In this document: one piece after another, positions 1 through 64,000 of the stretch
Numbering within the stretch: position 1 is the stretch's first letter
Layout: each line of letters begins with the position of its first letter
Origin: Macrostomum lignano
Taxonomy: Eukaryota
DNA length: 64,000 nt
Assembly (NCBI GenBank): GCA_002269645.1
Contig: NIVC01001678.1
Location: 124,001 to 188,000 of the forward strand
Reading direction: 5' to 3'
Program-made: the position numbers and the translations under genes
Notes under the pieces: model-generated
Seen by the model: only the letters and a program-made list of their open reading frames with translations
What the model was told of the DNA's origin: nothing
Databases searched by the model: none

Positions 1-469
1 TCCGGAAAAGACGTCAAAGTGTCACAATACAATACGCCTGTGGCGAAGTAACCTATGAAAATACTTACTTCAAAAATCTAACTGAGATGTGAATTTCCTA
101 AGTACGTTGCTATGAATTAAGCAAAAATAGCTGATAATAAAATAATTTGCATAATTTGCAATTAAAAAGGACATGTATTACGAAACGTCAAAGTGATATT
201 AGTAAGGGATATCTTCAGAAAAAACAAATCGAACTTCTTTAGGAGTTTAATTAAACTACTCAAGTAACTCCTCCTGAATTAGGACAGCTCAAGGGGAGTC
301 ACTAATCCTAAACTTCTGTTCGATAGAAATGTAGGAAGCCTCGGTCTAATTGTGTTGTTTACGGGTTTATAATTTATATGATTACAAGCTGTTGAAACCC
401 GCGGATTTTGAACCCGGGGAATTCCAATACCCGGAACTACTTTTGCATGTATTCTGAAATCTAAGGCCA

Positions 470-822
470 TCTCTCTCGTCCCTCGTCTCTCCTCTCTCCT
501 CTCTCCCCTCTTCTCTCGTATCTTCCCTCATCTCTCTTCTCTTCATTCTCTCTTATCTCATCTCTTGTCTCTTCTTTTCTCTCTCCTCTCCTCTCTCCTC
601 TTCTCTCTCCTCTCTCCTCTCACCCCGTCTTCTCTCTGATCTTCATTCTCCTTTCTATTCTTTTCTCTCTTCTCTTAACTCTCTCCTCTACTCTCTACTC
701 TCTCCTCTCTTCTCTCGTCTCTTCCCTCACCTCTTTTCTCTCTCGTTTTTGCTCTCTCATCTTTCCTTTCTCTTCTTTTATCTTTTCTCTCTTATCTCTT
801 CTCATTTCTCTCTGCTCCCCCT

Positions 823-894
<72 letters not shown>

Positions 895-923
895 ATCTCT
901 TCTCATTTCTCTCTGCTCCCCCT

Positions 924-1018
<95 letters not shown>

Positions 1019-1690
1019 TATCTCCCCTCCTCTCTCTACTCTCTCCCCTCTCCATTCTCCTCTTTCCTCTCCTCTCTTCTCACTCACTTCTCTACCTTTG
1101 TCTCTCCTCTCTCCTCTCGTCTCTGTAACCTCTCCTCTGTTCTCTCTACTCTCCCATCTTTTATCTGTTCACTCTCGTCTCTGCTCTCTCATCCCCCTCT
1201 TTAATCTGGCATCTCTGTCTTATATATTCTCTCACCTCTCTCCTCTGTACTCTTTTCTTTCCCCTCTTTTGACTCCTCACTTTCCTTTCTCCTTTCTTCT
1301 TTTTTCTTCTCTTCCCTTTTCTATACTCTGTCTCCCTCTCTTCTCTCACTCCACTCTCCTCTCTCCGTTATCTCTCATCTCTCATTTCTCATCTCTCCTT
1401 CCACTTCTCTCATCTCTAAAACCTTAGAGATGTAGAGATGTATCTTTATCTCTTCTCTCTTCCCTTTACTCTCTCATCTCTTCTTTCACCTGTTTCCTCT
1501 CTGCTGTCTCCTCTCTCCTCTCATCTGCAGCTCTCTGCTCTCTCATCTCTCATCTCTCCTCTCGCTTTTCCTCTCTCCCCTCTTCTCCCCTCTCTCTCAT
1601 CGTCCTCACCCCCTTATCTCTCCTATTATCTTTTATCTTTTCTTTTATCCGCTCTGTCGCCTCTCCTCTCTTCGAATCGTCTATTCGTTC
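470..1690. repeat. CT-rich low-complexity / (CT)n microsatellite tract
   Basis: Almost pure pyrimidine sequence with long (CT)n runs; the L/S-rich and ERER ORFs here are artefacts. Confidence 0.95.
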
Positions 1691-2379
1691 TTCTTTCCAC
1701 TTTCATCTGCCCCTCAGCTATGAGCTGGATTCTTTATCTGGCCTTTGAGGTAAAAGTATGCCCATCCCTGCTTGGAAAGCCAGTTTGTGGGATGTAGTAC
1801 TCTCATGGTTGTTCTCATGCTTTGATCACGTCATCTTTCTTGCCAATTTGCAGCCCTGAAAGGAATTTGTGTATCTTCAGCTCCACTGCAGTCTTCATCG
1901 GTCTAACAACCAAGGAAATACGCATTTCTTAGGAGGCCATTTAAATTTTAAAGTACCTTTAAGAGAAAACCTAAATTTCCATGGTGTGTCTAATTTAGTA
2001 GGGTTGTATTGCATTGCATCGCTTTTTCATAAATCTTTCGCTTTTACAAACCATGCTGAATTACCTTGATTTGCCATTGCCATCCACTGTTAAACTGCTG
2101 CAGAGTTTGCCTATACAGAGGGCAGTGGTTAGAATTTCTCACTAAACTGTTATGGCTAAACGTAGCCTCTCCACTCTCGGGGTGCAGAGAAGGCTATAAA
2201 TAAAGTTATTCTAAAACACTGTACATTTGCTATGTACATTCAGTCCTATCGCCTGACCCTTCGTCTGGCTCTGGGGGAATGAGTGAGTGAGTGGCACAAA
2301 CAACAGAAAAAGCAGACAAACTTCACATGCTTACAGTTTCTTTTTCGGTTGAGTTACAGAGTTGAAACTTTACATTTAG

Positions 2380-2925
2380 ATAGAGAATGAGTCAATGAAG
2401 AATTGTGTCAAGTTTGAAGTCAATCGCTTTACGTGGAGCAAACTTATGGCAGCTAAAAGTTAGTCAATTTTGAAACCCTTTTACACATCTGGGCCCAGAT
2501 CGGGAAAGAGAGGCAGGCGGGCGGAGGTTGGGGTGGCTGCCTCGCTGAAAAAAACAGCCCAACTTTAAAAGTGCACAGCGGCTTTCAGGATTAACTTTGA
2601 GATTTGAAATTTTACACGATTGTGTCAAAATAGTTGAAGATTGTCTGTGTTAAATTTGAAGAGAATCGGTAGAAGTGGAGCGGCGCTATGGAGGATTTAG
2701 TGAAAAAATCGCGCATTTTGAGCAGTTTTTTGTACTTTTAGGTAGGAAGACTTGAGTCTAGGAAATTAAAAGGTAGCCTAAGACATTCTCCGTAGTAAGT
2801 TTAGGGTGGGTGTAAAGTTTGGTGTAATTTGGTTGAGCGGTTTGGGAGTCCATAGCGATCAAAATTGTCCACACACAGACAGACACACACACACACAGAG
2901 TTTTGATTTTTATATGTAGAGATCA
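2380..2925 (+). mobile_element. Non-autonomous Helentron/DINE-1(HINE)-like repeat
   Basis: Motifs caagtttgaagtcaatcg (~2409) and aaatttgaagagaatcgg (~2655), then a cagacagacacacac microsatellite and an AT-rich tttatatgtagagat end; same layout as the copies near 5150, 5500 and 8470. Left boundary approximate. Confidence 0.5.
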
Positions 2926-3839
2926 GTGTACCTTCTAGTTATATAATATTTAAAATTTGAAAAGCCAATTGACAACAAATTTATGAAATGCAATTTGAAA
3001 CATATTTTGTATACTGCAATATATATTTTACAGATAAAGTATCTCACACAACCACCGGATATTTCAAGTTACAAGCATTTCATTATAAATATATAAAAAG
3101 TCAATAAGCAATTGTTTTTAATAATTAATACTGAATAAGTAATAATTAATTAATTTCAATAATTCAATGATTTTCGTGAATATATGAAACCAAACGAGTA
3201 AGAAAAGTTTCATAAGAAGACAGAAGTTTCTTTTAATTCAATGATAAAACTATCGATACTGCACAATAACTTGTGATCGTAAATAACGAAAAAAACAACA
3301 CCTTATGTTTACGGTGACGGTATATTTAAAATCACAACAAGTGCCGATTTTTTACTCCTATTTAGTAGACGTAGCAATTTATAAAAAAAAAGCACTATGC
3401 AAATCGTCTAGCTCCTAGCTAAGTCGTACGGTACAGTGCGTATGTTAAATAGGCCTGCCGCTCTACAAGTTTTAATGCGGTTTAGCTTCATATCTATATG
3501 TTATTTTAATCCAAGAATTCAATTTGAGTCGTGATCAGGGTTTTTTCTGCCAAAAATGTGGATGCAAGCTTGCATCTCAAGCTTAAAAAGTGAATGCAAA
3601 TATGAAAACCAGGATGCAACTTGCATCTAGGTCTAAATTTAGGGAAAGTATTCAATGAAGATTCAAAAAAGTATTAAAACAATATATTTATGCATCACCA
3701 TGATGTTTTGTTTCAGGCAATGGCTAGAGTTCTGGCACCGGAACCCATTTTCTAATGGCTATGGATCCGGCAGTGGTATTCCAGTAGTGCAATTATGGGT
3801 ATAATATAGCAGAAACATTTTAATTTTTTTAACGGGTTG

Positions 3840-4530
3840 TAGAGCTCAGAGCTGTCAAAATTAGAGATTTTATTCGAGACGAGATTCGAGACGAAAAAGG
3901 CTTGTAAGTCGAGAATTTCGAGACGAGACAAGACAAGACAAAGTAAATCTAAATATATATATTTCAGAATTGCATCTTGTCTTGCTCTTATCTTGTCTTA
4001 TCTTGTCTTAAATTTTTTGATAAGATACAATTCTAAAAAATATTTTTTAGATTTTCTAGAATACTTTCTTAATTGTAGTTTTAATTCTTTGCTATTTATT
4101 CATAAGCATTTATGCTTGTAGCATATAGGCCCTTGGCCCTACTATGTCTATTACTAATTCGTCAAAAGACCTATGTAGATTGTTTTTGAGTCTGCTGTGA
4201 TACACCTTGCTGCAGAACTGAAATGATAACTAAACGAGCGCATATGCAATGCAAACTCGTATATAACAACATCCGTTAAATAACTAAAACTGCTTGACAT
4301 TGGCTAGATTTTACCATTTGAAAATTGCCCTATCAAGCTGTATTTATATGAAAATTTGCTCCCTTTTTATATCTTAGGCCTATCACTTAAAAGCTTTTGA
4401 AAAAAAGGTATCAGAAAATTCTTGAATCTCGTCTCGAATTTCTTGACAAAATTTGAGATTTTTCAAGACAAGAAAAAATGTCGAGATCTTGTCTCGAATC
4501 TTGTCTTGTCGAGATCTCGTGACAGCTCTA
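3840..4530. mobile_element. hAT-like MITE (~690 bp)
   Basis: TIRs TAGAGCT(CAGAGCT)GTCA...TGACAGCTCTA; perfect 8-bp TSD ACGGGTTG at 3832-3839 and 4531-4538; inverted subterminal tcgagac/gagacaagac repeats; no ORF. Confidence 0.85.
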
Positions 4531-4899
4531 ACGGGTTGTTGATATTGGGATTTAGTTCAAGATAAGATCAAAACAAAACTTCCTAATTTTGTATGTTATT
4601 GAGCCTCATTAATGACGACTCAATTGCGCCATATTGTGCAACTTCTGAGCGCCAAGGAAGGCTGCTTAGAGTGCATGGAGGCAGCAGAACAATTTTCACT
4701 AGTAAGATTCAAACCCAGGTCGCTACATTAGCATTCCAGTCTGTTCGCATCAGGGCTATCTCTTTTCAATTGGAGAACATGAATTGTGGCCCTTATAATT
4801 CAATTCTTACAGCAAGTCAATTGGAGTAAAAAGTTATGACATAATCAATTTCTCAGTCAGCCAGTATCAGTCTCACTTCAAGTTAGCAATATGGTTACG

Positions 4900-5590
4900 C
4901 AATTTAAATCATGTCGTGTGTGCATTTCTTCGGCACTGTTTTCAACTTGTTGTGATGCAATCTTTATCACAATCGGAATTCAGTCAGTCAGTTTTTTCTC
5001 TAGCATTCTTACAATGCATTTCAAGTCGAAAATTTGGCTTGACCTTTGCAAAAAAAGCATGTTTTTCGAATATTTAATCCCTTTAACATTAAGCAATTTC
5101 TCAGCCAAGATGCATGTACCGTCCCAGGAAAATTTCTGATCGAATGGTGTAAGTTTGAAGAAAATCGGTTGAGCCAATTTTTCTGAAATCTATCGCATAC
5201 CGACAGACAACTCATTTTTAGTATATGGGAATAGACTAGCTAATTAGAGCTGGCTGCCAGCAGCCAGAATAATTTTTTTATTGCCCCCTTTAAGTGGGGC
5301 CCCAGTGAGTTTTCTTATCAGTTGGCTCTGGCGCAATCAACTAAAATTGACTGAAGTTTCTTGCTGATAAAATTTGCATTGAAAAAGCACATTCAAGACA
5401 GTTTTTCAAATATTTAATCCCTTTAGCATTGAAGCAGATTAAAGAAATTTTAACCGTCTTCTTTCCAGACAATTTTGAATCTTTTGGCAAAAACGCGATC
5501 AAAATTGGTGAAGAATTGCTTGCTCTAGAGTGTTATGGACATTCAAGCAAGCAAGCATACAAACCTTAGAGATTTAGTATATTTGGACTA
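4900..5590 (+). mobile_element. Two adjacent Helentron/DINE-1-like repeat copies
   Basis: aagtttgaagaaaatcgg followed by cgacagac and ...gactag (~5150-5238); second copy ends caagcaagc...ttagagatttagtatatttggactag (~5590); internal block gtttttc-aatatttaatcccttta is duplicated at ~5061 and ~5401. Confidence 0.5.
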
Positions 5591-5844
5591 GCCATTTAGC
5601 CCCCTCCGGGTGGCTTCTTAGCAGTTTAGCGCTTGTCTATAAGCAGTTTTGCACAGTCGCTGAGCAAATCTCACTAATCTCCGAGAAGTTCTGCAGTAGC
5701 AAATCTCTAAGCAGTTGTACACCAATTTTACTGAGACTAAAAAGTTCTAAAAAGTTACATTTCTTAATGTTTGAAACTTTGCAATGTCAATTCATTTATA
5801 GTTCTTTTATGATTATTCGTTATTTTCAAATCCTCACCAGATTA

Positions 5845-6790
5845 GCACTATTCTCCCACATTAGCCCTACACCCCCAGATTAGCCCCACTTCCCCCAGAT
5901 TAGCACTACTCCCCCGTATTAGCTGCACACCCCCAGATTAGCCCCACTTCCCCCAGATTAGCACTACGCCCAGATTAGTACTGCGCCCAGATTAGCACTG
6001 CGCCCAGATTAGCACTCAGCCCAGATTCGCACTCAGCTCAGATTAGCACTCAGCCCAGATTAGCACTCAGCCCAGATTAGCACTCAGCCTAGATTAGCAC
6101 TCAGCCCAGATTAGCACTCAGCTCAGATTAGCACTCAGCCCAGATTAGCACTTAGCCCAGATTAGCACTCAGCCCAGATTAGCACTCAGCCTAGATTAGC
6201 ACTCAGCCCAGATTAGCACTCAGCCCAGATTAGCACTCAGCCTAGATATCAGCACTCAGCCCAGATTAGCACTCAGCCTAGATTAGCACTCAGCCCAGAT
6301 TAGCACTCAGCCTATATCAGCATTCAGCCCAGATTAGCACTCAGCCTATATCAGCACTCAGCCTAGATTAGCACTCAGCCTAGATTAGCACTCAGCCTAG
6401 ATTAGCACTCAGCCTAGATTAGCACTCAGCCTAGATTAGCACTCAGCCCAGATTAGCACTCAGCCCAGATTAGCACTCAGCCTAGATTAGCACTCAGCCC
6501 AGATTAGCACTCAGCCTAGATTAGCACTCAGCCCAGATTAGCACTCAGCCCAGATTAGCACTACTTCTCCAGATTTGCACCACTCCGCAAAAATTCGCAC
6601 TGCTACTTCCTCTAGATTAGCCCCAATCCCCCAGATTTGCACCACTCTGCAAAAATTCGCACCGCTACTTCCTCCAGATTAGCCCCAATCCCCCAGATTA
6701 GCCCCCCCACTCCTTTATAGTATTATAATTACTCCTTTATATTAGCCCCACTCCCTTAGATTAGCACCGCTCCCCAGATTAGCACCACTC
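5845..6790. repeat. 17-bp minisatellite (AGATTAGCACTCAGCCC) with degenerate flanks
   Basis: Directly visible tandem units; homogeneous core ~6010-6560. Confidence 0.95.
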
Positions 6791-7952
6791 CCAAACTGCT
6801 AAAAGGTGACTACTATTATTGCCTCAGAAGTTTAAAGTTAAACCCTCCCCAGAAATTGGCAGTTATCCCCACAACAACTCGAAATTATCCCTTCTAATTC
6901 CGCAAAACAGACTGCAGTCATACAACTCATTTGCACTCTACAACTTTTATTATTATTATTCATTTTTCCCTCAGGGACCCAGAATTGTCCCTTCTGCAAG
7001 CTACAATTATTCACAGTTAGATATCCTCCTCAGAAGTCTGCCATTATTATCCTAGCAGTCTGCAGCTATCCCCTCGGCAGTTTGCAGTTTATACGCTCAA
7101 TGCCTGCATGACAATGATTATTCTCACAGGTCACAAAGATAAATTCGCTGCTTCAACGCAGACTCGAACTGCCGACCTTCTGCTTAGCCTATGCCTGTTA
7201 TTGCCTGTCTACAGTAACAGGCATAGCTAGGCTGCCTATTGACAGATGGTCAAAAAATCCTTATACTATTCAAAAAGTTCAGCAACTTCAGCAGTTTGAA
7301 GTTAACCTTTCCCGCAGAACAGACTGCAGTAATACTCTTAGCAGCCTGCAGTTGTCCACTTAGCCATCTACAACTTTCATGCCTGCAGTTATCCACTTTG
7401 CCGTCTACAACTTTTATTAACATCAGCAAACTACAATAATTCACTCAGCAGTCTGCAGTTATTGCCTCAACAACTTGCACTTAATACTTCACCGTTATTA
7501 TCCACTTAAGACTCTCTAAATAGTTATCCCCTCAGCAGTTTGCAGCAATACACTCATAAGTCTGGAGGAACTACGAGTACCTCAGCAATCAGTATCAGTA
7601 TCAGTATCGGTATCAGCATCAGAATCCTTAGCAAACTGCAATGATCCTTTCAACAATGTAGAAATTAGCTCAGCATTGTATGGCTTGCTAATCGATTTTC
7701 GATACATATCGGCAATCTTTTGCACCACTCAGCATTTAGCAATACCTCAGCAGTTTAGCAGCATCATCTGCAGTTAAGTAATTTAATTAATACTTCCATA
7801 GACCTAGATAATAACAATTATTGGGATCTTAGGATTTTACAAAATAAATTATTGTAATTAATAAAAAAAATTTCAATTACAATTAATAAAAAAATGTTCA
7901 AAATTGTCGAGGCAGAAGCTACTAATAAATGAATTTATTTAATTTTAATTAT

Positions 7953-8040
7953 CCGCTGGGGAGGCGGACTCGAACCTTGGACCTTACGCCTAGCCTAAAC
8001 CTAGTCCTAGTGCCTACACTGCGGCTATTCCGCCTACTGA
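7953..8040 (-). other. tRNA-like Pol III head (SINE fragment or tRNA pseudogene)
   Basis: Minus-strand B-box GGTTCGAGTCC at 7966-7976 with an A-box-like TAGCCGCAGTG upstream; the cloverleaf stems do not close well. Confidence 0.35.
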
Positions 8041-8189
8041 TCGGAGGGCGCAAAAATCAGCCATATATGCTTCGGCACTGCAGTCAAATACATAGCAGTG
8101 ATAGGCTGCTCAGTGTGCACAGGTTGTATGCAGGCAGAGCCAATGCACAGTTGAGTGAAATCTATTAATAGCAATTGTCTATGCAGTCC

Positions 8190-8560
8190 GCCAGTCAGCC
8201 AGGGTCAGAATGTACACACGCAGCCACTGAGCATTATTTTCCTCTCCCTTATTGCAGCCAGTATTGAGGCGTGCACAGTGAACAGAGAAAAGTTGTGGCG
8301 CAATCTTAATTGGAATTGAAATTCAGTTAGTGAGATTTTGACCTTTTCTAGCCTCCCATTGAAAGCATTAAAAAAACTCGTTTTTCGATTATTTAACCAT
8401 CTTCCCATTCGAATTTTTTAAATGCAATTACACCCACACAATCTCACATGAATTTGCAATTGAATAAAGCAAGTTTAAAAAAATCGGTTCAGGCATTCAG
8501 GCTGTGGACTGGAATACCGGTCAGACAGACAGACAGACCTTAGAGATTTAGTATATTGTG
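8190..8560 (+). mobile_element. Helentron/DINE-1-like repeat copy
   Basis: aagtttaaaaaaatcgg (~8471), cagacagacagacagac and ccttagagatttagtatat, the last identical to the end of the copy at ~5564-5581. Confidence 0.5.
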
Positions 8561-9458
8561 ATGATGAGTGAATGTGAATGATGATGATGATGATTGGATG
8601 GATGGATTGGATAGATGGATGGATGTTAGGTTATTTTAGAAATGCAAAGGAATTTTATAATTTATTTGCTGCCAATTTTCCCATTTTTTCTATTTATAGT
8701 AAAAATGAAAGACTGTAACATTGTTGTTCATGACAAGATTTGATAAGATTTTTTAATATTTGCTGCTTGCAAAAACAGCAAAAAATCAGGAAGACAACTG
8801 CATATAGATGAATTCATAACTCTTGCATTGTAGTAGATATCACTATGATTGATCATTTTAAATTTTTGGATGAAACAATGTCTTGCCATGTCTTACCATA
8901 TCTGGTTGGATCTTAGGTGTTCAATAAGAATTACTTTGCGAATTACTTTGATAGGTTTTTACCACAAATGCAAACTCACTGATTACAAGGTCTATATCAA
9001 TATCTATATTATATTATATATGAAAATTAGGATAGAGGTCAGTTTGTTTTTTAGTTACCAGTTTTTTTAAACAAATCATTTTAACTAATACCTTTACATA
9101 AACCTTAGAAGTACCTTTAGGAATAAATTACAATTTCTAATGGTGTTTTTAATCTGTCTTTTACATGCACTTTTGGCTAATTATTTATGTCTATTGAATA
9201 ATTGTCAAACAAAAGCTGTTAACTCCCCTGAGTCTTGCTTGGATGTTGCTAATTGTTGGTCTCATATTTCATTGCTCACAAAATTATTTCATTGGTTTTT
9301 TTTAATGCATGCTTCTTGTATTAGACTTCGTCTTTACTCTCAGCTCAGGTGTTCAAGACATCTAATTGAAAGTCAAGCGGGAGCGGCATAATTGAGAAAA
9401 CATAAGTCTATCTACGAGCAGTCAGAGTGGATATTGTTGCGGCTGTTTATCAAGATCC

Positions 9459-12400
9459 ATGGAATCTGGTAGCGGGTCCAAAAAGGCTGACTTCATTGTC
9501 GGCAGCAAGTACAAGTTGACTAGAAAGATTGGCAGCGGATCCTTTGGCGAAATCTATCTAGGCGTCAGCGTCATCAATGGCGAGGAGGTTGCGGTGAAAC
9601 TTGAACCAGTCACTGCCCGACATCCACAGCTGCTCTATGAGAGCAAGGTGTACAAGATTCTCCAGGACGGTATTGGTATTCCTACCATCAGGTAAAGTGT
9701 CTAAAGTTTTATATGACATGTACTTGCATGCCAAGTTTAATCACTGATCACTGAATCTTAAATATCCAAGGGCCACTGAACTATACCAGGATATAAAACT
9801 TAAAGATTGTGTAATTTTTTTGGAGGCCTATTTCCTGGGAAAAATGATTTTTCCCATCTCCGCAGTGCATTTTTTTCCGGGAAATAGGCCTTCAAAAATT
9901 ACACAATCTTTGTGATCTGCGTCCTGCTATACTGCAGTGTTCCTTTCAAACAGCTTTCACCCAGCTTAAATAATCTAAGAAATTTGAAAGTCTTAGACTC
10001 TAGTGGTACAGTATTTCCATTATGAATAGATCGGGTCATTGATATTGTTAGTAGCTAGAATGGTATCGAATATCAGAAATGCATATGCCATTTGTGCATC
10101 GCAGTTCGAAAATAAGACTGCTCATTTTACATTAAAAAACTGCTGAGCACAGACATTAAAATGAACTGAGACTAATCTGCATATTTATGGTCCTAAACTC
10201 ATGCCATTCCGCCTGCAATCTGCAGTGTGGCAGAGTTCGGACAAAGCAAAGAATAGAACGTGACTGCGCAGATATTTAAACCATTGGTAATTGGAATGTA
10301 GATCAATTCCCCCATTTCGGCATTATGTGGCTAAATAAACTTCTAGAATAATATAAGAAAAAAAAATGAACTAGATTATTATGATGTGTTCCTTACTACC
10401 AAGACTTTCTTAGTAATCAAAGAACAATCACTTCTAGCTACTGCTAGGCAACCCAGTAATCAAATGAAGGTACCTCTTACCTTGAGTCCTGTCTTGGAGA
10501 GCTCTTTCTTGTTTTGCAATTCTCGGACTTCTGGACTCGTTAGACGTCTATGTTTCGTAAACCAGGTACACGTTCCTTTACTTCCACTGAAGTCGTTTCC
10601 GGCCGGTATCTGCAGTCAGGACCAATCAGAAGCTTCGTGTTATCGATGGGGGGATCCCTGCGCCTTAATGCGGTTTCAAATAAGCCTCCTCCTTCTAGCG
10701 GTGTCTTAATGCACCCTAGGTATAGCTCCGGTATTTACTGATAGTCCTCTAAGATCTATTAGGGTAGTCCTTCCAGAGACTACAACCAATAAGTCTCAAC
10801 AGACTCAAACACCTGGCGCAAATGAGTAAGACTTACCGCAAGAACTCGACCGAGTCTCGAATTACTTGGTCGGAAGGAAGTCCTTTGGAGGCTTCCTCTC
10901 GGAGCTCTTCTTCCTTCTGGAAGGCAAAAATCTTGAGCTCCGGTCCGCTCTGGACCACTTGTACAGTATTTATAGGCAATCGGACCCCACATGAGGTCAT
11001 TGAGTCCATTGTCTTAAATGTCAAAGGTTCACGGATTGGTTGCTGTCAAACATGGCAGGTTAGAAAGTTACTCCATTGGTTTAGTGTGAGCATGCATGAT
11101 TGGTTACCGTAGCCGAGTTATTTTAATTTTAGATACTTTTGATTGGTTCATCCGAGCGCAGGCTGAATGATGCATCGCAACTGGGGTTTGAGCTGACAAT
11201 CGCGGGTCACACGTGATTGGGTGATTTCTAAAATTAGCATGCTCGAGATTTCTCTCTTCCTATTGGTTGATTCAAATATATGTATGGTTCAGCGCATATC
11301 TTTCTATACATGCTACTCATTTTACTACTATATAAGTAGTACGTTAACAATTTTATCACTTGTGGGAGGTGAGAGTTGAGAGTGACAGAAGAGAAATGAA
11401 GTGTTCTGTTGGTTCTGATTCTTTTCAAGGGATAATCTCGAAATTCGATATCCAATTGTGCAGCAAATGCTTTTTGGTTCAAATGTTGCATGTACCGAAT
11501 GCCACACAATCTTGTGCCAACGCCAGGTGGTACGGTCAGGATGGCCTGAAAAACCAATACAACTGCCTTGTGATGGACCTGCTCGGCCCCAGCCTGGAGG
11601 ATTTGTTCACCTTCTGTTCGCGCCGCTTCACTATGAAAACTGTGCTGATGCTGGCCGATCAGATGCTCTGCCGGGTGGAGTTTGTGCATAATAAGAATTT
11701 CATTCACCGGTAATGCAAGCATTGACGTGGTTGTGAAATCTGGCTTTAGATTTACTGAGACCGCCGCCTCGCTCCTACAACTCTCACGCTGTGGGCTACT
11801 GCCGCCTTCCCGATCCCCAGTTGCCTGGCCAGCCTCCCAGATCCCCAGTTGCCTGGTCAGCCTCCCAGATCCCCAGTTGCCTGGCCAGCCTCCCAGATCC
11901 TCAGTTGCTGGGCCAGCCTCCCAGATCCCCAGTTGCCTGGCCAGCCTCCCAGATCCTCAGTTGCTGGGCCAGCCTCCCAGATCCCCAGTTGCTGGGCCAG
12001 CCTCCCAGATCCTCAGTTGCTGGGCCAGCCTCCCAGATCCTCAGTTGCTGGGCCAGCCTCCCAGATCCCCAGTTGCTGAGCCAGCCTCCCAGATCCCCAG
12101 TTTCTTGGTAAGCCAGCCTCCCAGATCCTCAGTTGCTGGGCCAGCCTCCCAGATCCTCAGTTGCTGGGCCAGCCTCCCAGATCCCCAGTTGCTGAGCCAG
12201 CCTCCCAGATCCCCAGTTGCTTGGCCAGCATCCCAGATCTTCAGTTGCTGAGCCAGCCTCCCAGATCCCCAGTTACTGGGCCAGCCTCCCAGATCCCCAG
12301 TTGCTAGGCCAGCATCCCAGATCCCCAGTTGCTGGGCCAGCCTCCCAGATCCTCAGTTGCTGGGCCAGCCTCCCAGATCTCCAGTTGCTGGGCCAGCCTC

Positions 12401-14051
12401 CCAGATCCCCAGTTGCTGGGCCAGCCTCCCAGATCCTCAGTTGCTGGGCCAGCCTCCCAGATCCTCAGTTACTGGGCCAGCCTCCCAGATCCCCAGTTGC
12501 TGGTCCAGCCTCCCAGATCCTCAGTTGCTGGGCCAGCCTCCCAGATCCTCAGTTGCTGGGCCAGCTTCTCAGATCCTCAGTTGCTGGGCCAGCCTCCCAG
12601 ATTCTCAGTTGCTGAGCCAGCCTCCTAGATCCTCAGTTGCTGGGCCAGCTTCTCAGATCCTCAGTTGCTGGGCCAGCCTCCCAGATTCTCAGTTGCTGGG
12701 CCAGCCTCCCAGATCCTTAGTTTCTGGTCCAGCTTCTCAGATCCAGCTTCATATAAGTATCAATAACATTATTAAAAAAGCCCTAGCAAATCATGCACAA
12801 TCATTCCCACAGCGACATCAAACCGGACAACTTTCTAATGGGCATCGGGCGCCACTGCAACAAATTATTCCTTGTAGACTTCGGTCTGGCCAAAAAGTAC
12901 CGGTTAGTGTTATTGCGCAATTTCTTGCCCCAGATATTTCAATCAGCCCTCCCTCCTCAATACAAATTCATTCGCCTTTGCCCTCAGCGACTCCCGCACG
13001 AAGGCGCACATTCCTTATCGCGACGACAAGAACCTGACTGGCACGGCTCGCTACGCCTCGGTCAATGCGCACGCCGGCATTGAACAGTCGCGTCGGGACG
13101 ATCTGGAAAGTCTTGGTTACGTTTTCATGTACTTCCTGCGCTCCTCGCTGCCCTGGCAAGGACTCAAGGTTGGTGGCAACTCTTCTCATCTTCTTGTTTT
13201 AGGCCTTGTGTCACTTTCCACTGTGGTAGTGTCACTCTTCGCTATTTACGTCATTGTTCGTATCTATCTGTCACTCTCTGTATCTATCTGTCGCTCTCCA
13301 TATTTATCTGTCACTCTCCATATCTATCTGTCACTCCCCATATCTATTTGTCACTCTCCGTATCTATCTGTCACTCCCCATATCTATTTGTCACTCTCCG
13401 TATCTATCTGTCACTCTCCATATCTATCTGTCACTCCCCATATCTATCTGTCACTCTCCATATCTATCTGTCACTCTCCGTATCTATCTGTCACTCCCCA
13501 TATTTATCTGTCACTCTCCATATCTATCTGTCACTCTCCATATTTATCTGTCACTCTCCATATTTATCTGTCACTCTCCATATCTATCTGTCACTCTTCA
13601 TATTTATCTGTCACTCTCCATATCTATCTGTCACTCCCCATATTTATCTGTCACTCTCCATATTCATCTGTCACTATCCACTGCTCTTGTGTCACTCTAT
13701 ACCATACTCCCAAAACACACACAGGCGAACAACAAGAAGCAGAAATACGAGCGCATCTACGAGAAGAAGGTGTCCACCCCGATCGAGAGCCTGACCAGGG
13801 GCTACCCGCCGGAGTTCAGCCGCTACCTAAGCTACTGCCGCAATCTGAAATTTGAAGAGGCCCCAGACTATCGTTGGTTGCGCGAGAATTTTCGCATACT
13901 ATTCCGCACGTTGAACTTCGTGTTCGACTACGTGTTCGACTGGACCCTGCTAAAACAGCGGGCTACTACTTCGTCCGTCTCTGCCGGCGCCGGCGCCGGC
14001 GGCGGAACGTCGAACAACGCGGTCGGCCTCCTTGGCGGCGGAAACAGGTGA
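9459..14051 (+). CDS. CSNK1A1: Casein kinase I isoform alpha
   Basis: Exons 9459-9691, 11527-11709, 12813-12902, 12988-13168, 13725-14051; all GT..AG and phase-consistent; 1014 nt = 337 aa. Motifs [42 protein letters not shown] and LPWQGLK; the GIGRHCNK insert is typical of CK1 alpha. Confidence 0.97.
9774..9939. mobile_element. Small foldback/MITE-like inverted repeat in CK1 intron 1
   Basis: CACTG...CAGTG ends; arms aaagattgtgtaattttt..ggaggcctatttcc and ggaaataggccttcaaaaattacacaatcttt are reverse complements; no TSD seen. Confidence 0.55.
10968..11266 (-). promoter_or_regulatory. Putative antisense Pol II promoter (CCAAT cluster + TATA), possibly LTR-derived
   Basis: Six ATTGG on + (11035, 11075, 11099, 11142, 11216, 11262) and a minus-strand CTATAAAT at 10968-10975. 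Confidence 0.35.
11810..12745. repeat. 28-bp minisatellite (CCAGCCTCCCAGATCCTCAGTTGCTGGG) in CK1 intron 2
   Basis: Tandem units; the same unit recurs at 49560-50345. Confidence 0.95.
13255..13690. repeat. 20-bp minisatellite (TATCTATCTGTCACTCTCCA) in CK1 intron 4
   Basis: Tandem units directly visible. Confidence 0.95.
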
Positions 14052-14309
14052 ATTGGATTTATTTTAGCTAACTAATAATAAATCCAACTATTTGTGCCAG
14101 CTTTGGACTCTGGAGAGGGGAGGGTTTGATTGAAATATTTAACTGTACAAAGATATCTCAAGACAAAATTTCAGTTAGAATTGCAGTTCTCTGAATGTTA
14201 AATAACTGGTCATTGGCAGCTCTTTTAATGACCAACTGATTTTAGTTATAAAATATTTTTTTGGGATTTGAAATATACTAAAGAAGCCCATTGGTAATTC
14301 TTCTATTTC

Positions 14310-15780
14310 CATATCCCATTGGTAATACTACCAGATCCCATTGGTAATACTACCAGATCCCATTGGTAATACTACCAGATCCCATTGGTAATGCTACCAG
14401 ATCTCATTGGTAATACTACCAGATCCCATTGGTAATGCTACCAGATCTCATTGGTAATACTACCAGATCCCATTGGTAATGCTACCAGATCCCATTGGTA
14501 ATACTACCAGATCCCATTGGTAATGCTACCAGATCTCATTGGTAATACTACCAGATCCCATTGGTAATGCTACCAGATCTCATTGGTAATACTACCAGAT
14601 CCCATTGGTAATGCTACCAGATCCCATTGGTAATACTACCAGATCCCATTGGTAATGCTACCAGATCCCATTGGTAATACTACCAGATCCCATTGGTAAT
14701 GCTACCAGATCTCATTGGTAATACTACCAGATCCCATTGGTAATGCTACCAGATCCCATTGGTAATACTACCAGATCCCATTGGTAATGCTACCAGATCC
14801 CATTGGTAATGCTACCAGATCTCATTGCTAATGCTACCAGATCCCATTGGTAATGCTACCAGATCCCATTGGTAATACCACCATACTACCATATCCCATT
14901 GGTAATACCACCATACTACCATATCCCATTGGTAATTCTACCAGATCCCATTGGTAATGCTACCAGATCCCATTGGTAATACTACCAGATCCCATTGGTA
15001 ATACGACCAGATCCCATTGGTAATACTACCAGATCCCATTGGTAATGCTACCAGATCCCATTGGTAATACTACCAGATCCCATTGGTAATGCTACCAGAT
15101 CCCATTGGTAATACTACCAGATCCCATTGGTAATGCTACCAGATCCCATTGGTAATACTACCAGATCCCATTGGTAATGCTACCAGATCCCATTGGTAAT
15201 ACTACCAGATCCCATTGGTAATACTACCAGATCCCATTGGTAATACTACCAGATCCCATTGGTAATGCTACCAGATCCCATTGGTAATACTACCAGATCC
15301 CATTGGTAATGCTACCAGATCCCATTGGTAATACTACCAGATCCCATTGGTAATGCTACCAGATCCCATTGGTAATACTACCAGATCCCATTGGTAATAC
15401 TACCAGATCCCATTGGTAATACTACCAGATCTCATTGGTAATGCTACCAGATCCCATTGGTAATACTACCAGATCCCATTGGTAATGCTACCAGATCCCA
15501 TTGGTAATACTACCAGATCCCATTGGTAATGCTACCAGATCCCATTGGTAATACTACCAGATCCCATTGGTAATGCTACCAGATCCCATTGGTAATACTA
15601 CCAGATCCCATTGGTAATGCTACCAGATCCCATTGGTAATACTACCAGATCCCATTGGTAATGCTACCAGATCCCATTGGTAATACTACCAGATCCCATT
15701 GGTAATACTACCAGATCCCATTGGTAATACTACCAGATCCCATTGGTAATGCTACCAGATCCCATTGGTAATACTACCAA
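14310..15780. repeat. 22-bp minisatellite (CCCATTGGTAATRCTACCAGAT) downstream of the CK1 stop
   Basis: Highly homogeneous array; A/G variant units; internal inverted repeat TGGTA..TACCA. Confidence 0.97.
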
Positions 15781-16784
15781 TTCTATTTAAATAAAATCCA
15801 AATGCCTTTGAAGTTGAGTCTGTATTGCATAGATGTGCAGAACTCTGCTACGTATAAAGATAGAGGTGCCACTCCTGCGCTCATGCTGAGGTACCAATCT
15901 GCGCGGCACTACTATGAGCAACTTAAATCTTAGTTTTTAAATTCACTTTATTTGCTTCCTTTTAATTTTATTAGTTTTTTAGCGTGAAAATTTCTAATCT
16001 TTCTGAAGCTGCCTTCTTGCAATTTTTGTTTGTTATTTCTTTTTTGCAAAGAGAAACAACTATAATTGACAAAAATATTCTCACCCGCCTACTCTCAGCA
16101 TGCAGTTGCGGTTGGATTATCTGAATCTAACTGAACTTTTGCGCATGCGTGTAACCATAGGGCTCGATAATAGCTGCTGTGATAATAGGCTGCCATCCAA
16201 TTTAGCATACTATAATATGTAATACTAGACCTTATTGCTAAGTATGGTTGCTATGCTACAATAGGCAGGCAAGTTGTGCATGTAATCTAGGCTATAGGTT
16301 TATTCAATTAATTTTTCTTAGCGCCGTGTTTTAAATTATAACACATATTGAAACAAATTTATTTTTTTCTATTTATTTGAAAAAAACAAGAATGTTGATT
16401 TTCAGTTTAATTATTACGGTATGTGACTGCAGAGCCGGCCAAGATGCTCTAAAAAACTTTCTCTGCGTGTTTGTTTGCCTGATGATGCAGCTCGACCTTG
16501 TTTTCTATATTTATTATACTTATTTTTTTATGAAATAGTGTCCATGTACTTGTAGTTTCCTGGAATTAGTATACTTAGTAAGCCTTATAATTTTTTACTT
16601 TTTCAACTGTTTCCGTTTTCGACAAGAGATTATAATATCACGATTGTTTTTTCAACTTTTTTTTACAAATATATAGCGAAGCACATGCGCTTTGTATACT
16701 ACTTTATCTTTCCCGTGTAGTAGAGCATGAAGTATTTTTCTTTTGGTTTTCCTCTTTTTTAATTTAATGCAGCGTTGGCTTGTG

Positions 16785-17205
16785 TCTTCTCAGCTCTCTT
16801 TTACTCTCTCCTCTCCCCCTTTCTCTCGTCTCTCTTCTCCTATCCTCACCTCGTCTCTCCTCCCTCTTCTCTACTCTCTCTTTTCTTTCTCCCCTCTTTT
16901 CTCCTCTCCTCTCTTCTTTCCCTCCTTTCTCTCTCCTCTCCTCTCCTCACCTCTTTCCATCATCTCTCTTCTCTTCCTCCTCTCTCTCTTCTCTTCCTCT
17001 CACCTCTTCTATCCTCCCCTTCTCTCGCTTTCCTTTGTTTCTCTTTTCCTTCTTTCCTCCCACCTCTCATCTCTCTCATCTTTTCTCTTCTTCCATCTCG
17101 CATTTTATCTGTCTTCTCATGTCTGCTCTCATTCCGTATCTTATTCCATCTCTAATCTCCTTTCCTTTGTCATCTGGCGTGCAGCCATTTGGCTCGAGTT
17201 AGAAT
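16785..17205. repeat. CT-rich low-complexity tract
   Basis: Pyrimidine-dominated sequence; the overlapping L/S/F ORFs are artefacts. Confidence 0.9.
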
Positions 17206-17948
17206 ATCTATCTTGGAATCGAAATTCGTTATAGACTACTTGCAACAAAGCTTGTTTAGAGATTCAGTGTTAGCTTATTAATGCATTGCAGTGTAGCTTG
17301 CCATTAAAATAGTCCAGCGGGACTGACAGAGAGATTCAGTTTTTGTAAGATTAATTTTTCCACAAACTTAACGCAGTATAATTGTTGACTTTCGACCGGC
17401 TCGAATTTGGCGTCTGATAAAATACCGGGTTGAAACTTCAATTCCTGGTAAAATCTTAAGCGGCCTAACTTTATCGTACTTTGACTTATGAATTTTGTCA
17501 ATTGGCCTAACAAAAATTTGCGCACTTTGCTGTGCCAGTAAGTTTCCATTCGTCAGCAGTTTTCACCCGCGATTATCAGTGTGCATTACACACTCGCGGC
17601 AGATAAACCCAACCGGTTTGCGAGTAGTGACACACGAAATTGCTTTTTCTGTTTGGAGAAGTTTTTCCTGCCTTGGAAACAGGTTTTGTTTTTGCTGTGG
17701 ATTTTACTGCTTTCACCGAAGCTTTCCACTCGCCTGCACTTGAAAACACCAGTGAAAATGCCCAGTGAGCTGCGGTATATTATGGAATTCCAATGACCCT
17801 CATAGATGCGAAACTGCCTATAAATATGCAACCTGTTTTGTGTGTGTGAATTAAGTCTACCGCTATCAGCACTGTAACTGAGTCTTTCTAAGCAGATTGG
17901 AATTTTTTGTTCAGTTGTCCAACTTTTTTTACAGTTTCTAGAAACAGC

Positions 17949-20900
17949 ATGTCTGCCTGCACTGGTAAGATCGCATTAAAACCATAAGTCCTTCCTATAT
18001 ACTAAATATAGAAATAAATTATACCAAAAATCATGTTTGTCTCTACCTATTCATCTAGGTATAGCCAATGCTGTGGATGATTAGACAACCCGTTTGGATG
18101 GGTAGACAACCCCCTGGATGATTGGACAACCACTTGAATGATTAGAAAACCCCCGTGGATGATTAGACAACCCAATAGATGGTCGGATAACCTCCTGGAT
18201 GATTAGACAACCCCATAGATGGTCAGAGTCAGACAACCTCCTGGATGATTAGACAACCCCCTGAATGATTAGACAACCCCCTGAATGATTAGACAACCCC
18301 CTGAATGATTAGAACCCCCTGAATGATTAGACAACCCCCTGAATGATTAGACAACCCTCTGAATGATTAGTGATTAGAGAACCCCCTGAATGATTAGACA
18401 ACCGTGGATTCGTTTGAAAAACGCAACCGCTTAGAAAACTTCATGAATGATAAGACTAACATGATGATTAAACTGGATGATTAGACAGTCACGCATGGAT
18501 GATAGTAGGCAAATCTTGCAGCCCACAAGAAGATTGACGCACTTGCACCTCCCGTCTCCGCCCCTGCAGAGACCCGCCAACAGATGCTAAGCTACTGGAA
18601 GGGCCACGGCAAGCCCTCCCTAGAGATGATGATGCTGGATAGCAACGCAGCCTCCATCGCCGACCGCGAGACGCAGGAAATCCTGGGCATGCTGCCGCCC
18701 GTAAACGGTCTGGACGTTGTGGAACTTGGCGCTGGGATCGGCCGGTTCACCAAGCACCTGGCGACGCTAGCCGGCAGTCTGCACGCCTCAGATTTCATGC
18801 AGAATTTCATCGACAAGAATCGCGAAGACAATGGTCACCATGGCAACCTGACTCTGGCTGTAGCCGACGCCACCCAGATGACGATGCCGGCAGATTGCTG
18901 CGACCTGGTGTTCTCCAACTGGCTGTTCATGTACCTGGACGACGAAGAGGTGCGCGGCGTGTTCGCCAGAATCCTCGACTGGCTTCGGCCGGGTGGACAT
19001 TTCTTCTTCCGCGAGTCCTGCTTCCACCGGTCCGGCTCGGTGGCCCGCACCGACAACCCCACCAAGTACCGATCGCCGCAGAGGTACAACGAGCTGCTAC
19101 TTGAGGCTGCTCACGGCTCTCACCGGTTCGGTCACGTGTTCACCAGACCGAGCCGAACCTACGTGTCCACCAAGGGCAACCGGAACCAGATGTGCTGGCT
19201 GGTGCGCAAGACTCCGCTGAGTTCGCCGGACGAGATCGACCGGATGAAGGCGGCTCATATGAGTCTCATGAACGGACCCAGCGATGAGAAGTGAGTCTAA
19301 ATCTGCCAAACACAGGTGTCCAAGGGTCTCCGGCCACCTCCGTGTCATTGAGTGTCCTCTGGGTCCTCAGGTGTCCAAGGGTCTCCGGCCACCTCTGTGT
19401 CATTGAGTGTCTTCTGAGTCCTAGATATCTGTACCACCAACCTCCCGTGTCCTCGGGTATCTGGACCACCAACCTACCGTGTCCTCGGGTATCTGGACCA
19501 CCAACCTACCGTGTCCTCGGGTATCTGGACCACCAACCTCCCGTGTCCTCGGAGCATCTGGGTATCTGGACCACCAACCTCCCGTGTCCTCGGAGCATCT
19601 GGGTATCTGGACCACCAACCTCCCGTGTCCCGATCGCATCCCAATCACGATGTCACCAACACCGCCATCCCTGTCCAACCGCAGGCTCGAATCCGTTTTG
19701 GCCGAGGGCAGCGAAGCGGCCGCTCTGTGCGACTATCTCGGTGTCCAGCCGGGCGAGACTGTCCTTGACGTTGGCTGCGGATTGGGAGACACCTCCTGCC
19801 TGCTAGCTAAGGTAGATGCTCGTTAAATTTTTTATTAGAAAATGAATACAGTAAGGAATGATGACAGATTCCACCGGTGCAACAATTTGCATGTACCTTT
19901 GAAAATCAAATTTTCAGAAATACGACGCCAACGTGATTGGTTTTGACATCGCCGGCCCACTGGTCAGTCTGGCTCTGCAGCGGGCCAATCAGCTGGGCGT
20001 GCAAAATGTGAGCGCAATTGTCCGGTATTGCTTCTAGGAAAGTCTGCGGTTTCTTAGAAAAATCAAGGTTGATTGATCGAGTTCTTTATCCAATGCAGGT
20101 TCTATGATTTGGTTCATGGATGAATTCTTAAGTGAGTGTGGTAATTATTGTGTCATGAGTGAGGCCATGAGTGAGGCCATAAGGCGAGGTCCTGAGTGAG
20201 TTCATGAGTGAAGCCATGAGTGAGGCCATAAGGCGAGGTCCTGAGTGAGGTCATGAGTGAAGCCATGAGTGAGGCCATAAGGCGAGGTCCTGAGTGAGGT
20301 CATGAGTGAGGCCATGAGTGAGGCCATAAGGCGAGATCCTGAGTGAATTCATAAGAAGAGGCCATGAGGTAAGATAATGAGTGAGGTCGTATATTATGCG
20401 AAATCATAAGTGAGCTCATTTGAGAGATCATGTGCTGAGGTCATGAGTGAGTCATGAGGAGACGTTGTGGGTGAATTCATGAGGTGAGTGAAGTCATGAA
20501 CAAGTGAGATCATGACAAGTTCTGAGGGAATGTGTACATTAAGCTTTTATTATAGCGAGATCATTCATAATTCACGGAACTTTATGAGAAACTCGACTAA
20601 TTTAAGGTAGCAAATGTACTTTAGAAACTTTTTCTCGCGTTGCCAGGTGCTGTTTGAGCTGGCCGATATTGAGACCTGCGAACTGTACGAGGAGGAGACG
20701 TTCGATGTGATCTACTGCCGCGACGTGATGCACTACGTGACGGATAAGGGCAGCGTGCTGGCCAAGTTTTATGTGAGAATTTGAGCTTAATTGCTTTTTC
20801 GATTTTTTCTTTTTTATCTGACTCTATTCTAGCTACTTACGAAGCCAAGGATTGCGAGTAGTATTGGATATGCAATAAACATTTTGCAGAACCAGCAAAA

Positions 20901-23900
20901 CTTTACAAACTTCACAAACTATAGAATCGTCACAAACTATAGAATCGTCACAAACTACAGAATCGTCACAAACTATAGTACCCCTGGTATCTTCACAAAC
21001 TATAGAATCTTCACAAACTATAGAATCTTCACAAACTATAGAATCTTCACAAACTATGGAATCTTCACAAACTATAGAATCTTCACAAACTATAGAATCT
21101 TCACAAACTATAGAATCTTCACAAACTATAGAATCTTCACAAACTATAGAATCTTCACAAACTATAGAATCTTCACAAACTATAGAATCTTCACAAACTA
21201 TAGAATCTTCACAAACTATAGAATCTTCACAAACTATAGAATCTTCACAAACTATAGAATCTTCACAAACTATAGAATCTTCACAAACTATAGAATCTTC
21301 ACAAACTATAGAATCTTCACAAACTATAGAATCGCCCTGTTTCGTTGCAGAAATGGCTGAAGCCCGGCGGCCGCCTCTGTCTAACAGACTACTGCCCGTT
21401 AAGAAATCAGCCCAATACCGCTGATGACTCATCCGCTGACGTCAGCGCGGCCTACTCACGCGATGCCTACATTTCGGCTTTGAAATCTGCCGGATTTGCC
21501 GACTCGACCGTCACTACGGACGACTTGACGCCGCGGTTCGAGTCGGCGGCTCTGGCCAAATGTCGAATTCTTGAACAGGCCAGGCACCTCTTTGTGCAGG
21601 TGCGATGAGTTCTGATTTTGTTACTCTGGCTTTTGTTTTCATCTAGTCCACATCGACGTTGATCCATCGACTCTCCAATTAGTCATCTATTGGCTCTCTA
21701 ATTAGTCATCTATCGAAAGGCTGTTGCGTCGTAATCATCCAGACACATATAGGAGCACTAATTAGGCATCCACAGACACACTGATTAGGCACCCACAGAC
21801 ACACTGATTAGGCACCCACAGACACACTGATTAGGCAGCCACAGACACACTGATTAGGCAACCACAGACACACTGATTAGGCACCCACAGACGCACTGAT
21901 TAGGCACCCACAGACACACTGATTAGGCATCCACAGGCACACTGATTAGGCAACCACAGACACACTGATTAGGCATCCACAGGCACACTGATTAGGCACC
22001 CACAAACACACTGATTAGGCACCCACAGACACACTGATTAGGCACCCACAGACACACTGATTAGTTATCCACAGACACACTGATTAGTTATCCACAGACA
22101 CACTGATTAGTTATCCACAGACACACTGATTAGGCACCCACAGACACACTGATTAGGTATTCACAGACACACTGATTAGGTATCCACAGACACACTGATT
22201 AGGCATCCACAGACACACTGATTAGGCACCCACAGACACACTGATTAGGCATCCACAGGCACACTGATTCGGCACCCACAGACACACTGATTAGGCACCC
22301 ACAGACACACTGAGTAGGCATCCACAGACACACTGATTAGGCACCCACAGACGCACTGATTAGGTATTCACAGACACACTGATTAGGTATCCACAGACAC
22401 ACTGATTAGGCATCCACAGACACACTGATTAGGCACCCACAGACACACTGATTAGGTATTCACAGACACACTGATTAGGTATCCACAGACACACTGATTA
22501 GGCATCCACAGACACACTGATTAGGCATCCACAGACACACTGATTAGGCACCCACAGACACACTGATTAGGTATTCACAGACACACTGATTAGGCACCCA
22601 CAGACACACTGATTAGGTATCCACAGACACACTGATTAGGTATACACAGACACACTGATAAGGTATCCACAGACACGCTGATTAGGCACCCACAGACATA
22701 CTGATTAGGTATCCACAGGCACACTGATTAGGCACCCACAAACACACTGATTAGGCACCCACAGACACACTGATTAGGCACCCACAGACACACTGATTAG
22801 TTATCCACAGACACACTGATTAGTTATCCACAGACACACTGATTAGTTATCCACAGACACACTGATTAGGCACCCACAGACACACTGATTAGGTATTCAC
22901 AGACACACTGATTAGGTATCCACAGACACACTGATTAGGCATCCACAGACACACTGATTAGGCACCCACAGACACACTGATTAGGCATCCACAGGCACAC
23001 TGATTCGGCACCCACAGACACACTGATTAGGCACCCACAGACACACTGAGTAGGCATCCACAGACACACTGATTAGGCACCCACAGACGCACTGATTAGG
23101 TATTCACAGACACACTGATTAGGTATCCACAGACACACTGATTAGGCATCCACAGACACACTGATTAGGCACCCACAGACACACTGATTAGGCACCCACA
23201 GACACACTGATTAGGCATCCACAGGCACACTGATTCGGCACCCACAGACACACTGATTAGGCACCCACAGACACACTGAGTAGGCATCCACAGACACACT
23301 GATTAGGCACCCACAGACGCACTGATTAGGTATTCACAGACACACTGATTAGGTATCCACAGACACACTGATTAGGCATCCACAGACACACTGATTAGGC
23401 ACCCACAGACACACTGATTAGGTATTCATAGACACACTGATTAGGTATCCACAGACACACTGATTAGGCATCCACAGACACACTGATTAGGCACCCACAG
23501 ACACACTGATTAGGTATTCACAGACACACTGATTAGGCACCCACAGACACACTGATTAGGTATTCACAGACACACTGATTAGGTATCCACAGACACACTG
23601 ATAAGGTATCCACAGACACGCTGATTAGGCACCCACAGACATACTGATTAGGTATCCACAGACACACTGATTAGGTATCCACAGACACACTGATTAGTTA
23701 TCCACAGACACACTGATTAGTTATCCACAGACACACTGATTAGTTATCCACAGACACGCTGATTAGGCACCCACAGACATACTGATTAGGTATCCACAGA
23801 CACGTTGATTAGTTATCCACAGACACACTGATTAGGCACCCACAGACACACTGATTAGTTATCCACAGACACACTGATTAGTTATCCACAGACACGCTGA

Positions 23901-24174
23901 TTAGGCACCCACAGACATACTGATTAGGTATCCACAGACACGTTGATTAGTTATCCACAGACACACTGATTAGTTATCCACAGACACACTGATAGGGCCC
24001 CCAATTCTCATGTGTCCCCAATTCCTATAATTCCCACTGAATTCCGCATTCAATTTCCAGCAATTCAACGAGTCGTCCAGATTTGAGCAGGCTCAAGTGA
24101 ACTGGCAGAGACGCTTGGCAATGTGCCAGAGCGGCGAACTGGCCTGGATTCTATATCACGTGACCAAGCAGTGA
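17949..24174 (+). CDS. Phosphoethanolamine N-methyltransferase (two-domain PMT/PEAMT-like)
   Basis: Exons 17949-17964, 18570-19290, 19685-19811, 19918-20007, 20647-20772, 21351-21599, 24061-24174; phase-consistent; 1443 nt = 480 aa. The N-terminal domain has SYW..MMLD, VELGAGIGRFT, FSNWLFMYL, FFRESCFH and NPTKYR as in plant NMTs; the C-terminal domain has VLDVGCGLG, FDVIYCRD and KWLKPGG..TDYC. Confidence 0.93.
18075..18490. repeat. ~20-bp minisatellite (CTGAATGATTAGACAACCCC) in PMT intron 1
   Basis: Degenerate tandem units. Confidence 0.85.
19310..19630. repeat. 32-bp (and 41-bp variant) minisatellite in PMT intron 2
   Basis: GGGTATCTGGACCACCAACCTACCGTGTCCTC with period 32 (19451/19483); later units carry a GAGCATCTG insert. 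Confidence 0.85.
20150..20520. repeat. ~49-bp repeat built from CATGAGTGAGGC subunits in PMT intron 4
   Basis: AAGGCGAGG recurs at 20181 and 20230; degenerate tail. Confidence 0.8.
20905..21335. repeat. 18-bp minisatellite (CTTCACAAACTATAGAAT) in PMT intron 5
   Basis: Near-perfect tandem array ending ~20 bp before the acceptor. Confidence 0.97.
21765..23995. repeat. 23-bp minisatellite (CTGATTAGGCACCCACAGACACA) in PMT intron 6
   Basis: About 2.2 kb array with variant units and higher-order duplications. Confidence 0.97.
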
Positions 24175-24852
24175 AATTACAGACTGGCCTTGACTAGACT
24201 TTGCGAATACTGCCGTGTATTTTGAGCTGTGGTTCCAAGTGCATGAATATGTACTTTTCAAATATTTTAAGTAACTGTTTGAAAATAGCAAAGATTCCTA
24301 CGAGTCGGATCTAATTGTTGGATATTAAGGAGAAATTCCTGAAATTTTCTCAGCATTTAGCACGCAGAAAACAATGCTATAAGAAGATATATTTAACTGC
24401 ATCATTTTTGTTCATCTAGTACTTGTAGTCAGTTAATAGGCGTAAGTTTTAAACACTTCAAGAAAGAAATCTATTTTTTTATTGGATCCGACAGTTGTAT
24501 TTGAGGTGCGAGACTACTATTAATAGTAGCAGTACATGTATATTTTACATGTTTGTATACTTACGAGTAGTCATTGAAGCGCATTGGTGCAAATGTAAAG
24601 ATAAATCTATAAAGGATTTGCGAGATATTCTTATGGCAATGTGTATTCACATGAATATTTTCAACGCTTGCACATGCCACTCCACTGCATGTAACTTTCC
24701 CAATAATGGAAACGTGAATTAAAGTACATTTAATATTGCTGAAAAATAAATTGTCCGCAAAATTTTATCGTAAAACTGATTATTAGCATATAATGATTTA
24801 AATACCAAGCAATTAGCACTATATGTGAGTTATATGAGTCTAATTATTATTT

Positions 24853-25345
24853 CTGTGCGAGGGGTTCGCTATCGATTTTTTGGTGGGGAGCTGAGGGCAA
24901 AGCCGAGAATTCTACATGACTATATTACTATAGTATTTTGGAATCGGTGTTGTTAGCAATCATTTTGGCGCTGCAGGCACTCATTTTGGCGCCGCAGGCA
25001 CTCATTTTGGCGCCGCAGGCACTTATTTTAGCGTCGAAGGCACTCATTTTGGCGCTGCAGGCACTCATTTTGGCGCCGCAGGCACTCATTTTGGCGCCGC
25101 AGGCACTCATTTTAGCGTCGAAGGCGCTATATTTTACACTCTGAAGAAAAAATTATTGATTACCACAACGGGGTCAGAAGGTGGGTTTGGGGGACAAAGA
25201 ATTGGCATGCCCCCCATAGCTTTTACTGGGGGGGGACATGTCTCCCCCCGGTGGCGACGCCCCTGAGCTGTTGGGCTGTTAACGAGGCTGCATCCTGACT
25301 GCGGCTGGCGTAAAAAGTACTTTATATTACCTATAATAAATTTTA
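24853..25345 (+). mobile_element. Dispersed repeat (copy 1) with an internal 21-bp array
   Basis: GCACTCATTTTGGCGCCGCAG tandem at ~24960-25125; ggggggacatgtctccccccggtggcgacgcccctg and downstream agctgttggg..acgaggctgc are shared with 32430-32880. Confidence 0.6.
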
Positions 25346-25625
25346 CTACAAAAGAGTAACATGTGCACATGCTAAATATTAATTATGCTAATCTTTTATT
25401 TAATTATTAATCTTGTCTGCTAGATTCAGCTTATCTCACCGCAGTGCGCCAATACTTGGAGTTTTCAGTAGGCGAGACTGGGGTAGTTGCATGTACTATT
25501 ACATTGCTAAATACGAGGAATTGTACTTTTGGCCTTCAACGCGCCAACCAGCCTCTCGTAGCGCTCATGATAGACTAACTCGAATATCAGAGACCGCATG
25601 ATTCATTACCTGAGCCGCTTGGCAA

Positions 25626-25988
25626 TTTTTTATTAGAGGCAGGGTGGTTGTGTGCACCCTGGCGCACTTTAAGCGACATAGGCACACAACCGGCGAGAGG
25701 CATTACTGCCCATTCCGCCGACTCCCCTGAGCAGGCATACAAGCGCGCGGATACGTACGCAGGCACACACTCACACAGGAGTGTACAGCGGCCCTAACTT
25801 TATTTTATCGTTAGGCATGTACACTTCACTGCGCCTTGGGGGGTTGGCTCTCAAGGCCGTTAATTGCACGATCAGAGCCAAGCCGAGATTCCAATTAAGC
25901 CCCAAATTAATGTGACTGCACTTGGAATCGAGCCTGGGTCGCTGGCACACCAGAGCAGCTGCGCTACCGCTGGGCTACGGCTCCCCAT
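25626..25988 (-). mobile_element. tRNA-derived SINE, full length (~363 bp)
   Basis: 13-bp direct repeat AGCCGCTTGGCAA at 25613-25625 and 25989-26001; minus-strand A-box TAGCCCAGCGG (25967-25977) and B-box-like GGCTCGATTCC (25924-25934); ends in AATAAAAAA; second copy at 51222-51370. Confidence 0.85.
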
Positions 25989-26399
25989 AGCCGCTTGGCA
26001 AACCTAGAGTGCACAGAGTACATCTCTAGCGCCGATTTTGCACTATTGGTAATTTTGCTCACTGATTTGATAGATTGATCGACTGAGAACCGCCTTGCGA
26101 TTGGTCCACTGTAACCGGCTGAGCCATCGGCAAACAAAGAAACCGATAAAAATAACTGTCAGATTTAACCTTCTCCTTAAATCATTTCACACTTCAGATT
26201 GAATTGATAAGAATATAGTGCGAGAAAAAGTATCCATTTTTGCAGGTATATTTAGTTATGGAACTATAGCTCGACTTTTTTTCTAACAAACTGTGAAAAT
26301 CTTAGATTTGGCAAAAATACTCGTTAGTTTTCAAAAGTCTTCGTAAAACAGTCATTACTCGCAAAACACAGTTTTTTGGAACCCGTTTTTTAACAATGA

Positions 26400-26915
26400 T
26401 ACTGAGAGGTTGGGGCTTCGCGATCAATATATTGGGGTTCTCGATCAATATCGAGGGTTGGGGCTTCGCGATCGATATATTGGGGTTCTCGATCGATATC
26501 GAGGGTTTGGGGCTTCGCGATCGATATATTGGGGTTCTCGATCAATATCGAGGGTTTGGGGCTTCGCGATCGATATATTGGGGTTCTCGATCGATATCGA
26601 GGGTTTGGGGCTTCGCGATCGATATATTGGAGTTCTTGATCGATATCGAGAGTTTGGGGCTCCGCGATCGATATATTGGAGTTCTTGATCGATATCGAGA
26701 GTTTGGGGCTTCGCGATCGATATATTGGAGTTCTTGATCGATATCGAGAGTTTGGGGCTCCGCGATCGATATATTGGAGTTCTTGATCGATATCGAGGGT
26801 TTGGGGCTTTGCGATCGATATATTGGAGTTCTTGATCGATATCAAGGGTTTGGGGCTTCGCGATCGATATATTGGAGTTCTTGATCGATATCGAGGGTTT
26901 GGGGCTTTGCGATCA
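26400..26915. repeat. 49-bp minisatellite rich in GATC/CGCGATCG palindromes
   Basis: GATCGATATATTGGAGTTCTTGATCGATATCGAGGGTTTGGGGCTTCGC in tandem. Confidence 0.95.
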
Positions 26916-27008
26916 ATGATATGGTTGTTGGTGAAGCATTAATTTGCCATCAAAGCAAAAATGCAGCCCAGAAACATAGCCAGTCCATCACGCCAAATAC
27001 CGCAGCTG

Positions 27009-30000
27009 CTAGCTGTAGTATCTCACTCTAGGCTTGAAAGTCTCAGTGACATTAAACAGCGGCTTCCGCCTCTTCCTCATGTAATCATAGCCCAGGTGCA
27101 GGAAGCGGTGCACAGCCACAGTGCTGTTGTCAGAGTCATCCATGCTCCAGTTTTTCAACTTCAGCATGCGACAGCCGCGATCCAACCAGCGAAGAGGATT
27201 CTTTCTCCCGGGCGGCTCTGCAAAGAGGAGCGCAGGCTTCGTTTCGTTTATTGGACAGCGGAGAAGAGGGTAGAGAGCGAACTGATTAGGGATAGGGAAA
27301 GGATATACGAGTCTAGAAGAGAGACCTACATGTACACAGGGGAGATCGCGGAGACAGTGGGATACAAGTATGGATAAGAGTGAGTGGGAAAGATTAGGAA
27401 GAGAGTGAAGATCAGCGAGTAGAGAGCGGAGATCAGCGGGTAGAGAGCGGAGATCAAGGGTAGAGAGCGGAGATCAGCGGGTAGAGAGCGGAGATCAAGG
27501 GTAGAGAGCGGAGATCAGCGGGTAGAGAGCGGAGATCAGAAGGTAGAGAGCGGAGATCAGCGGTTAGAGAGCGGAGATCAAGGGTAGAGAGCGGAGATCA
27601 GCGGTTAGAGAGCGGAGATCAAGGGTAGAGAGCGGAGATCAGCGGTTAGAGAGCGGAGATCAAGGGCAGAGAGCGGAGATCAAGGGTAAGAAGAGCGGAG
27701 ATCAAGGGTAGAGAGCGGAGATCAGCGGGTAGAGAGCGGAGATCAGCGGGTAGAGAGCGGAGATCAGCGGGTAGAGAGCGGAGATCAGCGGTTAGAGAGC
27801 GGAGATCAAGGGTAGAGAGCGGAGATCAAGGGTAAGAAGAGCGGAGATCAAGGGTAGAGAGCGGAGATCAAGGGTAGAGAGCGGAGATCAAGGGTAGAGA
27901 GCGGAGATCAGCGGTTAGAGAGCGGAGATTAAGGGTAGAGAGTGAAGATCAGCGGGTAGAGAGCGGAGATCAAGGGTAGAGAGCGGAGATCAGCGGGTAG
28001 AGAGCGGAGATCAAGGGTAGAGAGCGGAGATCAGCGGTTAGAGAGCGGAGATCAAGGGTAGAGAGCGGAGATCAGCGGGTAGAGAGCGGAGATCAAGGGT
28101 AGAGAGCGGAGATCAAGGGTAGAGAGCGGAGATCAGCGGTTAGAGAGCGGAGATCAAGGGTAGAGAGCGGAGATCAAGGGTAGAGAGCGGAGATCAAGGG
28201 TAGAGAGCGGAGATCAAGGGTAGAGAGCGGAGATCAGCGGTTAGAGAGCGGAGATCAAGGGTAGAGAGTGAAGATCAGCGGGTAGAGAGCGGAGATCAGC
28301 GGGTAGAGAGCGGAGATCAGCGGGTAGAGAGCGGAGATCAGCGGGTAGAGAGCGGAGATCAGCGGGTAGAGAGCGGAGATCAAGGGTAGAGAGCGGAGAT
28401 CAAGGGTAAGAAGAAACTCGCATCGCTCCGGCAATTCCAACTATAAATATATGCTCTCAAAGCATGCTGAATACCAAGCTGGACACTCACTGGCTCCGCG
28501 GCAGACAATCGTCCAGTTGGTCTGCCAGTCCATCAGCGGGGAGGCCACGCTGGGTGGCAGCAGCGTGTACCGGCCAGCTGCGGGCAGACCGGCTGTCTCT
28601 GTAGTTCTTGTAAACCTGCGTGAGAACAATCGGCCCAGTTGAGACTAAAGCTGTACCGGGAAGCCTCCTGGCGAGCACTTTGTGCATCATGGAACTGAAG
28701 AAGGGATGCCCCGGCACCGAGCCCATCAGGGAGTTCATGGCGCTGAAATTGGCGCCATGAATGATTCTGGTCAGCTCCAGCCGCTCCTGGTCGATGAAGG
28801 CCGCCTGCCGGGTGAGGCTCGGCCCGAACGGCTTCACGCATTCGACGTCCATGTCCAGGTAGATGCCTGAAAGGCAGCCACAGTTGATAGGGAAATCTGA
28901 GAGGATTCAGATGAAGATCTGGGAGGATTCTGATAGAGATCTGGCAGGATCACGATGGAAATCTGGAAAAATTCTGATTGAGATCTGGGAGGATTCTGAT
29001 GGAGATTTGGGAAGATTCTGATAGAGATCTGGCAGGATCACGATGGAAATCTGGAAAAATTCTGATTGAGATCTGGGAGGATTCTGATGGAGATTTGGGA
29101 AGATTCTGATTGAGATCTGTGAGGATTCTGACCAAGATATGAGGATTCTGGTGGAGATCTTGGATGCACCATATTTGATGACTCCATAAAAAGTGCAAGT
29201 GCAGCACCTCCGAACCGGTGCAGGATGACGTATCGAATGGCGTCAGAGCGTTGCAAGTTGTATTTGAAGCTCAGGTAAGTCTTCAAGTATTGAGGATACT
29301 CCTTGGAGATAAGAGCCCTGGCATCGGAGTCCCGCCACAGGTAATAAGTCCAGTTGGGGTTGAGCTTCAGGCAGCTGCTTATCATTGGCCGGTAATTCTC
29401 GTAGACCATCTCGGAGGCGAAGGTTTGGTGCAGAATTTGAGGAATGTCGAAGGCAGCTGGGGGATTTTCTTGTCTGTGATTGGCAGCACCCTGTTGAACT
29501 CCATGAGAAGAGATTGGATAGCTATGTGTTAGTTGATTGTCTTCAGCTGTTGCATAAGCCGCCGAGTTGATGTATTTGTAGCATAGAAGTGTCTGAAATT
29601 ACAATGTAGTTTGAGTAAAACATTGGCACAGTCTCTTCACTCTTCACTGGTGACCCCAAATTAGGTAGGTAGGCATACAAGTGACCGACAGCGTCTTCTG
29701 CCAGCAGCGTCTTCTACGCCACCGATCCAACCCTCCCTTCCTCCTCTTCCCTTGTTGCAGGCTCGGTGGTGCAGCTATGTCACGGGACGGGGAGAGAGGC
29801 TCTACCCCTCTCCCGCTGGCTCAGGCTGCAAGAGGGCTAAAAATAGAACATTAGTCAGTGGGATATTTCTCCATTAATACAGTCTTTGTTAAGTCAGCGG
29901 GAACGAGAGCATAGCTCTCCGCCCCGGGTAGGCTCCTGTGGGAATCTGGGGGTGCACTCCTTGCATGCTGTAACATGCAAGCGGTGTACCAGCAGGCCAC

Positions 30001-31021
30001 GCGGAGGCCTCGTGATGAGGCAGACTCATCTGTGCATCAGATGCAGATCAGAGGCAGATGCACAGTCTGTGGGCAGATGTCTTATGGACATCTCCGAGAT
30101 CGTTCCCTGGCTCCGGACAGTCCACGGAACTGCCACGGGATCTGCCACGGAACCGCCTCTGAGCTTCCTATTGGCCCGGAGCCCCTCAGGTTTTAGTATA
30201 AATACGGAGTAAGTGAGGGCCCAAAAGAGACCAACTTGCTTGGCTCGAGCAAAGCTAGTATTCCTAGACGAACTAGCTTGGGCAGAATCGCTAGACGCTT
30301 TTCCTAGGAATACGCTCGTAACCTGCAAGTAATCATTCGTTGCAGCTGCCATTGCTCATTAAGACCGCCGCAGGCTGTCTTTGACGGCAACACGCCAGAC
30401 CTCCAACGCCGTCTGAGCCCGGTCTCGAGGCCTACTTAACCTACGCTGTTGGGCAACATTGACTTAACGCCTAATAAGGCTTAAGGCTTGTTTACTGCGA
30501 CACCAGTTGAACGTAAAAATGATAATTTAGGATCGGCCCGTGACCGTTATTCACACGAATATACGTTTAACTGACTTGTCTTGTCTTATTTATTTTCTAC
30601 TTACCTAGGTTTAGATAGGGATAACCTGTTGAGGATATTACCTGTGGACCTACAAGGTGGCAGCGAACCAACTACCAAAACTCGGTCTAATATCTGAATT
30701 TAGCCTAATAGAGACTGCCGCTCTATTAGGGCGGCCAAAAGCGGCAAGACCAAGCAAGGGCAGCGTGGCGACCGCCGGCGAGTTGAGCGTCGGCGTAAGC
30801 GAAACCCCACCCGTCGAGCTGCTGCTATCCTTGGCCAATCGGATCTTTTGGGTGGCGCCGGAGACTGTGAGGCTCACTGTCATCTCGCTGCAAGAGGTGT
30901 CTATCAGAGCCGACCCGGAAATTCATTGTGAGGACCTGGGCGCCGATTGGATGCAACAGCCAAAAATGAAACTTACCAAACTGACACAAACCAGTAGAAG
31001 ACAGTTCCACCTATTTTTCAT
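27009..31021 (-). CDS. GT32 / Gly_transf_sug (DXD) glycosyltransferase, SUR1/Och1-like, type II membrane; one apparent +1 frameshift
   Basis: Exons (-) 31021-30977, 29592-29208, 28866-28491, 27217-27009. N-terminal anchor [20 protein letters not shown]; motifs [62 protein letters not shown] and C-terminal [10 protein letters not shown]. Exon sum 1015 nt = 3n+1, with the frame switch near 28570-28612. Confidence 0.85.
27410..28410. repeat. 20/21-bp minisatellite (AGAGAGCGGAGATCAAGGGT / ...CAGCGGGT) in GT32 intron 3
   Basis: Two unit variants interspersed. Confidence 0.95.
28880..29165. repeat. Degenerate ~21-bp repeat (GAGATCTGGGAGGATTCTGAT) in GT32 intron 2
   Basis: Repeated motif plus a longer duplicated block. 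Confidence 0.75.
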
Positions 31022-32429
31022 AACATCAGAAACGGTGCTGCTGTGCATGCCAGTACTGGTAATACATGTAAATGTAGACCGGTTGGGGTTATTTATTGCG
31101 CTCACTTGTACCCTAAATGAGGAGTTTTGTATGTTGACTTGGCTTTATAAACGCTGTAGTGTAGCTGATAGAGCATATTTCGGCCCAAAAGCCCAGAGAT
31201 TCAAACATGTCTATGGCATCAAACCATCTCCCATTCACTAAAGCAAGCGCCTAGTATGACCTTGCTGTGCAGGCCGGTGAGTGATTTAAAAGAAGTCCAT
31301 CATGTATTTCCATTATGTTTTGACTCAAATGTTAAAGGTGAATGAAATAAGCATGCACAGTGAACATACGTGGTGATGCACAAATGTACATGTATGGTCG
31401 CATTAAATGTAGTTCACTTTTAATCACTTCACTTCATCTACTATAACTATAGTATTAAAAACAATACACAAGAATATAACCGGTTCTGAACAAAACTGAT
31501 GTGTATTCGTAAGACTGTTCGTTCCGTCTAATCGTATATTTGTGTTAACAAAAAGGAGCGGAAATAATTCGTTATCGTAGGAGCCCTTGTCTCGCTCCGC
31601 TCATTAGTTATTCGAATAGTTAATTCCATTTTCCCTAGTGCGCCCAGCTCTTTAGTAACTGTCTGGGTCTTAGAGAATTATGACCATAGATAGTTCAATC
31701 GCATGCGTAAAAGTTCACAGTTAAAATCCATATCAAAAACAAGGACACGAAAAGAAAAAATGTAGTACATGTAGGTTTCTGACCCAATCTCCGTCGAGTC
31801 ATTGTTTGATAATGCGCATCTTCCGAATCGGAATCGAGTCTCAGTCTCCGCAAGGCGTTACTTTTACGAGCGCAGCTGTCCTTTTCGGGTGCGTAGAAGG
31901 TCCATTTGTGGGTTAGGAAGGTTTAAACCGGAACTGGCAGAAAAGCTCTGGTATACTTTACTTTTCGGCTTTTAGGTGGTGCACCTGATTCAGAAAAAAG
32001 AGAATTTTGTCTATGGTCTGCCCTGCAGGCCTTTGTGCTTTTTACACCATTTTACCTCCATTTTCATTCAAACTCAGTTCCTCTTTCGACAAAGAGAACT
32101 TCATCTTCGACACTTCAAGCTTAGCATCTCTGAAACTACATCAACTTCAGAAACTGCCTTCCATCATCATAGACAACTGAAAGTGAAGTTAAATTCTAAC
32201 CTCAAGAAAATGCTTCCTGTGGTCAAATTTGTACCAAATTTTTACAGCTGTTCATTAAAGCAGTGTATGCAGAGCAGAATCTCCTTTCTGTACGGATAGC
32301 TTTGCACCAAAGCAAACTGAAATGTTGGAAAACATTGGAAAACTGTTGGAGGCTTTTTAACGCCGAAAAGGCCGAAAACCATCACAATTAGCACTATACA
32401 TGTGTAAGAGTTGTTTGAGTATATAATTA

Positions 32430-32880
32430 TCTTTATGCAGGGGCCGAGGGGACAACCAAAACTTTTGCATGAAAAAATTCTTATAATATTTGGGAATCGA
32501 CGTTGTTTTAGCACTCAGTTGGCGCCGCAGGCAGGCATTTAGCTTGGCGGCGCAGTCACTCATTTTTGGCGCTACAGGCAGGCACTTACATGTAGTTTAG
32601 TGGCGCAGTTACTCATTTTGGCGCCGCAACTATACGTACAATGTAAGCTCATTAAATTTGGGGCTCTGAAGCAAAATGATTTCCATCACGACCGTCACCC
32701 AGTGGGGCGGAGGGACAAAGCATTGGCAAGTCCCCTTCATAAACTTTACTGGGAGGACATGTCCCCCTCTCCCTCCCGGTGGCGACAACGCCTCTGGCTG
32801 GATCGAACAGCTGTTGGGCCTGCTGACGAGGCTGCTGACGACGCCGGTTGACGTAAAAGCCCTTTATATTGCCTAATTCA
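32430..32880 (+). mobile_element. Dispersed repeat (copy 2)
   Basis: Collinear similarity to 24853-25345, with only a few degenerate catt(t)tggcgc units. Confidence 0.55.
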
Positions 32881-33681
32881 ACAGCATACAAAGAATATGA
32901 CATATTCTCAGCAATGTTTTTTGCTATATTATTACTTTTCGTTTCGACGCCTCGAAAATCACAGCCTTTAAGATTTACGTGGTATATCACTTGTCGAGAA
33001 AAAGCCCGAGAGCCTGCGTTCTGAAGGACAGTATAAACTTATACCACTCAGCCACAACCACAGCTACCCCCTGAGCTCGAAGAACTCAGCAGCCGGAGTT
33101 TCTTTTGTACCCCAGTTTGTTAAAATCGACTCAGACTCCCGGAAATTCCGGCACCGATTTAAACGTGGCAAACTCTCGTTACCGGCGGGCCCGCGACTCG
33201 AACTCGTCCAGGCTTCATCGATCCACCCACCCATGCACCTTCTTCAAACCCTAGTCCTTAAAATAGACTCTTGTTCGGCCAATCTTATCATCTTATAAGT
33301 GAAAATATCTGCATCAGTGATTATTTTACTTTATTCAAAGAAATTTTAGCTAGGCACTACACTTAACTCAAGCTTTAAGTCTTGACTTAAGCCAAAGAGG
33401 CGAGTATTAGTAGGCTTATATCGCGCAACATAAATTCGTTGAAATACTAGAAGAACAATTCACTTGCTATCACTACTTCTTATTAGACTTAATATAAATA
33501 AAGCTAACAGAAATTTGTTTATTTTTAATAACTCCATTTATTAACTCTATTTATTTTAAAATTAGGCCTACACTTCTATTGCTACATATCCAATAGCAAT
33601 AATAGACCCTACAATACCTAGGCCCCTAGTCCTACTCATAAGTCCTAAAGAATCGATAAACCTAAGTCTTCTTGCTTAAGA

Positions 33682-36600
33682 ATGACTGAAAACAATAATG
33701 AAGGCAAGGCCAAAACTGAGACACATAACTCTACTAAACTTGAAGATGTCCCAAAAAAGGAGAAGACTGTTTTAGGTAAGATAATTAATTTCAAATAGAC
33801 TTATTTTATAATGAATGCAAATTTTACATTTAATTTTTTATACTTTATAGGCCTACTATACTGTCTATACTTATGCTATAGGCTAGGCTATAAGCCCCTA
33901 TTGCAGCCAAGGTCTGAACCGCGCCGGACGCCCCCCTTTCCCGCGCCAGACATCTACCCGTACTGCGCCAGGGCCAGTCCCCAGGATCAGTGATTTGGTT
34001 CAATTAGTCAGTCAATGGCTCGCCGCGCGCCGCGCGCCGCCGCCACACGCCAGGCCACCGCACGCCGCCGCCACGCGCCGCGCCGCCGCCGCGCGCCGCG
34101 CCGCCGCCAGGCCAATCCGCGCCGGACGCCATTCACGAAAATGGCCATTGGCTGCAATAGGGCTATAAGCTAATCAATTTATTTAATATTATAATCATAG
34201 GATTCATAGTATATTTTTAGAAATTCTAATTACAAAACTAAATATTATGCTTTTGCAAGGAGTTTTATCTTAGTTAATTATTCCTAGACCTATATTAGTT
34301 CTAAAGATAATGTATCTAAAAAAGCTTTTTTGAAAGACAATGGATAAGTCTTTAAAATAGATCCAAATAAAAACTATTATTTTCATACTTTATATCCTTG
34401 AATAAATAAGTAAAAAACCACAAAAAAATTAAGTCTAAGTTGACCAATTTGCAATATTTTGTTTCATTTTTTATTAATAAACAATTAATTTTATACATGC
34501 ACAACTGCTGGCTGACCTAGCCGATCTAGCCACTATAAATTGTAATGGACCAGAGATAAATCGCAAAAATGCCTATCCCAAAGAATATAGATGTAGTACT
34601 AATTAGATGACAAGGCATTTAGCCTTTATAAGACACTCATAGTAATTCCTGCTATTTACCTAAAATTGTATTAAATTTTGCTTTAGGGTTTCTTTCATAG
34701 GTTAATTGTATTTTTGGTTACATGGCCAGTGTAAATCAGGGGGGGGTTGCGCATGTATGAATATAGTTTTAAGACTTGTAGACCTTAAAGAAGGCTAATT
34801 TTTTCACTACTTACTTTTTATTTTATTCAAAAAGATGAAGAATTTCTAAGATTAATGATTTTCTAAGTTTTTCTAAAACCATATAAACTTGCAAAAATTC
34901 ATACTAATATAATGTTCAAAGTTTGCCAGCAAACATCTTTTTCTAAAAGTACTGCTAATTCCTTGTTGCAAAATAATCTTTAAGTTTTTTCTTTCATTTA
35001 AATATCAACTTGTATATGATTAGTATATGTAATATGCCTATTTTTAGACTTAAAATTTTTGGGTAAAAAATGGTACCACAAAATGTGAACTGGCATCCAA
35101 ATAAAATGCTCCCTGTAAGCTTATAAACAGTGTTGGGCACCGTTAATGAAAATCTTAACTTCCGTTAATAGCAAAAGCGTTAGCATTAAAACAAAAAAAT
35201 CTTAACTTTTTAACTCCTAATTTCGTTAAGTTAACTGAAAGTTACTGATAATCATTAATAAGCGTTAATCCGTTAAAGTTAACCTAGAAAATACGGAAAT
35301 CTTGCACGTTTTTTCCAAAACAGACTTCGTAATGCACGTCTTTGCTATTCCATCTTTTTAGCGAAACACAGAGGTCATCTAAGCGATTTGAAAGCTAAAA
35401 AAGTAATAAATAATCATTTTAAAAACTTGCATGCATAATACTACTAAAAGTAAAGCATATGGTAAAAAAGTAACTTATTTTATTTGAAACTTAAAAGCTA
35501 ATAACGAGAAATTCATAATTAAATACGCATAGGAAGGTTGTTTCAGTACCATTAGCAGGTGCAGCAGAAAGTTGCGAAAGATTGGGACAGAAGTGAATCA
35601 AAGCGATCGATGCTCACGTGCAAGAAATAAAGTTTCACACTATTTTAATTCATCATATTATTTTAAAGTTTATTTGTAAGAAGTTGTTAATTACATGTAT
35701 GTCTGTATGATCATCGTCATAAATAAAGAGATTATATTTAGGCATATAGGTAAGCTCAAATACGTTCGTAATGTTTAAACTTCTTGTAAGACCTCTATTT
35801 TTCGTTCCTTCTTTGCGTCTTTGGTCATTGACATAGACACTACCGTTAACGATGAATTTATCGTTAATTCACAAAATTTTTAACGCAAATTCGTTAATCC
35901 ATTAGTTCAAAAAAATCTTAACGACAGTCCGTTAACGTTAATGAAAAATCTTAACGCTTATTAACGGACTGGTGCCCAACACTGCTTATAAAGCAACAAA
36001 AAACAATGAAATTACATTTAAATATTATCATTGTGACATATATATAGGAAAATATTTTCCAAATTGCTTTAGTAGAAGCTGAGTAAAATGCAATTTTCTG
36101 ATCCTTATAGGAATTCCAATGTGTTACTTGGCTTCCAAATTAGATGCTTACTATATTCTTATTAAGTAATAAAGAACAATGAAATTACACTTAAATGTGT
36201 ATCATCATAGCATGCATACATGCGCAACAGTCGGCCGAGTCGGCCGATCCGGCCGACCGATTTGGCGGCCAACCAAGGAAGTCGTAAAAATGCCCACCCG
36301 AAAAACACCCAAGTAGTAGTACTAAGTAGCTTATGAGGCATTTTGGCTTAATAAGTCAGTCATAGTTACTCCTGCCGTTTACCCAAAGTTGCGTTAATTT
36401 TGCTTTAGGGTTTTTTTACATGTAAGTCGCATTTTTGGCCAAAAACTACGTCGCATTTTTGTTACAACTAAATCGCACGGCCGACCGAATTTTGGAGGTT
36501 GCGCATGTATGATAGCATGTATGCTCAAAAAAAGATTTTTCCAAATTGCTTTAGTAGAAGCTGAGTAAAATGCAATTTTCTAATCCCTATGGGAATTTGT

Positions 36601-39600
36601 ATGCTTAAAAAATAAACTTACATTAAATACAGTATTTATTGCAAACAAACTCTACAAAACACATGTTGTCAATAGTAATGAAAGTGATAAACAAATAAAC
36701 CCTTATAAAGAATAAATATGTTGTAGCATTATAGAATATAATATTATAAAATATTAAAGTTAATAAATACATTATAAGAGCTTTTATATCATTTTTATTA
36801 GTCATTTTAGTTGCAATTTAATTTACCATTTTAACAAATCATTTTATTGAAAATAAAGCCATACATGAATAATTTATGCTTTTATAGATGTTTTTAACTT
36901 TTTAAAACCTAAATAAATTTATTTTATAGCTTTGTTGCTTTCAAATTACCAAAAAACTTGCCCCCAATGTTCAGATTTTGTCCTAGAGATTATAAACTAT
37001 GCCTATATAGCTATGTCTATATTAAAAGTATGTCTATATCTATAACTATAGTATTTTAGATATCTGTTATAAATATATATGTATAGTTGGTAGTTTTCTA
37101 GCTTGCTTTGCAATGTTATTTTTAAGTTTGAATTAGTGCCTTTAAGCATTTGATAGAGCAATTAAATTGATAGAAAAATAAATGAAACTATAGCTAGAGC
37201 AAAAGATAAGGCAATAAAAGTAGCAATAAATGGAGTAATATATTGAGCTAGAGCATATTCTGATACCATTCCCCATCCGTTTTAGCCATATATTTCATTA
37301 TCTCATGTGGTAATAGTAGAGCTCAATTGAATATAAATTTTAGGTTATACATGATTCAGTTTTTTCTGCTATGATTTTGTATGATTTATGGTCATTTTTT
37401 TCATTTTTAGTCAAAACTCAAAGAAGACCTTTTTTCTACTAAAGTGATGTTGCAACTTGGCAGTCACTTTTATATTTGTTTATTATATTAACAAAATATA
37501 ATGCAGGTAAAAATGGTTATCATAATGGTACACTTATAAAATAATTTTATAATTTTATACTTAGATATAATTAGTATATTGTGATTGATACTGTTAAATA
37601 TATAATTAATTATATTATATCATTACATACTATCTGCTATATACTAGTATATACTTTATGATGCTAAATACTAAACAAAGTTCCCTATATCATTTTGAGT
37701 TATTTATCATATTAACATATATGATGTATTGTTATCATAGTTGCATCCTGTACCTATAGCAAATAATATAAGAACTTAAAAGACCATATTGAAGCAAATA
37801 TAAAGGTTTTTATAGACAGCATCTGGCACACTTATAAAAATTTGCCTGCATTGCTATGTAAAAACCCTATTAGAGCATATTTAAAAAAGCTATAGATACT
37901 CCTTCTAGGTATGCAGGCATGCAATTAGTTTTAAGAAAAGGAGTGCAAGCATGTCATCAAACATCATTCAAAAATGAAAAATATAGAAAGAATGATTTGA
38001 ATTTTTCTATAAAAAGCTTCTTGTATAATTTATGTTTTTGTTTCATTAATATGTAACAAGCAAGCAGAATATATACAGATATAAAAATAGATGCAGATAG
38101 GCTATCGTACAAATTTTGATAGATATGACAGATATGATAGATATGGGAAAATTTGGTTATAGTAGAACTCTAATACTCTATCTACTTTTCACATGCCCCT
38201 TTATGTGTACCTTCGATATTCTTCCTAGGTTTTATTAATCAATGTAAGTGATTATTAAATGTTTATTATTCTCATTAAAAGTTTTTAGACTAGGCAAGGT
38301 CTAAAAAAATTGGACTATATGACATTGACAATAGTGCATGTCTATACTAAGTCTCAATTTTGTGCTTTGGTGTGATTTTCTGTTTGAAATTAATTACAGC
38401 TCAAAATATAAAAAAATCCCATGATCCCCCAACATGCACTGGCCAGCTGGGATCCCCAAATCACAGAATTCCATGATCCCCCATGGTCAGCTGGGATCCC
38501 CAAATCACAAAATCCCATGATCCCCATGGTCAGCTGCCCAGCTGGGATCCCCAAATCAAAAAATCCCATTATCTCCCATGGTCAGCTGGGATCCACAAAT
38601 CACAGAATCCCATTATCTCCCATGGTCAGCTGGGATCCCCAAATCACAGAATCCCATGATCCCCCATGGTCAGCTGGGATCCACAAATCACAGAATCCCA
38701 TGATCTCCCATGGTCAGCTGGGATCCACAAATCACAGAATCCCATGATCTCCCATGGTCAGCTGGGATCCACAAATCACAGAATCCCATGATCTCCCATG
38801 GTCAGCTGGGATCCACAAATCACAGAATCCCATGATCTCCCATGGTCAGCTGGGATCCAAAAATCACAGAATCCCATGATCTCCCATGGTCAGCTGGGAT
38901 CCACAAATCACAGAATCCCATGATCTCCCATGGCCAGCTGGGATCCACAAATCACAGAATCCCATGATCCCCCATGGCCAGCTGGGATCCACAAATCACA
39001 GAATCCCATGATCTCCCATGGTCAGCTGGGATCCACAAATCACAGAATCCCATGATCCCCCATGGTCAGCTGGGATCCACAAATCACAGAATCCCATGAT
39101 CCTATTGTAATAGTACACAACTAGCAAAAGATAAAAGTACATGTGGAATAATTTATTTGCTTCTACCTGCCCAATCCAAACAGCCACCAAAGTGACTGGC
39201 ACGGTGAAATGGTTCAACGTGAAAAATGGCTACGGTTTCATCAATCGACACGACACCAAGGAGGACATATTCGTTCACCAGACGGCCATCGCGCGTAATA
39301 ATCCAAAGAAATGGCAGCGCAGCGTTGGCGACGGCGAACAAGTCGAATTCGACGTTGTCGAAGGCGAGAAAGGCCAGGAGGCGGCCAACGTCACCGGACC
39401 AGACGGCGCACCTGTCAGGGGCAGCGCCTATGCCGCCGACCGCTACAATCCCAGGCAGCGGGGCGGCGGCCTCGGCTTCGGCCGGCGTGGCGGCGGTCCT
39501 GCAGGCTTTGGCGGCCCCATTGCCTACAATTACCTGGTTGAGCCGTATTATCAGCAGCCGCCAGTGGCGGCTCCGCCTCAGCAGCAGCTTGGCGGTCGGG

Positions 39601-41227
39601 CTGCCCCTGCGGCTCGCTCCGGTTCCAGATATAGCGTTAGTTTCCCGTGAACTTGCTTGTCTGTTTCTTTTGTGTTCTTTACCATCTCCTGTGTTTTTTC
39701 TTCACCCTCTCCTTCCGTGTGTTCTTTACCCTCTTCTTCTGTGTGTTCTTTACCCTCTTCTTTCCATGTGTTCTTTACCCTCTCCTTCCGTGTGTTCTTT
39801 ACCCTCTCCTTCCGTGTGTTCTTTACCCTCTTCTTCTGTGTGTTCTTTACCCTCTCCTTCCGTGTGTTCTTTACCCTCTCCTTCTGTGTGTTCTTTACCC
39901 TCTCCTTCCGTGTGTTCTTTACCCTCTTCTTCTGTGTGTTCTTTACCCTCTCCTTCCGTGTGTTCTTTACCCTCTCTTTCTGTGTGTTCTTTACCCTCTT
40001 CTTTCCATGTGTTCTTTACCCTCTCCTTCTGTGTGTTCTTTACCCTCTCCTTCCGTGTGTTCTTTACCCTCTCCTTCCGTGTGTTCCCCACCCTATCCTT
40101 CCGTGTCTTCTTCACCCTCTCCTTCTGTGTTCTTTACCCTCTCCTGTGTTCTTTACCCTCTCCTTCTGTGTGTTCTTTACCCTCTCCTGTGTGTTCTTTA
40201 CCCTCTCCTTCCGTGTGTTCCTCACCCTATCCTTCCGTGTCTTCTTCACCCTCTCCTTCTGTGTGTTCTTTACCCTCTCCTTCCATGAATTATTTACCCT
40301 CTCCTTCTGTGTGTATTTTCTTTACCCTCTCCTTCCGTGTCCTATTCAACCTCTTAATTGCGGTTAATTAATGATTTCCAATTTGTAAACTGACTGTTTA
40401 TTTACATTAAATACTTCAGTCCGAGCCTGTCTACCAATACGACTTCGGTTACTATGGCTACCAGCAGATGTTCGGCCCTCAGCAGCCGCAGCATCAGCGA
40501 TTTGCCACCTATGATTATTTAGCTCAGCCGCAGCCGTACCCGCACTTGCCAGTCTTTGGCTATCGCGGCGGCGGCTACGGCGTCGGCCGGGGTGGTCGCG
40601 GCGGCCGCGGCGGCGGTCGAGGCCGAGGCAGAGGCGGCGGACAGCTTCGTGGAGAGAACGCCGGATTTGGCAACAGCGCTGAGCTTCCCCAGAGTGTAAG
40701 TGTGGAAGAAATGGGGTCGAATTTTTCAGCCCAACCTCCAGGCCTTTCAGTAGACCCTAGCTGACCTTCAGGTCCTTCAGTAGACACTAGTTGACCTTCA
40801 GGTCCTTCAGTAGACACTAGTTGACCTTCAGGTCCTTCAGTAGACACTAGTTGACCTTCAGGTCCTTCAGTAGACCCTAGCTGACCTTCAGGTCCTTCAG
40901 TAGACACTAGCTGACCTACAGGTCCTTCAGTAGACCCATGTTGACCTTCAGGTCCTTCAGTAGACCCTAGCTGACCTTCAGGTCCTTCAGTAGACCCTTG
41001 TTGACCTTCAGGTCCTTCAGTAGACCCTAGTTGACCTTCAGGTCCTTCAGTAGACCCTAGTTGACCTTCAGGTCTTTCAGTAAACCCTTGTTGACCTTCA
41101 GGTCTTTCAGCACACCATTTTGGGTCTGAGCCTCTGATCCTACATAGTAAATATGTAAATTTATTCCTAATCAACTACCCTGAATTTTCAGGCTTCTCAG
41201 ACCGATGCCGAGCAAACAACGGTGTAA
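33682..41227 (+). CDS. YBX1: Y-box (cold-shock domain) RNA-binding protein
   Basis: Exons 33682-33775, 39184-39635, 40420-40695, 41192-41227; 858 nt = 285 aa. CSD: [35 protein letters not shown]...[27 protein letters not shown]; RGG repeats in the C-terminal region. The symbol denotes the family; orthology was not tested. Confidence 0.93.
33896..34162. mobile_element. GC-rich MITE, superfamily unassigned
   Basis: 15-bp TIR CCCTATTGCAGCCAA / TTGGCTGCAATAGGG; 8-bp TSD CTATAAGC at 33888-33895 and 34163-34170; CGCCG-rich interior. Confidence 0.85.
34494..34759. mobile_element. Degenerate copy of the CATACATGCGCAAC MITE
   Basis: Left tatacatgcacaac..., right gttgcgcatgtatg; no intact TSD. Confidence 0.5.
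35128..35984. mobile_element. hAT-like MITE (857 bp)
   Basis: TIR CAGTGTTGGGCACC / GGTGCCCAACACTG; TSD CTTATAAA at 35120-35127 and 35985-35992; many GTTAA/TTAAC subterminal motifs. Confidence 0.9.
36215..36511. mobile_element. hAT-like MITE (297 bp)
   Basis: TIR CATACATGCGCAAC / GTTGCGCATGTATG; TSD ATAGCATG at 36207-36214 and 36512-36519. Confidence 0.88.
38420..39100. repeat. 44-bp minisatellite at the 3' end of YBX intron 1
   Basis: CCCATGGTCAGCTGGGATCCACAAATCACAGAATCCCATGATCT, period 44. Confidence 0.95.
39690..40345. repeat. 24-bp minisatellite (GTGTGTTCTTTACCCTCTCCTTCC) in YBX intron 2
   Basis: Tandem units. Confidence 0.95.
40740..41110. repeat. 30-bp minisatellite (GGTCCTTCAGTAGACACTAGTTGACCTTCA) in YBX intron 3
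   Basis: Tandem units. Confidence 0.95.
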
Positions 41228-44200
41228 CAGGATGTAATCCAAGCCTCAGACAGGCAGACAGTGGCTATTTATATATGCTTGTTAATTATCCGATTGCTGC
41301 TGCTGCTAGACCTTAGATTTCTTTAATAGTTAAATTTTGGTGCGGCATTGCATTTGTCTCTATAACTTCATTTTGACGCGTAACAGCGACAGAGACGACT
41401 ACAAGCTCACACATAAGTAACGCATGTTGCATCCCTAACTGTTTTTTGTTTTTATTACACACAAGGACTACTCAATTAAGAAGTCGGGAAACTAGGTTTC
41501 TAGGATAATTCTAGGAGGCATTGCATTACGGAGATGATAATGATAATGGTAATGGCTTTTAGGCGCAGGACGTGTACGTAGGATATAAAATTAACATAGA
41601 ATCCTAATTTTCTGAACGCAAATCTTTATGAATATCGATAGATCAATAAGAAAGGCACAACATATTAAAATATAAACATTGGTTCTGCCTTCTATCGAAA
41701 GTAGTAACATATTTTGTGCTGAAAAAAATGAATACTTGCTATCTCCGTAGTGTACTTTTTCAGAAAAATACTCGTCTCTTAAAATTTTCCTAGAAATGTA
41801 GTTTTCGTCTTCTTACTTGAGTATTCCTTGATTACACAATGCTGCTGGATTCACTCTGTCATTTTGCTCAACTTCTGTTCGAGACAGGCGTACAATGTTT
41901 TAATAGTGATCCAGCCTTTCCTGTTCTGCCTCATTGTATTTTTTTCAATTTTGGCCTTCCCAACCCCCTGTTGGCGTTGCTGTCAATTTAGTCGTTTAGT
42001 TAATTACAGCTTAATAAGGTGATATTTATCTTAACAAACTACTGTCGCTAGTTAAGTAGTAGGTGGCTATGTTTTTCCTGGCCCTTAACGACCATTAATA
42101 TTGTGTATTAGTTTGTTTATTTAGTTCTGTTTACTTCTGTCTTACTTGATTGATTATCTTAGCTATAACTCGCTAACTTGCCATTGTGGGGCGCTTTTAT
42201 TTGTTTGTTTCATGTTAATTCTGTCATGTCTGTGTTTATATCTATTCATATATGTGTATTAATTATCAGCTTGTATTACTGCACTAATCATTATCATAAA
42301 TCAGAAGGAACAAGTCTGTAGCACCTTTATATCAATTGATTTAATTCAACATATCGTCATTAAAAATTAACAGCTGATTCTGATTCACGGTAGCTTATGT
42401 TAAAGTACATCGGTGTCGTCACGGACTCTGGTGCCGGCTGCTGTGCACTCACTCATTAATGGAATGATTTTTAAAAATTATTTCACTAGAAGTCTTCGAT
42501 TTTTGTGTTCAGAAATTTACATTTTTTGTCCACGTATTGAACAGGAATGCGTGCGCATGTACCTATTATTTATATATTTATTATATATTCTTATTCGATC
42601 AATCTTCCTTTGTATTTTGATTGCGCGATGCCTGTAATAACAACATAGATATTTTTTCTAGCATTACTTCCTATTTTATTAGTTAACAAAGCCTGGCTTA
42701 TTTACACTACTATGAGTAGTCCAGATTTTTTACACCGCATGCGGTTCAGTTTGCTCTGGCTTCTCTATTTTTACCGCCTTTTACTGAAGTAAAATTAAGT
42801 TTTACTAATGTCAGAGCCTGCTGATTTTTGTCATGTTAAGTTGGCATCTTTCAAAACATGAATTTGATTGCAGTGTGTCTATTTAGTTTCTAATGTAATC
42901 ATTATTCTTTAACCTAAAAATTTAAAAAAGTAGCTAAATGTTTTGTTTTAATGGCGTTGTCAATATTACTTGCGTATGATTAATTTAAGACTATAGTTAC
43001 TTTAACTCGTCTGTTGAATGTTTCTTTATGCTCAACGAAAACATTTTTACTTTTGTATGAAACTAATCCTACATAGTTGCTAACCCCTGTTTAGCTTGTT
43101 TGTTAAAATGATAATTTAATCCTTACTAAAATTCTTAGGTTTTCAGTAACTCCATGTATATGCTAATATTTAGGCCACATTTATAAGATTGTGTTAATTT
43201 TGTTGCTTTGAGTAGTTTCGCACATTTCAGCTAACACGGCACTCATTAAAAGGTCCGCAATCAGCGTTATGATTGTTCAGGTTGTCATTTTTGTCATTCT
43301 TTTTGTTTTCTGTTTTCGATTGATTTTGCTGCAGCCAGCTGCTAATTTTCCTAGCTGTAGTCTCAATTTTGTGCTTTGGTGTGATTTCTTTCTGTTTGCA
43401 ATTAATTTCAGCCTAAAATATAGAAAATTCATGTTTTTGAAATTTATAACGTCTTTATAACGTGACCTTGTTTCTTTCTGCTTCAACTACGAGCGGTCGT
43501 AAATATAATTAGATAACAAATATTATTTAAATTAATGCTACCCGTGGTGCTAATTGCCCAATATACTTGTTAATTACTTGTCAAGTCATTGCTAGATAAT
43601 TATTTACATGCATATTCAAGGACGACTAAGTAGAAGTAGAATAACCAAAAGAATTAGAGGCTAAGGTTTGCGCGAAAAATACGCAATAGAAATGCATGTA
43701 AAACGAACTTGGTTGAAACAATTCATTTTTAACTTTCAAGAAATGAAGTTTCCTATCCTAAGGCTATATCAAGATACACCGAGATTGGCAATACAATACA
43801 TTTCACATAACTGATTCTTAAATTTCTCAGTGATACTAAAATTCGCACTTATTGTAAATTCGTTAACTCATTTGTAGTACGCGCTAAAATCTACGTTTAA
43901 GCTAGGCAATTAAAGAAATCTGTATTAAACCTGGAGCTTCTCTAGTGTTTTCTGTCTCTAAGGCATAAGTAAACATCGACACGAGTAAAAGTAAATGAAA
44001 AAGCGTTTTTCTTCTTCGTATATGCAAATACTTGTCTTTGTTTTTAAATATATATGTATACTAATTTCAACTTTGTATTTTTGACTTAAAAAAAATTATT
44101 GCTTAATGAAGCAGCAGTTTCTTATACTGAAGAGCAGAAAATTTGAGTTACGATTATTGTGCATTTCGTCGGCGCGCGCGACTCTGATATTAATATTCTA

Positions 44201-44343
44201 CCGATTAATTGTGTGATTAAAAGACTGCTTGAGAAATAAACTATTATCAAATATTGACGAATTTTTACTGTTTCAAAACGTGGTTTGGTAGAATATCGCA
44301 ATTTGTTGTTTCAATTTTTTATATTCCTTTAATTAAAAGTAAA

Positions 44344-47300
44344 ATGGAGTGTTTAATTGGCATTCAGTTCAATGATTACGTTTTGCTAGCTGCTGATTGC
44401 AATGGAGGCCGATCAATTATTTCAATGAAGGATGGTGAGTTTCTGAAATAACGATTTTTTGTTTGCTTTTATGTTACAATATGAATCAATCAAATCTACA
44501 TCATTCAAGACTTTTTAATGTTGGCATTTAATTATTGTCTCTGACATGCCATTAAGTAAGTAGACCTGTTAGTATAGGACTGTAGTGAAGTTATTTTTTA
44601 GTTATTTTTTCATTTAAAAAATCTTACTTGCCTAAGTAAATGCAGCAATCCTACACTTCCATTCAGTAAATTATTTTGACACTGAATTTTGAACAGGCGT
44701 GTTAAATAACAATGTAACCAAACAAAACTGAAACAGTGGAACATGGTAGCAGTCTGTTAGAGTGCATAGAGTCACTTAGAGTGTGTCTGCAGGTCATTAA
44801 GGTGTCTACAATGGATAGTAATGTCCAATACAGTACAGGATAGCCCCAAATGGACATTGGGGATACAGACGACGCCAGAGGAATTCCTCAATGTGTATGT
44901 CAAAGAGAGTGTCGCTCGTGCCATGCATGTTGCAGCTTTGTGCTTCGCGTGGGCCCATGTGCCCTCCACAGTGTTGGTTTGGACTGTTGGGTCCACTGGA
45001 TCTACGAAGTGCAGCCGATAGTTCACCAAGACATGGTTGGGTAGACCAGCGTAAACTGACGCTAGTTGCTTGGGTAAACTGACACCCCCTTAAACTCTTT
45101 TCGCTCAAACTTTTGGCCATAGACACATTGCCAATCAACGTCATTTGACTTGGTGGTACGAATTCAAATGTCAAAATAATTTATCAAATGGAAGTGTAGG
45201 ATTGCCATAAATGCTAAAAAACACCTTAATTTTACAAAAAACATTTCAAAAAAGTCTTGAAAATTTTTATAAACTTTTGTAGCATGCAAATATACAATGT
45301 TTCTTTTTGGCACATTAAAATTTACTTGTTATATTGCATTATATTTCATTTTTACATAAAATGAAAGAGAATTTGTATAGTCTAAAAAGTCAGTGATAAA
45401 CTTTTTGCTTTTTAACAATTAACAATAATAAAACTTGTGTAAATTATTGCTAAGAATGTAAATTTTGCATTCTCTTTTCTGTAGGTTTAATTTAAGTTTG
45501 TTTAAAATGAAAATATTCATAATATTTGAAAGACTTTTTGTACAAAAGCCTTTCTTAAAAAACCCTACTCGTGAAAACCAAATGACCTTTTTAGGAGGAA
45601 TTTTTGGCATACATTTTAGGGAATTTTTTTGTTTTTGACATACACTAGCATACATTTAGCTAGGATAGGATTCTTGTTCTGGCATACACTACTACATGAT
45701 CCAAACTATGGGCCATAGCATGCCAATGTGCCATTTTTGGCATGCAATACCCAAATATATGCCAATGCATGCTACAGTTTTAGGCCAAACTATGTATGCC
45801 TTCCAGACTATAGGCCATATCTAGCATGCTTTAATGATGAATCTTATAAAATTCTATTCAGCATATAGAAAAAATTCCTTGCATATATATCCTATATATA
45901 TAGCGACGCAAAGAGAAGCACAAACAAAATGATGTCTAGCTAGTCTTTGTATAGCATGCAAATAACAAAGCAGTTATACCATATTGAAAGGTAAATTTGA
46001 AGATAAAATATGTCTATTTAATTAGGGTCTGCTGGTCTTTTTGAAATGTTTTATGCTTAAATAAATTGTTGATTGTCTTATATATCATTGCAATGGTCTC
46101 AAGGTTTAGGTTATCTTATCTCTATATTCTTTTAGCTTTGTTTGATTATTCTCAAATGTTTCTTAAATGCTACATATTTGTATATTTGCTATCCCAAATT
46201 GGCATATTAACATAACTTTATTATAGACCCTAATCAGGGTTTAGAAATTTCTGGCATACTTAGTATATACTTAAACTTTTGCCTAAAAACTTTAACATAC
46301 TAACAGTAGTATATATATAACTATGTATATAACTACCATCCCAAAAAATTCTAATTGAATAGTGCATATTCAAAGAAAATCATTTAAGCCATTTTTCTCT
46401 AATTGATCATATAGTCTATATAGATACCTACTTACCTACCTACTAAGTACTGTCTTGGTCTGAACAAGCTGAGTGCCTGTTGGGTCCCACAGCTATTGCA
46501 GCCTGAACACCAGGCCCAACACACTGAGTGCACTATCAACCTGCTGAACTGCTTGGATGCTGATTTAGAAAACTTTTATTAGCACTTAGTGACTGGGGAT
46601 AAAGCATAGATATTTCAGTACAATCCCAAGTCCAAGGTCCAATCCAAGGAATGGCTGCCATGAGGTTCAGCAGGCCCCAAGAAGTTCTATGCAGAATGGT
46701 CTATAGCAAAAGTCTTAGTGACCATCTTCTGGGATGTTGAGGGAATGGTGATGGTGGTTGATAGACTTCTTAGAAAGCCAGAACTCCATCAATACTGCCT
46801 ATTGTAAGTTGTTTCTATGAAAGCTCCACTCTGAACTGGCCAAAAAGTGACCTGGCAAGCTGCACCCTGGTATTCTCTTTTGCCACGACAATGCACCAGC
46901 TCATACTTCTCAGTTCTGTCATGAAGCCTTATGAAATTTCTGCTGGGAAATCCTATAGCATCCTCCATATAGCCTTGATTTGGCTCCTTTGGACTTTTTT
47001 GTTTCCCAAGCTAAAGAAAGCAATCAAAGAAGCTGCCAAAAGGCTATTGTAAGCGGCTTGCTGCATAGCCTCCCGAGTTCTACACAAACAGCCTAGAGAG
47101 ATGGCAATACCACATGGAAAAGTGCCTGACCCTGACCCTGGAGAGGACTATGTAGAAAAGTAGATTACTGTTTTAAGTTTGACACTTGTGAGAACAAAAT
47201 TATCATTACTTTTTGACTACTTGGCCTTGCAACTAAATTTATACACTATTTCTGTTTATATATTAACCCTATATTAACCCTTGCTTAAAGATTTCTAATC

Positions 47301-49080
47301 TAATCTTTATATTTAATCTTGAATAATTAGTATATACATAATCAACAGCATAGTCAAATTTTTTCAATGTAAATATATTTTTTATCTAATTAATCATCAA
47401 ATTTAAATTGAATTTGTTAAGGTTATTTAATATGGCTATGTCTAGTGTCTCAATCTAATGAACTTTGGTGCTGCTTCAAGTTTAATGCATATTTCCTAGA
47501 AAACTTGGTATAATGTGCACTTTGTTAAAACACATGTAGAGATCTAGGTCTAGGTCATATTTATGCATATTCAATTTTAATTCTGTAGCAAAATGTAATA
47601 AAGTTTAATCTCAACTAGAGTTCTTAATCTCATTTTGGTATTGAAGTTATTGTACTATTGGCCTGTGTTTTGCCTTGGGTCATGAAAAACAGACATTATT
47701 TATACACAGAACTATATAGAGATGGTATGAGGTAGAAACCAACTATACATCATTTGAATCCTGTCTGACCCCTCCTAGATGTGGACAAAATGTTTCGCCT
47801 ATCGGAGCGACTGGCCATCATTGTGAGCGGCGAGAGCGGAGACACAAATAAATTCGCCGAATTCATCGAGCAGAATGTGCAATTGTATAAGATTCGTCAC
47901 GGCTACGAATTGTCGCCCTACGCGGCGGCTAATTTTACTAGGCGAAATCAGGCGCAGAGTCTGCGCTCCCGTTCGCCTTATTTTGTTAACATGCTGCTAG
48001 CGGGATACGATGCCAATAAGGGCCAGCCTGAGCTGTATTACCTGGATTACCTGGGCAGCCTGATGAAGCTGCCTTTCTCTGTTATTGGCTATGGCGGGTA
48101 CATGTCACTGTCTGTGCTGGACAGGTGCGTGTTTTGTAAAATCTTATTAATCTTTGCTAGTATGTCAGATTTGTTTGGCCTTTGGATCTTTGGGTGGGGT
48201 TGTAGCTATTCGCTTCAGGATCTTTAGGTAGGGTTGTAGCCATTTGCTTCAGGATCTTCAGGTAGGGTTGTAGCCATTCGCTTCAGGATCTTTAGGTAGG
48301 GTTGTAGCCATTCGCTTCAGGATCTTTAGGTAGGGTTGTAGCCATTTGCTTCAGGATCTTTAGGTAGGGTTGTAGCCATTCGCTTCAGGATCTTTAGGTA
48401 GGGTTGTAGCCATTTGCTTCAGGATCTTTAGGTAGGGTTGTAGCCATTCGCTTCAGGATCTTTAGGTAGGGTTGTAGCCATTCGCTTCAGGATCTTTAGG
48501 TAGGGTTGTAGCCATTTGCTTCAGGATCTTTAGGTAGGGTTGTAGCCATTCGCTTCAGGATCTTTAGGTAGGGTTGTAGCCATTCGCTTCAGGATCTTTA
48601 GGTAGGGTTGTAGCCATTCGCTTCAGGATCTTTAGGTAGGGTTGTAGCCATTCGCTTCAGGATCTTTAGGTAGGGTTGTAGCCATTTGCTTCAGGATCTT
48701 TAGGTAGGGTTGTAGCCATTCGCTTCAGGATCTTTAGGTAGGGTTGTAGCCATTTGCTTCAGGATCTTTAGGTAGGGTTGTAGCCATTCGCTTCAGGATC
48801 TTTAGGTAGGGTTGCAGCCATTCCCTTCAGGTAGAGTTGTAGCCATTCCCTTCAGGTAGGGTTGTAGCCATTCCCTTCAGCTAATCCACTCGCCCCCCTT
48901 AATCCCAGGCACTACCGACCGGACATGGCTGAGGCGGACGGCATCCGCCTATTGCGCACAGTGATCAGCGAAATCCAGAAGCGCCTGGTGATCAGCCTGT
49001 CCAAATTTCGTGTACACCGCGTGGATCGCAACGGCGTCACCCAACTGGACGACATCGAAAGCAAGCTGGTTACGCCTTAA
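44344..49080 (+). CDS. PSMB2: Proteasome subunit beta type-2 (beta4)
   Basis: Exons 44344-44434, 47779-48124, 48909-49080; 609 nt = 202 aa. [73 protein letters not shown]. Confidence 0.97.
44644..45206 (-). mobile_element. Merlin (IS1595/ISXO2-like) transposon, internally deleted
   Basis: ~44-bp imperfect TIRs (gcaatcctacacttccatt... / ...aatggaagtgtaggattgcc); 8-bp TSD GTAAATGC / ATAAATGC (one mismatch); frameshifted transposase C-terminus [23 protein letters not shown]...[18 protein letters not shown]. Confidence 0.8.
46470..47200 (+). pseudogene. Degenerate Tc1/mariner transposase fragment in PSMB2 intron 1
   Basis: Broken frames give WVPQLL, VTGDK, TIFWD, HDNAPAH and HPPYS.DLAP..DFF.FPKLK, the mariner DD34D catalytic motifs. 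Confidence 0.8.
48200..48880. repeat. 34-bp minisatellite (TTCGCTTCAGGATCTTTAGGTAGGGTTGTAGCCA) in PSMB2 intron 2
   Basis: Tandem units, period 34. Confidence 0.96.
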
Positions 49081-49559
49081 CTTTGCTGGATTGAACCACA
49101 GGAGTTTTACATAACCACAAACTAGCCTAATGTTTGTTATATGCTACTAATAGTAAGCCGGTCCGTGTTTTCTTCTGTTCTCTTCTTAAATAACTAGATG
49201 AGTTTGTACTTGTAATCGCATATGCAGTTAAAATGCTGTCTTTGTCTGTCAATCTCTGCCCATATTGATAATCTTTAAGCTACCATCTTCAATTTTCAAA
49301 GCTCCCGAGAATTAATTTTTACAAATATTCAGTTTTCGGGTCAGAAAGTACTTTTGTTTGTACTCGATTGCTTTTGCCAATTCAATTATATGGTAAATAG
49401 AGTGCAAAAGTCCAAGCGTGGTTACAAAATATTACTAGAAAATTTAATGACACTTAACAAGCTCACTCAACTTTAACATTGTAATTAAAAAATTGAAATA
49501 AACTTGTTTTAGTTTTTTATTTCAACAAATTTAAGGGCTTTTGTGTATTAAATACTGAG

Positions 49560-50345
49560 GATCGCTATGCTTGGGCCAGCCTCCCAGATCCTCAGTTGCT
49601 GGGCCAGCCTCCCAGATCCTCAGTTGCTGGGCCAGCCTCCCAGATCCTCAGTTGCTTAGCCAGCCTCCCACATCCTCAGTTGCTGGGCCAGCCTCCCAGA
49701 TCCTCAGTTGCTGGGCCAGCCTCCCAGATCCTCAGTTGCTTAGCCAGCCTCCCAGATCCTCAGTTGCTTAGCCAGCCTCCCAGATCCTCAGTTGCTGGGC
49801 CAGCCTCCCAGATCCTCAGTTGCTTAGCCAGCCTCCCAGATCCTCAGTTGCTTAGCCAGCCTCCCAGATCCTCAGTTGCTGGGCCAGCCTCCCAGATCCT
49901 CAGTTGCTGGGCCAGCCTCCCAGATCCTCAGTTGCTGGGCCAGCCTCCCAGGTCCTCAGTTGCTGGGACAGCCTCCCAGATCCTCAGTTTCTGGACCAGC
50001 CTCCCAGGTCCTCAGTTGCTGGGCCAGCCTCCCAGATCCTCAGTTGCTGGGCCAGCCTCCCAGATCCTCAGTTTCTGGACCAGCCTTCCTGATCCTCAGT
50101 TGCTAGACCAGCCTCCCAGATCCTCAGTTGCTTTGGCGAACCTCCCAGATACTCAATTTCTGGGCCAGCCTCCCAGGTCCTCAGTTGCTGGGCCAGCCTC
50201 CCAGATCCTCAGTTGATGTGCCAGCTTCCCAGATCCTCAGTTTCTGGACCAGCCTCCCAGATCCTCAGTTGCTTTGGCGAACCTCCCAGATCCTCAATTT
50301 CTGGTCCAGTATTCCAGATCTTCCAGATCCTCAGTTGCTGGGCCA
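49560..50345. repeat. Second array of the 28-bp CCAGCCTCCCAGATCCTCAGTTGCTGGG minisatellite
   Basis: Same unit and orientation as 11810-12745. Confidence 0.95.
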
Positions 50346-50473
50346 TTGTCATCCTTCCACATCCCCAGGCTGAGCTCAGAACTCATATTTAGATTCTCAT
50401 AGCTTAGCAGAAGATCACATCCTGTACAGACTCGCCAACACTTTCATGCTGCCTCAGTGTCGCTCCCCCGGCA

Positions 50474-52742
50474 ATGCTCAAACTGGTGCTGCTGGCCCTG
50501 CTGTGGTGCCTGGCAGCCAGATCAGGCGCCGACTCGATTCGTCGCAGTCCGCAGTATTGGCTGCCAGCCTTCTCCGATGCCGCGCCCGCGGGCGGCGACG
50601 AAAGCCGCAAGTTGGCCAGCGGATTCTATCGAATAGCCTACTGGCGTAGCTTTGAGCTGCTGCCAACTGATGAGGCGGGCGAATCCACTGTTAGTTATTT
50701 AGTCCATCAATATTATTTGTACTGTTGTTGTCATGGCAACTAAGTATCGAGTTTTAATCAAGTAATTATCGTTGTCTCTAATGCACCTGTCAGGCCGCTC
50801 TATCCTGGCTAACCAATCGATGCCGAAGTGAATCGGCCTCCGATTCGGTAGCCGAGGTTGCTAAGGATGACTCATCAGCTGTTCAGCTGCTTGCCGACAG
50901 CCACCTGCAGAAGGCGGGCAACTTGTTACTATGGCCGATGGCTGATTATTCAAGTCCGACTAGCAGTCCCATAGTTACTATCGTTCCGGTAGTGATGCAG
51001 TCTGGAGGTCGAGGCGTCTCAAATTCTAGCAATTCGTACGGGTACAATGCGCCATCGCCTAGTACTGTGAGTAGTGTAAATGGGGGCTGATGATAGGACT
51101 TGGTTCGATTCTGTATTCTTTACATTCAGATGCACTTTGGACGCAACTCGGTGATTCTGCAGCGACTCTGGCATGTCTCAGGTACGTCTCTACGGCCCCA
51201 GAAGACTTGTACTATGACATCTAGCGCGGCGCTCTGGTGTGCCAGCGGCCCAGGCTCGATTCCCAAGTGCAGTCACATTAATTTGGGGCTCTAAAATTGG
51301 AATCCCGGCTTGGCTCTGCTCGTTTAATTAACGCCCAAGCCACAGTGAAGTGTACATGCCTAACGATAAATATAAAAAATACAACGCGCCCTATCCCGCC
51401 CGCAGCAGCCTTCAAGCGAACCTCTGTCCATGACAACAACAGAAGCTCCAGCGGGCAGCAACAAGCTGGCCTTTCTACACGTGTCCCGCGGTAGACTCGG
51501 CCTTCAGTTCTCCTCTATTGGCCGGGCCAGCTTAATTGCTTGCACAGTCCGAAGTGGCGCTGACGGCAAATACAGTGCACCCCTTGCCGTGGCCTCCTCG
51601 TCTCCTTTGCTGTCCGCCTGCCTGCTGCTGACTCCCGTGCTGGCGGCCCTGACTCTCGCCCTGTCTGCTGGCTTCGTCTGCTGGACCTGGCGACGCTCGG
51701 TCCGGCCCAGCCTGGCCTCAGCCCTTGCTGCAGCCACCTCGGCTGCCACCGCAGCGTCATCTTGCAGTCTGACTGGTTAGTGTTTGCTTTGGTGAGATTT
51801 TGTAGGATTCTTTAGTGTGATTTTGTAGGATTCTTTAGTGAGATTTTGTAGGATTCTTTAGTGTGATTTTGTTAGGTTCTTAGGTAGTGAGATTTTGTAG
51901 AATTGTTCAGTGAGGTTTTGTAGGATTCTTGGGTGAGATTTTGTAGGATTCTTTAGTTTTTTTTAGGATTCTTTAGTGTGATTTTGTTAGGATTCTTTAG
52001 TGAGATTTTGTAGGATTTTTTAGTGAGATTTTGTAGGATTCTTGGGTGAGATTTTGTAGAATTCTTTAGTGAGATTTTGTAGAATTCTTTAGTGAGATTT
52101 TGTAGGATTCTTGGGTGAGATTTTGTAGAATTCTTTAGTGAGATTTTGTAGAATTCTTTAGTGAGATTTTGTAGGATTCTTTAGTGAGATTTTGTAGGAT
52201 TGTTTAGTGAGATTTTGTAGAATTGTTTAGTGAGATTTTGTAATATTCTTTAGTGTGATGTTGTAAGATTCTTGTGTGAGATTTTGTAGGATTCTCGGGT
52301 GAGATTTCGTTAGATTGTTTATTGAGATTTTGTAGGATTCTTGGGTGAGATTTTGTAGGATTCTTGGGTGAGATTTTGTAGGATTCTTGGGTGAGATTTT
52401 GTAGGATTCTTGGGTGAGATTTTGTAGGATTCTTGGGTGAGATTTTGTAGGATTCTTGGGTGAGATTTTGTTGGATTCTTTAGTGAGATTTTCTTACCTA
52501 AAGCTATGAGTTCCCTGCCAATCGCACTGCAGACTCCTGGCGTTGCCCGTCCCACCAGCAGCAGCAGCATCAGGTGTCTTTTGCCGTGCCACCGCCGCTC
52601 TCCTTTCAACAGCGCTGCTTGCCGAGAGCCCGGTCGACGCCCTATTCTTCTTGTCGGCAGCAGAAGCTGCATCAACAGCAGCAACATCTGCCTATGCAAA
52701 TCCTGTCTGGAGACAGCGTTAGTCACAGCAATGCTGAGATAA
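50474..52742 (+). CDS. Uncharacterised single-pass type I membrane protein (~365 aa)
   Basis: Exons 50474-50689, 50794-51066, 51406(or 51409)-51775, 52504-52742; GT..AG, phase-consistent and stop-free. Signal peptide MLKLVLLALLWCLAA; TM segment LLSACLLLTPVLAALTLALSAGFVCWTW followed by RR; Cys-rich tail. No family recognised. Confidence 0.7.
51222..51370 (+). mobile_element. Truncated copy of the tRNA-derived SINE
   Basis: tagcgc..gctctggtgtgccagcg..ccaggctcgattcc..aagtgcagtcacattaatttggggc...cagtgaagtgtacatgcctaacgataaa matches the reverse complement of the 25626-25988 element; lies in intron 2 of the orphan gene. Confidence 0.85.
51790..52495. repeat. 23-bp minisatellite (GTGAGATTTTGTAGGATTCTTGG/TTA) in orphan gene intron 3
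   Basis: Tandem units. Confidence 0.95.
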
Positions 52743-53129
52743 CCTGATCAGTTCGATTAGTCACTGTTTTTTTATTATTGTTTACATAGCTGCTTTATTT
52801 TCAATTGATGAAAGGCTCAGGTTTATATAAGCTGCATTTTAAGCCTAAATAATAATATTACTAATAAGAACTGTTATTATTGCTAACTTTTCTCTATTTC
52901 GATTTTTGTTCGCAACTTTTTTTACAAAACTTTAAAAATTCTAAGAAATATGCAATTTTTTTCGAAGACTTTGACGACTGTTTATTGTTGGACTTATTTG
53001 GTCGTTTATTCTACGCAAATAATTTTGCGGCAAATTGTCTACTTCTTAATCATTACCGGTGCAGTTGCATCATTTTCGGGTCTTTGTTTAGGTTTACTCC
53101 TTTAAAATTTTAATTCATTTACAAGATTA

Positions 53130-53660
53130 TTCTGATTCCGAGTCCCATATCCCTGATTTCGAGTCCCGATTCGCTGATTCCGAGTCCCGTTTGCCTGATT
53201 CCGAGTCCTGATAACCTGATTCCGAGTCCTGATTACCTGATTCCGAGTCCCGTTTGTCTGATTCCGAGTCCTGATTACCTGATTCCGAGTCCCGATTGTC
53301 TGATTCCGAGTCCTGATTACCTGATTCCGAGTCCTGATTACCTGATTCCGAGTCCCGTTTGTCTGATTCCGAGTCCTGATTACCCAATTCCGAATCCTGA
53401 TTACCCAATTCCGAGCCCCGATTACCTGATTCCGAGTCCTAAATCCCTGATTCCGAGTCTCAATTCTCTGATTCCGAGTCCCAATTCCCTGATTCCGAGT
53501 CCTAAATCCCTGATTCTGAGTCCCGATTACCTGATTCCGAGTCCTGATTACCGGATTCCGAATCACAATTCCCTGATTCCGAGTCCCAATTCCCTGATTC
53601 CGAGTCCCAATTCCCTGATTCCGAGTCTCAATTCCCTGATTCCGAATTCCTAATCCCCGA
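53130..53660. repeat. ~21-bp minisatellite (CTGATTCCGAGTCCTGATTAC) upstream of ELP3
   Basis: Tandem degenerate units. Confidence 0.9.
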
Positions 53661-53785
53661 ACTTCTTTTTGGAAGGAATTTTAGAAACTTTTTAGAAGGT
53701 AAATAATGCAATTTTCGTGAGTATATTCTTTCTGATTCCAAAACTGAAATCTTCATGCAAACTCAGTCAGCTCGAACGCAGCGAC

Positions 53786-56700
53786 ATGCCATCGAAGCCT
53801 TCGTCAGCCAGCAAGGAGGAGCTGCTGGCTCTGACAGTGTCGGAGATCATCAAAGTTCTCATTCAGTCGCACAAGGAAGGCAAAGATGTTAACTTGAATA
53901 AGTGAGTCAGAAGCTTAGTTGAGAGAACCAGTTGCTGGGATGGCGGCATCTCTACATGTACCTGTACATTTGTGGGCAGGGCAGCTTCTCTAGCATGCTT
54001 AGGATTATCATGGCGCTTAGTAGATCTGGAATCTAGATACATGTAGCTCGTACGTAGACACTAGATCTATATACACACACTGAATAGATCTACTCGTAGA
54101 TATTCGCAGAGTAAATCTAAATAATCCTCAGAGTAAATCCCGTTCCGCAGCTTTTATCTACAAACCTACACAGGCAGATATAGATACATTCATGCTAGAT
54201 CTAGATACACAGAAACACATCTAGATGCATTGAAACTAAATCTAGATAAACAGCTCTAGATACACACAGACTATATCTAGATACACACAGACTATATCTA
54301 GATACACACAGACTATATCTAGATACGCACAGACTATATCTAGATACACACAGACTATATCTAGATGCACACAGACTATATCTAGATACACACAGACTAT
54401 ATCTAGATACACACAGACTATATCTAGATACACACAGACTATATCTAGATACGCACAGACTATATCTAGATACACAGACTATATCTAGATACGCAGACTA
54501 TATCTAGATACGCACAGACTATATCTAGATACGCACAGACTATATCTAGATACACACCGACTATATCTAGATACACACAGACTATATCTAGACACACACA
54601 GACTATATCTAGATACACACAGACTAGATATAAATGCATTCAGACTAGATCTCGATTCAAACTCTAGCGCAATCTAACACCACATATTCACCATGACTGT
54701 CTCCAACTGCAGGCTGAAGAACTCAGTATCCAGTAAAAACGGCCTGTCCTCGCAGCCTAAGCTGGTTGACATCATAGCCGGAGTCCCGGCCGAGTACCGG
54801 TCCAGTCTGCTGCCCAAGCTCAAGGCCAAGCCAATCCGAACAGCCAGCGGCATCGCCGTTGTAGCCGTCATGTGCAAGCCGCACCGCTGTCCCCATATCG
54901 CTTTGACTGGCAACATCTGCGTGTACTGTCCTGGCGGTCCGGATAGCGACTTTGAGTATTCTACTCAGTCCTATACTGGCTATGAGCCCACGTCTATGAG
55001 AGCGATTCGGGCTAGGTATAATCCATACGTGCAGACCCGGCATAGGGTGAGCTGATCGCTGCTTGTGTGTGTGCTAATTTGGAAATGTAAGATTAGGATG
55101 GAAATCTGGAGGGTTAGAAAGGATTCGGGATTCAGGGACTAGAAATCGGGATTAATGGTCTGAAAAATCAGGAATCAAGGATTAAAAATCGGGATTCACA
55201 AATTAGAAATAGGAATTCACAATTTGAAAATCAGGGTTTACATATTAAAAATCGGTATTCACTGATTACAAGTCGGGATTCACTAATTAAATATCAGTAT
55301 TCACTGATTACAAATCGGGATTCACAGTTTAGAAATCGGAGCTAACAGATTAGAAATCGGAATTCACAGATAAGAAATCAGGATTCACTGATTAACGATA
55401 GGGATTCACAGATTCGAAATCGGAATCACAGATTCGAAATCGGGATTCACAGATTAGAAATCGGAATTCACTGATTAACAATCGGGATTCACAAATTAGA
55501 AATCGGGATTCACAGATTAAAAATCGGGATTCGCAGATAAGAAATCAGGATTCACTGATTAACGATAGGGATTCACAGATTAGAAATCGGGAGTCACAGG
55601 TTAGAAATCGGGATTCACAGATTAGAAATCCGGATTCACAGATAAGAAATCCGGGTTCACTGATTAGAAATCCCGATTCACAGATTAGAAATCGGGATTC
55701 ACAGATTAGAAATCGGGATTCACAGATTAGAAATCCGGATTCACAGATTAGAAATCCGGATTCACAGATTAGAAATCCGGATTCACAGATTAGAAATCGG
55801 GATTCACAGATTAGAAATCCGGATTCACAGATTAGAAATCAGGATTCACAGATTAGAAATCCGGATTCACAGATTAGAAATCCGGATTCACAGATTAGAA
55901 ATCCGGATTCACAGATTAGAAATCCGGATTCACTGATTAACAATAGGGATTCACTGATTAGAAATCCGGATTCACAGATAAGGAATCGGGATTCACCGAT
56001 TAACGATAGGGATTCACAGATTAGAAATCCGGATTCACAGAGTAGAAATCGAGATTCACAGATTAGAAATCGGGATTCACTGATAAGAAATCCGGATTCA
56101 CTGATTAGAAATCGGGATTCACAGGTTAAAAATCGGGATTTACAGATTAGAAATCGGGATTCACTGATTAGAAATCGGGATTCACTGATTAACAATCAGA
56201 ATTCACAGGTTAGAAATCCGGATTCACAAATTAGAAATCGGGATTCACTGATTAACAATTGGGATTCACAGGTTAGAAATCGGGATTCACTGATTAACAA
56301 TCAGGATTCACAGGTTAGAAATCAGAATTCACAGATATAAATCGGGATTCACTGATTAACAATTGGGATTCACAGGTTAGAAATCGGGTTTCACAGGTTA
56401 GAAATCGGGATTCACTGATTAAAAATCGGGATTCACTGATTAACAATCGGGATTCACTGATTAACAATCGGGATTCACTGATTAACAATCGGGATTCACT
56501 GATTAACAATCGGGATCCCACTAAAAATTGTGGTTAATATATTTAAATAGGGTTATAAAGATTTAAAATCTATATTCAGAGACTGATTTTCGAATTAAGG
56601 ATTCGGGTTGTATACTAATTCTCAAGCTCCTGTGCATATGCAGGTCGAACAGCTGCAAGAGCTGGGCCATAGCGTTGACAAGGTTGAGTTCATCGTGATG

Positions 56701-59700
56701 GGCGGCACCTTCATGGCCCTGCCCGAGTCCTATAGAGACTACTTCATCCGCAATCTGCACGACGCTTTGTCTGGCCATCACAGCTCCAGCGTGCAGGAGG
56801 CTGTGCGCTACTCTGAGCGCAGCAAAACCCGCTGCATCGGCATCACTATTGAGACTAGGCCGGACTATTGTCTGCGCAAGCACCTGTCTGATATGCTCAG
56901 GTGAGGCTTGGCTCTCATCAATCGTCCCCCATTTACCCCACTAACAATACCCGCCCTTTACCAACCTCAAGAATCGCCCTTTACCGACCTCAAGAATCAT
57001 CGCCCCTTTACCGAACTCAAGAATCGCCCTTTACCGACCTCAAGAATCACCCCATTACCGACCTCAAGAATCACCCCATTACCGACCTTAAGAATCGCCC
57101 TTTACCGGCCTCAAGAATCGCCCTTTACCGGCCTCAAGAATCATCCCATTACCGGCCTCAATAATCATCGCCCCTTTACCGAACTCAAGAATCGCCCTTT
57201 ACCGACCTCAAGAATCACCCCATTACCGACCTCAAGAATCACCCCATTACCGACCTCAAGAATCATCCCTTTACCGGCCTCAAGAATCACCCCATTACCG
57301 ACCTCAAGAATCACCCCATTACCGACCTTAAGAATCGCCCTTTACCGGCCTCAAGAATCGCCCTTTACCGGCCTCAAGAATCGCCCCATTGCCGACCTCA
57401 AGAATCATCGCCCCTTTACCGACCTCAAGAATCGCCCTTTACCGACCTCAAGAATCGCCCTTTACCGGCCTCAAGAATCATCCCATTACCGGCCTCGAGA
57501 ATCGCCCTTTACCGGCCTCAAGAATCATCCCTTTACCGGCCTCAAGAATCACCCCATTACCGACCTCAAGAATCACCCCATTACCAACCTTAAGAATCGC
57601 CCTTAACCGGCCTCAAGAATCGCCCTTTACCGGCCTCAAGAATCATCCCATTACCGGCCTCAAGAATCATCCCATTACCGGCCTCAAGAATCACCCCATT
57701 ACCGACCTCAAGAATCGCCCTTTACCGACCTCAAGAATCACCCCATTACCGACCTCAAGAATCACCCCATTACCAACCTTAAGAATCGCCCTTTACCGGC
57801 CTCAAGAATCGCCCTTTACCGGCCTCAAGAATCATCCCATTACCGGCCTCAAGAATCATCCCATTACCGGCCTCAAGAATCGCCCTTTACCGGCCTCAAG
57901 AATCATCCCATTACCGGCCTCAAGAATCACCCCATTACCGACCTCAAGAATCGCCCTTTACCGACCTCAAGAATCACCCCATTACCGACCTCAAGAATCA
58001 CCCCATTACCGACCTTAAGAATCGCCCTTTACCGGCCTCAAGAATCGCCCTTTACCGGCCTCAAGAATCATCCCATTACCGGCCTCAAGAATCGCCCTTT
58101 ACCGGCCTCAAGAATCATCCCATTACCGGCCTCAAGAATCATCCCATTACCGGCCTCAAGAATCATCCCATTACCGGCCTCAAGAATCATCCCATTACCA
58201 GCCTCAAGAATCACCCCATTACCGACCTCAAGAATCGCCCTTTACCGACCTCAAGAATCACCCCATTACCGACCTCAAGAATCACCCCATTACCAACCTT
58301 AAGAATCGCCCTTTACCGGCCTCAAGAATCGCCCTTTACCGGCCTCAAGAATCATCCCATTACCGGCCTCAAGAATCATCCCATTACCGGCCTCAAGAAT
58401 CGCCCTTTACCGGCCTCAAGAATCATCCCATTACCGGCCTCAAGAATCGCCCTTTACCGGCCTCAAGAATCGCCCTTTACCGGCCTCAAGAATCATCCCA
58501 TTACCGGCCTCAAGAATAATCCCATTACCGGCCTCAAGAATCGCCCTTTACCGGCCTCAAGAATCATCCCATTACCGGCCTCAAGAATCACCCCATTACC
58601 GACCTCAAGAATCGCCCTTTACCGACCTCAAGAATCACCCCATTACCGACCTCAAGAATCACCCCATTACCGACCTTAAGAATCGCCCTTTACCGGCCTC
58701 AAGAATCGCCCTTTACCGGCCTCAAGAATCATCCCATTACCGGCCTCAAGAATCATCCCATTACCGGCCTCAAGAATCGCCCTTTACCGGCCTCAAGAAT
58801 CATCCCATTACCGGCCTCAAGAATCGCCCTTTACCGACCTCAAGAATCGCCCTTTACCGACCTCAAGAATCATCCCATTACCGGCCTCAAGAATCATCCC
58901 ATTACCGACCTTAAGAATCGCCCTTTACCGGCCTCAAGAATCGCCCTTTACCGGCCTCAAGAATCATCCCATTACCGGCCTCAAGAATCATCCCATTACC
59001 GGCCTCAAGAATCGCCCCATTACCGACCTTAAGAATCGCCCTTTACCGGCCTCAAGAATCGCCCTTTACCGGCCTCAAGAATCATCCCATTACCGGCCTC
59101 AAGAATCATCCCATTACCGGCCTCAAGAATCGCCCTTTACCGGCCTCAAGAATCATCCCATTACCGGCCTCAAGAATCGCCCTTTACCGACCTCAAGAAT
59201 CGCCCTTTACCGGCCTCAAGAATCACCCCATTACCGGCCTCAAGAATCGCCCTTTACCGACCTTAAGAATCGCCCTTTACCGGCCTCAAGAATCGCCCTT
59301 TACCGACCTGAAGAATCACCCCATTACCGACCTCAAGAATCACCCCATTACCGGCCTCAAGAATCGCCCTTTACCGGCCTCAAGAATCATCCCATTACCA
59401 ACCTTAAGAATCGCCCTTTACCGACCTCAAGAATCGCCCTTTACCGGCCTCAAGAATCATCCCATTACCGGCCTCAAAAATCGCCCTTTACCGACCTCAA
59501 GTATCGCCCTTTACCGGCCTCAAGAATCGCCCTTTACCGACCTCAAGAATCACCCCATTACCGACCTCAAGAATCACCCCATTACCGACCTTAAGAATCG
59601 CCCTTTACCGGCCTCAAGAATCGCCCTTTACCGGCCTCAAGAATCATCCCATTACCGGCCTCAGGAATCATCCCATTACCGGCCTCAAGAATCGCCCTTT

Positions 59701-61700
59701 ACCGACCTCAAGAATCATCCCATTACCGGCCTCAAGAATCGCCCTTTACCGGCCTCAAGAATCGCCCTTTACCGGCCTCAAGAATCATCCCATTACCGGC
59801 ATCAAGAATCATACCATTACCGGCCTCAAGAATCGCCCTTTACTGCACCTCCCACTTCCTCAGCTACGGCTGCACCCGCCTAGAAATCGGAGTCCAAAGC
59901 GTCTACGAAGACGTGGCCCGGGACACGAACCGGGGCCACACTGTCCGATCGGTTTGCGAAAGCTTTCAACTGTCCAAGGACGCCGGCTTCAAAGTGGTGT
60001 CGCACATGATGCCAGATCTGCCCAACGTTGGCTACGAGCGGGATATGGAACAGTTTCGCGAGTTCTTTGAGAATCCCGACTTCCGACCGGATGGATTGAA
60101 AATCTATCCAACTCTGGTGATTCGGGGCACCGGACTTTATGAGCTGTGGCGCACCGGCCGGTACAAGAGCTATCCGGCTAACCAGCTTGTTGACCTCATT
60201 GCTCGGATTCTTGCCCTGGTTAGTTACCAAGTCTTAATTCCCGCCCACGCACTTTTATTTTATTTGCCACCGAGAATGCATTTAGGATCTTACTGTCCAC
60301 CCACGCATTCCTACTATACGCCCACACAATCCTACTATCCGCCCACGCATTCCTACTATCCGCCCACACAATCCTGTCCGCCAACATCCTACTTTCCTAC
60401 TATCCACCCACGCATTTCTACTGTCCGCCCACGCAATCCTAATACTATCCGCTCACGCAATCCTACTACTATCCGCCCACGCAATCCTACTATCCGCCCA
60501 CGCAATCCCACCACAATCCATCCACGCAAACCTACTACTGTCCGCCCACGCAATCCTACTACTATCCGCCCACGCAATCCTACTACTGTCCGCCCACACA
60601 ATCCTACTATCCACCCACGCATTCCTACTATCCGCCCACGCAATCCTTCTACCACAATCCATCCACGCAAACCTACTATCCGCCCACGCAATCCTACCAC
60701 AATCCATCCACGCAAACCTACTACTGTCCGCCCACGCAATCCTACTACTATCCGCCCACGCAATCCTACTATCCGCCCACGCAATCCCACCACAATCCAT
60801 CCACGCAAACCTACTACTGTCCGCCCACGCAATCCTACTACTATCCGCCCACGCAATCCTACTATCCGCCCACGCAATCCCACCACATCCATCCACGCAA
60901 TCCTACTACTGTCCGCCCACGCAATCCTACTACTATCCGCCCACGCAATCCTACTACTGTCCGCCCACGCAATCCTACTACCACACACATCCTTCTATCC
61001 ACCCACGCATTCCTACTATCCGCCCACGCATTCCAACAGGTGCCGCCCTGGACTCGAGTCTATCGGGTACAGCGCGACATCCCGATGCCCCTAGTAACAT
61101 CCGGAGTCGAGCATGGCAACCTTCGCGAATTGGCTCTGGCTAGAATGCGCGATCTCGGCACCGAATGCCGGGACGTTCGAACTCGCGAGGTTGGCGTACA
61201 GGAGCTGCACAAGCGGGTCCGGCCCTACGAAGTCGAACTGCTGCGGAGAGACTACGCTGCCAACGGCGGCTGGGAGACCTTCCTCAGCTATGAGGATCCG
61301 CAGCAGGTAACTATATTGATGACCGAACCTGACCAATCAATTCTACCTGACCAACTGAAATCCAACCCTCACCCGCCGCTCCGCAGGACATCCTGGTTGG
61401 GCTGCTCCGGCTTCGCCGCCTCTCCTCCGAGGCCACCGTCCACCGGCCGGAGCTTCGCGGCGGCGTCTCAATCGTTCGCGAGTTGCACGTCTACGGCGCG
61501 GCCGTCCCAGTCAGCGCCCGCGACCCGGCCAAATTCCAGCACCAGGGCTTCGGCCAGCTGCTCATGGAGGAGGCCGAGCGCATCGCCAGGTCCGAGCACG
61601 GCGCCTCCAAGCTGGCCGTCATCTCCGGGTTGGCACCAGGAATTACTATGCTAAACTGGGCTACCGGCTGGAGGGGCCGTACATGGTCAAGTGCCTGTGA
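53786..61700 (+). CDS. ELP3: Elongator complex protein 3 (radical SAM + acetyltransferase); one apparent 1-nt deletion
   Basis: Exons 53786-53901, 54713-55046, 56644-56900, 59864-60218, 61040-61306, 61387-61700. [14 protein letters not shown] Fe-S motif, [19 protein letters not shown]. The exon sum of 1643 nt needs one extra G at 61627-61629 to read [26 protein letters not shown] (547 aa). Confidence 0.97.
54190..54630. repeat. 21-bp minisatellite (CTATATCTAGATACACACAGA) in ELP3 intron 1
   Basis: Tandem units containing the palindrome ATCTAGAT. Confidence 0.95.
55130..56520. repeat. 21-bp minisatellite (GATTAGAAATCGGGATTCACA) in ELP3 intron 2
   Basis: Tandem, variably degenerate units. Confidence 0.93.
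56925..59845. repeat. 23/24-bp minisatellite (TTACCGGCCTCAAGAATCGCCCT / ...CATCCCA) in ELP3 intron 3
   Basis: About 2.9 kb array of interspersed variants. Confidence 0.97.
60290..61035. repeat. 18/21-bp minisatellite (ATCCGCCCACGCAATCCTACT) in ELP3 intron 4
   Basis: Tandem units running into the acceptor site. Confidence 0.93.
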
Positions 61701-61729
61701 GCCGCGGAGCTTTGGTGAGCTCGCTTCCT

Positions 61730-61746
61730 GTGTCTGTCTGTGTGTG

Positions 61747-61784
<38 letters not shown>

Positions 61785-61842
61785 CCTGTCCGTCTGTCAT
61801 TCTTAGTGTGTCTGTCTGCCTGTCTGTCTGTCAGGCTTAATG

Positions 61843-61885
<43 letters not shown>

Positions 61886-61947
61886 GTGTGTGTCTCCGTC
61901 TGTCTGTCTGTGTGTGTGTCCGTCTGTCTGTCTGTGTGTGTGTCTCC

Positions 61948-61983
<36 letters not shown>

Positions 61984-62046
61984 GTTTGTCTGTCTGTCTG
62001 TCTGTGTGTGTGTCTCCGTCTGTCTGTCTGTCTATCTGTCTGTCTA

Positions 62047-62115
<69 letters not shown>

Positions 62116-62118
62116 TTT

Positions 62119-62183
<65 letters not shown>

Positions 62184-62300
62184 TTTTCTGTCTGTCTGTC
62201 TGTCTGTCTGTGTCTGTATGTCTGCCTGTTTGTCTGTCTGTCTGTCGTGTTGTCTTTATGTCTTAATGTCTGTCTGCTTTGTCTTCGCGTCTGTCTGTCC
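61730..62300. repeat. (TCTG)n/(TG)n microsatellite downstream of the ELP3 stop
   Basis: Directly visible. Confidence 0.97.
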
Positions 62301-62794
62301 CTTTCTGCTACCAGGTCATTTTGTACATTCTTTGTAGTACTAGTCTCTCCTAGTGTTTGTCTTGTTTGGATTTATTAGTGTCATTCTTAGTATGAAAAAT
62401 ATTTCTTCTGTAAACGATAAGCCATATTTATAAATCTAATTTAATGCCCATGCGATTTTACTTCCAGACGACCAGCTTCCACGTCAACTTGAATATTGCG
62501 CCTGAGGACAAGTTTGATTTATCAGCTTTTGAATTTGAACAGAAAAATTGGAACACTGTGCGTTTAAACTGGTCATCTGATGCGTTTCTCGTCTGCTTAT
62601 CAGTTTCATTGTGAAATAATGCATTATATTTAATAAATAAATATGTTATTTGAGACTGCGAATATAGGGTTTATTTTCATTTATCGTGGTGATTGATTGT
62701 GATGAGCAAAATTTATCCATATTACGAACCTATGTTTACTTTATTATTTTGGAAGTTGTGAACGGTTTTTTAATTCTTCAGTAGCTGAAGAATG

Positions 62795-63330
62795 CAGCTA
62801 CCCTCCCTGGTTGTTCATTGGGGATGCCGCCTACCCTCCCTGTTTGTTCATTGGGAATGCCGCTTACCCTCCCTGATTGTTCATTGGGGATGCCGCTTAC
62901 CCTCCATGATGCTTCAGTGGGGATGCCGCTTACCCACCATGATGCTTCAGTGGGGATGCCGCTTACCCACCATGATGCTTCAGTGGGGATGCCGCTTACC
63001 CACCATGATGCTTCAGTGGGGATGCCGCTTACCCACCATGATGCTTCAGTGGGGATGCCGCTTACCCACCATGATGCTTCAGTGGGGATGCCGCTTACCC
63101 ACCATGATGCTTCAGTGGGGATGCCGCTTACCCACCATGATGCTTCAGTGGGGATGCCGCTTACCCACCATGATGCTTCAGTGGGGATGCCGCTTACCCA
63201 CCATGATGCTTCAGTGGGGATGCCGCTTACCCACCATGATGCTTCAGTGGGGATGCCGCTTACCCACCATGATGCTTCAGTGGGGATGCCGCTTACCCTC
63301 CTTGATTTTTTATTGGGGATGCCGCTATCG
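62795..63330. repeat. 33-bp minisatellite (CTTCAGTGGGGATGCCGCTTACCCACCATGATG)
   Basis: About 11 perfect units with degenerate flanking units. Confidence 0.97.
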
Positions 63331-63640
63331 ATAGATAGCTTAGCATAGATAGATAGCATAGATAGATAGTTTAGCATGCAAATAATTTTTATGGTTTTTG
63401 ACCGTACGAACTAAAAAGTGGACAAGAAAAGTACAGCAAAAATATCACTGGAGTACATGATTCAAATGTAATATAATATATATAATATAATATTTTGGGC
63501 ATGATAGCAGTAGGGAAGTGATACATAAGCGTACAGACTACACTTCTAAAGAAGCCTCGCTTGAGTGTTGAAAATAAGAGTCAATCTCAGCTATTATTTC
63601 AATAAGCTACTCTAAGTAGTTGATAGTTATTTAAATTATT

Positions 63641-63816
63641 TTACTCCTCGTCCACAGTACAAGCGGACAGGACGATTGACACGATGAGGCATACGGTTGC
63701 TAGGATGCTGCACACAAAGCCGGCGTTGAGACTGTTGGAGGCCGCGTGGCCGTACTGCTGCACGCTGTGGAACACTGTGCCCAGGAACACGGACCAGCAG
63801 ATTATGGTTAGGACCA
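63641..63816 (-). CDS. Terminal exon of a probable tetraspan (claudin/PMP22-like) membrane protein; upstream exons lie outside the window
   Basis: Acceptor ttccag at 63819-63817; reads VLTIICWSVFLGTVFH...SLNAGFVCSILATVCLIVSIVLSACTVDEE*, i.e. two hydrophobic helices joined by a short loop, like TM3/TM4 of that clan. Family assignment tentative. Confidence 0.55.
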
Positions 63817-64000
63817 CTGGAATATGAATGAAGAATATAGGGCTTAGCGAAACTCAAACATGTCTCGTGAATGACATCATTTTGCTGAGATGAGATAGCC
63901 ATGCAGAACTTCTGAGGAGGCGATCGATAAAAATAGATTTTTTTGCTGATAAAGTTTTACAACTCCAGGGAGAACTTTCAAATAAATTTTATAAATTTGG

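What the first reader, a model, noticed from the sequence alone, without database searches (positions are those of the whole stretch)
17949..24174. Two-domain PMT whose C-terminal methyltransferase domain has lost the phosphobase-binding/catalytic motifs
Seen: domain 1 keeps all plant-type PEAMT hallmarks. Domain 2 keeps the SAM-binding motif (VLDVGCGLG, GFDI) and RDVMH, but the segment that in plant NMT and Plasmodium PMT reads QY...RYERVFG..FVSTGG is replaced by unrelated sequence of similar length (HMSLMNGPSDEKLESVLAEGSEAAAL). The YIKQRGY-type phosphate-binding loop is also absent and W..K reads WQRR. Established: nematodes split the pathway into PMT-1 (active N-domain, vestigial C-domain) and PMT-2 (the reverse), whereas plants use both domains; the QY tyrosine is catalytic in PfPMT. 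Inference: an independent PMT-1-like subfunctionalisation, or a SAM-binding domain 2 with a new substrate, in a non-nematode animal.
Basis: partly seen in the sequence, partly recalled or inferred. Interest (0 to 1): 0.7.

Follow-up and report, generated by a model that had tools for sequence, protein, structure and literature searches.

The report
Flatworm PEAMT with remodelled second domain
This is an annotated gene of the flatworm Macrostomum lignano for a two-domain phosphoethanolamine methyltransferase: the first domain is fully canonical, while the second still looks built to bind SAM and is kept by selection but has lost almost every residue that normally holds and methylates the phosphobase, so it probably no longer makes phosphocholine in the usual way.

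Summary
The 480-aa, 7-exon gene model is real and identical to GenBank protein BOX15_Mlig021435g1/g3 of Macrostomum lignano. Domain 1 (MT1) keeps 61 of 62 positions that are at least 95% conserved in 106 two-domain PEAMTs. Linker plus domain 2 (MT2) keeps 45 of 90. The SAM contacts D61, G63, D85, D110, R127 and D128 (PfPMT numbering) are intact. The latch and phosphate clamp are not: Y19 is lost, Y27 is L, the STGG loop is deleted (7 aa), H132 is Y, Y175 is lost, R179 is D, Y181 is S and K247 is R.

The His in RDVMH is one residue out of register. The "unrelated" segment is diverged homologous sequence with a deletion.

The only other M. lignano paralogue found (56% identical) also has an intact MT1 and a derived MT2, sharing Y27L, H132Y and K247R. 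So this is not a nematode-like reciprocal PMT-1/PMT-2 split.

MT2 is under purifying selection (dN/dS 0.11-0.18 against a homeologue). Intron 2 holds no hidden exon.

Best reading: an active first-step MT1 fused to a maintained SAM-binding MT2 that has a changed substrate or role. This is a new variant of a known kind, of moderate interest.

The parts
17949..17964 (+). Exon 1: start codon, residues M1-T5 plus the first base of codon 6. It is followed by intron 1 (17965-18569), which is phase 1.
   Evidence: The intron position and phase match the paralogue gene and the Lingula canonical PEAMT gene.
18570..19290 (+). Exon 2: the whole MT1 domain (about aa 6-225) plus the start of the linker (to the first two bases of K246). 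MT1 includes ELGAGIGRFT (SAM motif I), FSNWLFMYL, FFRESCFH and NPTKYR. It also includes W15, M26, M27 and W123.
   Evidence: 61 of 62 canonical positions conserved at 95% or more are kept. W15, M26, M27 and W123 align with HcPMT1 W14, M26, M27 and W123 (alignment, constant offset 6). PMC10269165 says these residues restrict the site to the first methylation. AF2 pLDDT is mostly above 90.
19291..19684 (+). Intron 2 (394 nt, phase 2, GT-AG), filled with 55-, 32- and 41-bp tandem repeats. It has no coding potential for the missing motifs and sits at a position not shared with other PEAMT genes.
   Evidence: Three-frame translation and tblastn. Repeats. The intron is absent from the paralogue gene. 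The nearest Lingula intron maps 12 codons downstream, at window aa 258.0. Reading through the donor hits TGA immediately.
19685..19811 (+). Exon 3: decayed lid (K246-L-E-S-V-L-A-E-G254), the site of the 7-aa deletion (between 19709 and 19710), then SAM motif I VLDVGCGLG (19761-19787).
   Evidence: Alignment with the paralogue and canonical PEAMTs. Low AF2 confidence for residues 231-260 (block means 75, 54, 67), against 78-89 for the same region of the paralogue model.
19918..20007 (+). Exon 4: post-I strand GFDI, with D298 (the PfPMT D85 position, which contacts the SAM ribose) and the following helix.
   Evidence: The role of the PvPMT D82 equivalent is given in PMC4357015.
20647..20772 (+). 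Exon 5: LADIE, with D325/I326 (adenine contacts). Then YCRDVMHY (20719-20736): R343 and D344 are kept, H347 sits at the L131 position and Y348 sits at the catalytic H132 position.
   Evidence: H132 is 100% conserved in 106 canonical proteins.
21351..21599 (+). Exon 6: KWLKPGGRL and LTDYC (Y374, the Y160 position, kept). Then an acidic loop PLRNQPNTADDSSADVSAAYSRDA (21396-21467) replaces the F172/Y175/R179/Y181 phosphate clamp (D385, gap, D390, S392).
   Evidence: AF2 pLDDT is 49 for residues 381-390.
24061..24174 (+). Exon 7: C-terminal helix NWQRRLAMC (W458; R461 at the K247 position; 24103-24114), the last strand LAWILYHV, and the stop codon.
   Evidence: G243N, K247R, R250M, Q256L and G259I are shared with the paralogue.

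Best explanation
The locus is a functional, transcript-annotated Macrostomum lignano paralogue of plant-type two-domain phosphoethanolamine N-methyltransferase.

MT1. The N-terminal domain is canonical and most likely still methylates phosphoethanolamine to phosphomonomethylethanolamine.

MT2. The C-terminal domain keeps the Rossmann core and nearly every side chain that contacts SAM. It has lost the lid (the QY / RYE..FG / STGG elements) and the tyrosine/arginine phosphate clamp.

History. The erosion began in the common ancestor of the two M. lignano paralogues (shared Y27L, H132Y, K247R, G68D and others). It went further in this copy, through the 7-aa deletion of the STGG loop and the replacement of R179 by D within an acidic loop.

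What selection says. MT2 is still under purifying selection, so it is not a decaying remnant. It is most likely a SAM-binding module that no longer carries out the canonical second and third phosphobase methylations. Instead it either acts on a different acceptor or serves a structural or regulatory role beside MT1.

Shown here: the gene structure, the residue losses, their timing relative to the duplication, the selective constraint and the two-domain fold. Inferred: MT1 activity, loss of pMME/pDME activity in MT2, and any new role.
For: Gene model and annotation.
- The model is rebuilt with GT-AG introns and is identical to GenBank PAA65158.1/PAA74097.1.
- The GenBank annotation derives from an RNA-seq, genome-guided transcriptome (PMC5730564).
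- Three genomic copies share the structure: L002 has an identical CDS, and homeologue g2 in L003 has the same exon lengths.

Asymmetric conservation.
- MT1 keeps 61 of 62 conserved positions and MT2 keeps 45 of 90 (p = 3e-12).
- MT1 is 50% identical to Lingula and MT2 is 26%. Canonical pairs are 57-64% identical in MT2.

Residues.
- Key-residue table.
- Residue roles from PvPMT: dyad Y16/H129; phosphate bound by Y24, Y157, Y178 and R176; SAM bound by D107/I108, D82, the backbone N of I33 and G60.
- A secondary source reports that Y27, Y160, Y175 and Y181 are each important for PfPMT activity.

Timing. Fifteen identical replacements are shared with the paralogue and 19 further ones occur only in the window gene. 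The four M. lignano genes are monophyletic at 100% bootstrap.

Selection.
- g3 against g2: 26 synonymous and 10 nonsynonymous changes.
- MT2 core dN/dS is 0.11 (p = 0.0007 against neutrality). Linker plus MT2 is 0.18 (p = 0.003).
- Paralogue pair: 7 synonymous and 0 nonsynonymous changes in MT2 (p = 3e-5).

Structure.
- AF2 model: pLDDT 88.3, pTM 0.88, with confidence dropping exactly at the lid (231-260) and the former clamp loop (381-390).
- Best PDB matches are AtPMT1 5wp4 (E = 5e-52) and the nematode and Plasmodium PMTs.

MT1 first-step residues W15, M26, M27 and W123 are present.
Against: - No biochemical data exist for any non-nematode animal PMT, so both 'MT1 is active' and 'MT2 is inactive on phosphobases' are inferences from conservation.
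- Y160, D128 and an Arg at the K247 position (preceded by another Arg, R460) remain. A Tyr-x-Arg (Y395, R397) lies a few residues downstream of the lost clamp and could conceivably rebuild an anion site.
- Tyr at the H132 position recurs in other PMT-like proteins: Diadema, Sycon, Myxine, Homarus, and a family of roughly 260-aa single-domain proteins. It is therefore not by itself proof of inactivity.
- The dN/dS estimates rest on few substitutions (13 in linker plus MT2).
- I could not scan the M. lignano genome for a further, canonical PMT gene.
Confidence: 0.62

Rival explanations
1. MT2 is still a phosphobase methyltransferase. The pocket has been re-wired, with Tyr348 replacing His132, R460/R461 and possibly Y395/R397 replacing the clamp, and the protein performs all three methylations as plant PEAMT does.
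For: SAM contacts, D128, Y160 and a basic residue at the K247 position are kept. MT2 is under purifying selection. Tyr at the H132 position occurs in many PMT-like proteins. PMC10269165 reports that a PMT2-type enzyme (Toxocara canis PMT) can also perform the first step, which shows some plasticity in the family.
Against: Six of the eight latch and clamp residues, each 97-100% conserved across plants, animals and Plasmodium, are replaced. R179 is replaced by Asp inside a loop carrying three Asp residues. The STGG loop, whose backbone binds the SAM carboxylate and closes the site, is deleted. The lid and the clamp loop are the only low-confidence parts of the AF2 model.
Confidence: 0.12
2. This is a nematode-like division of labour. 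This gene is a PMT-1 equivalent with a dead C-terminal domain, and a second gene with the reciprocal loss supplies steps 2 and 3.
For: MT1 is intact and MT2 lacks the phosphobase residues. The paralogue P0002 keeps more of MT2: FG, SNGG, R179 and a confidently modelled lid. It could therefore carry more of the later steps.
Against: The paralogue's MT1 is as intact as this one (61 of 62), so there is no reciprocal loss. Its MT2 shares Y27L, H132Y and K247R and has Y19F, Y175F and Y181H. No other M. lignano family member appeared among the listed hits. The nematode PMT-1 C-terminal domain does not resemble this SAM-motif-bearing MT2 at the sequence level.
Confidence: 0.1
3. MT2, or the whole gene, is decaying after gene and genome duplication in a neopolyploid. 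On this view the losses are neutral erosion on the way to a pseudogene.
For: M. lignano has recent whole-genome duplication and much redundancy (abstracts). Each paralogue exists in 2-3 copies. The linker itself (aa 226-261) shows 2 nonsynonymous and 0 synonymous differences between homeologues.
Against: The ORF is intact in all copies. dN/dS is 0.11 in the MT2 core (p = 0.0007), and the paralogue pair shows 7 synonymous and 0 nonsynonymous changes. All SAM contacts are retained. Fifteen derived residues are held identical in both paralogues since their split.
Confidence: 0.06
4. This is an annotation or splicing artefact. The true mRNA contains another exon or other splice sites between exons 2 and 3 that restore the QY/RYE/STGG lid.
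For: Intron 2 lies at a position not shared with the paralogue or with the Lingula gene. I could not inspect RNA-seq reads directly.
Against: No frame of intron 2 and no other place in the window encodes anything like the motif. Read-through of the donor stops at once. The same exon lengths occur in homeologue g2 despite different intron lengths. The same 480-aa sequence also carries a MetaClust/UniParc identifier, and the GenBank annotation is RNA-seq based. The losses in exons 5, 6 and 7 (H132Y, the clamp loop, K247R) do not depend on this junction.
Confidence: 0.03

Closest known systems
Plant-type two-domain PEAMT/PMT (Arabidopsis AtPMT1/NMT1, PDB 5wp4; AtPMT2, 5wp5) and its uncharacterised animal orthologues (fish, amphibians, Lingula, Ptychodera)
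   Same: Same MT1-linker-MT2 architecture and length. These are the best sequence matches (E about 1e-93) and the best fold matches (E = 5e-52). MT1 is essentially identical at conserved positions. Five of the six introns are at the same position and phase as in the Lingula gene.
   Different: MT2 keeps only half of the family's conserved positions. It lacks Y19, Y27, the STGG loop, H132, Y175, R179 and Y181, and it is 26% identical where canonical pairs are 57-64% identical.
Nematode PMT-1 (C. elegans PMT-1; Haemonchus contortus HcPMT1, PDB 4krg)
   Same: An active-looking N-terminal MT1 with the W/M/M/W residues that restrict it to the first methylation, joined to a C-terminal domain that is not a canonical phosphobase methyltransferase. 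Overall fold TM-score is 0.72.
   Different: In HcPMT1 the C-terminal half has no detectable sequence similarity to this MT2. Here the SAM motifs and contacts are retained and constrained. No reciprocal PMT-2-type partner was found, and the origin is independent.
Plasmodium PfPMT / PvPMT (single-domain, MT2-type; PDB 3uj6, 4iv0)
   Same: The window MT2 core aligns to PfPMT residues 51-265 (E = 1.5e-21), with the same SAM-contact residues.
   Different: The first 50 residues of PfPMT, which form the lid with Y19, Y27 and I36-G40, have no alignable counterpart. The H132 and Y175/R179/Y181 equivalents are replaced.
M. lignano paralogue BOX15_Mlig004058g1 / Mlig000722g1 (P0002, P0280; 494 aa)
   Same: 56% identical. 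It has the same intact MT1 and shares the derived MT2 residues (GLGDTS, Y27L, H132Y, K247R, NW.RRLAMC, EL.WIL). Four introns are shared.
   Different: The paralogue keeps FG, S-N-G-G, R179 and a basic clamp loop, has no 7-aa deletion, lacks introns 2 and 3, and has a confidently modelled lid.
Other divergent animal PMT-like proteins (Diadema antillarum XP_071494735.1, Sycon ciliatum XP_065185080.1, Myxine glutinosa, Homarus americanus XP_042227688.1)
   Same: Two-domain proteins with Tyr at the H132 position and partial loss of the clamp.
   Different: Their MT1 is also eroded (30-56 of 62 positions kept) whereas the M. lignano MT1 is intact. There is no supported phylogenetic link to the M. 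lignano clade.

Membership tests
Two-domain phosphoethanolamine N-methyltransferase (plant-type PEAMT/PMT, EC 2.1.1.103) | N-terminal MT1 domain with SAM motifs and the conserved PEAMT MT1 residues | tested here: met
   61 of 62 positions conserved at 95% or more are kept. W15, M26, M27 and W123 are present.
Two-domain phosphoethanolamine N-methyltransferase (plant-type PEAMT/PMT, EC 2.1.1.103) | C-terminal MT2 domain with a class I SAM-binding core (D61, G63, D85, D110/I111, R127, D128 equivalents) | tested here: met
   All are kept: D274, G276, D298, D325/I326, R343 and D344. Pfam Methyltransf_25/11 hits at residues 272-370 have E about 1e-37.
Two-domain phosphoethanolamine N-methyltransferase (plant-type PEAMT/PMT, EC 2.1.1.103) | MT2 catalytic latch Tyr19 / His132 (PfPMT numbering) | tested here: not met
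   The Y19 position aligns to M239 in a decayed stretch, and H132 is Y348. Both are 100% conserved in 106 canonical proteins.
Two-domain phosphoethanolamine N-methyltransferase (plant-type PEAMT/PMT, EC 2.1.1.103) | MT2 phosphate clamp Tyr27, Tyr160, Tyr175, Arg179, Tyr181, Lys247, and the S-T-G-G lid loop | tested here: not met
   Only Y160 is kept. Y27 is L, Y175 falls in a gap, R179 is D, Y181 is S, K247 is R, and the loop is deleted.
Two-domain phosphoethanolamine N-methyltransferase (plant-type PEAMT/PMT, EC 2.1.1.103) | Catalyses pEA to pMME to pDME to phosphocholine | not testable with these tools
   This needs enzyme assays or yeast pem1/pem2 complementation.
Nematode PMT-1 type (first-step-only PMT) | Active MT1 with a constrained phosphobase site (HcPMT1 W14, M26, M27, W123) | tested here: met
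   The equivalents W15, M26, M27 and W123 are present (alignment; PMC10269165).
Nematode PMT-1 type (first-step-only PMT) | C-terminal domain vestigial, without SAM-binding motifs | tested here: not met
   [quoted passage not shown] The HcPMT1 C-terminal half does not align with this MT2.
Nematode PMT-1 type (first-step-only PMT) | A separate PMT-2 partner with degenerate MT1 and canonical MT2 in the same genome | tested here: inconclusive
   Only two M. lignano clusters appeared among the hits and both have an intact MT1. The genome itself could not be scanned with these tools.
Class I SAM-dependent methyltransferase fold (MT2 domain on its own) | Rossmann-like alpha/beta core with a glycine-rich motif I and acidic post-I residue | tested here: met
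   AF2 model pLDDT is above 90 over the MT2 core. The alternating strand-helix pattern runs over residues 271-376, with the final strand at 470-478. Foldseek matches to PfPMT, RebM and TleD at E up to 1e-14.

The most novel reading that the evidence does not exclude
MT2 has been neofunctionalised. It remains a working SAM-dependent methyltransferase, but its pocket has lost the phosphate clamp and gained an acidic loop (D385, D386, D390). On this reading it now methylates a different, non-phosphorylated and possibly cationic acceptor. The protein would then be a new bifunctional fusion in which a canonical phosphoethanolamine methyltransferase is coupled to a second, flatworm-specific methylation.
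Probability: 0.3. Interest if true: 0.6.

Novelty: new variant of a known kind. Interest (0 to 1): 0.4.

Why it matters
Phosphobase methylation is treated in the literature as a pathway of plants, nematodes and Plasmodium, with frogs mentioned once (abstracts). Animal PMTs outside nematodes are uncharacterised.

This locus shows a second, independent animal case in which one half of the two-domain enzyme has left the canonical mechanism. It did so by a different route from nematodes: the SAM-binding core was kept under selection, both paralogues eroded in the same direction, and no reciprocal partner was found.

If M. lignano has no canonical MT2 anywhere, one of three things must hold. Its MT1 or its re-wired MT2 completes phosphocholine synthesis. 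Or the pathway stops at pMME. Or MT2 does something new.

M. lignano has working transgenesis methods (PMC5730564), so these alternatives are testable. The scope is one enzyme family in one lineage, which makes this useful to specialists rather than broadly surprising.

Tried and rejected
1. Hidden exon. I ran tblastn of canonical and paralogue linker segments against the window at permissive thresholds and translated intron 2 in three frames. Nothing was found.

2. A second PMT copy in the window. None was found.

3. Selection from the near-identical copy L002. The CDS is identical and there are only 5 intron mismatches, which is uninformative. I used homeologue g2 (L003) instead.

4. An ancient 'Tyr-132' paralogue clade uniting Macrostomum with the Diadema, Sycon, Myxine and Homarus proteins. 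NJ trees give no support (bootstrap 14-46%), and MT1 in those proteins is eroded, unlike here. Rejected as unsupported. The NJ method is crude.

5. Close relatives of the derived MT2 in other species. An exhaustive HMMER search of 1.84 billion representatives gave nothing above 144 bits (30-35% identity), and matches start only at the motif I core. The word-indexed search found only the two M. lignano clusters above 41% identity.

6. Literature on PMT in flatworms. Two full-text searches returned zero papers. The primary PfPMT and AtPMT structure papers (JBC) are not held, so residue roles are cited from PMC4357015, PMC10269165 and a secondary statement in PMC10084581.

7. I could not test whether M. 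lignano has a further, canonical PMT. No tool here scans that genome, and hit lists cannot be filtered by taxon.

8. Rfam scan of the window: no hits.


Full report
WHAT IS THERE. Reading 17500-24600 and splicing at canonical GT-AG sites gives a 7-exon, 1443-nt CDS. The exons are 17949-17964, 18570-19290, 19685-19811, 19918-20007, 20647-20772, 21351-21599 and 24061-24174, and the CDS encodes 480 aa. The protein is 100% identical to GenBank 'hypothetical protein BOX15_Mlig021435g1/g3' of the free-living flatworm Macrostomum lignano (PAA65158.1, PAA74097.1). The same sequence also carries a MetaClust/UniParc identifier.

The GenBank annotation of that assembly was derived from an RNA-seq, genome-guided transcriptome (PMC5730564), so the exon structure is transcript-based. 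A second genomic copy (L002, NIVC01000977.1) has a nucleotide-identical CDS. A homeologue, g2 (P0279, L003), has the same exon lengths with different intron lengths.

Pfam sees two class I SAM-methyltransferase domains. The best PDB sequence matches are Arabidopsis PMT2 and PMT1 (5wp5 and 5wp4, E about 1e-93) over the full length.

CHECK OF THE OBSERVATION. I aligned the protein with 106 canonical two-domain PEAMTs from plants and animals and with PfPMT residues 10-266, taken from the tool output.

MT1 keeps 61 of 62 positions that are at least 95% conserved. Linker plus MT2 keeps 45 of 90 (Fisher p = 3e-12). MT1 is 50% identical to the Lingula enzyme, about as close as Arabidopsis is to Lingula (51.5%). 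MT2 is only 26% identical, where canonical pairs are 57-64%.

The MT2 residues, in PfPMT numbering:
- Kept SAM contacts: D61, G63, D85, D110/I111, R127 and D128.
- Y19 aligns to M239 in a stretch that barely aligns.
- Y27 is L247.
- The I36-S-x-G-G40 loop is removed by a 7-aa deletion.
- H132 is Y348.
- Y160 is kept.
- F172 is D385.
- Y175 falls in a gap.
- R179 is D390.
- Y181 is S392.
- K247 is R461.

Each of these latch and clamp residues is 97-100% conserved in the canonical set.

Their roles are documented for the Plasmodium enzymes. The dyad is Y16/H129 in PvPMT. Phosphate is bound by Y24, Y157, Y178 and R176. The SAM carboxylate is bound to the backbone N of I33. SAM is also held by D107/I108, D82 and G60 (PMC4357015). 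A secondary source states that Y27, Y160, Y175 and Y181 are each important for PfPMT activity.

The core observation is therefore confirmed. Two details are corrected:
1. The His of 'RDVMH' is out of register. With RD and DK as fixed anchors and equal spacing, H347 occupies the L131 position and Y348 occupies the H132 position. The paralogue reads RDVLQY.
2. The 'unrelated' segment is the decayed original. The paralogue reads ...GKLEKIFGKSFLSNGGISSTREL where the window gene reads ...EKLESVLAEG-------SEAAAL.

NO HIDDEN EXON. Intron 2 (19291-19684) is made of 55-, 32- and 41-bp tandem repeats. None of its frames, and nothing else in the 64-kb window, resembles the QY/RYE/FG/STGG lid. Reading through the exon 2 donor gives TGA at once.

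Intron 2 is at a position not shared with the paralogue gene or with the canonical Lingula gene. The nearest Lingula intron maps 12 codons downstream. Introns 1, 3, 4, 5 and 6 are at the same position and phase as in Lingula. The junction is the same in homeologue g2. The losses in exons 5-7 do not depend on this junction.

THE PARALOGUE AND THE HISTORY. The only other M. lignano family member detected is P0002/P0280 (Mlig004058g1, Mlig000722g1; 494 aa; 56% identical).
- Its MT1 is equally intact (61 of 62).
- Its MT2 is also derived (58 of 90).
- Its MT2 residues are Y19F, Y27L, S-N-G-G kept, H132Y, Y175F, R179 kept, Y181H and K247R.

Of the 90 conserved MT2 positions:
- 39 are kept in both paralogues.
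- 15 are changed to the same residue in both, including Y27L, G68D, H132Y and K247R.
- 11 are changed in both, but differently.
- 19 are changed only in the window gene.
- 6 are changed only in the paralogue.

NJ trees put the four M. lignano genes in one clade with 100% bootstrap for both domains, on a very long MT2 branch. They have no supported link to other divergent animal PMT-like proteins. MT2 therefore left the canonical state before the paralogues split, and this copy went further. This is not the reciprocal nematode pattern.

The two search tools cover different ground. The exhaustive search of 1.84 billion cluster representatives with MT2 found nothing closer than 30-35% identity, with matches starting only at motif I. 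The word-indexed search showed no orthologues from other species above 41% identity.

IS MT2 STILL CONSTRAINED? The window gene and homeologue g2 differ by 26 synonymous and 10 nonsynonymous changes. The Nei-Gojobori dN/dS values are:
- 0.08 in MT1;
- 0.18 in linker plus MT2 (p = 0.003 against neutrality);
- 0.11 in the MT2 core, aa 262-480 (p = 0.0007).

The paralogue pair shows 7 synonymous and 0 nonsynonymous changes in MT2 (p = 3e-5). The counts are small but consistent. MT2 is being maintained and is not decaying.

STRUCTURE. AlphaFold2 with a 69-sequence alignment gives pLDDT 88.3 and pTM 0.88. Confidence is above 90 across MT1 and the MT2 core. The only weak stretches are the lid and linker (residues 231-260, block means 75, 54, 67) and the former clamp loop (381-390, mean 49). 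In the paralogue model the lid is confident (78-89) and only the clamp loop is weak (56-68).

Foldseek against the PDB returns AtPMT1 (5wp4, E = 5e-52), then AtPMT2, HcPMT1 (TM-score 0.72), the PMT-2 enzymes and the Plasmodium PMTs.

HOW IT MOST LIKELY WORKS. MT1 keeps every conserved residue. That includes the equivalents of HcPMT1 W14, M26, M27 and W123, which restrict that enzyme to the first methylation (alignment; PMC10269165). MT1 is therefore most likely a phosphoethanolamine to pMME methyltransferase.

MT2 should still bind SAM, because six of the seven contact elements are kept. The lost one is the lid-loop backbone contact. MT2 no longer has the latch, the lid loop or the phosphate clamp, and it carries an acidic loop where the Arg/Tyr clamp used to be. 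I consider canonical pMME and pDME methylation by this MT2 unlikely (about 0.1).

The constraint on the domain argues for a retained role. That role is either a new methyl acceptor or a SAM/SAH-binding structural or regulatory partner of MT1. These two cannot be separated by sequence.

The paralogue keeps R179, a basic loop and a foldable lid. It is the better candidate for any residual later-step activity. If so, the arrangement is asymmetric, not reciprocal.

COMPARISON AND NOVELTY. The protein belongs to the two-domain PEAMT lineage by descent and architecture, but it fails the family's MT2 catalytic and substrate-binding criteria. It functionally resembles nematode PMT-1 (first step only) but fails that type's defining vestigial, SAM-less C-terminal domain and its reciprocal PMT-2 partner.

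I found no publication on PMT in flatworms. The protein is in databases only as 'hypothetical' or auto-named.

Verdict: a real feature and a new variant of a known kind. Interest is moderate (0.4). The most novel reading not excluded is a neofunctionalised MT2 (probability about 0.3).

Noticed in passing
window 18077-18370, 19313-19630, 20152-20368, 20898-21333, 21756-23993; also 5952-6562, 11804-12744, 14309-15779, 27400-28408, 56952-59843 and others: Five of the six introns of the gene (all but the 106-bp intron 3) carry their own, unrelated minisatellite. The periods are 20, 32/41/55, 49, 18 and 23 bp, and the last has 97 copies that fill most of intron 6. The whole window holds more than 20 such arrays with periods of 17-49 bp. 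Copy number differs between the near-identical genomic copies: intron 5 is 578 bp in the window and 596 bp in L002. This is consistent with the 15% tandem-repeat content reported for the genome.
   Followed up: partly
window 19291-19684 (intron 2): This intron sits at a position and phase (aa 245.67, phase 2) not shared with the paralogue or with the canonical Lingula gene. The other five introns are ancient and shared. It lies exactly in the decayed lid region. It could be an intron gain, or a slide from the ancestral position 12 codons downstream.
   Followed up: partly
P0123 (Diadema antillarum XP_071494735.1), P0126 (Sycon ciliatum), P0128 (Myxine glutinosa), P0125 (Homarus americanus): Several other animals carry divergent two-domain PMT-like proteins that also have Tyr at the catalytic His132 position and a partly lost phosphate clamp. 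In these proteins MT1 is eroded as well. Loss of canonical MT2 chemistry seems to have happened repeatedly in animals and appears undescribed.
   Followed up: partly
P0147-P0149, P0163, P0166, P0181, P0199, P0265, P0267 (about 210-400 aa; representatives): This is a mostly single-domain PMT-like family (P0148 is longer, 402 aa) with a recurring signature. The signature is Y19 kept, S (A in P0147) at position 27, Y at 132, F at 160 and C (A in P0147) at 179. The family's source organisms were not looked up.
   Followed up: no
P0121 (553 aa, Logan assembly) and P0003 (Penaeus chinensis, 657 aa): These are unusual architectures in the same family. P0121 is a tandem of two complete MT2-type domains with no MT1. 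The Penaeus protein has MT1 and MT2 plus an extra partial MT2 C-terminal segment.
   Followed up: no
window 59913-61094 (+): A long ORF here contains a Radical_SAM C-terminal domain (PF16199, E = 1.3e-12). It is probably an exon of an ELP3-like gene. Part of the ORF overlaps 24/48-bp tandem repeats (60291-60981).
   Followed up: no
window about 11949-14070 (corresponds to L002 1-2122): The upstream neighbour on the + strand is annotated in the sister copy as a protein kinase gene (Pkinase, 337-aa product running off the locus). The flanks of the two genomic copies are about 97% identical, while the PMT gene itself is almost identical.
   Followed up: no
window 17930-17948: An AG acceptor-like site preceded by a T-rich tract (ttttttttacag) lies 15 nt upstream of the ATG. 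In a species where about 39% of genes are SL trans-spliced, this may be the trans-splice acceptor. It was not tested.
   Followed up: no
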